Assembly (NCBI GenBank): GCA_038087875.1
Contig: CM075988.1
Coordinates: forward strand, 20,896,001 to 20,960,000
From: Malacoraja senta
Taxonomy: Eukaryota
Reading direction: 5' to 3'
Length of the DNA stretch: 64,000 nucleotides
The notes under the pieces were generated by a model. It was not told the origin of the DNA. It searched no databases and saw only the letters and a list, made by a program, of their open reading frames with translations. Positions 1 to 64,000 of the stretch are shown one piece after another (within the stretch, counting starts at the first letter, position 1; each line of letters starts with the position of its first letter). Made by a program: the position numbers and the translations under genes.

Positions 1-346
1 TGGATAGGTGACGTTTCACAGAGTGCTGGAAAAACTCAGCGGGACAGGCAGCATCTTTGGAGGACATGGATAGGTGACGTTTCACAGAGTGCTGGAGTAA
101 CTCAGCGGGACAGGTAGCATCTCTGGAGAACATGGATAGGTGAAGTTTCACAGAATGCCGGAAAAACTCAGCGGGACAGGCAGCATCTCTGGAGGACATG
201 GATAGGTGAAGTTTCACAGAGTGCTGGAAAAACTCAGCGGGACAGGCAGCATCTCTGGAGGACATGGATAGGTGATGTTTCACAGAGTGCTGGAGTAACT
301 CAACGGGACAGTAGCATCTCTGGAGAACATGGATAGGTGACGTTTC
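1..346. repeat. 66-bp tandem minisatellite (at least 5.2 units, truncated by the window start) derived from a PLE 3' end
   Basis: Unit TGGATAGGTGACGTTTCACAGAGTGCTGGA..CTCAGCGGGACAGGCAGCATCTCTGGAG.ACA restarts at 1, 67, 133, 199, 265 and 330; same sequence as the dispersed PLE tails. Confidence 0.95.
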
Positions 347-661
347 AGGTCAGGACCCTGCTTCCCTATCCATGATTTCCAGGATCGGATCGAGACTACA
401 GAAAGGTCCCGACAAGGAACATTATCTGTCCATGTTCCCCAGAGATGTTGCCTGACTAGCTGAGCTCGTCCATCACTTTACGTCTCTCTGTTTCAAGATC
501 TTTGCACTTTGCTAAGGCTTATTTTTATGATCTTAGCAAAGCATGCACGGGATACATCTCCAAGGTAATATTAATTTATTTACAATCATTGGGCTAAATT
601 TAATACATTTGTCCGTTTTCATGAAATGTTGGCAGTTCTAGCTTTCTTTCTTCCCCACCCC

Positions 662-802
662 AGCAATCAGTCTGCAGAGAGGGTCCCAACCTAAAATGTC
701 ACCGATCTATGTTCTACAGGAATGCTGCCTGACCTGCTGGGTCTCTCCAGCACTTTGTGTCTTTCCTTGATAAACCAGCATCTACAGTTCCTTGTATCTT
801 CA
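662..802 (+). mobile_element. PLE 3' end, degenerate
   Basis: Matches the consensus CAGTCTGAAGAAGGGTC..ACCCGAAACGTCACC..GATGCTGCCTGACC..CTCCAGCA..CCAGCATCTGCAGTTCC. Confidence 0.7.
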
Positions 803-877
803 AGAAATGTTTATTGCACATTTATGTGTATTTAATCAAACTTTCCTCTCTTTAATAGGTTGACAAGAACTACAATG

Positions 878-1007
878 GAGACACGAGAGACTGCAAATCT
901 CTGGAATCTTAAGCAAAGAATGATGTGCCGGAGGAACTCAACGGGTCAGGCAGCATCTGTGGAGGGAAATGGACAGATGTTGTTTCAGGTTGGGACCCTT
1001 CTTCAGA
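878..1007 (-). mobile_element. PLE 3' end
   Basis: Reverse complement of the same consensus, ending CCCTTCTTCAGA. Confidence 0.7.
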
Positions 1008-1096
1008 AAATAACTACATTTGTAATGTATACCTCATAATCACACGAGGAAGCCATTTCCTTAATTTATGATCACAAATCAAAATAGCTAGTGGGA

Positions 1097-1404
1097 CAGC
1101 ACGGTGGCGCAGCGGTAGAGTTTCTGCCTTACAGCGCCAGAGACCCGGGTTCAATCTTCACTTTGGGTGCTGTCTGTACGGAGTTTGTATGTTCTCCCCG
1201 TGACCTGCATAGGTTTTCTCCGGGAGCTGCAGTTTCCTCCCACACCCCAAAGGTGTACAGGTTTGTAAGTTAATTGGCTTGGTAAAATTGTAAATTGTCC
1301 CTTGCGTGTGTGGGATAGTGTTAATGCGCGGGGATCGCTGGTCGGCCCGGACTCGGTGGGCCAAAGGGCCTGTTTCCGCGCTGTATCTCTAAACTAAACT
1401 AAAT
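1097..1404 (+). mobile_element. tRNA-derived SINE (HE1/V-SINE type), full length
   Basis: A-box TGGCGCAGCGG, B-box GGTTCAATC, central TCCCCGTGACC..GTTTCCTCCCAC domain, CR1-like tail GGGCCAAAGGGCCTGTTTCC and (CTAAA)n end. Confidence 0.85.
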
Positions 1405-2296
1405 CAGTTATTATTCCAAACACAAAAAGCTGGTTTCATCACGATCCTTCATAGCTTTCCCCCCTTCTAAATACATTGGTAGATTTGTTGTAATTTAGAG
1501 GCCATTTAGAAACTGGGAGATAATTCCTATGAAACCAATCTCAAAAATAAAAACAAAACGTCCAGGATTCTAAAAGTGTGTGATTAGTCATGTTACCATT
1601 CCCTTAAATGGAAATAGATTCAGCGCGCACTCTGTCAAATTGACACTGGTGCACATATCTATACAAGATGCCAAGCACATTCAATCTTGTTCCACTTGTT
1701 TCCAGAGGTTATTATATATTTTATCCTGTCCCCACATACAGTTGAAGCTCACAGTGACAGGAACATGAAAAATAGCAGAATCAACACTATGTGTAGAATA
1801 CCATTCACTACTCCGAAGATTCTGTGGACCACAATATATCTTTTTTTTTAAATACTATGGCGTATTTATTACTCAGGTATTCTCACTTCTGGAGCACCTG
1901 CTAATCCAGTTCCAGAATGTTTTTTTTAACATTTTCACAAGTCAATAATGAAGAATATGCCTTCCGAATTTAATTCTGTTGTACGTCCACCTTTCTTTGT
2001 TCAGAATATTGCTTGCAAATGACTGGCCCACTTCCGCCTAGTCTGCAGATCAGGGTTTGGACCTGTCAAGAAGTCTGGTTGCCATATCAACTCATCCAAT
2101 TTACTGCTCCATCGTTTATGGGTGCTCCACAGTAACCTCTACATAGCTGCTGATCTCATGCAAAAGACGTTATCCAAATCCCGTAACCTTGCAAGCTCAA
2201 AAACAAGTTATTCCCACCTTTTTGAAGTTTCAAAGCTACCGGCAGATTTTTAGAACATGGCTGGAAGAGTGCTTCAATGCGCAGCTTTGTACCTCT

Positions 2297-2796
2297 CACG
2301 TTCTCCCTGTCACCGCATGGGTTTTCTTTGGGTGCTCCAGGTTCCTCACACATTCCAAAGCCGCGTAGGTTTGTCGGTTAATTGCCGCTGGTATGTAGGA
2401 GGGAACTAGTGATTACTGGTCGGCACGGACTCGGTGGGTCGAAGGGCCTACAGTATTTCCACACCGCATCTCTAAACTCCAAATGACTTAGAGAGCGGCA
2501 CGGCGGCGCAGCAGTAGAGTTGCTGCCTAACAGCACCACAGTCCCATGTTCAATCCTGACTGTGGGTGCTGTCTTATATGCAGTTTATAAGTTCTCCCAG
2601 TGATTGCATGGGTTTCCTCTGGGTGATCTGGTTTTCTTCTACAGTCCAAAGACGTACAGGTTTGTACCTTAATTGGCTTTGGTAAAATTTGCAACTAGTT
2701 CTTAGTGTGTAAGATAGTGCTAGTGTATGGAGTAATCGCTACTCGGCAAGGACTCAGTGGGCTGAAGGGCCTGTTTCGTCACTGAATCACTAAACT
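2297..2796 (+). mobile_element. Two adjacent HE1-type SINEs (partial 2297-2480, full 2496-2796)
   Basis: Same consensus as 1097-1404. Confidence 0.8.
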
Positions 2797-2957
2797 GTAA
2801 AGAATGATCTCAAAGTGTGACTTTAGTCCTGAGACACATCTAGTGTGAATACTATAGACCCATACGATGCCAACTAAAGGTTCCCCTTTAAGCGGCAGCA
2901 ATGAGACACCTTGATTGTAACTCAGGTTGTCTTTGACATTAAGCTCAGCAGTCCATA

Positions 2958-3380
2958 TAAGACCATGAGACTATAAGACATAGGAGCAGAATTAGGCCAT
3001 TCGGCCCATCAAGTCTACTCCACCATTCAATCATGGCTGATCTATCTTTCCCCCTCAACCCCATTCTCCTGCCTTCGCCCCATAACCCCTGACACCCGTA
3101 CTAATCACATTTGTGCCTTAAAAATATCCATTGACGTGGCCTCCACAACCATCTGTGGCAAAGAATTCCACAGATTCACCACCCTCTGACTAAAGAAAAT
3201 CCTTTTCATCTCCTTTCCCTCTCAACCCCATCTCCTGCCTTCTCCCCGTAACCTTTGACACTCTTCCTGATCAAGAACCTATCAACCTTCGTTTTTTTTA
3301 AATACCCAATGTCTTGGCCTCCATAGCCGTCCAATGAATTCCACAGATTCACCACCCTCTGGCTGAAGAAATTCCTCCTC
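2958..3380 (-). mobile_element. CR1/HER1 LINE 3' fragments, two tandem pieces
   Basis: Reverse complement of CAGAGGGTGGTGAATCTGTGGAATTC (QRVVNLWNSL) plus the 3' UTR hairpin GGGCCGAATGGCCT. Confidence 0.8.
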
Positions 3381-4018
3381 AAATTTGTTTTTTATGCTTC
3401 CTTGAACAATATTCTTCGCTTGGTTATCAAAGTGAATTTTCACATTGTTTAAAGTAGATTTGCGGGTTCGCTGTGTCACCTTGTCAAATGCATTGTACAC
3501 AGCTATTTAATTTGGATGAATTCCTTGTGTTTAACATTTGACCACCAGAAATCATTCAGATTGGACGGCTGTATAAATTTAAAATAATTTATTAATAAGT
3601 GAACATTTGTTAATTATTTAAGAAATGACCCACGCACTTAATAGAAAGTGATATTGTGTACATAGGGCACACTGACTTCTGAAGCATTCACCAGTAGAAC
3701 ATTAGCTTTTAATATACTGTTTATTTAGCAGAGGCAAATCAATATTTAACAGGTATGTGGTTATGTAAAGTAAATGTTTTTACTTTTGAAGGTTAACGTT
3801 TAACTCTAAAAATGCATGCACCAAACATGAATCATGAAATCACCTCTATCAATACTTAATCAATATGAAAATAAGCTTTTTTGCAATATGTTTTAATTGC
3901 AGAAATATCCCAAACCTTCAAATACTGGGTTAAGGGGTTGAAGTGGAAGATTCAGTGAGAATATTATATGATATCACACTGTTTTACCTATTGTTTAATG
4001 TAAGGAACTTGACTCTTA

Positions 4019-4581
4019 AGGGGCTGTCGCACTTGGGCGACCTAATTGGCAAGTTTAGAAGAGTTTGAAAACATGACATGTTGAAGACCTCCTTCGACCA
4101 TGTTGAAGACCTCCTTCGACCTCCTTCGACTATGTTGAAGACCAGCTTCGACTAGCTACTACTAACTTCAGGAAAATTGGACACCGAATAGTGGAGAGTG
4201 AAGACGACCTCCTTCGATCTCCTTCGACCTCCCTTCGACTATGATGAAGACTATCTACGACTACCTTCGACTACCTTCAACTACCTTCAATTACCCTTGA
4301 TTACCTACGACTAACATGCCGACCTACTACGACTAAACCTATGAGTAAAAAAAGTATCGATTTTTTTCCATGGCGACCTTTTTTTACTCGCGGGCATTTT
4401 TTAACATATTGAAAAAAACGCCGCAATCTAGCTGAGGCCTCGAGTACGCAGAGACCATTCTCGAGCATGAAGGAGAGTTACGACGACCTCCTACAACTTT
4501 GTGTCGACCATGCTGCGAATATGTGTCGAGGGCAAACTCGCCAGAACTCGCGGATTAGGTCGCCCAAGTGGGACAGGCCCT
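4019..4581. mobile_element. PIF/Harbinger-type MITE, family A
   Basis: About 28-bp TIRs AGGGGCTGTCGCACTTGGGCGACCTAAT / ATTAGGTCGCCCAAGTGGGACAGGCCCT; TTA TSD at 4016-4018 and 4582-4584; internal CCTTCGA/CTACGA microrepeats. Confidence 0.85.
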
Positions 4582-4724
4582 TTAGCTTTGGCACAAACTA
4601 GTCATACTTTGAGGTTCTGGTAAAGAAAGGTTAATTTTTCTTTTCATCTTTTCAGAGATGGTGTATTAAAATTTGTACTTCCAGAACTGTAACGAATAAA
4701 TAGAAATGGAATACCTCACCTCTT

Positions 4725-4856
4725 TGTGCAGGAGGGAACTGCAGATGCTGGCTTACACCGAAGATAGGCACAAAATGCTGGAGTAACTCAACATGTCAGG
4801 CAGCATCTCTGGAGAAAAGGAACAGGTGATGTTTTGGGCCATGACTCTTCTTCACA
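4725..4856 (-). mobile_element. PLE 3' end
   Basis: GGAACTGCAGATGCTGG..TGCTGGAGTAACTCA..GGCAGCATCTCTGG consensus. Confidence 0.7.
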
Positions 4857-5509
4857 CTCTTCTCCCCCCTCTATAATATTCAACTTTCATCATCTATCTC
4901 ACTTTAAGAACATGATGAATTCCAATTCAAACGTCTCTTTTACTATTTTAAATTAATTCTGACCAGCTTCTGTGGGTCAGTTTGAGCAATCATTTGTCAG
5001 TGAATAAAAACGCTCTTGTAATTAAAAGATTATTGATGCTCATTTAATTTTATTTTTTAACTTTAGTGAACACTTTGAGCCAAATAACATTTTAGGTCTT
5101 TAGACAAAATGTCATTTTGGAGTGTACATTTGTAGCAAAGACCAAATATGTTCCACATTAATATAGGATGATTCCATCTGCCACTCGTGGCAAAGAGCCA
5201 GGAATGTTTGATAAAACACAGGGCTCAAAATGGATTTTTGGCTAATTCAGGCTTCATGCCGAATGGATTCATCTGGGAGAAAAAAAGTTTGTTTACTGAT
5301 AGAACTGTAGAAACTAGTGAAGAATTATTTTCCCTCTATAATATTTAATTGGTATATACAGAACGTTTAGTTTAGTTTAGAGAAACAGCGCGGAAACAGG
5401 CCCTTCGGCCTACCGTATCTGCACCGATCAGCGATCCCCGCACACTAACCTACACACACTGGGGATAATTTATATTTATACCAAACCAATTAACCTTCAC
5501 ACCTGTATG

Positions 5510-6170
5510 AAAGCGAATGGTATGTTAGCTTTCATAGCAAAAGGATTTGAGTATAGGAGCAGGGAGGTTCTACTGCAGTTGTACAGGGTCTTGGTGAGAC
5601 CACACCTGGAGTATTGCGTACAGTTTTGGTCTCCAAATCTGAGGAAGGACATTATTGCCATAGAGGGAGTGCAGAGAAGGTTCACCAGACTGATTCCTGG
5701 GATGTCAGGACTGTCTTATGAAGAAAGACTGGATAGACTTGGTTTATACTCTCTAGAATTTAGGAGATTGAGAGGGGATCTTATAGAAACTTACAAAATT
5801 CTTAAGGGGTTGGACAGGCTAGATGCAGGAAGATTGCTCCCGATGTTGGGGAAGTCCAGGACAAGGGGTCACAGCTTAAGGATAAGGGGGAAATCCTTTA
5901 AAACCGAGATGAGAAGAACTTTTTTCACACAGAGAGTGGTGAATCTCTGGAACTCTCTGCCACAGAGGGTAGTCGAGGCCAGTTCATTGGCTATATTTAA
6001 AAGGGAGCTAGATGTGGCCCTTGTGGCTAATGGGATCAGAGGGTATGGAGAGAAGGCAGGTACGGGATACTGAGTTGGATGATCAGCCATGATCATATTG
6101 AATGGCGGTGCAGGCTCGAAGGGCCGAATGGCCTACTCCTGCACCTAATTTCTATGCTTCTATGTTTCTA
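5510..6170 (+). mobile_element. 5'-truncated CR1/HER1 LINE: ORF2 C-terminus (ORF 5507-6073) plus 3' UTR
   Basis: [42 protein letters not shown] and FFTQRVVNLWNSLP are CR1 ORF2 C-terminal motifs; (TTTCTATG)n tail; TGTATG on both flanks. Confidence 0.92.
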
Positions 6171-6247
6171 TGTATGTCTTTGGAGAGTGGGAGGAAGCTG
6201 GAGATCTCAGAGAAAACCCATACAGGTCACGGGGAGAACTTACAAAC

Positions 6248-8134
6248 TAGCGTTGTTACAAAACCTACCATCAGCGGCGCTCCAGATCTGCCACTGCCTG
6301 CGCGTGCGATTCCGGAGGCTTTGGGGGGGGGGCACGATTAAAATGCAGGTTTGCATTGGTTGTCGGAGAGGGATTTCCTTGGGGCTGCTAGCTGATTGAG
6401 AAAATCCGTACGCCCTTCCCTTCCCGGTTTAAAAAAAAATTAGCTGGACCATAGCGTCGCTGGATTGAACTTAAACACGACTAAAAACGCCTTCAACGCC
6501 TTCAACATCACGGATCGCAATATCAGGACAAAACAAAAGGTACGTTGTTTATTTAACATATTATCTTGCTTTTTGGTGTGGCTTCATTTTAATCTTATGA
6601 TGCGAAAAATGTTATTTATGCCCACATACGAATCGGCCATGTCTTGCCTGCCCATTGGGGCTTAAAATGTATGGCAACGGCAACATTCCAATCGATCACA
6701 TTCCAGAAACATCCACTCTCCAGATAATCAAATTCATTATTTTTTTGCACAATCATGTCATAAGAACATCTAAATCATCTATATTTTGTGTTATTGTCTA
6801 TCCATGATCAATATTTTCATACTAAATATCCACAGTACAGTTTTAGTCAGATGTATTGTGCAAAAAATAATGATTTTGATTATCTTGAGAGTGGATGTTT
6901 CTGGATTCATTATGGGAATTAAACATTAAATTCCTTCCATTTGGCATATAAATTCATGACAAAGTGAGATTTAAAAATCATGTTATATTGTGAATTCTTG
7001 TGTGAATGGGACCATTTTAAATTTGTTATTTGGATACTTAGGCTTTTTTTAAATGTTAGCCTTTTCTTAAGAAATGGACAGATGTTTAGATCTAGTAATT
7101 GAATTTAGATTAATTTAATTGATTAGATGAATTTGATGAAACTGATGAATATGAATTTTTTGTTGGGTATTTACTATTTGTTTTAGCGTTTAACTTTATA
7201 ATTTCTACCTTTTTTCTAAAATTGCAAATAATAACTTGTTTCTGTTAATGCTGTGCAGTGTTTTTTTTTCTTTACATTTTAAACAGATGTCTCTGAAGAA
7301 GAAATGCAAAATTGTCAATCCAAATGCCCAGCAAAAAGAGACTGATTTAGACAGCATTCGCAAAGATTATCCGAATTTGGACTATTCCAAATGTGATGAT
7401 CTGCAGGACATTCTTAATGGGAAAGTAGTGGGCAGAAAGGCATGTCATGTGTGGTTTGAAGAGCAAAAACTTGTAGTTTACAATGCCAAAATTGAAAAGT
7501 TGAGGAAAGACAAGGTGTACAGAGTTGCTTATTGGTTACAATCTGAGGAGTACGATGATGCTACTGATTATGATATGCCAATGTACCAGCTAGCAACTGA
7601 TCTTCTCCATAAAGACTTGATCTATTACTAGAAATTGTAATTTCTTTATTGTTATTATTCAGCATATAATAACAATAATATTAATGTTCTGATCTTGAGA
7701 ATATCACATTTTTGAATTTTCAGGGCAGTCTGGGTGTTTATTACTATTTCCGTCACAACGGTCTATTTTGTAATTAGCTACAATTAGGTAATTAACTAAT
7801 TATATGCTTTAATTTCAGGTCATCCAAGTAAGATGTTTCATATTTGTTTCAGAATGCTTCAATCTATAATAACTAAAAATGTCATTCAGTTCTCTTAATT
7901 TTTAAGAAAGTTATGGGCTTTTGACTGTCCTCGATCACAGCTTTTGTGTTAAGTCAATGGAAAAGCAATAGGGAACAACATGCTAATTTCCGAGTATGAA
8001 AATAACCATAACATTTTTAATACTGAAGATATGAAAGTGAATTAGGTATCAAATTAAAATTATTTTTATGCTTTATCTGATGGGATAAATTACAGGCTTG
8101 ATTTTTATAATCTCAAAATGTTGTAACATTCCTA
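6248..8134 (+). mobile_element. Non-autonomous DNA transposon, TAG...CTA termini, 7-bp TSD (hAT-like; superfamily uncertain)
   Basis: TSD TACAAAC at 6241-6247 and 8135-8141; imperfect TIRs TAGCGTTGTTACAAAA vs TAGGAATGTTACAACA (12/16); interrupts a SINE. Confidence 0.8.
7287..7631 (+). CDS. Transposon-borne 114-aa ORF/exon, putative Tudor/Spindlin(Spin-Ssty)-like domain
   Basis: Open frame in very AT-rich DNA; ATG lies immediately after a polypyrimidine tract plus ACAG acceptor; pattern VGRKACHVW..YNAKI..YRVAY..LATDL..DL. Domain call is by eye only. Confidence 0.55.
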   Translation: MSLKKKCKIVNPNAQQKETDLDSIRKDYPNLDYSKCDDLQDILNGKVVGRKACHVWFEEQKLVVYNAKIEKLRKDKVYRVAYWLQSEEYDDATDYDMPMYQLATDLLHKDLIYY

Positions 8135-8249
8135 TACAAACCCCATGCAGACAGCACCCGTAGTCGGGATCGAACCCGGGTCTCTGGCACTGCAGGCGCT
8201 GTAAGGCAGCAAATCTACCGCTGCGCCACCGTGCCGCCCATTTGTACGG

Positions 8250-8535
8250 AATGTAGAAACAAGGAACTGTAGATGATGGTTTACATAAAAGGACACAAGT
8301 GCTGGAGTAACTCAGCGGGTCAAGCAGCAACTCTGGAAATCTTGGATAGGGAAGAAGGGTCCCAACCTGAAGATAGACACAAGTGCTGGAGTAACTCAGC
8401 GGGTCAGGCAGCAACTCTGGAAATCTTGGATAGGGAAGAAGGGTCCCAACCTGAAACGTTACTGAAACATGTTCTCCAGAGATGCTGTCTGACCCACCGA
8501 GATACTCCAGCACTTTGTGTCTATCTTTGCTACAC
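8250..8535. mobile_element. PLE tail inverted pair with an internal tandem duplication of about 82 bp
   Basis: GACACAAGTGCTGG..AACCTGAA occurs twice (about 8292-8370 and 8376-8455), followed by an oppositely oriented tail. Confidence 0.75.
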
Positions 8536-8905
8536 ACTGCTTCAGTGCTTGGCTCCCTGTCTCAACCCAGAAAAGTCCCACTGAAGGGTTCGAGGTTAGC
8601 TCTGGTTCACACTGGATCAAATACTGCTCTCAACTTTCCTCCCATTTGTGAAGTCTGTTGCTACGGTCTACAGATCGAGGAGAGCGTTTAAACCAATATT
8701 CAGCAGCTGCTTTCCATGGTGTACGCCAAGAGCTACTCTCGTGGTTATCCAAGTACGCTGACTCATGAAATTAACAAGTAAATATAACTTCACATCATTG
8801 ATTATTGCAATGATTAGTGGTTAGCGCAATGGACTACTTGGAAACGTTCAACTTTGGTGTTTGTAGGCTGTTTGAGACCAGAAAAGGTATTCCCAGACAC
8901 ACTGC

Positions 8906-9186
8906 AGACACAAGGAACTGTAGATACTGGAATCTTAAGCAAGAAACAAACTGCTGGAGGAACTCAGCAGCTCAGGCAGCATCTGTGGAGGGAAATTTAA
9001 GGTCTGGACCCTACTTCAGATTGATTGTTTCAAGACAGAACCCTTCTTGACAATCAGTCTTAACAAAGGCCTTGACCCAAAACATAATTTATCCATTCCC
9101 TCCACAAATGCTGCCTGATCAGATGAGTTCCTCCAGCACACTGTGTTTTGTTTAAGTTTCCAGCATCTGTAATCGCTTGTGTCTCC
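8906..9186. mobile_element. PLE tail inverted pair
   Basis: Minus copy 8906-9030 followed by plus copy 9048-9186. Confidence 0.7.
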
Positions 9187-10567
9187 AGTATATAGAGTCA
9201 TGGAGTCATACAGCTTGGAAACAGGCCCTTTGGCCCAACTTGCCCGTGTTGATCAAGAAGCCCCATCTACACTAGCTGTTCAAGCATGCTGTTCAAACAA
9301 ATCAGATATACATTACATACATACAATCTAATCAAACTCAAGTACATTAGGTAGAGCAAAGGGGAAGATACAGAGTGCAGAATACAGTTCTCAGCATTCT
9401 CGTGCATCAGTTCCAGAGACAAAGTCCAACGTCTGCAATGGGGTAGAGGTGAATCGGACAATACCCTAGCTTAAGGAAGGACTGTTCAGAAACGTTATAA
9501 CAGGGGAAGAAGCTGTTCTCTGACATCTTGCGAAATAAGATCATCGAGTAAATTGTCTGAACTTGAATTCCATCTTGTTAATGTGATTTGCAAATTGGAG
9601 ATGATTACAATCCTTGGCATATTTTAATGGGGCGATATAATTTAATAGCAAAACCAGGCAGGCTAGAAATTCAGTAACATATTATGCAGATGTTCCTGAT
9701 GTAGACATGCTGTTTACCAACATTGTGTCTTAATTACAGCTTCACATATGGTCCTGATTAAGCCTGTAATTCTAACAAGGCAGATGTTGCCAATTGACAA
9801 ACACTATGGATATTTCTAGGGTGCAGAGATGCCATTTGCTTAAGTATTGCCAAGAGCCAGTTTAATGCCATTTGCCCTGAGTCTATTTTGGCAATGAAGG
9901 GGAGGTTTGCTTCGAACCTTCCGATTCCGTGTACCTCCTTCAATCTCTCAATGCAGAACAACCTAACAGTGGGTGAAGTGAATTTTGTTAGATGGAAGAT
10001 GTGAAGTACTTGGTAATCCGAGTGTCTTTGTCTACTGCAAAGGTTAAAGCAGGTTTTTCAGCTAAAATGGAGTTGTCTGCTTTTCGCACTCACCGGGCAA
10101 GCAGGCTCACTTAGAAAAACAATGAAGTGCTTAGGAAAATAATCGTGCGCACTTGGAAGAGTTAGTAAATCACGGGGCGTCAGGTCATGTCGCCTCAAAG
10201 ACGCGCAGTAGTAAAACAAGAGAAACTTTTCTTCCCAGAGACATCCGAGATTTACCTCGATAATCCCCGAATAATCCCTAAATAACCCCTGTTCTCATCA
10301 CTATGCTTCAATAACATAGTTGACTGTTGTTTGTAGACTAAGGCAGAACTGTGGGTTTGTTGAGTATATAAATGCATGCTTAAAGTGGGCTCGCGGTACC
10401 TCACCTTGGTTCTGGAATGATGCCAGGACATGCAAGTTCTCCAGACTATCCATAACGAGCATGAGTGCCCAATGGGTAGATGTTGGTGAGACTCCTTGCT
10501 ACCATCTACCGCATGCATGTTGGTATTGGTCTATTATTGTCATGTGTACCAAGATACAGTGAAAAGT

Positions 10568-10953
10568 TAGACAATAGACAATAGACAATAGGTGCAGGAG
10601 TAGGCCATTCGGCCCTTCGAGCCAGCACCGCCATTCAATGTGATCATGGCTGACCATCCCCAATCAGTACCCCGTTCCTGCCTTCTCCCCATATCCCCTG
10701 ACTCCGCTATTTTTAAGAGCCTTATCTAGCTCTCTCTTGAAAACATCCAGAGAACCCGCCTCCACCGCCCTCTGAGGCAGAGAATTCCACAGACTCACCA
10801 CTCTCTGTGAGAAAAAGTGTTTCCTCGTCTCCGTTCTAAATGGCTTACTCCTTATTCTTAAACTGTGGCCCCTGGTTCTGGACTCCCCCAACATCGGGAA
10901 CATGTTTCCTGCCTCTAGCGTGTCCAAGCCCTTAACAATCATATATGTTTCAA
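10568..10953 (-). mobile_element. CR1/HER1 LINE 3' end, (CTATTGT)n-tail subfamily
   Basis: ORF 10664-11032(-) contains SRTRGHSL..FFSQRVVSLWNSLP..GYGEKAGTGY; tail (AGACAAT)n on the + strand. Confidence 0.9.
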
Positions 10954-10961
10954 GTTGTAGG

Positions 10962-11257
10962 TTAGTTTGGAGATACAGCATGGAAACAGGCCCGTCGGCC
11001 CACCGAGACTGCGCCAACCAGCGATCACCCATACGCTAGTTCTATCCTGCACACTGGGGACAATTTACAGAAGCCAATTAGCCGACAAACCTGCATGTTT
11101 TTGGAATGTGGGATGAAACCGAGGATCTCGGAGAAAACCCACGCAGGTCACGGGGAGAATGTACAAACTCCGTACAGACAGCACCCGTAGTCAGGATTGA
11201 ACCTGGGTCTTTGGCGCTGAAAGGCAGTAGCTCTACTACTGCGCCACCGTGCCGCCC
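10962..11257 (-). mobile_element. HE1-type SINE
   Basis: Full reverse-complement consensus. Confidence 0.85.
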
Positions 11258-11849
11258 CATTTGGTTTACATGCTATTCAATTAAATCACTTCATACATGA
11301 GTAAAATCAATCCAATGTTTAGGTTTAGGATTAAACTGGAAAGGTGTGTGTGTGTGCGACCTTTCAAGTTATACAAAAGAAGAACACAGTTGGCTGCTAT
11401 TCCAGAGAATGCAGAACTCCATTGTGTAACAAGAATGACGTGAGCTGTTTTGATGCAGCGATGTAATGACCAATCTCAAACAAAAGGTCAAGCAGGAACT
11501 CAAGTTGTAAAGCAGATCATACTCTCACACAGATAGGAAAGGTTTAGAGAGTAAATGGGGTAAATGCGGGCAGGTGGGAGTAGTGTAGATGGGGCATCTT
11601 GGCTGGCATGCGCAAGTTGGGCTGAAGGACCTGTTTCCATGCTGTATGACCCTCAGAATTTCTCTCCCACAACCTAGTGATTCCTGCTGTTTCACCAACT
11701 TTTCCTATGTTTTAAGCCTTTCTTCTGAAGATATGCCTTTCAATTAGGGAAAGTGAACGCTAGCGCGATTAGCTGCCGCTGCGCTCTCTTTGAATTGTGT
11801 GTTGTTGATGTCCCTACTATCTTTTTTAGTTTTTTTGTTTTATTCTGCT

Positions 11850-11953
11850 TATATGTTTTGTAATCTGCTTATTAAATTTTGTAAGGCGTCCTTGAGAGTC
11901 TTTGAAAGGTCTTGAAAAGTATAATGTTAATAATAATAATAATAATAATAATT
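11850..11953 (+). repeat. Probable L2-like LINE 3' terminus with (TAA)n tail
   Basis: TGTAAGGCGTCCTTGAG..TGAAAGG followed by about 8 AAT units. Confidence 0.45.
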
Positions 11954-11979
11954 AATGTTTAATTAATTGACAATTAACA

Positions 11980-12470
11980 AGGCGGATGGTCGCAGTCTTT
12001 TTCCCAGGTTTGGGGAGTCTAAAACTAAGGACAGAGGTTTAAGGTGAGAGGGGAAAGTTTTAAAGGGGACATGAGGGGTAGGTTTTTCCACACAGGATGG
12101 AGGGTATGAGGAACGAGCTGCCGGAGGTAAGTAGAATTATAATGTTTAAAAGGCATTTCAACGGGTATGTGGATAGAAAATGTCTTGAGGAAATTGGGTC
12201 AAACAAGGGCAAATGTGACAGGTAGATATTGGTTTTGTGTAGACTTGCCTGTAGACTAACCCATGGCATTCCTTGCCAGAGTCCACTGTGGAGGCCAAGT
12301 CAATGGATATTTTTAAGGTAGATTCTTGATTAGTATGGGTGTCAGGCATTATGGGGCGAAGACAGGAGAATGGGGTTCGGAGGGAATGATAGATCAGCCA
12401 TGATTGCATGTTGGAGGAGACTTGATGGGCCGAATGGCCTAATTCTGCCCCTATCACTTATGAACATGAA
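11980..12470 (+). mobile_element. Older CR1 3' fragments
   Basis: Degenerate AGGTTTAAGGTGAGAGGGG, TTTTTCCACACAG and GGGCCGAATGGCCTAATTCTG motifs. Confidence 0.7.
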
Positions 12471-12796
12471 GAAGTCTATCTTTATGCTGTATAAATCAAT
12501 ACCTCCAAGACATTGCCGTTGTCATGCATGTAGAGACTTAATAGCAACTCACAGCCCACTGATGTATCCACAGCCCTGGGCTGGCTGTCTCAAGACAGTG
12601 ACCACTTTGGGCAACGTTTTGCTCAGTTCACACTGTGGAGGATCGGAATGGAGCTTGTAAAATGCTAGCCCTATTTCTCCAGCGACTTTGCCAGTAATGT
12701 TTATGAGGCACAGGGATATGGAGAATATGGATGACCTGCGGTCAAAGGAGATTAACTTGGCATGATTCACGGCAAAGACATTGTGGGCCAAATTGT

Positions 12797-13411
12797 GAGC
12801 AGGGAGGTTCTACTGCAGTTGTACAGGGCCTTGGTGAGACCACGCCTGGAGTATTGCGTACAGTTTTGGTCTCCAAATCTGAGGAAAGACATTCTTGCCA
12901 TAGAGGGAGTACAGAGAAGGTTCACCAGACTGATTCCTGGGATGGCAGGACTTTCATATGAAGAAAGACTGGATAGACTTGGCTTGTACTCGCTAGAATA
13001 TAGAAGATTGAAGGGGGGATCCTATAGAAACTTACAAAATTCTTAAGCGGTTGGACAGGCTAGATGCAGGAAGATTGTTCCCGATGTTGGGGAAGTCCAG
13101 AACAAGGGGTCACAGTTTAAGGATAAGGGGGAAGTCTTTTAGGACTGAGATGAGAAAAACATTTTTCACACAGAGAGTGGTGAATCTGTGGAATTCTCTG
13201 CCACAGAAGGTAGTTGAGGCCAGTTCATTGGCTATATTTAAGAGGGAGTTAGATGTGGCCCTTGTGGCTAAGGGGATCAGGGGGTATGGAGAGAAGGCAG
13301 GTACGGGATACTGAGTTGGATGATCAGCCATGATCATATTGAATGGCGGTGCAGGCTCGAAGGGCCGAATGGCCTACTCCTGCACCTATTTTCTATGTTT
13401 CTATGTTTCTA
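12797..13411 (+). mobile_element. 5'-truncated CR1/HER1 LINE, frameshifted; same subfamily as 5510-6170
   Basis: ORFs 12762-13046 and 13051-13314 are near-identical to the 5507 ORF. Confidence 0.92.
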
Positions 13412-13619
13412 AATGGCTTATTTCTGCGCCGTACTGTTCTATGTTCTATTTGCCAGAGCTAAACTGCAAAGTAAATGTGCCTTCACACTGCACGCTCCGT
13501 TCACCTTGCAGGGCGGTGTAGACTGGGAAACTTTGCATTACTTTGTGTCCTTTCAAATAATCCATGTTCTTGTGGTCTGCCCTCCTGTTTGGGTAAACTC
13601 CTGTTTGGGTAAACTCCTG

Positions 13620-13897
13620 TTTGCGGAAAAAGGCCCTTCAGCCCACCGGGTCCGCTCTGACCAGCGATCCCTGCAGACTAGCACTATCCAACACACTAGG
13701 GACAATTTACAATTCGTACCAAAGCCTATTAACCTACAAACCTGTACGCCTTTGGAGTGTGGGAGGAAACCGGAGCACCCGGATAAAACCCTCGTGATCA
13801 CGGGGAGAACCTACAAACTCCGCACAGACAGCACCCATGGTCAGGATCGAACCCGGGTCTCTAGCGCTGGAAGGCAGCAGCTCTACCTCGAAGCCAC
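13620..13897 (-). mobile_element. HE1-type SINE
   Basis: Reverse-complement consensus. Confidence 0.8.
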
Positions 13898-14614
13898 TGA
13901 TTCAATTTAAAGATAAGATTGAAACAATCAAAGTGACTTATTTATTGGTTATTTTAATTTTGTTTAATTCTTCTCAAATAAAACCAATGGAAGAATCAAA
14001 TGGTGGATTATTAGTGACTGCATTGTATTTTTTTAAATATCTCTGTGAATCTGTAACGGACATTACTAGAAGTTATTTTATTTTGCATTAATGGTAAACA
14101 TTAATTTTACCTTGAGGCAGACGAAGGCTGGTTCAAACATGTGTATGCAGAGATACGGGAAGGAAATATATTGTCTGCACGTTGGTCATTACTTGCTGTA
14201 TGACTGCCATTCTGCGGGCATTCAAAAAATCACTCTTCATTTCCAATCAATTGTAGGTGATTCATTGCAAAATTACACCAACATCAACTTTAGAATATCT
14301 CCAGAGCAGTTAATTAAATTCATGATAATATTTGGAAGAATATTTCCATCAGCACATTTTTTCCAAAACATAGTTTGATTTAAAAAAAAAAGATATTCGG
14401 AAATTTCAAATTAATCAGCGTGCTTTGTGCCTGCTATTTTGTTAAGTTTGTTCAGCCTGTGCAGATCCAATTTGACCAAGAGCCAGACATTTCATTTTAT
14501 AAAATAGGAGTGCATCGTGACATTTTTGGGTGAAATAAAGATGCAATTTAATAACCTCTTGAATTTTTACATCATGACTTGGTGATACAAAGATGCCGGG
14601 AAATAAAATAAATG

Positions 14615-15090
14615 TACATAGAACATAGAACTGTACAGCACAGGAACAGGCCCTTCAGCCCGCAATATCCATGCCGAACATGATGCCAAGTTAAACTAAT
14701 GTCCTCCTCCCGCACTTTATCCATATCCTTCCATTCCCTGCAGATCCATCTGCCTGTCATAAAGCCTCTTAAACACCACTATTGTATCTCCCTCCAGTGC
14801 TACCCCTGGCAACATGTTCCAAGCACCCACCACCCTCTGCTTTATAAAATCTTGCTTCGTATATCCTCTTTACACTTTGCCCATCTCACCATAAAGCTAT
14901 GCCTTTTAGTGTAGGACATTTCCACCTTTGGGGGGGGCAAAAAAGTCTCTGACTGTCTACTCTATCTATGTCACTCGTAATTATATACCATCGTCAGGAC
15001 TGCCCTCAACCTCCAACATTCCAGAGAGAGCAATCCAAGTTTGGCTAACTTCTCCTTATAGCGAATGCCCTCTAATCCAGCCATCACTCT
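14615..15090 (-). mobile_element. Old CR1 3' fragment
   Basis: (CATAGAA)n tail, GGAACAGGCCCTTCAGCCC hairpin, CACCCACCACCCTCTG. Confidence 0.7.
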
Positions 15091-16333
15091 GGTACATGGA
15101 CCTCTTGTACCATCAGGTAATAGTGCAGATTAAAGGAGAAGACAGTCATAGAGTAAACCCTGTAGAAACAAAGAACTGGGTGGCACAGTAGTGGTGGAGC
15201 TACTGTCCTACAGCCCTTCAGCCCAACTTGCCCATGCCAACCATGATGTATCCATCTACGCTAGTCCCACCTGCTTGTGGTTGGCCCATAGCCCTCTAAA
15301 CCTTTCCTGTCCATATACCTGTCCAAATGTCTTTCACCAAATGTCAGATCTCCCTTTGAACTGACACTTGACAAGTCATGTTAGGGTTTTGAAGTAGGTC
15401 TTTTGGAGATCAGTGGTCAGAGACATCGTCGTGTAATCAGCAGTAAGTCCAGCTCACAACTTTACACAGAGTGACTGTAAGTTAATTTAAACATTGATTG
15501 TGAAGAATCGGTTGTGAAGAGTGGAAGATGTCCTGCCTGCTGTGTGTAACTTCACTTGTGGGAAGTGAAGTATCAGTATACAGTGGCCGGTAACTGGTAA
15601 AATGGTCTGATCTGACACAAACCTCTCTGCTTACCATCGCTTGTTCCCAACGCCCGAGATTTCACATCTGGCTGCACAGTGGCAAACTGTTTTTTGTTCT
15701 CTTCTTTGTGTTCTGCTCACTTGGCTGAATGTTTAAATAGTCCGTGTGGATCATCAGCATTATTCAGCTCGATGATTTCAGAAATGCACAGTTTTTTTGA
15801 ATGATTGATGTTGTTCTGATGAAGGGTCTACAACGTGAAATATTAACTCTGCTGCCGTTTGGCCTGCTGAGTGTTTCCTGCTTTTTCGTCATTATTTCAG
15901 AACTTTCAGTTTTTTTAGTTCTAGAACCATGGAGTGATACTGCACAGAAACAGGCCCTGCACACAGATCCATTGATATAGTCAGTAAATGCAGGGAGTGC
16001 TTTGACATGTACCATGCAAGTTATGTACGCGGTGTACGGAGGACCCGACTTGCCCGCCCAGACAGTCGGGAGTTGAACGGAGGGCCGACTGCGGGAGGGA
16101 GTGGGCCGCTGGAGACCCTACCCCCAGCCTGGGGCTTGGCAGGGTCGGGCACCGCTCTAAGAGGCCGAGTGCCTGGATCGGACGCGGCCTACAGTGGCGG
16201 AGGACACCACGGCTATACTTGTCCTGGCCAACCCTGCAACGCCACCAGGACGATGAGCCCTCATGGTCAGGTCAAGAACCCTGCACTTACAACAACTGGG
16301 GCTTGAAAATAATGCCAAACTGGTGACTCTGCA

Positions 16334-16460
16334 TGTGTAGGAAGGAACTGCTGGTTTAAACTGAAGGTGGACACAAAAAGCTGGAGTAACTCAGCGGCAC
16401 AGGCAGCATCTCTGGAGAGAAGGAATGGGTGACGTTTCGCGGCGAGACCCTTCTTCAGAC
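16334..16460 (-). mobile_element. PLE 3' end
   Basis: Consensus ending GTGACGTTTCG..GAGACCCTTCTTCAGAC. Confidence 0.75.
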
Positions 16461-16902
16461 ATATCAATGGATCTGTTCAGTTTGATAAATGATAGACTTG
16501 CACCTCACTTACGTCAATAACTACGTGAATTGTTCATGGCAGTTTCACATCAAGCACACCCTTCCTTTGTAGAGCTATACAGTCACCATTGTTGAGTGTA
16601 TTTGATATGTGGGTGAGTTGACACTTTGGATGAAGGAGGTAAAACAACAAGGAAACCTGAGTACACTGGTAATTCATCCTGGTGACTATACCTGTGACAT
16701 GTTTGGCCAGAAGTTAACAGAACAATAGAAAGTTATTCGTAACTTTTAGTGTTGACTCTTAGAATTGGGTGATAGCAACAAAAGTCTGAAAATACCCCCT
16801 CTGCATGAAAAAAAATCTTTCTATTTAATTTTTAAATGACCTGCTTATTCTGAGCCCCAGTTCTAAACTCCTGAGCCAGAGGGAACGTTCTCCCTGTCCC
16901 GA

Positions 16903-17125
16903 ACACAAAGTGCAGGAGTAACTCAGCGGGTCAGGCAGCATCTCGGGAGGACATGGATAGGTGCTGCGGGAGGGAGTGCACTGCCTCAAAAGTGGAGTGG
17001 GCCGCTGGAGACCCTGCGGCAACCTGGGGCTCGGCTGGATCGGGCGCGGTCTACACAGCGTTGGAGCATCATCCATGTCTCCAGAGATGCTGCCTGACCT
17101 GCAGAGATACTCCAGCACTTTGTTT
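16903..17125. mobile_element. PLE tail inverted pair enclosing an unrelated GC-rich insert of about 105 bp
   Basis: Arms at about 16903-16960 and 17070-17125 are reverse complements. Confidence 0.7.
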
Positions 17126-17211
17126 CCTTCAATGAGATTATCTTTGACTCTAAAATAAAAGTGGTGGGGCCTCTCCAGACTTCAGGGAATTTTGGGAGAC
17201 TGCAACAATCA

Positions 17212-17997
17212 GCTCGGTGGCGCAGCGGTAGAGTTGCTGCCTTACAGCGAATGCAGCGCCGGAGACCCGTGTTTGATCCCAACTACATGCGCTGTCTGTA
17301 CGGAGTTTGTACGTTCTCCCCGTGACCGCGTGGGATTTCTCCGAGATCTGCGGTTTCCTCCCACACTCTGAAGACGTACAGGTTTGTAGGTTAATTGGCC
17401 TAAATTGGTTAAATGTAAAAATTGTCCCTAGTGGGTGTAGGATAGTTATTGTGTGGGGATCTCTGTTTGGCGCGGACCAGGTGGGCCGAAGGGCCTGTTT
17501 CCGCACTGTATCTAAAAACTAAAACAGGCCCAAAAACAAACATGTTTAGTTTTGTTTTTTAGTTTAGAGAAACAGGTCCTTCAGACCACCGAGTCCACGC
17601 CAACCAGCGATCCCCACACACTAATACTAACCTACAAACACTAGGGACAATTTATAATTTTACTGAAGTCAATTAACTTACAAACCTGTACCTATTTGGA
17701 GTTTAGTTTAGTTTCGAGATACAGTGCGGAAACAGGCCCTTCGGCCCACCAAGTCTACACCGACCATCGATCCCCACACATTAACGCTATCCTACACACA
17801 CCAGGGACAATTTTCATGTATACTAAGCCAATTAATCTACAAACCTGTACGTCTTTGGAATGCGGGAGGAAATTGGCGCACCAGCAGAAAACCCGCACAG
17901 GTCACGGGGAGAACATAATGTACAGACAGCACCTGTGGTCAGCATTAAACCCGGGTCACTGGCGCTGTAAGGCAGCAACTCTACCACTGTGCCACCC
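17212..17997. mobile_element. SINE cluster: + copy 17212-17525, partial - copy 17545-17690, - copy 17701-17997
   Basis: HE1-type consensus, tail-to-tail arrangement. Confidence 0.85.
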
Positions 17998-18827
17998 TTC
18001 TCTGCAGCCTCTCTCTTAAAGACCCTCCAGTGCAGTCTATCAGGCCTGGGGACTTGTGGACACTTAGCCCCATTAGGTTAAAATCAATTCTTCTTCCATG
18101 ATGGAGTCTTACTTGCTCTTCCATGTTGCCCTGAGTTATCTATTGATATTGGCAACACAGTTATGCTGTCAGTAATAATTCTAGACGACAGCCTAAAATT
18201 ACTCTCTTGACATTGAAGGCTGATCAGTAAATGCTGTTATTGTGACAACCTCTGCTGAGAATGGATTAAAATATCGAGTCGTACAAATTATTGAAACAAA
18301 GATCACATTCTGAAGCTCAAAAAAATGCTCCATGATTTGTGTACAATTATTTCTGACAGAACTTCAATGTTGCTCAACTCCTGTGGTAAACAAAACCAAA
18401 TGGAGGCACTTTCCAAAGACAATATCATTGTGGCCATAAATGAGAACAGGTTGGTGGTAATTAAATTGTTCATTTTATGTAACTGTTTTTGTTAAGGGAA
18501 TACCATGTGTGAAATCTGAATTGGCAGCAGCATGCCCAAGAGATGGTGCCAACAGCCTCAGTGATGTGTTTGTGTTGGTTAGGAAAGGGGAACAGAAATG
18601 TTCCACTTCTTGACAATCATGGCAATAAAACTCTGATCTGGAGAATAGATCGGGCTGTGTTTATTTTTGCAGGTGGAAAATGAGTGTTGAAATAACCAAT
18701 ATGGCAAAAAAATACACAATGGAATACAAGTTCACACATCATATTGGCCATGCATTCCATTCTCCATGGCCATTTGCAACTCAAGGTATACAAATGGTTT
18801 CAGATGCATTAGACTCGAGAGAGACTA

Positions 18828-19097
18828 TAGACTTTACAGATACAGCGCGGAAACAGGCCCTTCCGCTCAACCTGTCCGCACCGACCAGCGATCATCCCGT
18901 ACACTCGCACTATCCTACACACTAGGGACAATTTGTAATTTTTTTAAACCGAAGCCAATTAACCTACAAACCTGTACGTCGTTGGAGTGTGGGAGGAAAC
19001 CGGAGCACCCGGAGAAAACCCACGAGTTTGGATCCACAGTCAGGATCGAACCCGGGTCTCCGGTGGTCTAAGGCTGCAACTCGACTGCACTGCCCAC
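18828..19097 (-). mobile_element. HE1-type SINE with an internal deletion
   Basis: Reverse-complement consensus. Confidence 0.8.
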
Positions 19098-19157
19098 TAT
19101 GATACTTCTCAATATTTAACCGCAATCGACCACATCGAGATCTATGTATATCCTAAG

Positions 19158-19512
19158 ATAGATACAAAAAGCTGGAGTAACTCAGTGGGACGGGCAGCAT
19201 CTCTGGAGAGAAGGAATGGGTGACGTTTCGGGCCCGAGACCCTTCTTCAGATATCCTGGTTCATTTGCACAGCAACTAAAGTATTGGAAAGACACAAAGG
19301 AGGTTGGACAAGCTGATGACAGGTCATGCTTTGCCCTGCACCTTCACTCTTCCATCTTTCTTTCCACACATCCCGCATTCAGTCTGAAGATGGGTACCGA
19401 CCAGAATCACCACCTATCCATCTTCTCGGGGATGCTGCCTGATCCACTGTGATTCCAACGTTTTGTGTCTTTCCTTGATAAACCTTCATCTACAATTCCT
19501 TGTTTCTACAAC
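19158..19512. mobile_element. PLE tails, - copy then + copy
   Basis: 19158-19251(-) and 19378-19512(+). Confidence 0.7.
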
Positions 19513-19983
19513 TTAAGTAATGGCCTTTCCAATAGCCACGAGAATTCAAAGACCTTACAGTGGGAACCAGGAATGTTTTTCCCTACACGCTAAAGCTGCC
19601 TCTCACTATGAGCCTCCTCTTCCTGACCTCCAACCCATGAAGATCCTGCATGTAGAGAGAGGTTTCTTCTGGGCAAATCTAGAACTGAGAGTGACTGTTT
19701 TAAGGATAACGGCTCATTCATTTAAGACAGAGAAAAGGCAAAATATGTTTCTGTCAGAAGGTTGTGCCTCTTTGTGACTCTCAGTTACAAAGAGTAAAAG
19801 ACATTTAAAATCTCAGAATAAAAGGACATACCATCAGAAAGGAGAGGAGGAGGAATTTATTTAGCGGATGGTGAATCTGTGGAATGCATTGCCACAGATG
19901 GCTGTGGATGCCTTTTAAGGATATTTTTAAGATGGGGATTGACAGATTCTTGATTAGTACAGGTCAGGGATTATGGGGAGAAG

Positions 19984-20114
19984 TGTTTAAGAAGGAACTG
20001 CAGATGCTGGAAAATCGAAGGTAGACAAAAGTGCTGGAGAAACTCAGCGGGTGCAGCAGCATCTATGGAGCGAAGGAAATAGGCAACGTTTCGGGTCGAA
20101 ACCCTTCTTCAGAC
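19984..20114 (-). mobile_element. Young PLE 3' end inserted in a CR1 tail
   Basis: 10-bp TSD TGGGGAGAAG at 19974-19983 and 20115-20124. Confidence 0.85.
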
Positions 20115-20857
20115 TGGGGAGAAGGCAGGAGAGTGGGGTTGAGAGGGAAAGATAGATCAGCCAAGATTGAATAGCAGATTAGACTTGATGGGCCAAATGG
20201 CCCAACTCTGCTCCTATGACTTATGAACCCTAGCTTATCAGGCAGCATCTGTGGAGTCAATGGGCAGGTGATGTTTCGGGTTGGGAACCTTGTTCAGAGA
20301 CCCAGAATGTTATCGGCAGGTATCCTCCACAAATGCGGCCCGACTCACTGAGTTCCTCCAGCACTTTGTGTTTTAATCAAGATTCCAGCACCTGAATTCC
20401 TTGTGTTTCCACTGAATGAAATGCGGTAGGATTGAAAAGGTGTGCTGAATTTATTTCGGAACAATACAAGACCCCTGCTTGCCTGTTTAAGAAAAGAACA
20501 GATTGCAGCTGATAAATAAGGCAATCGACAAGAAACATATCCTGCCTGACACAGTTGGGTGGCTTATTTGTCTAATTCTACTGCCAAGGTCTTCATTTTG
20601 TGGAAAGTAATTGTGTTTGACCGTAGTAGGTATATTGCGTTGATTCTGTCTGTACTCAACAGAGGAGTTGTGGGACTTGCTAACGCACAAAGAGTATCAT
20701 ATGTACATCCTATCCTTCCCACTGGCAGGGCCAAACAAGTGTCTGGCCCTCACCCAATCGTGCATTAAAGAATGTGACAAGGCGTGGATATGCATCAGTG
20801 CACTGTCTTTAATGCTCTCTGCACATTTCACAAGCAATTCATGAGTTCAGTGCTCCA

Positions 20858-21890
20858 GTTTTTAGTTTTAGAGATACAGCGCAGAAGCCGGCCCTTCAGT
20901 TCAGTGAGTCTACGCCGAGCAGCGATCACCCCGTACACTAGCACGATCCAACACACTCGGGATCATTTACAATTGGCAGAAGCCAATTAGCCTACGTCTA
21001 TGTAGCCTATGGGTCTACAGTACTCACTTAGGGCTAAGTGTCTCAGGGCTAAAGTCACACTTTGAGATCATTCTTTAGAACTCAGACTTTAGAGATACAG
21101 TGTGGAAACAGACCCCTCAGCCCACCGATTCCATTCTTCCCAGTGAAATGCAGCGCCAGAGACCCGGGTTCGATCCCGACTACGGGTGCTGTCTGAACGG
21201 AGTTTGTACGTTCTCCCCGTGATCCGCGTGGGTTTTCTCCGAGAACTTCGGTTTCCTCCCACACCACAAAGACGTACAGGTTTGTAGGTTAATTGGCTTG
21301 ATAAAATGTTAAATTGTCCAAGTTGGCGATATGCAGAGTACTGCCCTGCCGACTACAAAATTCAGAAGGTTCAGAAGGATCACTCCGCACACGAGCGCTA
21401 TCCAACACATTAGGCACAATTTACTATTTATACCAAAGCCAATTAACCTACAAACCTTGTACGTCTTTGGAGTGTGGTAGGAAAACCCAGGTGATCACGG
21501 GGAGAGCATACAAACTCCGTACAGACAGCACCCGTAGTCAGGATCGAACGTCTTCAACTCTTTACTTCAGAAACGGCCTGAATGACATGGTCAGTTGTCA
21601 GCGAGCTGCTTGAACATACATCTCTCTGATCCTTGAAGCAAGAATAAGGAAGAGATATTTGGCATTATAATTGGAGAAATTCCACTTTGGGTAAAAACAA
21701 AACTCATTTAAAAGCTGGATGAGTGCATTAAGCAGAAAATAAAACACAGATAGAGCCGGAGCACCTGGAGAAAACCCACGCGGTCACAGGGAGAACGTAC
21801 AAACTTCACACAGACAGCACCCGTAATCAGGATCGAATCCGGGTCTCTGGCGCTGTAAGACAGCAACTGTACCGCTGCACCACCGTGCCG
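20858..21890. mobile_element. Cluster of fragmented HE1-type SINEs in both orientations
   Basis: Pieces at about 20858-20993(-), 21082-21128(-), 21145-21318(+), 21378-21548(-) and 21757-21890(-). Confidence 0.75.
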
Positions 21891-22552
21891 TGCTTGTTGC
21901 TTAGGGAAGGATCCAAACCCGAAACGTCACCCATCCTTTTTCTCCAGGGATGCTGGCTGGCCCACTGTGTTACTCCACCACTCTGTGGCTGTACATGTTA
22001 CCTCAAGTACTTTGTCACCTCTGATGGATTGTACAGCGGTGACCACAGGCGCAAGCTGCCGTCTCGTTGCTGTCAAATGTCCCGAGCTTCCTAACGCTTA
22101 TACCTCATCTCTTGAACCTGGGTCGGACATCAGCTGAGATTGATTGGAGCAAAGAATCTGCCACTGGTGATAAAATCTTGTGTCACGGACAGGTGTACCA
22201 ATGTCCTCTTACTATCAGCAACCAATAGAGCACGTTTGTCTCACCCTCTCTGAGGTTATCACCCACCGCACATGTGCTGTCATCCAATGATTAAGAACCA
22301 GTCTTATCATTTTGAGCATAAGGTGGGAATTCATCTCTAGAATTAAGCAGATGGATCTCTTTACTTTCTTCAGTAAGAGGTTTTTACCCAGAAATGTTCA
22401 AATTTAATGAAGCAATAATGATTGCTTACAGAGTTTTAAATAAAGTGTGTATTTTGTGGGGAACCGGATGGTGAAATGGAAAATGAGGAGGGGTGCATCA
22501 GATTGTGGTGTCTGCCAAATCCCCTGCAGGAGCTCAGTCCGGAAGGGCTGGT

Positions 22553-22925
22553 CGGCACGGTGGCGCAGCGGTAGAGTTACCGCCTTACAGCGCCAGAGAC
22601 CCAGGTTCGATCCTGACTACGGGCGCTGTCTGCGTGGAGTTTGTGTGTATCTCCCTGTGACCGCGTGGGTTTTATCCGGGTGCTCCGGCTTCCTCCCACA
22701 CTCCAAAAGACTTACAAGTTTGTATATTAATTGGCCGGTAAAATTGTAAATTGTCCCAAGTGCGTAGGATGGTGACTCCCTTGGGTTCCGATTTAATCTT
22801 TCCCCCCTCACCTTAAACCGAACGAGAAAATGGGATAACATAGAACTAGTGCGAATAGGTGATCGACGGTCAGCGTGGATCCGATGGGCCGAAGGGCCTG
22901 TTTCCATGCTGTATCTCTAAATTAT
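22553..22925 (+). mobile_element. HE1-type SINE with a small CR1-derived insert
   Basis: Consensus head and tail; TTAATCTTTCCCCCCTCACCTTAAACC insert at about 22775-22820. Confidence 0.8.
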
Positions 22926-23470
22926 ATCTAAAATCAAGGTGTACATTAAATGAAGCATGGGACCTGTGCCAGTGTAATATTGCTGAGACAGGAATTCTAA
23001 CGTGAGCACAGATCCAGGATTTCATGGGGATTTTGATGGGTAATGCACAAATCAAACATCTGGGAAGATTTACATGAATAGTCAAACTCCACACATTCCA
23101 AGCTGAGACTTTTAAACTTAAACTTCAACGTTATGCATGCCCTCAGTTAGCGAAACCCCAGCCACTCGTTGCTAAATTCTACTGTGTTATGCCAAGTTCA
23201 ATATTCATTTAAGACAGGCAGACTGAAAAATGTGCTCCTCAAGACCTGCTGCAAGTGAAACACCCATTACTCCCACTAGAGTAATCATTTTGCCTTGCTG
23301 TTAAAAAAAATCCATACGTATTTATAACCAACAAAATTAATTAATCACATCTGCAACCAAAGTGTATTGTCGACACAGAAATGTACCAGAACCAATGGGC
23401 CTTTCCTATATTGTTGCTCAGTGTCATTTTTTAAGAGTGCCACATCACTTTTCAGTTTGTTATTCAACAG

Positions 23471-23695
23471 GGCGGCACAGTGGTGCAGTGGTAGAGTTGC
23501 TACCTCACAGTGCCAGAGACCCGGATTCGATCCTGACTACGGGTGCTTGATGTACGGAGATTCTACGTTCTCCCCGTGACTTGCAAGGTTTTTCTCCGGG
23601 ATCTCCGGTTTCCTCCCACACTCCAAAGACATGCAGGTTTGTAGGTTAATTGGCTTGGTAAAATTGCAGATTGTCCCTAGGATAGTGTTAGTGTT
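23471..23695 (+). mobile_element. HE1-type SINE, 3'-truncated
   Basis: A/B boxes and central domain. Confidence 0.8.
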
Positions 23696-24014
23696 CACTA
23701 ACTTCAGGATTCACCAGTGAAATTATTGTGTCTAGACTTGACCTCCGGTCTCCTGGAACTTAACCACTTTAGGGTAGGATCTTCGAATTTGATTAGTATG
23801 GGTATCAGGGATTATGGGGAGAAGGCAGGAGAATGGGGTTGAGAGGGAAAGATAGATCACCCATGATTGAATGGCAGAGTAGGCTTGATGGGCCGAATGG
23901 CCTAATTCTGCTCCTATAACATATGAACTTATACTGGTTTCCATTGTGCTAGTATCCCGACTGATACCCAAGCACACTTCAGTCAAGAGCATGACAGTGC
24001 AACCCCACGACCAA

Positions 24015-24705
24015 CAATGAACCATTGTGGGCTCCATATTTCCTTGATCATCGTTGTATTTTTGCATATCTTTCATTCATTTGCCTTATGTACCTTCTTT
24101 ATCTCTCGGTTCCCATTTCCCCTAACTCTCAGTCTGAAGAAGGGTCTCCACCCAAAACATCACCTATTCCTTTTCTCCAGAGATGCTGCCTGACCTGCGG
24201 AGTTATTCCAGCATTTTGTTTCTATCTTTGGTGTAAACCGGCTTCTGCAGTTCCTTCCCACAGGTTTGTAGGTTAATTGGCTGCTGTTAAATTGTAAATT
24301 GTCCCTAGTGTGTAGGATAGTGTACAGAATGATCGCTGATTGGCGTGGACTTGGTGGGCCAAAGGGTGTGTTTCTCTGAAGAGAAACCAAAGGCCCTGTA
24401 TCTCTCAAGTAAAGTAATGTTTAAAGATCAGATTTTAAATAAGAAGGATTTGATTTATTTTATATAAGGAACAGTTTTATGAAGTTTAAAGAGGTGGTTT
24501 GTGATTAATTTTACTTTTACCTGTGAATGCAAATGACAAAGTCTGAATCTTCTGAGACAGACAAAAATGCTGGAGAAACTCAGCGGAGTTTCCCGAAACG
24601 TCACCGATTCCTTTGCTCCATAGATGCTGCCTCACCCGCTGAGTTTCTCCAGCATTTTTGTCTACCTTTGATTTTTCCAGCATCTGCAGTTCTTTCTTAA
24701 ACACT
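24015..24705. mobile_element. PLE 3' UTR (+, 24015-24260), SINE tail (24259-24420) and PLE inverted pair (24559-24705)
   Basis: Consensus matches; AATCTTCT flanks the inverted pair on both sides. Confidence 0.7.
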
Positions 24706-24999
24706 TAATCTTCTAAAATGCAATTTGGAATATCACTGCTGTTCCATTTCATTCAGATAGTTTAAATGCTCCCATCTCACAAAGGATTATTGGGGGGATG
24801 CTCATATGAGTGCATTTTACAAATTACTGTGATGTCAAGTTATGGGGAGGGGAAGGAAGTGAAATGGAACATGAATTTGGACAAGGATCTTCTATGCTTC
24901 CATGTTGAATATCCCAAATCATTCCATGTCCAGGAAGATAATCTTGAAATTCATTTGCTGTTTATACATAGATGGACAACATCCAATCTTAAGATCAGC

Positions 25000-26270
25000 A
25001 ATTACAGATGCTGGTTTACACCAAAGATACACATCAAATGCTGGAGTAACTCAGCGGGTCAGGCAGCATCTCTGGAGAAAAAAGGAATAGGTGATATTTC
25101 GGGTTGAGACCCTTCTTCAGACACTGAAGGCAACCTGCAAACCTGTACGTCTTTGAAGTGTGGAAGGAAACCGGAGCTGTCAGAGAAAACCCATGCGGTC
25201 ACAGGGAGAACGTACAAACTCCGTATAGACAGCATCCATAGTCAGGATCGAACCTGGGTCTCTGGCGCCGTAAGGCAGCAACTCTACTGCTGCGCCACCA
25301 TGACGCACTTTCAATTAAATGAAAAAAACTATCTTAAAACTACCTTTACCAGAATGCTGCCCGGATTAGAGGGTTTCAGCTACAGGGAGAGGTTGGGTGC
25401 TTGGAGTGTTTTCTCTAGAAAGTCGGAGCTTGAGCACAGACTTGATAGGTGTATAAAATTAGGAGAGGCATAGAAAGGGTAGACAGATTGGAAATGTCCA
25501 ACACTAGAGGGCGTACATGCAAAGTGAGATGGGGAAAACTTAATGCAGATGCGGGGGAAAGTTTTTTTGCACAGAGGGTGGTGGGGGCCTGGAACGCATC
25601 TATAGGGGTGGTGGTGGAGGCAGATATGACAGTGGCAATAAGAGGCTGATAAATAGGTACATGGAAGTGCAGGGAATGGAGGGATAAGGATCGTGTGCAG
25701 AGAGATGAGATCAGTTCAACTTGGCATCAAACATTGCGGGCTGAAGGGCCCGTTCCTGTGCTGTACTGTTCTATGTTCCTTGCCAAAGTATTAAACAGCA
25801 GGAAGACATCAAGTGAAGGCAAATGCAGTCCAAATGTGATATCTTATATAACTTCTCTCTCCGGACATCTGGTTTGTTTCGAACCCAAAGGAGAGGCATA
25901 CACATCTGTATTTAAACACAATCTTCAAAAATTGAAAAGCAAAATAGTCTGGATCCCAGAAATGTAAAATAAACGGGGAGAATGTTGGAAAAAGGTCAGG
26001 GGGGACAGATTTACTAGGAACCTGAGGGGTAACGTTTTCACGCAAAGGGTGGTGGGTATATGGAACCAGCTGCCAGAGGAGGTAGTTGAGGCAGGGACTA
26101 TCGCAAAGTTTAAGAAATGTTTAGATAGGTACATGGATTGGATAGGTGTAGAGGGATATGGGCCATACGCAGGCAGGTGGGACTATTGTAGATGGGATAT
26201 GTTGGCCGGTGTGAGCAAGTTGGGTCGAAGGGGCGGTTTCCATGCTGTAAGACTCTATGACGATGACTTT
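25000..26270. mobile_element. PLE tail (-), SINE head (-) and two old CR1 3' fragments (+; about 25345-25780 and 25995-26270)
   Basis: FTRMLPGLEGFSYRERL, QRVVGAWN and VGIWNQLPEEVVEAG remnants. Confidence 0.7.
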
Positions 26271-27036
26271 ATTTAGATGGAAGAGATTTCTACCGTTCTG
26301 ACCAGATAGTTTAGAGGCAGTGGTGAGATGGAGAGTGGCGGAACCAAGTATCCTTCATACACATGTGGGTGTTACAGAAGCTTGAAAGCACACACCTCCA
26401 GACTCTGGAACAGCTTCTTCCCCTCAGTTACCAGGCTTCTGAACGGTCCTTCCATAAGCTCGGGTACTGTCCGATTTGGACTTTGTCCCTGGAACTGATG
26501 CAAAGTTGCTGAGAACTATATTCTCCATTCTGTATCTTCCCCTTTGCTCTACCTATTGGACTTGAACGTGACATGATTGTATTTATGTACAACATTGCCT
26601 GACCTATTTGGTTAGCATACAAAACAAAGCTTTTCACTGTACCTCAGTATACATTAAAATAATGAGCCTAAAAAAAACTAAAACCTGCCAAAGAACAGAC
26701 CTGCTGATGAGAAATATTCAGGGACAGGATAGGTCCCAGAGGGGATCAGTCTGAAGAAGGGTCCCAACCCAAAACGCCACCTATCCATGTTCTCCAGAGA
26801 TGCTGCCTGACCCGCTGAGTTACTCCAGCACTTGGTGTCTTTTTGGATGGAAGTGGAGACATTCTTTGTTAATTCTCCAGCTGATTGAACAGCTGGGAAT
26901 AGAGAGAGGCAGGGAAGGCTGTAACTGGTGGTGAAGTGACAATGGAGGGGGAAGATCTGGCCAACTGTGTCAAAGGCTGTAGGCAGATCTAGTTAAACAG
27001 TGAAAGGAATGTCAGCCCTTGTGCAACTGCAGGGAA

Positions 27037-27378
27037 TACAGGTCCACCGCCGATTTTCCAGCAACTGGTGGTTCGGCACCTCCTTTAATCTGGACAAAAT
27101 TCCAAGAGCACACTTGGAATACCCACTGGGCGAGGCGGCCGATCCCGACCTCATCGGGACTTCCGTGCTGATCAGCGGGTCGAATTTGCCCCCCTGCTGC
27201 CGAGGCTCTGGAACTCCAGCCCGGCCAGAGCCAGCAGATCCGTTCCCATAGCCGACTGCCGTTGCCCACTTTGCTAGTAGTATCTCGCCCCCCCCCCCCC
27301 CCCCGAGGCCGTGACCTCAGTTGGTCCGGCAAAATGGATAATGCGGCAAGGGTGCCAGAAAATCGATGGTGGACGCCT
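27037..27378. mobile_element. Putative TcMar/Tigger-like MITE
   Basis: Left TA|CAGGTCCACCGCCGATTTTCCAGCAAC matches imperfectly the reverse complement of GGTGCCAGAAAATCGATGGTGGAC (about 27351-27374); CpG-rich interior with a poly-C run; right TSD not clear. Confidence 0.5.
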
Positions 27379-27794
27379 TGACTTTGATCGGAGACAATTT
27401 GGTATTGTGGAAGGAATAGCAACATGAGTGGAGAAATTTAGAAGAGGCGTTCCGTCTGAGATAGAGATCTCCCTTGATGTCTTTGACAATTTAACACTCG
27501 GAGAAGATATGTCAGTCGGCAACTCTTACAGTGGTTTAGATTGTGAAATGCAGGAGAGGTAATTATACTGCTAAATAACTTCAATTATTTCTTGTTCACC
27601 ATTAACAAAAGACTCTTGTCTTGTTGCTGCCTTGTCTTGTTACAGCTTTGTTCCATCTACGTGATTCACAGAGTGCCTTACCTCACCAGTGTTTGAAATA
27701 AGCTTCAGTAAACACAGACTGCAATTTGGGCACCGGGATGTAAAGGCTTAGTCACAATTACCCTTCTTTCCATACCAGTCCAACCCACACACAA

Positions 27795-28420
27795 CGCGCA
27801 GGAAGGAACTGCAGATGCTGGTTTACATCGAAGATACTCAAAAAACGCTGGAGGTAATTCAGTGGGTCAGGCAGCATCTCTGGAGAAAAAAAGGGAGAAC
27901 GGAGGTTTTTTCACCCAGAGAGTTGTGAATCTGTGGCATTTTTCATCCAGAGAGTTGTGAATCTGTGGAATTCTCTGCCACATAAGGCTAATTCACTGGA
28001 TGCTTTCAAGAGCGAGTTAGATATAGCTCTTAGGGCTAACGGAATCAAGGGATATGGGAAGAAAGCAGGAACGGGGGGATACTGATTTCGGATGATCAGC
28101 CATGATCATATTGAATATTGATGCTGGTTCGAAGGGTCGAAGGGCCTACTCCTGCACCTATTTTCAATGTTTCTATGTTTCTGACGTTGATGCCGTTTTG
28201 GGTCGAGACCCTTCTTCAGACTGAGATTCAGGGAGGAGGGAAACTAGAGGTATGGAAAGGTGCAGAACAAATCAGAGCCGGCACCAATTACTGAAGAGCC
28301 CACAATGGTCCATTGTTGGCTGTGGAGGAGGTGATAACGAGGGGATACGAACAGTAAAACTAGCAGGATGACTAGGGTGAGAGAGGGATGGAGAGATAAG
28401 AAATGCAAGGGTTACTTGAT
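27795..28420 (-). mobile_element. PLE 3' region interrupted by a CR1 tail (+, about 27895-28181)
   Basis: PLE consensus stops at 27890 and resumes at about 28185. Confidence 0.7.
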
Positions 28421-28904
28421 AGCTAGAGTATATGAAAATGTTCTACATCCTTTAAAATCCTTCCATTGAATCCAGGTGCCTTATTGCCTCAGTCCCATTT
28501 GTTTTTTGTTAATGTTCTACCCCAGGGCAGAAAAGTCTAAAACTGCAGGGCACAGATATAAGGTACGAGGGGATAGAATTAAAAGGTCCCTCAGGGGCCA
28601 ACAGGAGGTGGTGCGTTATATGGAATGAGCTGCCAGAAGAAGTGGTGGAGTCAGGTACAATTATGACATTTGAAAGATACGGGGACAGCTACATGGATGG
28701 GAAAGGTTGAGGGACAGACGTAAGCAAGTGGGATGTATACCTCCAGATTCTGGAACATTTTCTTCCCAGCTGTTATCAGGCAAGTGAATGATCCTCTCAT
28801 CAGCTAGCGTGCGGTCCTGACCTCCCATTTATCTCATTGGAGATCTATGAACCATCTTTAATTGGACTTTATCCAGACTTTTATGTTAAATCTTGCACTA
28901 AATT

Positions 28905-29228
28905 CCGATGTTGGGGGAGTCCAGAACCAGGGGCCACAGTTTAAGAATAAGGAGTAAGCCATTTAGAACGGAGATGAGGAAACACTTTTTCTCACAGAGA
29001 TTGGTGAGTCTGTGGAATTCTCTGCCTCAGAGGGTGGTGGAGGCAGGTTCTCTGGATGCTTTCAAGAGAGAGCTAGATAGAGCTCTTAAAGATAGCGGAG
29101 TCAGGGGATATGGGTAGAAGGCAGGAACGGGGTACTGATTGGGGATGATCAGCCATAATCACATTGAATGGCGGTGCTGGCTCGAAGGGCCGAATGGCCT
29201 ACTCCTGCACCTAGTGTCTATTGTCTAA
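28905..29228 (+). mobile_element. CR1/HER1 3' end nested in a Rex1-like tail
   Basis: ORF 28908-29117 SRTRGHSL..LWNSLP; CTAAAT at both junctions. Confidence 0.85.
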
Positions 29229-29527
29229 ATGTTGCACCCATTATCCTTTATCTGTGCACTTTGGACGGCGTATTCATGGATAGTTCTTTCCTTGACGAGA
29301 TAGCATGCAAACAAAAGCTATTCACCGTACCTCGGTACACATGACAATAATAAACTAAACTAAAGCTGGGGTAGGCATTTTGGTCGGCCGACACTAATTG
29401 AGTCAAAGGGTCTGTTTCCGTGCTGTACAGATCAATGACACTTTGCCTCTGTTATTCTGAATCTGTATCTGACAGCTTATTCCATGAGAAACAGAGCAGC
29501 TGCAAGAGGAAGAGAAACTGAGAGGAT

Positions 29528-29950
29528 ATAAGTTCATAAGTGATAGGAGCAGAATTAGGCCATTCGGTAATTAAGCCTACTCCGCCATTCGATCATGGCT
29601 GATCTATCTTGCCCTCTTAACCCCATTCTCCTGCCTTCTCCCCGTAACCCCTGACACCCGTACTAATCAAGAATATATCTATCTCTGCCTTAAAAATATC
29701 CATTGACGGCTTCCACAGCCTTCTGTGGCAATGACTTCCACAGATTCACCACCCTCTGACTAAAGAAATTGCCCCGCCTCCCCTTCCTAAAGGAACGCCC
29801 TTTCATTCTGGGGCTGTGCCCTCTGGTCTTAGACGGTCCCACTAGTGGAAACATCCTCTCCACACCCACTCTATCAAAGCCTTTCATTATTCGGTACGTT
29901 ACAATGAGGTTCCCCCTCATCCTTCTAAACTCCAGCAAGTACAGGCCCAG
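29528..29950 (-). mobile_element. CR1/HER1 3' end
   Basis: ORF 29690-29956(-) LGLYLLEFRRMRG..QRVVNLW. Confidence 0.85.
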
Positions 29951-30420
29951 TGGCAACAGATGCGTATGACAGTGTCAAAGAGTTCTAGTGAAGCGTAAAC
30001 TGGATTTTGTTTTCTTGCCCTTCCTCAGGGGGAGACAGTATATGTTGAGCCTCAATGCAACCAGCCGCACATGGAAAACCGAAGTACAGCTGTTGGGCCA
30101 AGAAACCTACCTCCCACGTCGCAATGTGTTGGGAATATAAGATGAACCTAGAGATCTCTGCAGAAGGCCATCCCGTACAGAAGGTGCCATTGTTTGAAAG
30201 GAAACAATATGGACAGCAGACCACTCCTGAAGGAAAGCAATCGTTTCTTCTGACTTCCCTTCCATTAATAGTTCAGGAATGAGAAGAGAAGCCCACACAG
30301 GAAATCTCCGTGGGAAGAGACACTTGACCCACTATTATTTCTGGTAACTGGAAGAGTTTTCCGTTGTTACTCACACCAGAGGCACCAGCAATGGGGTGGA
30401 GAGAGTTGCACAGAGCAGTC

Positions 30421-30735
30421 ATTTAGTTTGGTTCAGAGATACAGCGCGGAAACGGACCCTTCGGCCCTCCGAGTCCGCACCGACCAGCGATCCCCGCACA
30501 TTAACACTACCGTACACACACGAGGGACAATTTACACTTATACCAAGCCAATTAACCTTAAAACCGGTACGTCTTTGGAGTGTGGGAGGAAACCGAAGAC
30601 CTCGGAGAAAAACGCACGCGGTCACAGGGAGAACGTACAAACTCCGTACAGACAGCACCCGTAGTCGGGATCGAACCCGGGTGTCCGGCACTGCAAGCGC
30701 TGTAAGGCAGCAATTCTACCGCTGCATCACCGTGT
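30421..30735 (-). mobile_element. HE1-type SINE, CpG-rich (young)
   Basis: Near-consensus copy. Confidence 0.85.
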
Positions 30736-32022
30736 GCGATAGATATTTAAGTCGGTTCACAGACTCGCCAGCCCCTGTCACGTCTTTGAAAGGTTAAAAG
30801 GCAAAGGAGGTGTAGGGGGTGGGCACAGAGAGTGGTGGGTACCTAGAACACACTACCAAGGGTGGTGGTGCAGGTAGATATGATAGTGGCGTTTAACAGG
30901 CTTTTAAATAGGCACATGAAAGTCCTGGACAAAGTCGATGTGGAGAGGATGTTTCCACTAGTGGGAGAGTCTAGGACCGGAAAGGACGTACCTTTGGAAA
31001 GGAGATGAGGAGGAATTTCCTTAGCCAGAGGGTGGTGAATCTGTGGAATTCATTGCCACAGACGCTGAGGAGGCCAGGTCATTGGTTATTTTTTAAAGTG
31101 GAGATTGACAGGTTCTTGATTCGTAAGTGTCAAAGGTTACGGGGAGAAGGCAGGAGACTGGGGTAGATAGGTCTGCCATGATCGAATGGTAGAGTAGACT
31201 CAATGGGCATAATGGCCTCATTCTGCTCCTATGACTTACTGCATGAACATATCAACACATGGATATGCAGGGAATGGCGGGATGTGGATCCACTATAAGA
31301 TTTTGATTTCCTATATGTTCAAGTGGATTAATTGCAGTCTTCCAATGTTAAGATCGGTTGTAATTTTACTGATTGAGGATGACAAAGAGTGGGTGGCATC
31401 ACTTGGAAAGCTGTACTCAGCTGGGTTCCATCTCGATCAGAAGACTGGGTGTAAGAGAAAGTATCATAGATATATCCTGAAGTATTTGAAATGTCCACAC
31501 ATCCCACAGATTTGTGTCCTGTCTGATGGCAATGACAATCCCGGAGTTTGGAGATGCCTTTTTGATTCTATCAACCCAGTTAACCCACAAAGTCGATCTA
31601 CGACTACACTTATGATCAGCAGGCTGCACTTCTCTGAAGTTCCTCCAGATATCAGAGAACAACAGTTCACCGCAAATGGACAAGATGCCCAATCACTAAC
31701 AGCCCAGTCCCTGACACCAACTCCTCCGGGTGGCTAAAATGGTTAACCACTCAACAAGCATGGAGCTAGCCTTCTCTGAGTGCGGAGTAATTGGCAGGGC
31801 TGTAGTCACCACAGGAATACTGCAGTCATTATGAGTCAACAAAAGTGGGCTGCGGTTGGACCAATGTACAAAATACTTCTGCGACCACTAACTCTGGAAA
31901 GTGTGACTAAAACCACTACAGAGAATCAACTTCAGTTGTCGGTTGTCCTCAACTTTGCTGCTCATCAAGGCCATTTATCAACACACTAGAAGTTGGGACC
32001 ATCTAGTGATGCTTGAATTCCT

Positions 32023-32495
32023 GTTTAGTTTTAGAGATACAGCATGGAGTCCGCGCCAACCAGCAACTAGTTCTATCTTAAACACACTAGGGATAATTTA
32101 TAACAGCCAATTAACCAACGAATCTGCACGTCTTTGGGATGTGGGAGGACACCGTAGCACCCGGAGCAAACACAAGTGGTCACAGGGCGAACGTACATAT
32201 GCCGTACAGAGAGTGCCCAAGGTCAGGATCGAACCCGAGTCTCTGGCGGTGTCAAGCGGCAACTCTATGGCTGCACCACCGTGCCGCCGCTTCAGAAAAG
32301 GAGTTTGTTTTCTACCGACCAGGGACCTGCCCCACACACAGTCCATTCCCTCTACAGACAGACACAAAATATTGGAGTAACTCAGCGGGACAGGCAGCAT
32401 CTCTGGAGAGAAGGAATGGGTGACGTTTCGGGTCGAGGCCCTTCTTCAGACGCTGCCTGATCCGTTGAGTTCCTCCAGCAGATTGCTCTTTGCTC
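32023..32495. mobile_element. HE1-type SINE (-, 32023-32287) and PLE tail pieces (32335-32495)
   Basis: Consensus matches. Confidence 0.75.
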
Positions 32496-33469
32496 AAAGA
32501 GCAAAGGGGAAAATGACGATGTTCAGGTGAAAATTTAGGTTAGTTGTTGCGATGAGATACCGTAAGTAGCAATAAAAGATTTCAGCAAGTTCCCACAAAT
32601 TGGCCTTTGAACCTTGAGAGGTGACAGTGTCGCTCGAGAGAATGGTGACCAATGCAGAAACAGGGGAGAATGTGCACTGCACACACCTCCCTCGGGATCA
32701 AGCCAATCAGATAGCATGGGATCCGATGGGCTGAATATCCTCATACTGCAGAGGGCTCTCTCACGATCAGATCTACGACGCAGCAGGGATACGATGGGCA
32801 GATACGATGGCCCCCCTTCTGCTCTGTAAATGGCCACGAGTTACGTTTGCTGCAGAAGGAAAGCTGTCTGTGGCACCTGCAGTTCCCCGCCTATACGCAA
32901 CGCAATTTCATGTTCGGAATATCCCCAGAGACCGCTCAGTCTGCTGCTTCAGATGTTGTGGGGAGAGAATGCCAAGTTGTGAGGAATGTACTTGGCTACC
33001 TTGGAGAAAGATCACGTGAGTGAGATTCGGAGGGATCATCCCTGCACAGTACTCTCACTGCAGCCAGCGTCTACAGTTGTCACGTACAACATTATGAATA
33101 CCTGCTAAATATGTTTTGCTACATCACAATGGTTATCTTTTAGATTAAAAATCAAGGTGCAGGCTGCATCTATGGGAGGAACGGACAGATGACGTTTAGG
33201 GTCAGGACCTTTCTTCAGACTTTACTCCTCCAGCAGTTTGTTCTATTTCCTCAAGATTCCAGCATCTGCAGTTTCTTGTGTCTCAATCGTTTTGGAGTCA
33301 TAGAGTCATACAGCTTGGAATCAGGCCCTTCGGCCCACCTCGCCTACAACGACCAACATGCCCCATCTACACAAGTCCCACCTGCCCACACTTGACCCAC
33401 TTCCCTCTAAACCCATCCTATCCATCAATGTCTGATACAACTGCAAAACGGCCTCCCAACTTCTATGCT

Positions 33470-34100
33470 CAATAGACAATAGGTGCAGGAGTAGGCCATT
33501 TGGCCCTTCGAGCCAGCACCGCCATTCAATGTGATCATGGCTGATCATCCCCAATCAGTACCCCGTTCCTGCCTTCTCCCCATATCCCCTGACCGCTATT
33601 TTTAAGAGCCCTATCTAGCTCTCTCTCTTGAAAGCATCCAGAGAACCTGCCTCCACCGCCCTCTGAGGCAGAGAATTCCACAGACTCACCACTCTCTGTG
33701 AGAAAAAGTGTTTCCTCGTCTCCGTTCTAAATGGCTTAACTCCTTATTCTTAAAATGTGGCCCCTGGTTCTGGACTCCCCCAACATCGGGAACATGTTTC
33801 CTGCCTCTAGTGTGTCCAAGCCCTTAACAATCTTATATGTTTCAATGAGATCTCCTCTCATCCTTCTAATGCGCATTACAATCTTACAGAGTGTACAAGC
33901 CCAGCCGCTCCATTCTCTCAGCATATGACAGTCCCGCCATCCCAGGAATTAACCTTGTAAACCTACGCTGCACTCCCTCAATAGCAAGAATGTCCTTCCT
34001 CAAATCAGGGGACCAAAACTGCACACAATACTCCAGGTGTGGTCTCACTAGGGCTCTGTACAACTGCAGAAGGACCTCTTTGCTCCTATATTCGATTCCT
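33470..34100 (-). mobile_element. 5'-truncated CR1/HER1 LINE
   Basis: Reverse strand encodes [13 protein letters not shown] and RRMRGDLIETYK..TRGH; 3' UTR hairpin present. Confidence 0.9.
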
Positions 34101-34814
34101 CTATATTCGATTCAACTTCTAAACACTTGACCAACTAAGACGGACTTTTAGTATTACCGTAGACAATATCCCGCTGATAAACAGCCTTCCCCAGACTGTG
34201 AAACAGGAGAGTTGTCCCATTATCAGTTCTAAAGACTGTCGATCCGCACATCTTGTATGCTTCAGTACAGCTGTGGGATGTGAGGCTCCACTGGGGAGTT
34301 TAGGGCCAGCAGATGAAAATGTTCCAAAATGGTTTCATGGGGAAGATATGCAGAGTTAGTCATCAGGATTAAGTTGTAAATTCAGAGTCACTTCAACAAT
34401 TCGCTCCCAGGTCATTCTTCTGCTGAGCAGATGCTGCTTGGGTTATGTTCATGATGTGACGAACCCACACCAAATGGGGAAATGATTATTCCGAGCCAGA
34501 TAGGAAAGTCTGTAGGAAGATCGCTGCAGGTTTGGAGCGAGCTGTTGGAAACAGTTCCCTTCTTGAGATGTTCACAGATGGGAGAGATACGGGGACGGGT
34601 CTCAGCGGGACAAGACTTATTCCTTTCCAGACACGATCTGAAACATAACCATGACTGTCCGGTGGAACATTGTCATGGCTATTCAATGGAACATTAATCC
34701 CTTGTGATGTTTTTAATGCTCATTACAATCTTACAGGGATAATTTTCCCCTCCTTTTTTTTATACACCTTGGCCTCCTTCGATCGAAGGAATAAGGTCCT
34801 AGCCTGTCCATCCT

Positions 34815-35980
34815 CATGAGTCATACAGCATGGAAACAACATCCCTTCAGCCCTCCGTTCCCTTGCCGACTGAGATGACCCATCCACACCAGTCTCTCCT
34901 GCCCGTGTTTGGCCCAAAACCCTCTAAACGTTTCCTATCAATGTACAGTACCTGTCCATTAGTCTTTTAACTGCTTTTACATTACCTGCCTCAACAACCT
35001 CCTCTGGCAGCTTGTTCCATATCCCCACCAACCTCTGTGTGAAAAAGTCTCAATCTTTCCCCTCTCACTTTAACCTTGTGCCTTCTGGTTCTTGATTCCC
35101 CTACTTTAGGTAAAACAACTGTGTACATTCACCTAATTCTATTCCCCTCATGATTCTATACACCCACCCTGTAGCTGAGACTCCCGACACCTGGCAACAT
35201 CCTCAAGTCTCCTCTGCACTCTTTACAATTAAATGGGATCTTTGCTACAACAGGGTGACCAAAACTGAGCACAATACTCTCTGTGGGGCCACACCAACTT
35301 CCTGCACCATAACCGTACCATAACGTACCAACTTCTACACTGAATTCTCTGAGTTTGTCTGTTGCAAAAGGAAGAAGTTGAAATTCTGCTTGATTCTGAC
35401 GAAAGTGGAAGCTGATGCGGTCTCGGGCACAACCCATTGTAGCCGGGCAGTGAGGCGAGTAGTCCTGTGGTTTTTGTTCAGCGTGATGGAGAAGCATGAT
35501 GTTCCGTCTCTACTGCTGCAATAGCAGTGGGGACGGTGCCAAGATATCACCACAAAACCCAACTCAAACTTCACCAAAGGTGGCAGGGCCGACTGACAAA
35601 ACGACTGATTTTTTTTCAGGAGACCTTTGCAATTTCTTGGGCAGAAACATTTGGATTTACGAACATGGAGCATAGAACGGTACAGTACAGGAACAGGCCC
35701 TTCAGCCCACAATGTTTGTGCTGAACGTGATGCCAAGTTAAACTGATCTCATCTTCCTGCACATGATCCATATCCCTCTATTCCCTGCACTTCCATGGCC
35801 CACCTAAATGCCTATTAAGCACTACTATGGTATCTGCCTCCACCACCTTATAGCTATGCCCCCTATTGTTGGTCATTACCACTTGGGGAAAAAGACTCTG
35901 ACTCTCTACCCTATCTATGCCTCTCATAATTTTATATACTTCTATCAAGTCTCCCCTCAATCTCTGACATTCCAGAGAAA
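34815..35980 (-). mobile_element. Two old CR1 3' fragments (about 34815-35340 and 35660-35980)
   Basis: EYCAQFWSP and RLRGDLIEVYKIMRGIDRV remnants. Confidence 0.7.
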
Positions 35981-35981
35981 A

Positions 35982-36948
35982 GGTTAGAGATCCAGCATGG
36001 AAACAGGCCCTTCGGCCCACTGAATCCAAGCCAACCTTCGGTCACCCATTCAAACTAGTTCAATGTTATCCCGTTTTCTCATCCACTGCCTACATACTAG
36101 AGACAATTTACAGAAGCCAATTAACCTACAAACCTGCACGTCTTTGGGATGTGGGAGGAAACCGGAGCACCCGGAGGAAACCCATGAGGTCGCAGGGAGA
36201 ACGTGCAAACTCCATGCAGACGTCACCTGAGGTCAGGATCGAACCTGGGTCTCTGGCGCTGTGAGGCAGCGGCTCTACCAGCAGCGCCACTGTGTCGCCA
36301 TCTCTGGGTTGTAGAGAGTCAAAAATCTGGCTCCTTTCTCGACCACAAACTCCTAGATCTGAAAGATTAAAAAATACTTTAATAACATTACAAAAACATC
36401 CATAATCTTAGAAAATTCAAAATATTAAAGAAGCATTTAATGCCTTCAAATACTTTCAATACCTTTGACTCTTTGAGTTATTAGGGACATCAAAAAAAGT
36501 TTTGAAATAGTTTTTTATAACATTTTTAAATCAACAGGTTATAATATTAAAACGCTGATCATCTGGCATCCCAGGACTTTTGCGCAAGCTGGCAGATTTT
36601 CTGGACTGTTGGAAATCACTCCTATTAATCTGCCAACAGATTTTTATCTCCCTGGTTTTTATGCAGTTGTATAATAAATTGGCCAGTGAAATTTTGTTCA
36701 GTTTAGTTTAGAGATACAGTGCGGAAACAGGCCCTTTGTCCCACAGCGTCTGCGCCGACCAGCGATCCCTGCACACTGGCACTATCCTACACACACTATG
36801 GATGATTTACAATTTACAGATGTCAATTAGCCTACAAACCTGTACGTCTTTGGATAGTGAGAGGAAACCAGAGCACCTGGGGAAAACCCACGCGGTCACA
36901 GGGAGAACGTACAAAGTCCACACAGACAGCACCCGTAGTCAGGATCAA
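35982..36948 (-). mobile_element. Two HE1-type SINEs (35982-36300 and 36694-36948)
   Basis: Reverse-complement consensus. Confidence 0.8.
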
Positions 36949-38416
36949 GTTGATCAAAGTTGAGGAGCTTAAAGGAAGAGGGAAATATACAAGCGCTCTG
37001 GACCCTAGCTCTAGACTGAACCTCCTCATGTTCCTGACCCCTTGGTGCCCCAGACCCCTACCCTGGCCCCAGCCACACTCTCGGCTCACAGTCCAGACCA
37101 CTGTCCTGGCCACACACCCCCCCTCCCGCTCTGAACCCCTAACCTGACTCAGATATTGAACCATCAGGATTTCAGAACGATCTGAAGGCTGCTAGCTCTG
37201 ACAATATCTGTTCAGATATATCTCCTCTCCTGACTGGATAGGATCACAGAATTACAAAAAGAACTTACATCACAAGAAGAGGCCATTCTGCCCATCAGTT
37301 TAGTTTAGTTTAGAGATAGAGCGCGTAAACAAGGCCCTTCGGCCCAACGAATCCGCGCCGACCAGCTATCCCCGCACATTAACATTCTACTCCTATCACT
37401 TATGACCTTATAACCTTACAACACATACCCATACCACAGTCTTGTACATTTTCTGTCGACCCCTTCACATCTCAATAGAAATGTGAACTATTGAAAACTT
37501 GTAATAAGTATGATGAAAGCTTATATTAAACATAGCATGCCTTTAGCTTGCCTCAAATGCAATGCAACCAATGAAGTCATTGTATGGTGGCCAACTTGTA
37601 CACCTCAAGTTCCCAACACATTTGGGAAGGTGCTTGAATGTTTAGAGGGATATGGGCCCAACACGGGCAGGTGGCACCAGCGTAGATGAGGCATCTTGGT
37701 AGGCACGGGCGAGTTGGGCCAAAGGGTCTGTTTCCGTGCTGACTCTAACACACGGAATGAGATGTGCAGGAAGGAACTGCAGATGCTGGTTCACAACGAA
37801 GATAGACAGAAAAGGCTGGAGTAGCTCAACGGGGCAGGCAGCCTCTCTAGAGAGATGGAATGGGTGACGTTTTGGGTCGAGACCCTTCTTCAGACAAGAT
37901 ACAGGGGCAGCAAATAGTAATAATATACCCAGTGTAAATGAACATGCAGAAGGTACATGGCACTTGGAAGCTGAGAACAAGATGAATAAATGCCAATCAG
38001 TTAAAACTGCTGTGTTGTTTTCTGAGATAAACCTTGAGCCTGTTTTGTGTTCCACTGAGTAATGTGGTAGAAAATGTGGTTAATAGTGGCCTCTGCTGGC
38101 TACCGAATTATAACCTCCCGTGGCTGCTTTCTGTCCTCATCTTATTAATTCGATGATGCATTCTGACTATAAACTTTCTTAAATTTGCAGTGCAGGCTTA
38201 TCAGATTTAAAGAGATTAGTTTAAAGGAACTTGCTATAAAAAAATTGGGTTTGGAAGTGCTTAATATTCATCTCTTTTACTTTCTCTCATTGTAACAGCG
38301 ACAGCGCTGTACATTGGGGTTGCCATTAGTTCATTCCTGTAACATACCAAGGTACAATGGAAAACTGTGTTTTGCGTGCTATCCGGTCAAATTATACCAT
38401 TCCCGAGTTCATTGGG

Positions 38417-38726
38417 TGGACGGCGTGGTGGCGCAGCAGTGGAGTTGCTGCCCTACAGCGCCAGAGACCCGGGTTTGATCCTGACTACGGGTGCTGAATG
38501 TGAGGAGTTTGAAATGTTCTCGCCGTGACCCCATGGGTTTTCTCTGGGTGCTCCAGTTTCCTCCCACTATCCAAAGATGTGCAGGTTTGTAGTTTCATTT
38601 GGCTTCAGTTAAAATTGTAAATTGTCACCAGTGTGTAGGATAGTGCTCGTGTAGGGGGAATCGCTGGTTGGCGCGGACTTGGTGGGCCGAAGGGCCTGGG
38701 TCCGCGCAGTATCTCTAAACTAAACC
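38417..38726 (+). mobile_element. HE1-type SINE
   Basis: Full consensus. Confidence 0.85.
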
Positions 38727-38844
38727 AACGCATCTATGTTGAACCTCTGTAAAGATCTGGTCTGCACAGAGCTGGGGAATTGGGCCTTGTTCTGTGTGAA
38801 CTGTATATTAGGAAGGATGTGAAGGTGGTCTGAGCTAAGACTTA

Positions 38845-39069
38845 AGGGCCTGTCCCACTGTACGAGGTAATTCAAGAGCTCTCCCGAGATTTAAAAAAAA
38901 TCAAACTCGTGGTAAGCTCGTGAAGACTCGTGAAGATTTTTCAACATGATGAAAAATGTCCACGAGAGCCCCGAGTACCTACAAGCGGCCATTACCGTAA
39001 TTCTCCGTGTTCGAATCAGGGGAAACTTGGGAGAACTCTTGAATTAGCTTGTACAGTGGGACAGGCCCT
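38845..39069. mobile_element. PIF/Harbinger-type MITE, family B, internally deleted
   Basis: TIR AGGGCCTGTCCCACTGTACGAG.TAATTCAAGAG; TTA TSDs at 38842-38844 and 39070-39072. Confidence 0.88.
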
Positions 39070-39764
39070 TTAGTAGAATGTTCCCTGGGACAAGGAGCTT
39101 CCACTGTGCAGAGGGATCGCAGATGGTGAGGTTGTGAATTTCACTGAAGGGATAGTTGAGAGGAGACATGCTTGAGGTGTTGAATGTCACAGGGTTCAAT
39201 TTAGTTTATTGTCACGTGTACTGAAGTACAGCGAAAACCTTTTTTTTTTGCGTGCTATCCAGTCAGCGGAAAGACTACACGTGATTACAATCGCAGATAT
39301 ACAGGAGAGACATTTTTCTACTATATTATCAGATGGAGCATCTTATTCCGGACACCTCGAAGACACAATTAAGACTTTAGAGATGCAGTGTGGAAACTGA
39401 TTTCGAGGAGAGCTGAGGTTGACCTTTCTCACCCAGAGAGTGTCGATACCTGGAATACACTGCCAGAGAGGTGGAAGTTGAGTCACGGTGGAAGTTGAAT
39501 CTCATCTTGTCCTGGAGTTGAGCCCAGAGCTTGGCTGAGTCGACGGTTCTTGTCTGCTTTAGGGGCGGGGGAGAGATGAGGATCGGTCGAGTCAATAACC
39601 GTGGTCCATGGTGAGCTGGGGTGTAATTCCTCTGTCCTACCATCAGTCTGAAGAAGGGTCCCGACCCGAAATGTCACCTATCTTTTTTCCTCCAGAGATG
39701 CTGCCTGACCAAAGGTGTTACTCCAGCATTTTGTGTCTATCTTTATGAAGTTTAATTTCGTTTT

Positions 39765-40070
39765 TCGTTTAGTTTAGCGGAAACAGGCCCTTCGACCCAC
39801 TGAGTCCGCACCGACCAGCGATCCCCGCACATGTGCGCTATCCTATGCGCACTAGGGACAATTTACAATCACACCAAGCCAATTAACCTACAATCTTGTA
39901 CGTCTTTGGAGTGTGGGAGGAAACCAGAGATTCCGGAGAAAACCCACGCAGGTCACGGGGAGAACGTACAAACTCCGTAAAGACAAGCACCCGTAGTCAG
40001 GATTGAACCCGGGTCTCTGGCACTGAATGCGCTGTAAGGCAGCAACTCTACCGCTGCGCCACCGTGCCGT
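39765..40070 (-). mobile_element. HE1-type SINE
   Basis: Near-consensus copy. Confidence 0.85.
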
Positions 40071-40967
40071 CCCATCTACTTGAGTTGCCCAGACACCGAA
40101 GGCTAAAAGCCAAGTGCTGGAAGTAGAGATTAATCGTGGATGGATGTCCACTGGTCAGCATGGGTGCGGTGGGCCGAATGGCCTGCGTCCATGCTGCAGT
40201 ATTCCAGGACCTGTGATGAAGATCCCATTGCTGAGATTGGGGAGTTTGAGCTATGGAACCAGTAACAAGGAGTAGTTCAATGTTCAGTTGTGTTTATTGC
40301 CACGTGTACCGAGGTACAGTGGAAAGCTTTTGTTGGGTGCTAAACAGGCAGTGGAAAGACAAAACACGATTGCCAAATATAGTGTGAAGTCAGCAAAGTC
40401 TGATCAAGGATAGCCCATAGGTCACCAAAGAGGTAGATAATAGTTCAGCACTGCTCTCATGACTATCCATCTGCCGATGAACACAAACTGACGCGGACCT
40501 CCTCAGATAAATGGTTCAGCTGGACTTCCAGGAAACAACAGCAAAACACATTGACAACATTCCTTTCAGGCAACGTGAACAGGGAACAATGTAAATGAGA
40601 GGCCATGCAAAAATAAGAGAGTTTTTTTTTTGAATGTTGTATTACGAAGGAGATATTTTTTCAATGAGAACATTTAATCTCATTCTGAACACTGGGCCAA
40701 AAGACATGGCCAAAAGCCTACTATGAGATTCATGGAAGCGAGAGCAGACAGTGACTCATGCCTCAAGGATTAGACATCCCTACTCCTGATAATTATTTAG
40801 ATTCCCACTTAATATCAAGCAGTTGAACAATTGTAACCCAGAAAAAAGCAAATCGATTTAAACATTTATTTTTAAGATGCTGAGTTACTCCAGCTTTTTG
40901 TGTCTATCTTAGGTTTAAACCATGCATCTGCAGTTCCTTCCCACGCATTCATTTAGATTTTTTTTTA

Positions 40968-41900
40968 ATTTAGAGATACAGCGCGGAAACAGGCCCTTCG
41001 GCCCACCGAGTCCACACCGACCAGCGATCCCTGCACATTAACAGTATTTTAGGGACAATTACACTAGGGACAATTTTACATTTTTTACCAAAGCTATTTA
41101 ATCTACAATCCTGTACGGAGTGTGGGAGGAAACCGAAGATCTCGAAGAAAACACAAGCAGGTCATGGGGAGAACATACAAATTCCGTTCAGGCAAGCACC
41201 CGTAGTCGGGATCAAACCTGGGTCTCTGGCGCTGCAGGCCAGGTGCCACTCTGCCACCCAGTTCTTCCCTTACTTACATTTCACATGCATCCACAGATTA
41301 AAGGCTCTTTTCTAATGGGATATTTTTGTTATTTGTGCATTCAACAATCGGCATGTAAGTGTGTTGACGAGTTAAGTTGAACCAATGGATCGGTTTACCA
41401 ACAAATTAACTAATAATTTTGGGTGGCACAGTGGCCCAGCGGGCGAGGTGCTGCCTTACAGCACCAGATACCCAGGTTCGATCCTGACTACGGTTGCTGT
41501 CTGCAGGTACAGAGTTTGTACATTCATATGTTCATAAGTGATAGGAGCAGAATTAGGCCATTCAGCCCATCAAGTCTACTCCGCCATTCCATCATGGCTG
41601 ATCTATCTCTCCCTCCTAATCTGCCTTAAAAATATCCATTGACTTGGCCTTCACAGCCTTCTGTGCCAATAGATTCTCCATCCTCTGACTAAAGAAATTC
41701 CTCCTCATCTCCTTCCTAAAGGAACGTCCTTTAATTCTGAGGCTATGACCTCTAGTCCTAGACTCTCCCACTAGTGGAAGTTGTAAATAGTCTCTACTGT
41801 GTAGGATGGTGCTAGTGTACAGAGGTGATCGCTGGCCGGCATGGACTCGGTGGGCCGAAGGGCCTCCTATTTCCACACTGTATCTCTAAACTAAACTAAA
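40968..41900. mobile_element. SINE (-, 40968-41258) and SINE (+, 41421-41900) whose middle is replaced by a CR1 3' fragment (-, about 41526-41779)
   Basis: Consensus matches; SRTRGHSL..FFSQR on the minus strand. Confidence 0.75.
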
Positions 41901-42449
41901 TTGAAAACCAGTGACAATAGTTCCCGCTGTGAGGGAGAAGCTGAGCATGAGGTACTGGTTTACTACTGTTAGCACATCTTACTACTCCAAGACGGACTGT
42001 TTTCATGGTGAGAAGATGACTTTTTGCAGCTGTGACATGAACTCAGGCCCTTTGGGCCAACGGGGTGACTAATCAGTGACGCAGCGAGTTGCGTCAGACC
42101 ATCCCTTTCCGCAGAAATCAGGATTTATATTTGGGCCAGATTGAATCCACAGCGATCTGCCTTCCCCATGTGTAATTAAAAGCCATAAGTCAAATGAGTT
42201 TGAGCAGTCAGCGTCCAAAATCCCAATCCGAACTCGAAGCTGCCTCTTGGCATTGTCCGCCGGTCTGTGCGGGTGGGAGGGAGGGAGGATGAGCATGCAA
42301 TGGTAAATCATCACTGATTATTTAGCCAACATGGTCGTTACTGCAACTGTTCCACCAGAGTGTTGTAATCAGACAGACGCATCGTAAGTCAAGGCAGGAT
42401 TAATGCTCAAGGCAGGATTATAAAACAACCCTAAGTATCGCAGTGTCTG

Positions 42450-42772
42450 GTTTAGTTTGCTTTAGTTTAGAGATACAGTGCGGAAACTGGCCCTTCGGCC
42501 CACCGAGTCCGCACCGACCAGCGACCCCCACACACTAACACCATCCGACACACGCTAAGGACAATTTACATTTGTACCAAGCCAATTAACCTCCAAACCT
42601 GCACGTCTTTGGAATGTGGGAGAAAACAGAAGATCTCGGAGAAAACGCACGGCGTCACGGGGGAGAACACACAAACTCCATAGAGACAGCACCAATAGTT
42701 GGGATCGAACCCAGGTCCCCGGTACTTTAAACTCTGTAAGGCAGCAACACTACCACTGCACCACCATGCCAC
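42450..42772 (-). mobile_element. HE1-type SINE
   Basis: Reverse-complement consensus. Confidence 0.85.
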
Positions 42773-42789
42773 CCCCGGTATTCTCTTCC

Positions 42790-43520
42790 CAAAGGTGGAC
42801 ACATAATGCTGGAGTAACTCAGCGGGACAGGCACTGCCCAGAGAAAGAATGGGTGATGTTTTGGGTCGAGGCCCTTCTTCAGACTGAGAGTCAGAAGATG
42901 GGGAGACATAGAGATATGGAAGGCTAAGGTGTCTGCTTCCTCTTGCGCTTGAGGCAGCAGAAGTCTGCAGCAGGGTGATGCCGTCCGGTTCGACATCGGT
43001 AGGTGCCCGCCCTAAAAAGAGCGCATGCTCCGGGTTGGCGCCGAGCTGCGGTGCTGCTGCTGCTGCTGTTCTCTGTTTGTTGTCGTTCGCCTGACAGGGC
43101 TCACCACGGGGAGGTCGACAACATGAGCCCCGGCTAAGGAGTGAAAACAGATCAAAGAGGACGGTGAAACAAGATAATGTAGAATGGTACATTGTTACCC
43201 TAGGAGAAGGGGTGGGAGATCGCAACCTTCACGTGGTCCGCCCTGTTTCGACGAATGCAATCAACCTGGCGTGCACAATCAATTAGAACAAGTTGCCCTT
43301 TAACTTTAGGCTGTGCACGCCATATGCATGAAGAAGAAGTTTAGGAGAAAATGACATCGAGGCATACAATCAGTAATGGTTAATCAGGTGGACAGTCAGT
43401 GGAACCAGTCGGAGAATTAGGATGGGGGAGGGGCAGAGAGAGAGGGGAAGCGAAGGGTTACTTGAAGTTATAGAAATCAAAAATCATACCGCTGGGTTGT
43501 AAACTGCCCATGCGAAACAT
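42790..43520 (-). mobile_element. PLE 3' region (ORF end plus UTR) with two nested inserts
   Basis: Tail at 42790-42931; reverse complement of 43458-43520 reads MFRMGSLQPSGMIFDFYNFK*, matching the PLE ORF end at 63659. Confidence 0.7.
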
Positions 43521-44262
43521 TTCCTAAGGTTCTTCACATTAATGAAAATAACAGAGGCTCAGAGTTTTAATGCAAGGAACACTACGTAAAGTCCATGGTA
43601 CTGACCAGAAGAATATACAGTCTGTCTGCTAGGGTCTAATGAAGGCTACTGCTAATATAACAAGGTGATTAAGATAATGCGATCAGTGACATGCCGTATT
43701 TGCTTGATAGGCAAACAGGCACAGAGCTGCCCACACAATCTGCTTCTTACAGCCTCAGTGATTTCATCATCTTTGATAAATGGGGGTGTTAAAATGATTT
43801 CACCAAGCTGTTTGTATTCAAAATGATAGCCCGGAGAGTGTGATGAGAGAATCCTATTCATTCCCCTTCACTTCACAGTACTGCAGCAATGCAGAACGTA
43901 CAGTGGTCTTTCCTGGGTCGCCAGTAATGGGTCCTTCCAAGGGAACCCACTTGTACTGATTCTTACATTGGGTGGAGATAAAGGAGGGTGGTTGAGGGGT
44001 TGTTGGTTGTTGTTGGCCCATCAAGACTACTCCACCATTCAATCATGGCTGATCTATCTTTCCCTCTTAACCCCAGTCTCCTACCTTCTCCCCATAACCC
44101 CTGACACCCGTACTAATCAATTAGTTTGGAGATACAGCGTGGAAACAGCCTCTTTGGTCCACCGAATCCGCGCTGACCTGCGATCCCCGCACACTAACAC
44201 TATCCTCCACACACAAGGGATTTTTTAACAATTTTACCACAGCCAATTAACCTACAAACCTC

Positions 44263-44485
44263 GTGTTAAAGAAGGAACTGCAGATGCTGGAAAATCGAAG
44301 GTATACAAAAATGCTGGAGAAACTCAGCGGGTGCAGCAGCATCTATGGAGCGAAGGAAATAGGCAACGTTTCGGGCCGAAACCCTTCTTCAGACTTCTGA
44401 AGAAGGGTTTCGGCCCGAAACGTTACCTATTTCCTTCGCTCCATAGATGCTGCTGCACCCGCTGAGTTTCTCCAGCATTTTTGTG
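44263..44485. mobile_element. Palindromic PLE tail dimer inserted in a SINE (SINE pieces 44120-44262 and 44486-44635)
   Basis: 89-bp arms 44305-44393 and 44396-44484 with one mismatch and a 2-nt spacer; 14-bp TSD AACCTACAAACCTC. Confidence 0.92.
44397..44428 (+). ncRNA. Minimal type-I hammerhead-ribozyme-like motif (representative copy; mirror copy on the - strand)
   Basis: CUGAAGA-A-GGGU(UUCG)GCCC-GAAA-CGUU: CUGANGA and GAAA boxes flank a 4-bp tetraloop stem II; palindromic AACGUU at stem III; stem I weak. Confidence 0.55.
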
Positions 44486-45086
44486 AACCTACAAACCTCT
44501 ACGTCTTTGGATAGGGGGAGGCAACCGGAGCACCCAAAGAAAACCCACGTAGGTCACGGGGTGAATGTACAAATTCCATACAGATAGCACCCGTAGTCAG
44601 GATCGAACCTGGGTCTCTGGCGCTGTAAGGCAGCATCTCTCTTGTGAACTGCTGTGAAGGAAGCCTCATGTTCAGCTGTGCACTTGAAATACATCGAACA
44701 TAAAACATTACAATACAGGAATGGGCCCTTCAGCCTACAATGTTTGTGTTGAACATGATGCCACGTTAAACTGATCTCATCTGCCTGCACATAATCCATA
44801 TCCTGCTATTCCGTGCTCTTCCATGTGCCTACGTTAAAGCTTCTGAAACGCTATAATCGTATCTGACTCCACCGCTGCCCCTGGCAATGCGTTTTCCAGG
44901 TCTCCAACACTCTGCAATAAAACTTGCCACACACATCTCCATTAAATTTTCGCCCCCTCACCTTATAGCTCTGCCCTCTAGCATTTGTCCTTCCACCCAT
45001 GGAAACAGGGAAAAGGGGGAAAATGTTCCCTCTATAAGCTTCCTGCGCCTCTTTCCATGTGAGAGACCTTCATGGCATTTAGCACT

Positions 45087-45385
45087 GGGCTGTGCAGTGG
45101 CATGGTGGTTGAGTTGCTGCCTTACAGCGTCAGAGACCCGGATTCAATCCTCACTATAGGTGCTGTCTGTGTGGAGTTTGCACGTTCTCCCCCTGTGATT
45201 TGTGTAGGTTTCCCCCGGGTGCCCCTGTTTCTTCCCACATCCCAAAGACGTGCAGGTTTGTGGGTTAATTGCCCTGAGTGCGTAGGACGCAGAAGTGGGA
45301 TAGCCTAGAGCGAATTTACAGGTGATCGATGGTCAGCGTGGACTCGGTTGGTGGGGTAGGACCTGTTTCCAGGCTGCATCTCTGA
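45087..45385 (+). mobile_element. HE1-type SINE, diverged
   Basis: A/B boxes, central domain and tail. Confidence 0.75.
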
Positions 45386-45895
45386 ACTCATGGAAGAAAT
45401 GCCACAGCATTTGAGTTACCTGCAGAGTCTGTTCTCCACAGGAGCCCTCGGGCACAGCACAGCGCAAGGCTTTATGCATGAATAATCAGGGAAGTCGCCA
45501 CAATAGCTTCATATAAAATGAATGTCTCCAGATGCTGGAAGTCTGAAATAAAAACGGAAAATGCTGGAAACCCTCAGCAGGTACCAACATCTGTGGAAAG
45601 AGAACCAGACTTCACATTTCAGCTCAAAGGCATTCGTCAAATTTAAAGACTTTTTCAACCCGGTATTTTATGCCAATTTTGCAGGTCGGTGCTTTGGGTG
45701 CTGAGACACGAGTGTTTCACGCGAGCGACTTAAAACAAAAAACAAACCGAACACCAGCCCACGAGGGCAAGCTGTCACAATCGTGACCAAAGTGGCAAGT
45801 TTCAAGGAGCATCATACTGATGGACACAAAGGCAGGGAGGTTGCGGATGTAAAGCTGCAACTCTACCGCTGCACTACTGTGCCACCCCTAACTAA

Positions 45896-46453
45896 TGGGC
45901 CTGTCCCACTTAGCCGATTTTTTTAGTCGACGACTGCCAGCGACTGTCTTAGTCGTAGAAGTTGCCGAAAAACCATGACTGGACCCCCCTACGGCAACGT
46001 CTACGACAACCTACCACCTAGTCGACGTCCAGCTACGGCAAGCTACCGACAACCGGCGATCCATTACGACCTCCATCTACGACCACACCTACCACAACCT
46101 ACGTCCACCCGCGACAAGCTGCGACAAAGGTAAGGCAATTCAGTCGCCGGTACCTGTCGCCGGTTGACGTAGGTTGAGGTAGGTAGTCGCCAATGGAATT
46201 CACCGAAGTCAGCACCGGCGACAACCTGCGTCATCCTGGCGGCAACCTACGACAGCACCTACGTCAGGAGAAGTCAAGCTACGCTCACTGTCGCCGAAAA
46301 GTTGTAAACATTTCAAAATCCAGCGGTGACCTGAAAAACGCGACGATTCTTTGGGCGACTGAGGAGACGACTCACGGCCATACGGACGACACCCCGGTGA
46401 CCATGTGGCGACAGCCTAGTCGCCTAAAAAATTGCCTATGTGGGACAGGGCCA
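45896..46453. mobile_element. PIF/Harbinger-type MITE, family C
   Basis: TIRs TGGGCCTGTCCCACTTAGCCGATTTTTT / AAAAAATTGCCTATGTGGGACAGGGCCA; TAA TSDs at 45893-45895 and 46454-46456; internal CGACAACCTAC-like repeats. Confidence 0.85.
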
Positions 46454-47614
46454 TAAGGCAGAACCCCTTTTTAGGGCAAATGCAATGAGCTAATGCCAAC
46501 AGGCCCCCTGGGTTCAGGACCAATAAGGTAGGAACACAAACAGGGTGATGGTTTTGAGCCAGTGAGGAGCGCAAAGATTTATTTTTCTAAAATGCAGCCT
46601 AGATTAGAGGTTTTCAGCTACAGGGAGAGGTTGGATAGACTTGGAATGTTTTTTTCTTGAACGTTGGAGGTTGAGGGAAGATTTGAGAGAAGTATATCTG
46701 CATTTGATAGGTCAGCCATGATCACATTGAATGGCGGTGCTGGCTCGAAGGGCCAAATGGCCTACTCCTGCACCTATTGTCTATTGTCTATTATATACGT
46801 TTATGAGTGGCAAAGATAGGGTGGACAATCGACCTCTTTCCCAGGGTGGAAATGTCCAATGCCAGAGGGCAGAGCTGAAAGGCGAGAGGGGGAAAGTTCA
46901 ATGGAAATTTGAGGGGCAAGTTTTTTTACACAGCGACTGGAAGGGGTGGAGACAGATACGATAGTGGCATTTCAGCGGCTTTTAGATGAGCACATGGATG
47001 GCTGGGGAATAGTGGGATTGTAGATCATGTACAAGCAGATAAGATCAGTTTTTTGGCACGTTTTCAAGAAAGAGTTCGATTTAGCTCTTCGGGCTAAAGG
47101 AGTCAAGGGATATGGGAAAAAAGCAGGAACGGGGTACTGATTTTGGATGATCAGCCATGATCATATTGAAAGGCGGTACTAGCTGGAAGAGCCGAATGAC
47201 CTACTCCTGCACCTATTTTCTATATTTCTATGTTTTAATGGCATTGTGTTCATTGTGGGCCAAAGAGCCTGTTCCTTTGCTGTGTTGGAAGGAACTGCAG
47301 ATGCTGGTTTAAAGCAGATAGACACAAAAAGCTGGAGTAACCCAACGTGTCAGGCAGCATCTCCGGAGAAAAGGAATAGGTGATGCACTGATTTGCTGTA
47401 CAGTTCTATGCTCTATGATTGCTAGTGTAATTTTTTTCTGTATAGATAAGGCAACCCATGCAGCAGTATTTATTTCAATTCTCATAATATCTAACCGTGC
47501 AGCTGAGTGACTCCAGCGTTTTGTGTCTATCTGCTTTAAACCAGCATCTGCAGTTCCTTCCTACAGTTTGACTTGGTTGATTCATCTCCTTTTTTCCCTG
47601 GATATGTATGTTGG

Positions 47615-50380
47615 GGTATGGGGAATAAAGATATGGCAGAGGAGTTGAATAACTTTTTTGCATCAGTCTTCACAGTTGAAGACACCAGCAATGTGCCTGA
47701 AATTCAAGAGAGTCAGGGGGCGGAAGTTAGTGGAGTGGCTGTTACTAAGGAGGAGGTGCTTGGAAAGCTGAAAGGGCTGAAGGTGAATAAGTCACCTGGG
47801 CCAGATGGACTGCACAATAGGGTTCTGAAATAGGTGGCTTTAGAAATTGTGGAGGCATTAATAGTGATATTTCAAGAATCACAAGAGTCAGGATAGACAC
47901 AAAATGCTGGAGTAACTCAGCAGGACAGGCAGCATCTCTGGAGAGAAGGAATGGATGACGTTTCGGGATCCGAAAAAGTCACCCATTCCTTCTCTCCAGA
48001 GATGCTGCCTGACCCGCTGAGTTACTCCAGCATTTGGTGTCTATCTTCGGTTTAAACCAGCATCTGCAGTTCCTTCCTACATATCACTGGAGTCAGGAGC
48101 GTTTCCAGACGATTGGAAAATTGCCAATATTACCCCGCTGCCAAGCCGAATAGTTGGAACTATAGGCCAGTTAGTCTGACTTCGGTGGTGGGTAAGAGTC
48201 AAAGTATAGAAGAGAGATCGAGCAACTGTCCATATGGTGCCAGCACAATAACCTGGCCCTCAACACCAGCAAAACCAAGGAACTGATTGTGGACTTTGGA
48301 AGGAGTAGGATGGGGACCCACAGTCCCGTTTATATCAACGGGTCGATGGTTGAAAGGGTCAAGAGCTTCAAATTCCTGGGGGTGCACATCTCTGAAGATC
48401 TTTCCTGGTCCGAGAACACTAATGCAATTATCAAGAAAACTCATCAGCGCCTCTACTTCCTGAGAAGGTTACGGAGAGTCGGTTTGTCAAGGAGGACTCT
48501 CTCTAACTTCTACAGGTGCACAGTAGAGAGCATGCTGACCGGTTGCATCATGGCTTGGTTCGGCAACTTGAACGCCCTGGAGAGGAAAAGACTACAAAAA
48601 GTAGTAAACACTGCCCAGTCCATCATCAGCTCTGACCTCCCTTCCATCGAGGGGATTTATCGCAGTCGCTGCCTCAAAAAGGCTGGCAGCATCATCAAGG
48701 ACCCACACCATCCTGGCCACACACTCATCTCCCTGCTACCTTCAGGTAGAAGGTACAGGAGTCTGAAGACTGCAACAACCAGGTTCAGGAATAGCTACTT
48801 CCCCACAGCCATCAGGCTATTAAACCTGGCTCGGACAAAACTCTGATTATTAATAACCCATTATCTGTTAACTGCAATTTATCAGTTTATTTATTCATGT
48901 GTGTATATATTTATATTATGGTATATGGACACACTGATCTGTTTTGTAGTAAATGCCCACTATGTTCTGTTGTGCAGAAGCAAAGCAAGAATTTCATTGT
49001 CCTATCAGGGACACATGACAATAAACTCACTTGATTTTAGAGTTCATTATAAAGTATGAGGTTACGGATTATTTAAAAGTTCAGGATAAAATAGGCCAAA
49101 TTCAGCATGGCTTTGTGAAGGGGAGGACTTGCCTGACAAATCTGGAATTCTTTAAAGAAGTAAATAGCAGGTCAGACAAAGGAGAGTCAGTAGATGATGT
49201 TTGCCTAGATTTTTAGAAAGCATTTGATAAGGTGCCACACGTGAGGCTGTGAAGGTAGATGAGAGCCCATGGTACCAAAGGGCAGATACTAGCATGGATA
49301 GCAAGTTGGCCGGATGGCAGAAGGCAAAGAATGCCAATAAAGGGGTATTTTTCTGGTTGGCTGCCAGTGACTAGTGGAGTTCCACGAGGGTCGGTGCTGG
49401 GGCCGCTACTATTCACATTGTATATTAATGATTTGGATGAGGGGGTTGAAGGCTTTGTGGCCAAGTTTGCTGATGAGATGAAAATAGGTGGCGGGGCAGA
49501 TAATGTAGAGAAAGCAGGGACTCTGCAGAAGGACTTACACAGGTTGGGAGAGTGGGCTGAGAAGTGGCAGATGGAATATGGTGTAGCAAAGTGTGGAGTC
49601 GTGCATTTTGGTAGTCGGAATAAAGGTGTAGACTATTTTCTAAATGGGGAGAGAATCCAGAAATCGGAGGTGCAAAGGGGCTTGGGATTGCTGGTGCAGG
49701 ATTCCCTAAAAGTTAATCTGCAAGTCGAATTGGTAGTAAAGAAGGCAAACTCAATTCTAGCATTTTTTTTCGAGAGGGCTAGAATACAAAAACAGGGATG
49801 TAATACTGAGGCTTTATAAGGCACTGGTCAGGTCGTATTTGGAGTACTGTGAGCAATTTTGGGCACCATATCTGAGGAAGGATGTGCTGGCCCTGGAGAG
49901 GAAGAATGATCCCAGGAATGAGTGGGTTAACATATGATTAGCATTTGACGGCACTGGGCCTGTACTCGCTGGAGTTTGGAAGAATGAGGGGGGACCTCAT
50001 TGAAACGTACAGAATAATGAAAGTCTTGGATGGAGTGGATGTGGAGAGGATGTTTCCACTAGTGGGAGAGTCTAGGACTAATCATAGCCTCAGAATTAAA
50101 GGGTGTTCATTTAGGAAGGATATGGGGAAGAACTTCTTTGATCAGAGGGTGGTGAATCTGTGGAATTCTTTGCCAGAGAAGGCTGTGGAAACCAAGTCAA
50201 TGGATACTTTTAAGGCAGAGATAGATAGATTCTTGATTAGTACTGGTGTCAGGAGTTATGGGGAGAAGACAGGAGAATGGGGTTAGGAGTGAGAGATAAA
50301 TCAGCCATGATTGAATGGCGGAGGAGACTCGATGGGCCAAATGGCCTAATTCTGCTCCTATCACTTATGACCTTATGAAC
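47615..50380 (+). pseudogene. Decayed CR1/HER1 LINE ORF2 (RT region to 3' tail), interrupted by a PLE pair (47894-48082) and a Rex1 copy
   Basis: KSPGPDGLH, QHGFVKGRTCLTNL, LDF*KAFDKV, SGVPRGSVLGPLLFTLYINDL, KFADE and QRVVNLWNSLP, with stops and frameshifts. Confidence 0.92.
48196..49033 (+). mobile_element. 5'-truncated Rex1/Babar-like LINE, RT C-terminus in frame
   Basis: KTKELIVDF..VERVKSFKFLGVHISEDLSW..QRLYFLRRL..LLPSGRRYRS..RFRNSYFP; tail ACATGACAATAAAC; the host CR1 rejoins as GGTAAG/ATTTTAGAG. Confidence 0.85.
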
Positions 50381-51639
50381 TGTAAGCTGTGAATAAAGAA
50401 GCACCGGGCTTCGAGCGTGATTAAATAACGCATTCTAACTCTGAACAACAGATTTTAAGTGTATTTCAAGCGAGCGGCGATTAGATAATCGGACCCAGAG
50501 AGCACCTCAGCAGCTGAGAGACTTCGTTCCAAATCCACAGGAAATCTACAATTGCAAAACACAATCTGGCTCCACTCTTGAATTCCAGATATTGGTTGAG
50601 GATGTAGACCAAACTTTGCAAAATGTTACAGCTTTTACTGACACAGGGGACTTGTAACATTGACTGCACACTCAACATTCTGGGCAGATTTTTCACATTC
50701 TTTCGATTACTTTTTTTCCTATTTATTTCAATTCTGAAAAAATATCCAACTGCTAAACGTTGCCATAGTTCCAAAGAGGTGAAATCCCGTTAACTTTAGA
50801 TGCATTGTAATTTATTAATATTTTAAATATTGGCTCTATCAAAATATACTCATTTCAACTGACAGACGTTACACAGAGATGTATTAGAATCACACAGCGC
50901 GGAAATAGGCCATTTGACACAACTCGGTCTTGACGACTAAGGTGCCCCTTCTAAGTTAGTTCCTTTTGCCTGTGTTTGTCCCATATCCCTCTTAATCTGA
51001 CCAAGTGTCTTTTAAATATAGTTATATATACACATTTTAAATATGTTATAGTACCTGCCTCAACTATCACCTCGGGAGGTTCCTTCCATATTCCCTCCAC
51101 CCTTCGGATGAAAAGGTGCCCCTCAGGTTGGTATTCAACCTCTCTCTGCTCATCTTAAACCTTTGTACTCTGGTTTTTATTTGCCCTACCCTGGGTAAAA
51201 GACCCTATCTATCCCCTCATGATTTTATAGAACTCTAGAAGATCACCCCTCAGCCTCCTGTGCTCCAAGGAACAGAGTCCGAGCCGACCCAATGTCTCGC
51301 GACAACTCAACCCTCTAGTCCTAGCAATGTTTTTTGATAATTGAAGTTAATTGATAAATTCTGGTGGTCATCATATCTATTAATGATTAATTAATGATGA
51401 ATAAGTTTATTTGCCAAGTATTCACATATAAGGAATTTGCCTTGGTGCTCTGCCCACAAGTGACAACGACATACAGTGACAGTTAGGAATGACACATAAA
51501 ACATTAATAATAAAACATTATTGATTAAACATGTAAATTAAATAAAATACCAGAGCAATAGGAGGCTACAGATTTTGATTATCTTAGGTTATCAATATAT
51601 GTGGACATTGTGAAATTATCTTTCATTTAATTCTTCTTT

Positions 51640-51990
51640 GCAGCTTGCTCTGTACTTCTGGAGGAGTGAGCACCACTGGATATTGGAGGAGCAGCACCTC
51701 ATATTCCGCTTGGGCAGTTTGCACCCTTGCGGCATAAACATTGACCTCCAATTTCCGGTAGCCCTTGCTGTCTCCTCCCCTTCTCAGCTCTCCCTCAGCC
51801 CTCGGGCTCCTCCTCTTCCTTTCTCCTTTCTTCTCCCCCCCTCCCCACCCTACATCAGTCTGAAGAAGGGTTTTGGCCCGAAACGTTGCCTATTTCCTTC
51901 GCTCCATAGATGCTGCTGCAACCGCTGAGTTTCTCCAGCACTTTTGTCTACCTTCGATTTTCCAGCATCTGCAGTTCCTTCTTAAACACT
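51640..51990 (+). mobile_element. PLE: C-terminus of the GIY-YIG endonuclease ORF plus 3' UTR with hammerhead-like motif
   Basis: LEEQHLIFRLGSLHPCGINI resembles the PLE ORF end (E..WI..L.TL.P.GLN type); motif at 51860-51890. Confidence 0.8.
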
Positions 51991-52270
51991 TTTTCTGTAC
52001 TTCCAGCGTTTATCGTTAATTATTCTACGAAGGAGAATCACTTCTTATGGAAGTTGAGTTTCCTGTTGAAGTCAAGTCAATTTGAGTTTATTGCCACTTA
52101 CACAGATATAGTGAGGTGCAGATACGATGAACATTTTGCTTATATTTTCATTCACGTCAGTGTAGGGAACAGTGAAGAGAAAACTGGACAAGAGGACCAC
52201 TTGCAGGCTAAATATTAGTCCAAGTTAAGACGTGGAAGATTAAGTTGAAGTCATTATCGAACCTTCTATT

Positions 52271-52461
52271 TAGACACAAAATGCTGGAGTAACTCAGCGG
52301 GTGAGGCAGCATCTCTGGAGAGAAGGAATGGGTGACGTTTCTTCACTGAAGAAATGTCGCCCATTCCTTCTCTCCAGAGATGCTGCCTCACCCGCTGAGT
52401 TACTCCACCATTTTGTGTCTACCTTTGATTTAAACCAGCATCTGCAGTTCTTTCTTACACA
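52271..52461. mobile_element. PLE tail inverted pair
   Basis: Arms at about 52271-52345 and 52347-52421 are reverse complements. Confidence 0.8.
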
Positions 52462-52579
52462 TTCCCTTCTATTTGTTATTCTCAGTCAATCAAATCCTTC
52501 CAGAGATGGAAACTTAGTGATTAGTATCATTAGGTTTCTAAATTTATAGAGTTACCTCCTTTTGATTTGCTAGAAAAAA

Positions 52580-53560
52580 GCTACCCCTCAGGTTCCTATA
52601 AAATCATTCCCCCTTCACCTTAAACCTTTGCCCTCTGGTCGTCGATTCCCCTACTCTGGGCAAGAGTCTCTGTGTGTCTACCCGATCTATTCCTCACATG
52701 ATTTTATACACCTCCATAAGATCACCCCTTATCCTCCTGTGCTCCAAGGAATAGTGTCCCAGCCTGATCAACCTGACCTTATAACTCAGACTCTTAAGTC
52801 CTGGCAACATCCTTGTAAAGTTGTAAATCCTGTCAAAGCTGCCACAGCCAGACATAAAAACAGCTTTTTTCCACAAGTAGTAGCTCTACTCAATAACCAA
52901 AAATCTGTAGCATCCTTTTGCTCTGGTATTTTATTTAATTCACATGTTTAATCAATAATGTTTTATTATTGACGTTTAATGTTTTATGTATCATTCTTAA
53001 CTGTCACTGTATGTCATGTTGTCACTTGTGGGCGGAGCACCAAGGCAAATTCCTTGTATGTGAATACTTGGCCAATAAAATTATTCATCATTCATTCATT
53101 CATTCATTCAAATGTTCTCTGCACCCTTTCCAACTTGACAACATTTTTCCTGTAACACAGTGCCCAGAACTGAACACAATACTCTAAATGCAGCCTCACC
53201 AACGTCTCATACAACTACAACATGACCTCCCAACCTCTATACTCAATACTCTGACTGATGAAGGTCAATGTGCCAAAATACTTTTTGACCACCTTATCTA
53301 CCTGTGACGCCACTTTCAGTGAACTATGTACCTGCACTCCTAGATCTCTGTTCTACAACACTTCCCAGAGCCCTACCATTCACTGTCTAGGTCTTGCCCA
53401 TGTTAGACTTTCCAAAATGCAACGCCTCACATTTCTCTGTATTAAATTCCATCAACCATTCCTCAGCCCACCTGGCCAACCGATCAGGATCCTGCTGCAA
53501 TTTTTGACAACCATCTTCACTATCTGCAATACCACCCACTTTCGTATCATCTGCAAACTT
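52580..53560 (-). mobile_element. Old CR1 ORF2 fragment with a nested Rex1-like tail (+, about 52818-53110, (CATT)n end)
   Basis: Reverse strand carries KFADDTK and RRIRGDLMEVYKIM remnants. Confidence 0.75.
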
Positions 53561-55259
53561 GACTCGCCACTTTTAGGAAACTGTTCAGATCTCCCAGTTC
53601 TCTCTGTTTTGCAGAACTCTCCAGCACGCTATCATTTACTGTGTAGATCCTGCAATGGTGTGACATACCGAAGAGCAACACCTCAGAACAAGTTCTGGAC
53701 AATTCATCCTGGACTTCCTGAAGCGATCGGAGAAATTGGGAGAGATGTCAGGGATTCTTGGCTCTGCGTATTATGAAGTAACAAGAGACTCAGGATCCAT
53801 GCCTATAAATGGAAATTCTCTCATTCAGAAATATTTTCAGTTTTGTTACAATGGCTGGTCAACAGGAAGCAGGGGAGTAAAGTTGGACAGCTGTTCTGTC
53901 TGCGATTTGCTAACTAACATCACATCCTCAACTATTGCCAGCAAGCCAGACAAAACATCTGTTGGTGAAGGCAGCGATGCAGGACTAGGAGGAAACTCAT
54001 TAGCCCCTGGAAGCTGATTTGCCAATCAATTAGATCACGCCCAATCTGTCACCTACCTCCATACACCCATCTTCTGCCCAGTTTCCCTTCATACCTGAGC
54101 TCAACAGGAGTTTATTAATCTCAATGTTAAAGCTGAAACCCGTTTATCATCAATGGCATTCGCAGGAGCTAGTTGCAAACCTCTAGCACCCACTGTGTGC
54201 AGGAGTGTACATCAGCCTCACTTCTGAAAAAAAACTGTTTCTCATTACGCTCCTGGAATCTCTAATTAGTGGAAATAATTTCTTTAACAAGGGAAGTAAC
54301 AATCGGTGGTCAGGAAGAACCAATTTCCTTCTCCAATTTGAAACTTTGATCAAATCGACAATTAATTTCATTACCTCAGATTCTGGTGAATTTGCACTCT
54401 TCCTGTATTATAATAAGGCATTATAATGAGATACAAATTATGAGAAAAATGGCATTTGTTTTCCATAATTTATGCGACATCATTATAGGGCTTTGGTATT
54501 ATCGACATGCAGAGTGGCGGAAAGGTGAATCTAATTTAAGGAATAATCTTGCCCAAAAGTCTTAAGGGTTTTTAAATTGCATCATCGTAGGAAGTAAAAG
54601 GATGCCTGTTTAATCTTCAATTATAAGTTCATAAGTGGTAGGGGCGGAATTAGGCCATTCGGCCCATCAAGTCTACTCCGCCATTCAATCATGGCTGATC
54701 TATCTCTCCCTCCCAACCCCATTCTTCTGCCTTCTCCCCGTAACCCCTGACACAAGTGTGTTAGGTCAGGCCCCTGTCTTGATCCAGCAGTCTTTGTAAA
54801 GCCAGGCGAACTGAGTCAAGAGCTACCGTTGACAGGAGCCAACAGGTGAAAGCAGCCAAGTCAAGGATAATGTTCTGAGGTTCATCCCGGATGGAAGGAA
54901 CATTATAAAAGTAATTCTTCCAATGAAGCCACTACCAAAAGCCCATCATTCCTACCCCATTCAGGTTGAATGACACCTCAGTGGATGTCATGCAAAAGTC
55001 CCCATAGACTGCAGTGAAGAATAGGTCAGGATGTTCCAAGACTCAGTGATTCTCTGTCAAAAGAAGTATATTTTAACATCTGTAAACTGGAAAAGTTTGG
55101 AAACGTCTTTGGCCGTTTATGTATTTCAAATGAGCTGTCCAACTGGGCTGCAAATGATACACTCATCGTTTTACAAACTTTGTGTGCATCCCTCGCAAGC
55201 TTGTGCTTCTCCTAACCAAACAATCCTGTCCCTTGTGCCCACGACAAACATCTCTGTTA

Positions 55260-55577
55260 AGGGCCTGTCCCACTGTACGAGCTAATTCAAGAGCTCTCCC
55301 GAGTTTAAACAAAAATCAATCTCGTGGTAAGCACGTAGAATGTACATTGCGGGTACGTCGGAGCTCGGGGACGTCTCTTAGCGGCTGGTAACGCTAACGG
55401 CAGGTACTCGGGAAACGCGGTAAGCTCGTGAAGACTCGTGAAGATTTTTCAACATGTTGAAAAATGTCCACGAGAGCCCCGAGTACCTACGAGCGGCTAT
55501 TACCGTAATTCTCCGAGTTCGAAACAGGGGAAACTCGGGAGAACTCTTGAATTAGCTCATACAGTGGGACAGCTCCA
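55260..55577. mobile_element. PIF/Harbinger-type MITE, family B, full length (318 bp)
   Basis: TIRs as at 38845; TTA TSDs at 55257-55259 and 55578-55580. Confidence 0.88.
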
Positions 55578-56107
55578 TTAGTTAGTGTCATCCTAGTTGT
55601 TACCTTCTGCAGGGGTGGAAGATTGCAACCTTCACGTGGTCCGCCCTGTTTCAACGAATACAATCAAATAAGATCAAATAGAGCAAGTTGTCCTACAACT
55701 TTGGGCTGTGCACGCCATACGCAAGAGGATCTTCTGCAGATTCAGTGTGAGAAGGAACCAACATCTTGCTCTGAAATCAAAATCAAAGTGTCCCGACCCT
55801 GAAACTTCAACTATACATTTTCACCAGAGATGTTGCCTGACCCACTGAGCAACTCCAGCACTTTGTGTCTATCATTGTCATAAATCAGCATCTGCAGTTC
55901 CTTTTTATTTTATTATCATATTTTATGAGCGAAATCTTGGTGTTGGTTATTATTGTCACGTGTACTGAGGTGCAGTGAACAGCCTTTGTTTGCACACTAT
56001 TCGATTCAATCCAGTAATACTAGAGATGAAGCGCAAAGTCTTTAATGCAGGTTTCAACTCGGGGTCAATATTGGTCTTTCAACACAGTAGCTTTAAAGTT
56101 TAGAATA

Positions 56108-56705
56108 TAGACTTTAGACTTTAGAGATACAACATGGAAACAGCCCCCTCGGTCTACCAAGTTCCCGCCGACCAGCGATCGCCCGATACACTGACACTAT
56201 CCTACACACTGGGGACAATTTTACAACTTACCAAAGTCAATTAATCTACAAACCTGCACATCCTTAGAGTGTGGGTGGAAACTGGAATATCCGGAGAAAC
56301 CCATGTAGTCACGGGGAACAATTAGACAGCTACGTGGACAGGATAAGTTTGGAGGGAAATGGGCCAAAAGCAGGCAGGTGTAGTAGACAATAGGCAATAG
56401 ACAATAGGTGCAGGAGTAGGCCATTCAGCCCTTTGAGCCAGCACCGCCATTCAATGTGATCATGGCTGATCATCCCCAGTCAGTATCCCGTTCCTGCCTT
56501 CTCCCCATATCCCCTGACTCCGCAATTTTTAAGAGCCCTATCTAGCCCTCTCTTGAAAGCATCCAGAGGACCTGCCTCCACCGCCCTCTGAGGCAGAGAA
56601 TTCCACAGACTCACCACTCTCTGTGAGAAAAAGTGTTTCCTCGTCTCCGTTCTAAATGGCTTACTCCTTATTCTTAAATTGTGGCCCCTGGTTCTGGACT
56701 CCCCA
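56108..56705 (-). mobile_element. Partial SINE (56108-56320) and CR1/HER1 3' end (56383-56705)
   Basis: ORF 56480-56758(-) SRTRGHNL..GYGEKAGTGY. Confidence 0.85.
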
Positions 56706-57089
56706 CTGATGTTGATCAGTTGGGCCGAAGGGCCTGTTTCCACATCGTATGGCTCCATGAATCTATGACTCTACAGGTATCCGTTTTGATCGGTGCGAGA
56801 GATTAAGTCTGAAGAAGGGCCCTGACTCGAAGTGTCCTCTATCCATGTTCTCCAGAGATGCTGCCTAAACCCGCTGAGTGACTCCAACACTTTGAATCCT
56901 TTTTAGATTGAGCACTATTACATGGCAATAATAGTGTAATTGGGTTTCCTAAACCTATAGCATGATATCCAAAGCAGCAAAATTATATAACCCATCACAC
57001 TAAAATCGATACATCTAGTCTTGAGAAATAAACTTGAAGAATTGTACTTGGTCTGAATTAATCTCATCAATTCCATCATACATTATTCT

Positions 57090-57228
57090 ATGTGTAGGAA
57101 CGAACTGCAGATGCTGGTTTAAATCAAAGGCAGACACAAAATGCTGGAGTAACTCAGCGGGACAGGCAGCATCTCTGGAGAGAAGGAATGGGTGACGTTT
57201 CGCATCGAGACCCTTCTTCAGACTGATT
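57090..57228 (-). mobile_element. PLE 3' end with TSD
   Basis: ATACATTATTCTATG occurs on both sides (about 57077-57092 and 57232-57246). Confidence 0.8.
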
Positions 57229-57780
57229 ATTATACATTATTCTATGATCTATGTACTTCATTTTAGCCTTCCTCGAGATCCTTACTTATAATGAAGATGA
57301 TGCAAAGTCCAATGGAAGTTCGTTTATAACCAGACTCAACTACTGTAGATACTCTTCCAGTGATTAAAATCATTTGCCTTTCCACCAACCATCTATTGTT
57401 ACAAGCACTGTAAAATATCTAATTCTCCCTGAAATGTGTGCACTTGATTATTTGCCGAGCGTCTTTCAAAAGGAGTGGACACAACGTATTTCATCATTCC
57501 AGTAGGCAAGCAATGAATCATCCAGAGCAGATTGGACTTTATCAGCCCTTAAATAATATTCTCTGTTTTCTAACTTTGGATGCCCTTGCATTCTCTCATA
57601 CATCAGTCAAACTAATTTGCCATTTCAAGTGACAGCTTACCAATATTTTACATATTCAGATAACATATTCGGCTTTGGTCATTGTGAATAGTCTTACATA
57701 AACCGATCATGATTTGCTTTGCCAAGCACTGCCGTACAGTATGAGGGTGCATACTTGCTGAACCAACACATCCAAATTTT

Positions 57781-58150
57781 GTGTCGGAAGGAACTGCAGA
57801 TGCTGGTTCACACCGAAGTTAGACGCAACATGCCGGAGTAGCCCAGCGGGTCAGGCAGCATGTCTGGAGAAAAGGAATAGGCGACGTTTCGGGTCGAGAC
57901 CTTTCTTCCAACTGAGAGTCAGGAGAGAGGGAAGCTACAGAAAAGAATGAAAGGTATGAAATGAACCAATCAAGGCCAGCAGGGATGACCAAGGAAAGGT
58001 GGAGCCCACAATGGTCCATAACGAGAGGGCACGAACAGTGAAACTAAGCAGGACGACAATGAAACTAGTAGGACGACTTGGATAGGAAACGGAGAGAGAG
58101 GGAATGCAACGGTAACTTAAAATTAGAGAAATCAATATTCATACCACTGG
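57781..58150 (-). mobile_element. PLE 3' region
   Basis: Tail consensus; reverse complement of 58112-58148 reads SGMNIDFSNFK. Confidence 0.75.
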
Positions 58151-58536
58151 CCATCGAAATATTATTTCTTCTGTACTTTTCAGAATATGTGTTTCTCATT
58201 GTACCAATGTATAATCATATATATATACTATTATACATTCCTACTTTTAGCAGCATTGTGAATCATACTTTTCTCCGTATGAAATGTAAAGGCATCTGCT
58301 CATTTACTGAATGTTTTTGGTGAATTTCTGTTTCCTTGTTATGCAATTAGAGGTGTCGCAGAATCTCGTGCTGAATGAGTCAACGCTTGATCAGATTCCT
58401 TAACCCAATACATCAAGGTGGCTTCTGTCTTCTGCAAACACACCTCTGGAGAATGCAGTGGGGAAAAAAACAAATCAACAGTGGAAAAAAAACAAAGACT
58501 AACCCTATCTATTGCCGGAGTGAGATCACAAGAATC

Positions 58537-58772
58537 CTGAGGAACAGCACCTCATATTCTGCTTGGGTAGCCCACAGCCCAACAGAATATACGTTGAATT
58601 CTTCACTTTCAAAGACGTACAGGTTTGTAGGTTAATTGGCCTGGTATAGATGTAAAATTGTCCCTAGTGTGTGTGGGACGGTGTAAGTGTGTGGGGATCA
58701 CTGGTCGGTGTGGACACGGTGGGCCGAAGAGCCTGTTTCCACGCTGTATCTCTAAAACTAAAAAAACAAAAC
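58537..58772 (+). mobile_element. PLE ORF-end fragment fused to a SINE 3' half
   Basis: EEQHLIFCLGSPQPN, then AAAGACGTACAGGTTTGTAGG.. SINE tail. Confidence 0.7.
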
Positions 58773-59423
58773 TAATACCTCGCATATCTGCTTCTTTCGC
58801 CACCTCTGAGCACTTATCTTCCATCCCCAAATCCCACAATTTCCCTAGTATCTCTCTCTTTCCCTCCCCCCCTTGTTCCCCATCTATATTCCTCCCTCCA
58901 ACTTCACATCTATTACATAAACCTTCCAAGATAACATATAAGGCAAGAGGTATAGAACTGTGAAAACCCACAGCTCCAGATTCAGTGACAGTTTCTTCCC
59001 AGCTATTATCAGGCAACTGAACCATCCTACCACAATTAGACAGCAGTTCTGAACTACTGTCTACTTCATTGGAGACTCTCGGACTATCTTTGATCGGACT
59101 TTACTGGCTTTATCTTACGCTGAACGTTATCCCCTTATAATGTATGGGTACACTGTGGACGGCTCGATTGTAATCATGTATTGTCTTTCCGCTAACTGGT
59201 TAGCACGCAACAAAAAGCTTTTCACTGCACCTCGGTACACGTGACAATAAGCTAGACTAACCTAAATACAGATATCACGTAGAATCTCTTATTAGTAGGT
59301 CAGCCATAATGCAAACAGTTAAATCCGGTGAAGGTGTATCTTCCGGGATTATTGGTTTGTGGTCTTTTTCCTTACAGGTATCTTCGAGGAACTGGTACTT
59401 CCAATGGAGAGTTGTGCCAAGAA

Positions 59424-59742
59424 AGACCTGTCCCACTGTACGAGTTCATACAAGAGTTCTCCCCGAGTTTGCCCTGAGTTTGCCTCGGAGATTTACGGTA
59501 ATGGCCGCTCGTAAGTACTCGAGGCTCTCGTGGACATTTTTCAACATGTTGAAAAATCTTCACGAGTCTTCCCGAGCTTACCTGCCGTTGGCGAATCTTC
59601 CCGAGTACCTGCCGTTAGCGTTAAGAGACGTCCCCGAGCTCCGACGTACCCGCTACGTTCATTCTACATGCTTACCACGAGTTTGATTTTTTTTTAAACT
59701 AGGGAGAGCACTTGAATGAACTTGTACAGTGGGACAGGGCCA
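59424..59742. mobile_element. PIF/Harbinger-type MITE, family B, opposite orientation
   Basis: CCTGTCCCACTGTACGAG / CTTGTACAGTGGGACAGGGCCA|TTA; interior is the reverse complement of the 55260 copy; left TSD degenerate. Confidence 0.82.
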
Positions 59743-60017
59743 TTACTGTTAGGACAAAGAGGCTATTGTAAGAGGGGTGATGCCTGATGCCTAGAATGAG
59801 CATGAAAGTCTGATGGAGACTCCACAGACAAAGGGATTTTCTCAAGTGTGATGGGACTGCTCTTTCTGGTTATTGGTCTCTGTCTTTTATCCACAATATC
59901 TCTGTGTCTAACCCGGACACGGCAATGAATAGGTATAAGGTTTGAAGGAAGTAAATTTGACACTAAAAGGAGAAAAATACTAAAAGAAAACAAAGTGTAC
60001 CTTTACTGCTGTTTTAT

Positions 60018-60921
60018 CTCATTGTGAAAAATGTTGGATCTTTGAAAGGTGATATCCAAGTCTGCCCAATTTTAATTGAGATTTAACAAATCAAGTCTTT
60101 ATGCTCAGTTTTTATCTACTCTAGATTTCCACACAAATGACAATGGTTCGGCTATTCACTAAGTGCACTAAGTTCTATCTGAACTATTGGTTATCACTTC
60201 AAAACCAATCGTGCATGGGATGCCTTTGAAGGCTTGACTGAGAATGTCTCCAATCTGTAAAGGCATGAGAATTAATGAAAAAGATAGTTAGATTTAATGG
60301 TGGGTTTATTGTATTCATGTGAAATTAAGCTCAGTACTATTCAGTGGAGAGAGCCAAGTGAACAAGCTAAACTAGCTGGTCTAGGCATGTTTGAAACAAA
60401 TATTTATTGTCTACAGCATATTTTGCAAGCCTGTCTTTTAAACATTTTTTGGGCTCTCATGTGTGATGCAGGAAAAAATATCACTGATTTACCAAAAGAT
60501 GTTTTAAGCACAGCTTGAAAAATATTACATTTAACAAAACATGTTTGTCTTATATATAATATATATATCCTGGTTCCCCACCATGATGGAGATGAGGTAC
60601 AGCAAATAGTTCGATAACCTAGTATCATGACTAGAAAGCCCATCGATGCCTCTACTTCCTTAGAAGATTGGGGAGATTCGGTATGTCGACAAATGCTCTC
60701 TTGGGCTCATTGTGAAAAATGGTGGATGTTTGAAAGGTGATATCCAAGCCTGCCCAACTTTAATTGAGATGTAACAAATCAAGTCTTTGTGCTCAGTATT
60801 TATCTAATCTAGATTTCCCCACAGATGACAATGGTTAGGCTATTCATTAAGTGCACTAAGTTCTGTCTCAACTCTTGGTTAGCACTTCATAGGATGCCTT
60901 TGAAGGCTTGACTGAGAATGT
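60018..60921 (+). repeat. Local direct duplication of about 230 bp (60018-60247 and 60706-60921)
   Basis: CTCATTGTGAAAAATG..GAAAGGTGATATCCAAG..AAGTGCACTAAGTTCT..GGATGCCTTTGAAGGCTTGACTGAGAATGT occurs twice, with scattered substitutions and one indel. Confidence 0.9.
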
Positions 60922-60937
60922 TTGACAGGTGTACAGT

Positions 60938-61912
60938 AATCAAATCAAATCAAATCAACCTTTATTGTCATAAAGACGTTTCCCAGGGAATACCGGAGCA
61001 TCGCACATGAAATTTAAAACATTTCACACATAATAACACTGAAAACAATCCAGTCCCTGATGGAACAGTATAAATAGTTAAAAAGTAGGTAAAACAACAA
61101 CGTTAAAATACAGTAAAACCAATCATAAACATGTCCGGGGTGGCTGATTTGAGTGGCCAGTGCCAGTTATTGAAGTGGCCAGTGCCAGTTATTAAAGTGT
61201 CCGTGCCAAGCCGCAGAATCAGGTGACTGTGAGTACAGAGTGGCTGTTTAGCAGCCTCACAGCATATGGCAGGAAGCTGTTTCGCAGTCTTGTAGTCCGG
61301 GCTTTGATGCTGCGATATCTCTTGCCTGATGGCAGGAGATCCAGGTGTATGTGGAGGGGGTGCAGTTTGTCCTTAGCAATTCTCTGAGCTTTTTTCCGAC
61401 AGCGGCTCTGGAACAGTTCTTGTACCGAGGGTAGGGAGACGCCAATGATCTTCTCTGCTCCCCTCACTACCCTCTGCAGAGCCTTCCTGTCCGAGCAGTT
61501 GCAGGTGGAGTACCACGTATTTATGCAGTACAGACTCCACCGTACCCCTGTAGAAAGTCCTGAGGATGTTGGTGGGGAGTGAGGCCTGTTTTAGTTTCCT
61601 CAGGAAGTGCAGTCGCTGATGGGCCCCTTTGATGGTCCCCGTGGTGTTCCTGGACCAGGTGAGGCTGTCTGTAATTTGCACCTCGAGGAACTTTATGCTC
61701 TCCACTCTCTCCACTGATGTTAAGGGGTGCATGCTTTGGCTGCGCCCTCCTGAAGTCGACAACCATCTCCTTTGTTTTGTCGACATTTAATTCTAGATTA
61801 TTTTTGCCGCACCAGTCCACTAGTTGTTTTACTTCCTCCCTGTACATTGATTCATCATCTCCGCTGATGAGTCCCACCACTCTTGTGTCATCCGCGAATT
61901 TTATGATCTTAT
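60938..61912 (-). mobile_element. 5'-truncated Rex1/Babar-like LINE, second family
   Basis: IIKFADDTRVVGLI..LNVDKTKEMVVDFR, QRLHFLRKL and LLPSGKRYRSI with frameshifts; (TTTGA)n tail. Confidence 0.85.
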
Positions 61913-61929
61913 TGTCCCAGGACATATTG

Positions 61930-62550
61930 ACAGGTTACATCACGGTTCGGCAACTCTAAAGCCCAGGGACGAAGGAGAAAACAAAAAGTGGTGAACACTG
62001 CCCAGTCCATCACGGATACTGACCTCCCCACCATCGAAGGGATCTTTACAAGGTGCTCACAAAGGCAGCCAGCATCGTCAGGGGCCCACAACACCCTGGG
62101 CAAACTCTCATTCTACAGTGTATAGATACAGATTAAAGGGAATAATGTTTAGTGCAAGATAAATGATCAATGTTCATTCCAGTAATGTCCGATTAACGAT
62201 AGCCCGAGGGCCTCCAATGTGGGTAGAAGGTAGGTCAGGACCGCTCTCTAGTTGGTGATAGGATGGTTCAGTTGCTTGATAACAGCTGGGAAGGAAGTGC
62301 CCCTGAATCTGGAGGTGTGCATTATCACACTTCTGTACCTCTTGCCTGATGGGAGAGTGAAGAAGAGGGAGGGAGTGGTCCTTGATTATGCTGGTGGCCT
62401 TGCCAAAGCAACGTGAAGTGTGGATGGAGTCAAGGTTGGTTTGCGTGATGGTTTGGACTGCGTCCACAATTCTCTGCAATTACTTATGGTCTTGAACGGA
62501 GCTGTTCCCGATCCAGACTGTGATTCATCACGATAAAATCCTTTCCACAT
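61930..62550. mobile_element. Degenerate Rex1-like fragments in both orientations
   Basis: CAAAAAGTGGTGAACACTGCCCAGTCCATC on + (compare 48595); QRIVDAVQTIT..ATSIIKD on -. Confidence 0.65.
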
Positions 62551-62640
62551 CATTTCCTCTCATCTGTTCCTTAACCTTATTCCAGCTTCATCTTTCGGGA
62601 ATTTCTCCCCTATGCCCCATATGAATTATTCCCCAGCAAA

Positions 62641-62843
62641 GATGCTGCCTGTCCCGCTGAGTTACTCCAGCTTTTTGTGATATATCTCTCGTTTCCCTCA
62701 TCCCTAACCAGTCTAAAGAAGGGTCTCGAGCCGAAACGTCAGCCATTCTTTCTCTCTAGAGATGCTGCCTGACCTGCTGAGTTACTGCAGCTTTTTGTGT
62801 CTATCTTCGGTTTAAACCAGCATCTGCAGTTCCTTCTTACACA
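62641..62843 (+). mobile_element. PLE tail preceded by a partial direct copy
   Basis: GATGCTGCCTG..GCTGAGTTACT.CAGCTTTTTGTG occurs twice. Confidence 0.7.
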
Positions 62844-63657
62844 CTACACATCTCAACAGTTCATGCAGTCACTTACATGTTGTTTGTGGGAACATGCTGT
62901 GCATGGATGGTTTTCTATATTGCAATAGGAGTAATGCTTCTAAAGTATGGCGTTTGCTTTGAAGACTTCTCAGATGATGGAAGATGCAGCAGAAATGTAA
63001 GTCATCGAATTGTTCAGTCAGTCATTCATTCTTTCTTTATCTTTGTCTTTGTACATTTAACTACGTTTGCTGGATATTGAACTACATTGTTAAGCGTTCT
63101 TTAAAGGAGGAGACACATTTATGAAGCATGTTATAAAATTATGATTCATTGCAATCTGTTTTTTCTCTAATTCTGTTGACTTTCATTTGTAAAGTATTTA
63201 TGACTAAATACCAGGTGGAGATCGTATAGCTGGGGGAAATCAGGCTGGAAGAGGATCTAAATACAATTTGACTTACTGTACCAAAGAATTACTCATCATC
63301 CAGAATAGATAAAGAGTCCCTTGCAGTTATATGCAGGAGAATGTATCAAGTTGTGTAACATAGTCAGCCAGGACCTTTTACCCAGGATGTAAATATCAAA
63401 TACTAGAGGGCATAACTTTAAGGTGAGAGGGGCAAAGATTAAAGGAGATGTGCAGGGGCAAGTTTTTTCTATAGCGGGTGGAGGGTAGAATGTGCTGTTG
63501 GGGGTTGTGGTGGAGGCAGATACAATAATGACATTTAAGAGACCTTTAAATAGGCACATGGATATGCAGGGGATAGAGGAATATGGATTATGTGTAGGCA
63601 GATAAGAGCCGGTCTTGGCATCATATTTGGCACAGACATTGTGGGCCAAAGGGTATG

Positions 63658-63975
63658 TTTGGAGGAGCAGCACCTCATATTTCGCTTGGGCAGTTTACAC
63701 CCCAGCGGTATGAACATTGACTTCTCTAACTTCAGGTAGCCCTTGCGTTTTCTCCCCATCCCCTCCCCCTTCCCAGTTCCCCCACTAGTTTACTGTCTCT
63801 GCCTACATTCTTTGTGACTCCTGCCCCCTCCCCTGACATCAGTCTGAAGAAGGATCTCGACCTGAAACATCACCAATTCCTTCTCTTCATAAATGTTGCC
63901 TCACCCACTGAGTTACTCCAGCATTTTGTGTCTACCTTCGATTTTTCCAGCATCTGCAGTTCTTTCTTAAACACG
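63658..63975 (+). mobile_element. PLE: GIY-YIG ORF C-terminus plus 3' UTR
   Basis: LEEQHLIFRLGSLHPSGMNIDFSNFR*, a C-rich UTR, then CTGAAGAAGGATCTCGACCTGAAAC and the terminal consensus. Confidence 0.8.
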
Positions 63976-64000
63976 GGCATGTTCTTGCGTTGTACCGTTC

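Follow-up and report, generated by a model that had tools for sequence, protein, structure and literature searches.

A head-to-head insertion and its hammerhead-bearing repeat family, probably the terminal pieces of a Penelope-like retrotransposon, in a 64-kb DNA window

As shown in Table 1, the window, that is, the whole 64-kb stretch of DNA that was analysed, contains at 44263–44485 a single insertion made of two arms that stand head to head between perfect 14-bp duplications. Offsets are numbered from C3 of the hammerhead core (= 0), and the predicted cut lies between +27 and +28. The flagged core on the right arm has 11/11 core bases and its 4-bp stem II intact, and its stem I is down to one pair, the second pair being lost because the copy begins at −1; beside it, a second core is mirrored on the minus strand. 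A transcript across the insertion is predicted to fold into one long hairpin (−186 kcal/mol, z −27) and carries only one ribozyme in sense; therefore, such a transcript is unlikely to cleave, and the flagged ribozyme is predicted to be locked in the hairpin. The fold-back inserts at 44263–44485 and 47894–48084 are both near-perfect hairpins with weak scores against microRNA-precursor models and, if transcribed, could feed double-stranded-RNA pathways. The SINE-like repeat that served as the target is very abundant (44200–44640 and many other places), has been the target of several Penelope-type insertions and, as we take it, resembles elasmobranch SINEs. The window also holds LINE fragments, which we assume to be CR1 and L2, at 5381–6073, 48196–48846 (ALKBH8_N match), 49259–49819 (RVT_1 match) and 61219–61934, and a 145-codon open frame on the minus strand at 7194–7631 that is unlike the surrounding repeats and has no Pfam match.

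Table 1. Features of the flagged insertion and of related copies in the window (offsets relative to C3 of the core).
Position	Strand	Feature	Remark
1..364	-	Tandem array of a 66-nt unit (+20 to +85), 5.3 copies	Runs off window edge
19984..20114	-	Solitary copy with intact core, -2 to tail end	Flanked directly on both sides by a 10-bp target duplication
24554..24703	.	Head-to-head pair with unequal arms (+61 and +17), one of them tailed	11-bp duplication with 1 mismatch
24994..25123	-	Descriptor-passing copy, core at 25120	15.2-16.2 = U-A
32356..32451	-	Copy from -2 to about +93, core at 32449	Passes family-independent descriptor
39643..39744	+	Descriptor-passing copy, core at 39648	15.2-16.2 = U-G
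42789..43535	-	ORF end (43535-43461), interrupted spacer, decayed core at 42882	Tail-less
44249..44262	+	Perfect 14-bp target-site duplication, left copy	Target is a SINE-like repeat
44263..44395	-	Left arm of flagged insertion, -3 to +129, intact core 44392-44365	35-40 nt tail (about 44300-44263)
44396..44485	+	Right arm of flagged head-to-head insertion, -1 to about +88, tail-less	
44397..44424	+	Flagged minimal hammerhead core, C3 to H17	Predicted cut after 44424
44486..44499	+	Perfect 14-bp target-site duplication, right copy	
47894..48084	.	Two arms head to head, meeting at +17/+18, one arm tailed	Exact 9-bp duplication close by
51659..51993	+	ORF-linked copy: frameshifted endonuclease C-terminus 51659-51761, pyrimidine-rich spacer, intact core 51860-51887, tail	
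52271..52462	.	Two arms head to head, one of them tailed	10-bp duplication
57093..57228	-	Solitary copy with two disrupted stem II pairs, -7 to tail end	18-bp duplication with 1 mismatch
57780..58151	-	ORF-linked copy with the final 12 codons, then a longer spacer, a decayed core at 57910 and the tail	
58539..58613	+	ORF end without hammerhead behind	SINE-like repeat follows
63659..63974	+	ORF-linked copy with the final 26 codons plus stop (63659-63739), followed by spacer, decayed core (63844-63871) and tail	

The motif is far from solitary. An exact-pattern search found eight hammerhead-like cores in the 64-kb window and none in 100 dinucleotide shuffles, and with up to three substitutions permitted there were 23 core matches, compared with none in 20 simulated sequences. 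A hammerhead descriptor without family letters, requiring a 2-bp stem I, gave six window matches vs none in 100 shuffles, which bears out the minimal hammerhead proposed in the initial annotation; all six belong to one Penelope-type repeat family of about 135 nt, and the flagged copy is not among them because it begins at −1. With a search profile built from 16 window copies and ending at +130, 56 pieces of this repeat were found (26 on the plus and 30 on the minus strand), covering 5,472 bp or 8.6% of the window, and 52 pieces remain once four internal units of one tandem array are dropped. The core is spanned by 29 of the 52; the earlier estimate of about 25 copies thus fits the core-bearing copies, but the whole family is about twice as large. 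All 11 core bases and H17 are intact in 12/29 core-spanning copies, nine of the 29 also keep stem II and the 15.2–16.2 pair, and 17/29 have lost a core base; the majority base is canonical at every position. The motif is present within 1–4 nt of all seven coordinates first given as examples, although stem II pairs are broken at 57192 (−) and 63844 (+), and the stem II loops (UUCG, CUCG, CCCG, CCCA) and closing pairs (U-A or U-G) are as originally described. A comparison with Rfam hammerhead models, suggested as a check, gave no match window-wide at the gathering score; at E ≤ 10 over 44200–52100 there were 20 matches with no hammerhead model among them. The E-value scan returned only microRNA-precursor models, on the two fold-back hairpins and far below threshold, because of the inverted repeat. 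The family-specific motif pattern had no match in the metagenome contigs searched, and a looser pattern had none in the bacterial and archaeal genomes searched.

The architecture of the motif is a 4-bp stem II, an extra A after A9 (33/34 copies), a stem III palindrome, ACGU or, in the young subfamily, AACGUU (self-duplex −3.1 and −3.5 kcal/mol), and a stem I of only two pairs followed by a conserved A-C mismatch. It has been reported that minimal hammerheads recurrently have an unpaired base between positions 9 and 10.1, a G10.1-C11.1 pair and a palindromic 15.2–16.2 stem, that helix I of the Drosophila virilis motif is 2 bp, and that such motifs occur in fish Neptune elements (PMC4209133, available text). 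The extra A, first listed as a caveat, is therefore a feature of the class, and the short stem I, the other caveat, is probably one too, since the same source reports both. Such motifs show no cleavage as monomers and low cleavage as dimers (PMC4209133), and the window motif is likewise predicted to self-cleave weakly. In computed folds, the hammerhead is the minimum-energy fold in 0/5 single copies, stems I and II together lie 1.5–1.8 kcal/mol above the minimum, and computed dimers took other folds.

Covariation within the window family is one-sided only. The looser pattern, however, gave 35 matches at 34 metagenome loci, forming 11 clusters by downstream sequence, which share nothing with the window family beyond the core region; 4/35 have an endonuclease match upstream on the same strand. 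Six window copies and 25 of these 35 matches were taken for the covariation count, the other 10 being near duplicates or at contig edges, and three matches on viral contigs, likely of another topology, were kept out of it. Three stem II pairs and the core are fixed by the pattern and carry no weight, and sequences within a cluster are not independent. Among the 31 sequences, pair 2.2–1.2 is G-C in 16, C-G in 9, U-A in 3 and unpaired in 3, and the stem II closing pair is C-G in 18, U-A in 5, G-U in 3, A-U in 1, U-G in 1 and unpaired in 3. Pairing cells are filled at 91.8%, compared with 79.7% in shuffles and 16–47% when the alignment is slid. Position H17, left free by the pattern, is C in 24, U in 11 and G in none of the 35 outside matches. 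The proposed covariation thus takes the form of two-sided changes in stems I and II across outside families, but not within the window family itself. The viral contigs (L035, L036 and L037, about 1201–1226; AT-rich) have a similar core just upstream of an apparent ORF; their letters after GAAAC differ, and they may be hammerheads of another topology. In five metagenome loci (L005, L011, L027, L032 and L034), from unrelated minimal hammerhead families, an inverted piece is joined at or shortly before the core.

The missing Rfam match at the gathering score or at E ≤ 10, the weak predicted fold, the neutral decay of the inserted copies and the finding that the anole element can insert in vitro even with a mutated ribozyme (PMC11167929) would all suit a likeness that is vestigial or due to chance, with the motif serving solely as a protein-binding site. 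This is quite improbable in view of the two-sided changes in stems I and II and the consistent lack of G at H17 in all 11 sequence clusters, the absence of subfamily differences from 10/10 non-CpG core positions vs 63/94 downstream (p 0.03), and the cleavage of the anole motif when protein is present (PMC11167929). The first reading, in which a Penelope-like pseudo-LTR holds a minimal type I hammerhead whose stem III is palindromic and has no loop, is supported by the ORF link, the covariation and the descriptor.

The ORF link is provided by four repeat copies that lie downstream of a same-strand ORF end, while a fifth ORF end is interrupted by a different repeat. Only the last 12–35 codons of the ORF are present in the window, and they match P0003, a protein of Mobula. 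The ORF-end peptide first matched the tail of a skate protein record, and that tail led to P0003 and to P0004 (Chiloscyllium); 63617–63736 matches residues 332–369 of P0003 with 62% identity (E 5e-9), and 51647–51751 aligns to its C-terminus at 54% identity. P0003 has YIDD, a C-x5-C-x2-C linker and a GIY-YIG-type motif, the Pfam GIY-YIG match (E 5e-4) being below the curated cut-off. At E ≤ 0.001, 198 cluster-representative proteins match the ORF-end C-terminus, and 3/17 of those scanned have RVT_1 together with a weak GIY-YIG match; the named relatives are all from cartilaginous fishes, which makes this group the likely host of the window element. A cysteine linker (Cx2-5CxxC) is present in 5/6 long relatives checked and is a feature of the relatives rather than of the window DNA. 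No full-length element, reverse transcriptase or GIY-YIG motif was found within the 64-kb window, and the window's own ORF ends match no Pfam family. The GIY-YIG-type ORF ends that had been read before the motif are real as ORF ends, but they are short (26–35 residues) and the GIY-YIG motif itself is absent from the window; the copy said to start at 51640 is indeed ORF-linked, but it starts at 51659, behind a 10-bp target duplication (51649–51658 and 51994–52003). Since the cysteine linker marks Neptune and Nematis (PMC8557442), the window element is likely a Neptune-group Penelope-like element, an assignment that rests on an ORF end of 26–35 residues and its relatives.

Several observations concern the coding potential around these copies. 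An ATG frame crosses the tail (51910–51990 on the plus strand and siblings) and is open in three young-subfamily copies; in most other copies it has a stop near codon 16–18, with the downstream frame kept, and protein comparison of this frame as a possible ORF N-terminus found no relative. In the public protein P0002, named neuromedin-U receptor 1, the terminal stretch of ~75 residues (about 425–499) is this element's endonuclease, probably through a gene-model error or an exonised repeat. In run X22, whose library strandedness is not stated, first mates stand at ~2:1 on the plus strand over the ORF end (51686–51713) vs ~1.1:1 over the hammerhead part (51882–51937).

The insertions themselves have a regular layout. 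Adjacent opposite-strand pairs in the window are head-to-head in 10/10 cases, with centres at −3/−1, 0/+1 and +17/+18, and exactly one tail is present in 7/9 evaluable pairs, including all four with a duplication, while two of the nine break the one-tail rule. Target duplications with a score of at least 9 flank 7/40 units, compared with 6/400 random pairs; five of these seven are abutting and not of low complexity, one further duplication flanks the ORF-linked 51659 copy, and the lengths span 9–18 bp. In the pair at 52271–52462, both arms appear to be without the same 15 nt, between two GAA, which is all of stem II; this suggests that one arm was copied from the other or from a common template, and also that an intact ribozyme is not needed. 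It has been reported that Penelope-like insertions carry an inverted pseudo-LTR, a 30–40 bp tail at one end and duplications of 8–10 bp, and that their palindromic junctions have been interpreted as self-priming (PMC3846280, PMC8557442).

The 3' ends of the 52 pieces fall into two clusters, 19 at +83 to +100 and 28 at +124 to +130, with two between and three shorter. On the 5' side, 20/29 core-bearing copies end within −1 to −8, compared with 4.7% expected from the downstream stop rate (counted by hand, with three boundaries fixed by target duplications), which confirms the earlier observation that boundaries cluster beside the core; 9/29 extend into the spacer. The interval around the cut site, +24 to +31, holds 5/44 5' ends and shows no enrichment (p 0.055), and +16 to +23 holds 6/39 (p 0.009, not independent). 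That most core-bearing copies stop just before the ribozyme and not at the predicted cut is the less ordinary point of this family. Public reads give the same ends: in four runs compared with 51630–52020, loose ends pile up before 51858 (−2) and behind 51952–51954 and 51988 among the matches listed, i.e., at offsets −2, +92 to +94 and +128; their flanks are unrelated, and 446 reads of the RNA run have their loose end at −2. Read depth rises about sevenfold or more at 51854–51867, to which spacer divergence between subfamilies may contribute, and in two of the four runs about 81,000 and 84,000 contigs matched 51630–52020. In a raw poly(A) run from a related organism, of which 6% was read, 9,325 of 7.3 million records match and 94% of them run into unlike sequence; there is no place in this run where many molecules begin or end, no RNA start at −3 and no pile-up at the cut site. 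These reads look like host read-through and say little on cleavage.

The sharp 5' boundary invites the view that the 95–135 nt unit is a SINE-like, non-autonomous element in its own right, with its own sources and mobilised in trans by the Penelope protein, as Penelope termini can be (PMC3846280). Short copies outnumber ORF ends by about ten to one (52 pieces vs 5; four- to sevenfold in depth in other runs), and two subfamilies recognised by eye have no ORF-linked copy in the window. This view is nevertheless improbable: three short copies are 94–98% identical to the ORF-linked copy at 51860, 9/29 core-bearing copies extend into the spacer, a count for which the boundary at 20112 was set by its duplication, no internal polymerase III promoter is evident by eye, and copies cut at −1 to −3 lose the upstream half of the initiator-like motif.

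The initial annotation had called the system retrozyme-like. Retrozymes consist of tandem units that each carry a full type I hammerhead (PMC7229834; bioRxiv 10.64898/2026.07.22.740005), and in a non-LTR retrozyme dimeric hammerheads would cut out tandem units, which are then circularised and reinserted. Such elements are reported to originate from Penelope pseudo-LTRs and to be present in one cartilaginous fish, and 1/9 dimers tested in that study cleaved (bioRxiv 10.64898/2026.07.22.740005), and the window does have a 66-nt tandem array at 1–364. The units of this array, however, run from GAAAC (+20), not the cut site, to approximately the first 3' cluster (+85) and lack CUGANGA; they are 92% alike and could have arisen by repeated priming or later unequal crossing-over. 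There is no direct tandem with two intact cores in the window, an 84-nt duplication at 8292–8455 having no complete core; the 10/10 head-to-head pairs leave only one ribozyme per transcript; and no unit-to-unit joint occurs among the 15 joints listed of 142 in the poly(A) RNA run. With the only array devoid of its CUGANGA half, short copies 94–98% like their ORF-linked sibling and boundaries apparently off the cut site, the retrozyme reading is very improbable and was abandoned.

Two accounts of the 5' boundary within the Penelope-like element itself carry more weight. In one, the RNA begins there: the copies end just before the core and not at the cut site, and the templates were therefore likely uncleaved RNA beginning at that point. 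An RNA start as the cause of the 5' cluster has close to an even chance. TCAGTCT at the boundary of the copies, as we take it, fits the initiator consensus; some outside families do not retain this initiator-like motif. The layout differs in D. virilis, where 46 nt separate the transcription start from a 75-nt intron (PMC2377424) and this intron ends at helix I (PMC4209133); a start that lies ~120 nt upstream of the ribozyme, on the far side of an intron, speaks against −3 as a general start. In the other account, for which the chances are appreciable and somewhat below even, the same element has its 5' pile-up set by DNA-level processing or polymerase drop-off: through resolution by the endonuclease, through fold-back at the near-palindrome TCAG-T-CTGA, or because the polymerase stalls where it meets the pyrimidine tract. 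Self-priming and endonuclease resolution have been proposed for these elements (PMC3846280, PMC8557442), pair centres lie at −3/−1, 0/+1 and +17/+18, and outside families whose upstream sequence differs likewise have their boundary at the 5' edge of stem I (6/10 distinct loci of one family, by eye). A structural block, however, would act on the 3' side of a fold, and +16 to +23 holds only the 6/39 ends given above, several from paired arms; moreover, no pair centre fits a simple fold-back at the natural near-palindrome. Splicing at a 3' site formed by the AG that precedes the core was rejected as the cause of the boundary: the AG is not kept in outside families, no spliced joint occurs in the RNA run among the matches listed, and target duplications abut −2 without a captured exon.

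Meanwhile, the inserted copies appear to decay freely. G12, which lies in a CpG, is kept in 27/39 copies, compared with 245/352 for other CpG bases (p 1.0), and non-CpG core bases are kept in 323/346 cases vs 2,362/2,606 at downstream positions without subfamily differences (p 0.11), a neutral baseline that was picked post hoc and has an upward bias; when the core is compared with every downstream non-CpG position, the figures are 93% and 83%. Subfamily differences, by contrast, affect 0/10 non-CpG core positions vs 31/94 downstream (p 0.03). The excess conservation of the core over its flanks that a working ribozyme would call for is thus absent among inserted copies but present between families. 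From these sequence counts, we read the inserted copies as decaying without sign of selection, with selection acting on source elements only. Overall, the repeats are probably end pieces, truncated at their 5' side, of a Penelope-like retrotransposon that has a minimal type I hammerhead motif in its pseudo-LTR and whose inserted copies decay with no sign of selection.

For the life cycle of such an element, the following course is proposed. The repeat follows an ORF end that matches a protein with reverse transcriptase and GIY-YIG domains, and it was likely the element's own endonuclease and reverse transcriptase that inserted the copies, with uncleaved RNA as the template. It has been reported for the anole element that reverse transcription begins internally at two sites, by which the tail is defined, that its hammerhead requires protein for cleavage while ribozyme mutants still insert in vitro, and that no RNA-seq reads end at the cut (PMC11167929). 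By analogy, the two 3' clusters observed 35–40 nt apart may be two internal starts of reverse transcription, and the 9–18 bp duplications found at 7/40 units would point to staggered nicking and target-primed copying. Copying started in the upstream pseudo-LTR would give a 95–135 nt copy, and copying started in the downstream one would give the longer copies that reach the ORF. Core-bearing copies mostly end 1–8 nt before the core, and the template RNA may often begin there, at the initiator-like TCAGTCT. In the one-tail pairs, the second arm would be made at insertion, by fold-back on the first arm or by re-use of the template. The ribozyme of the source element is predicted to fold only with a partner, through the 4-bp palindromic stem III, and with the element's protein, and to trim transcripts at +27/+28; insertion would not require cleavage. 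A bolder, rather doubtful version is that the 5' edge of the hammerhead is a fixed end of Penelope reverse transcription, that the RNA starts 1–3 nt before stem I, and that mini-copies primed 95 or 130 nt downstream flooded cartilaginous-fish genomes at about one per 1.2 kb, perhaps propagating themselves as a hammerhead-headed SINE. If this is true, finding that boundary in unrelated invertebrate-like families as well would turn it into a rule for the Penelope cycle in general.

These findings would extend the minimal hammerhead class of Penelope-like elements to a likely cartilaginous fish, at unusually high density. In addition, the map of ends, in which thousands of stumps would mark the two sites where Penelope reverse transcription begins and the point where it ends, just before the ribozyme and not at its cut, bears on the role of the hammerhead in the Penelope cycle and on the origin of the inverted arm. 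Genomic counts of minimal hammerheads overstate the number of active ribozymes, as 17/29 core-spanning copies here are without a core base and the flagged copy is predicted to be hairpin-trapped.

The motif class, the host element and the insertion layout are already published. In the literature searched, which included few subscription papers and no repeat databases, the window family appears undescribed in cartilaginous fishes, and the same search, again with few subscription papers, turned up no statement of copies ending just 5' of a hammerhead. Like non-LTR retrozymes, the family is non-coding, has a type I hammerhead and has Penelope ancestry (PMC7229834; bioRxiv 10.64898/2026.07.22.740005), but it lacks tandem units with a full ribozyme each, its motif is minimal rather than canonical, and its junctions appear to lie off the cut site. 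It resembles the Poseidon element PAc of Anolis carolinensis (PMC11167929) in its two tail-defining 3' clusters, the hammerhead upstream of them and the absence of RNA ends at the cut site; it differs in probably belonging to another clade and in putative start sites that lie ~35–40 nt apart in the window, and it may differ in its ORF start, which in PAc is inside the ribozyme. With Neptune elements (PMC8557442, PMC3846280), it shares a C-terminal GIY-YIG protein with a cysteine linker as nearest relative, the head-to-head inverted copy, the tail at one end and duplications of about 9–18 bp, whereas the window inserts are mostly the terminal 95–135 nt and no microsatellite targeting is evident. 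The closest likeness in motif is to the minimal hammerheads of metazoan Penelope-like elements (PMC4209133): the CUGANGA and GAAA boxes, the unpaired base between 9 and 10.1, the G10.1-C11.1 pair, the palindromic 15.2–16.2 stem without loop 3 and the pseudo-LTR location agree, as does the occurrence mostly as single dispersed copies with some opposite-strand pairs, known in the fish elements Xena, Poseidon and Neptune. Stem II is 4 bp in the window vs 7–8 bp in Schistosoma mansoni, and stem I is 2 bp vs 4–5 bp in S. mansoni and 2 bp in D. virilis, within the published range of 2–5 bp. The hosts named in the available text of that source include no cartilaginous fish, and the density seen here, six descriptor-passing copies in 64 kb, is far above that of the about 4,000 (coelacanth) and 9,000 (Xenopus) copies per genome given there.
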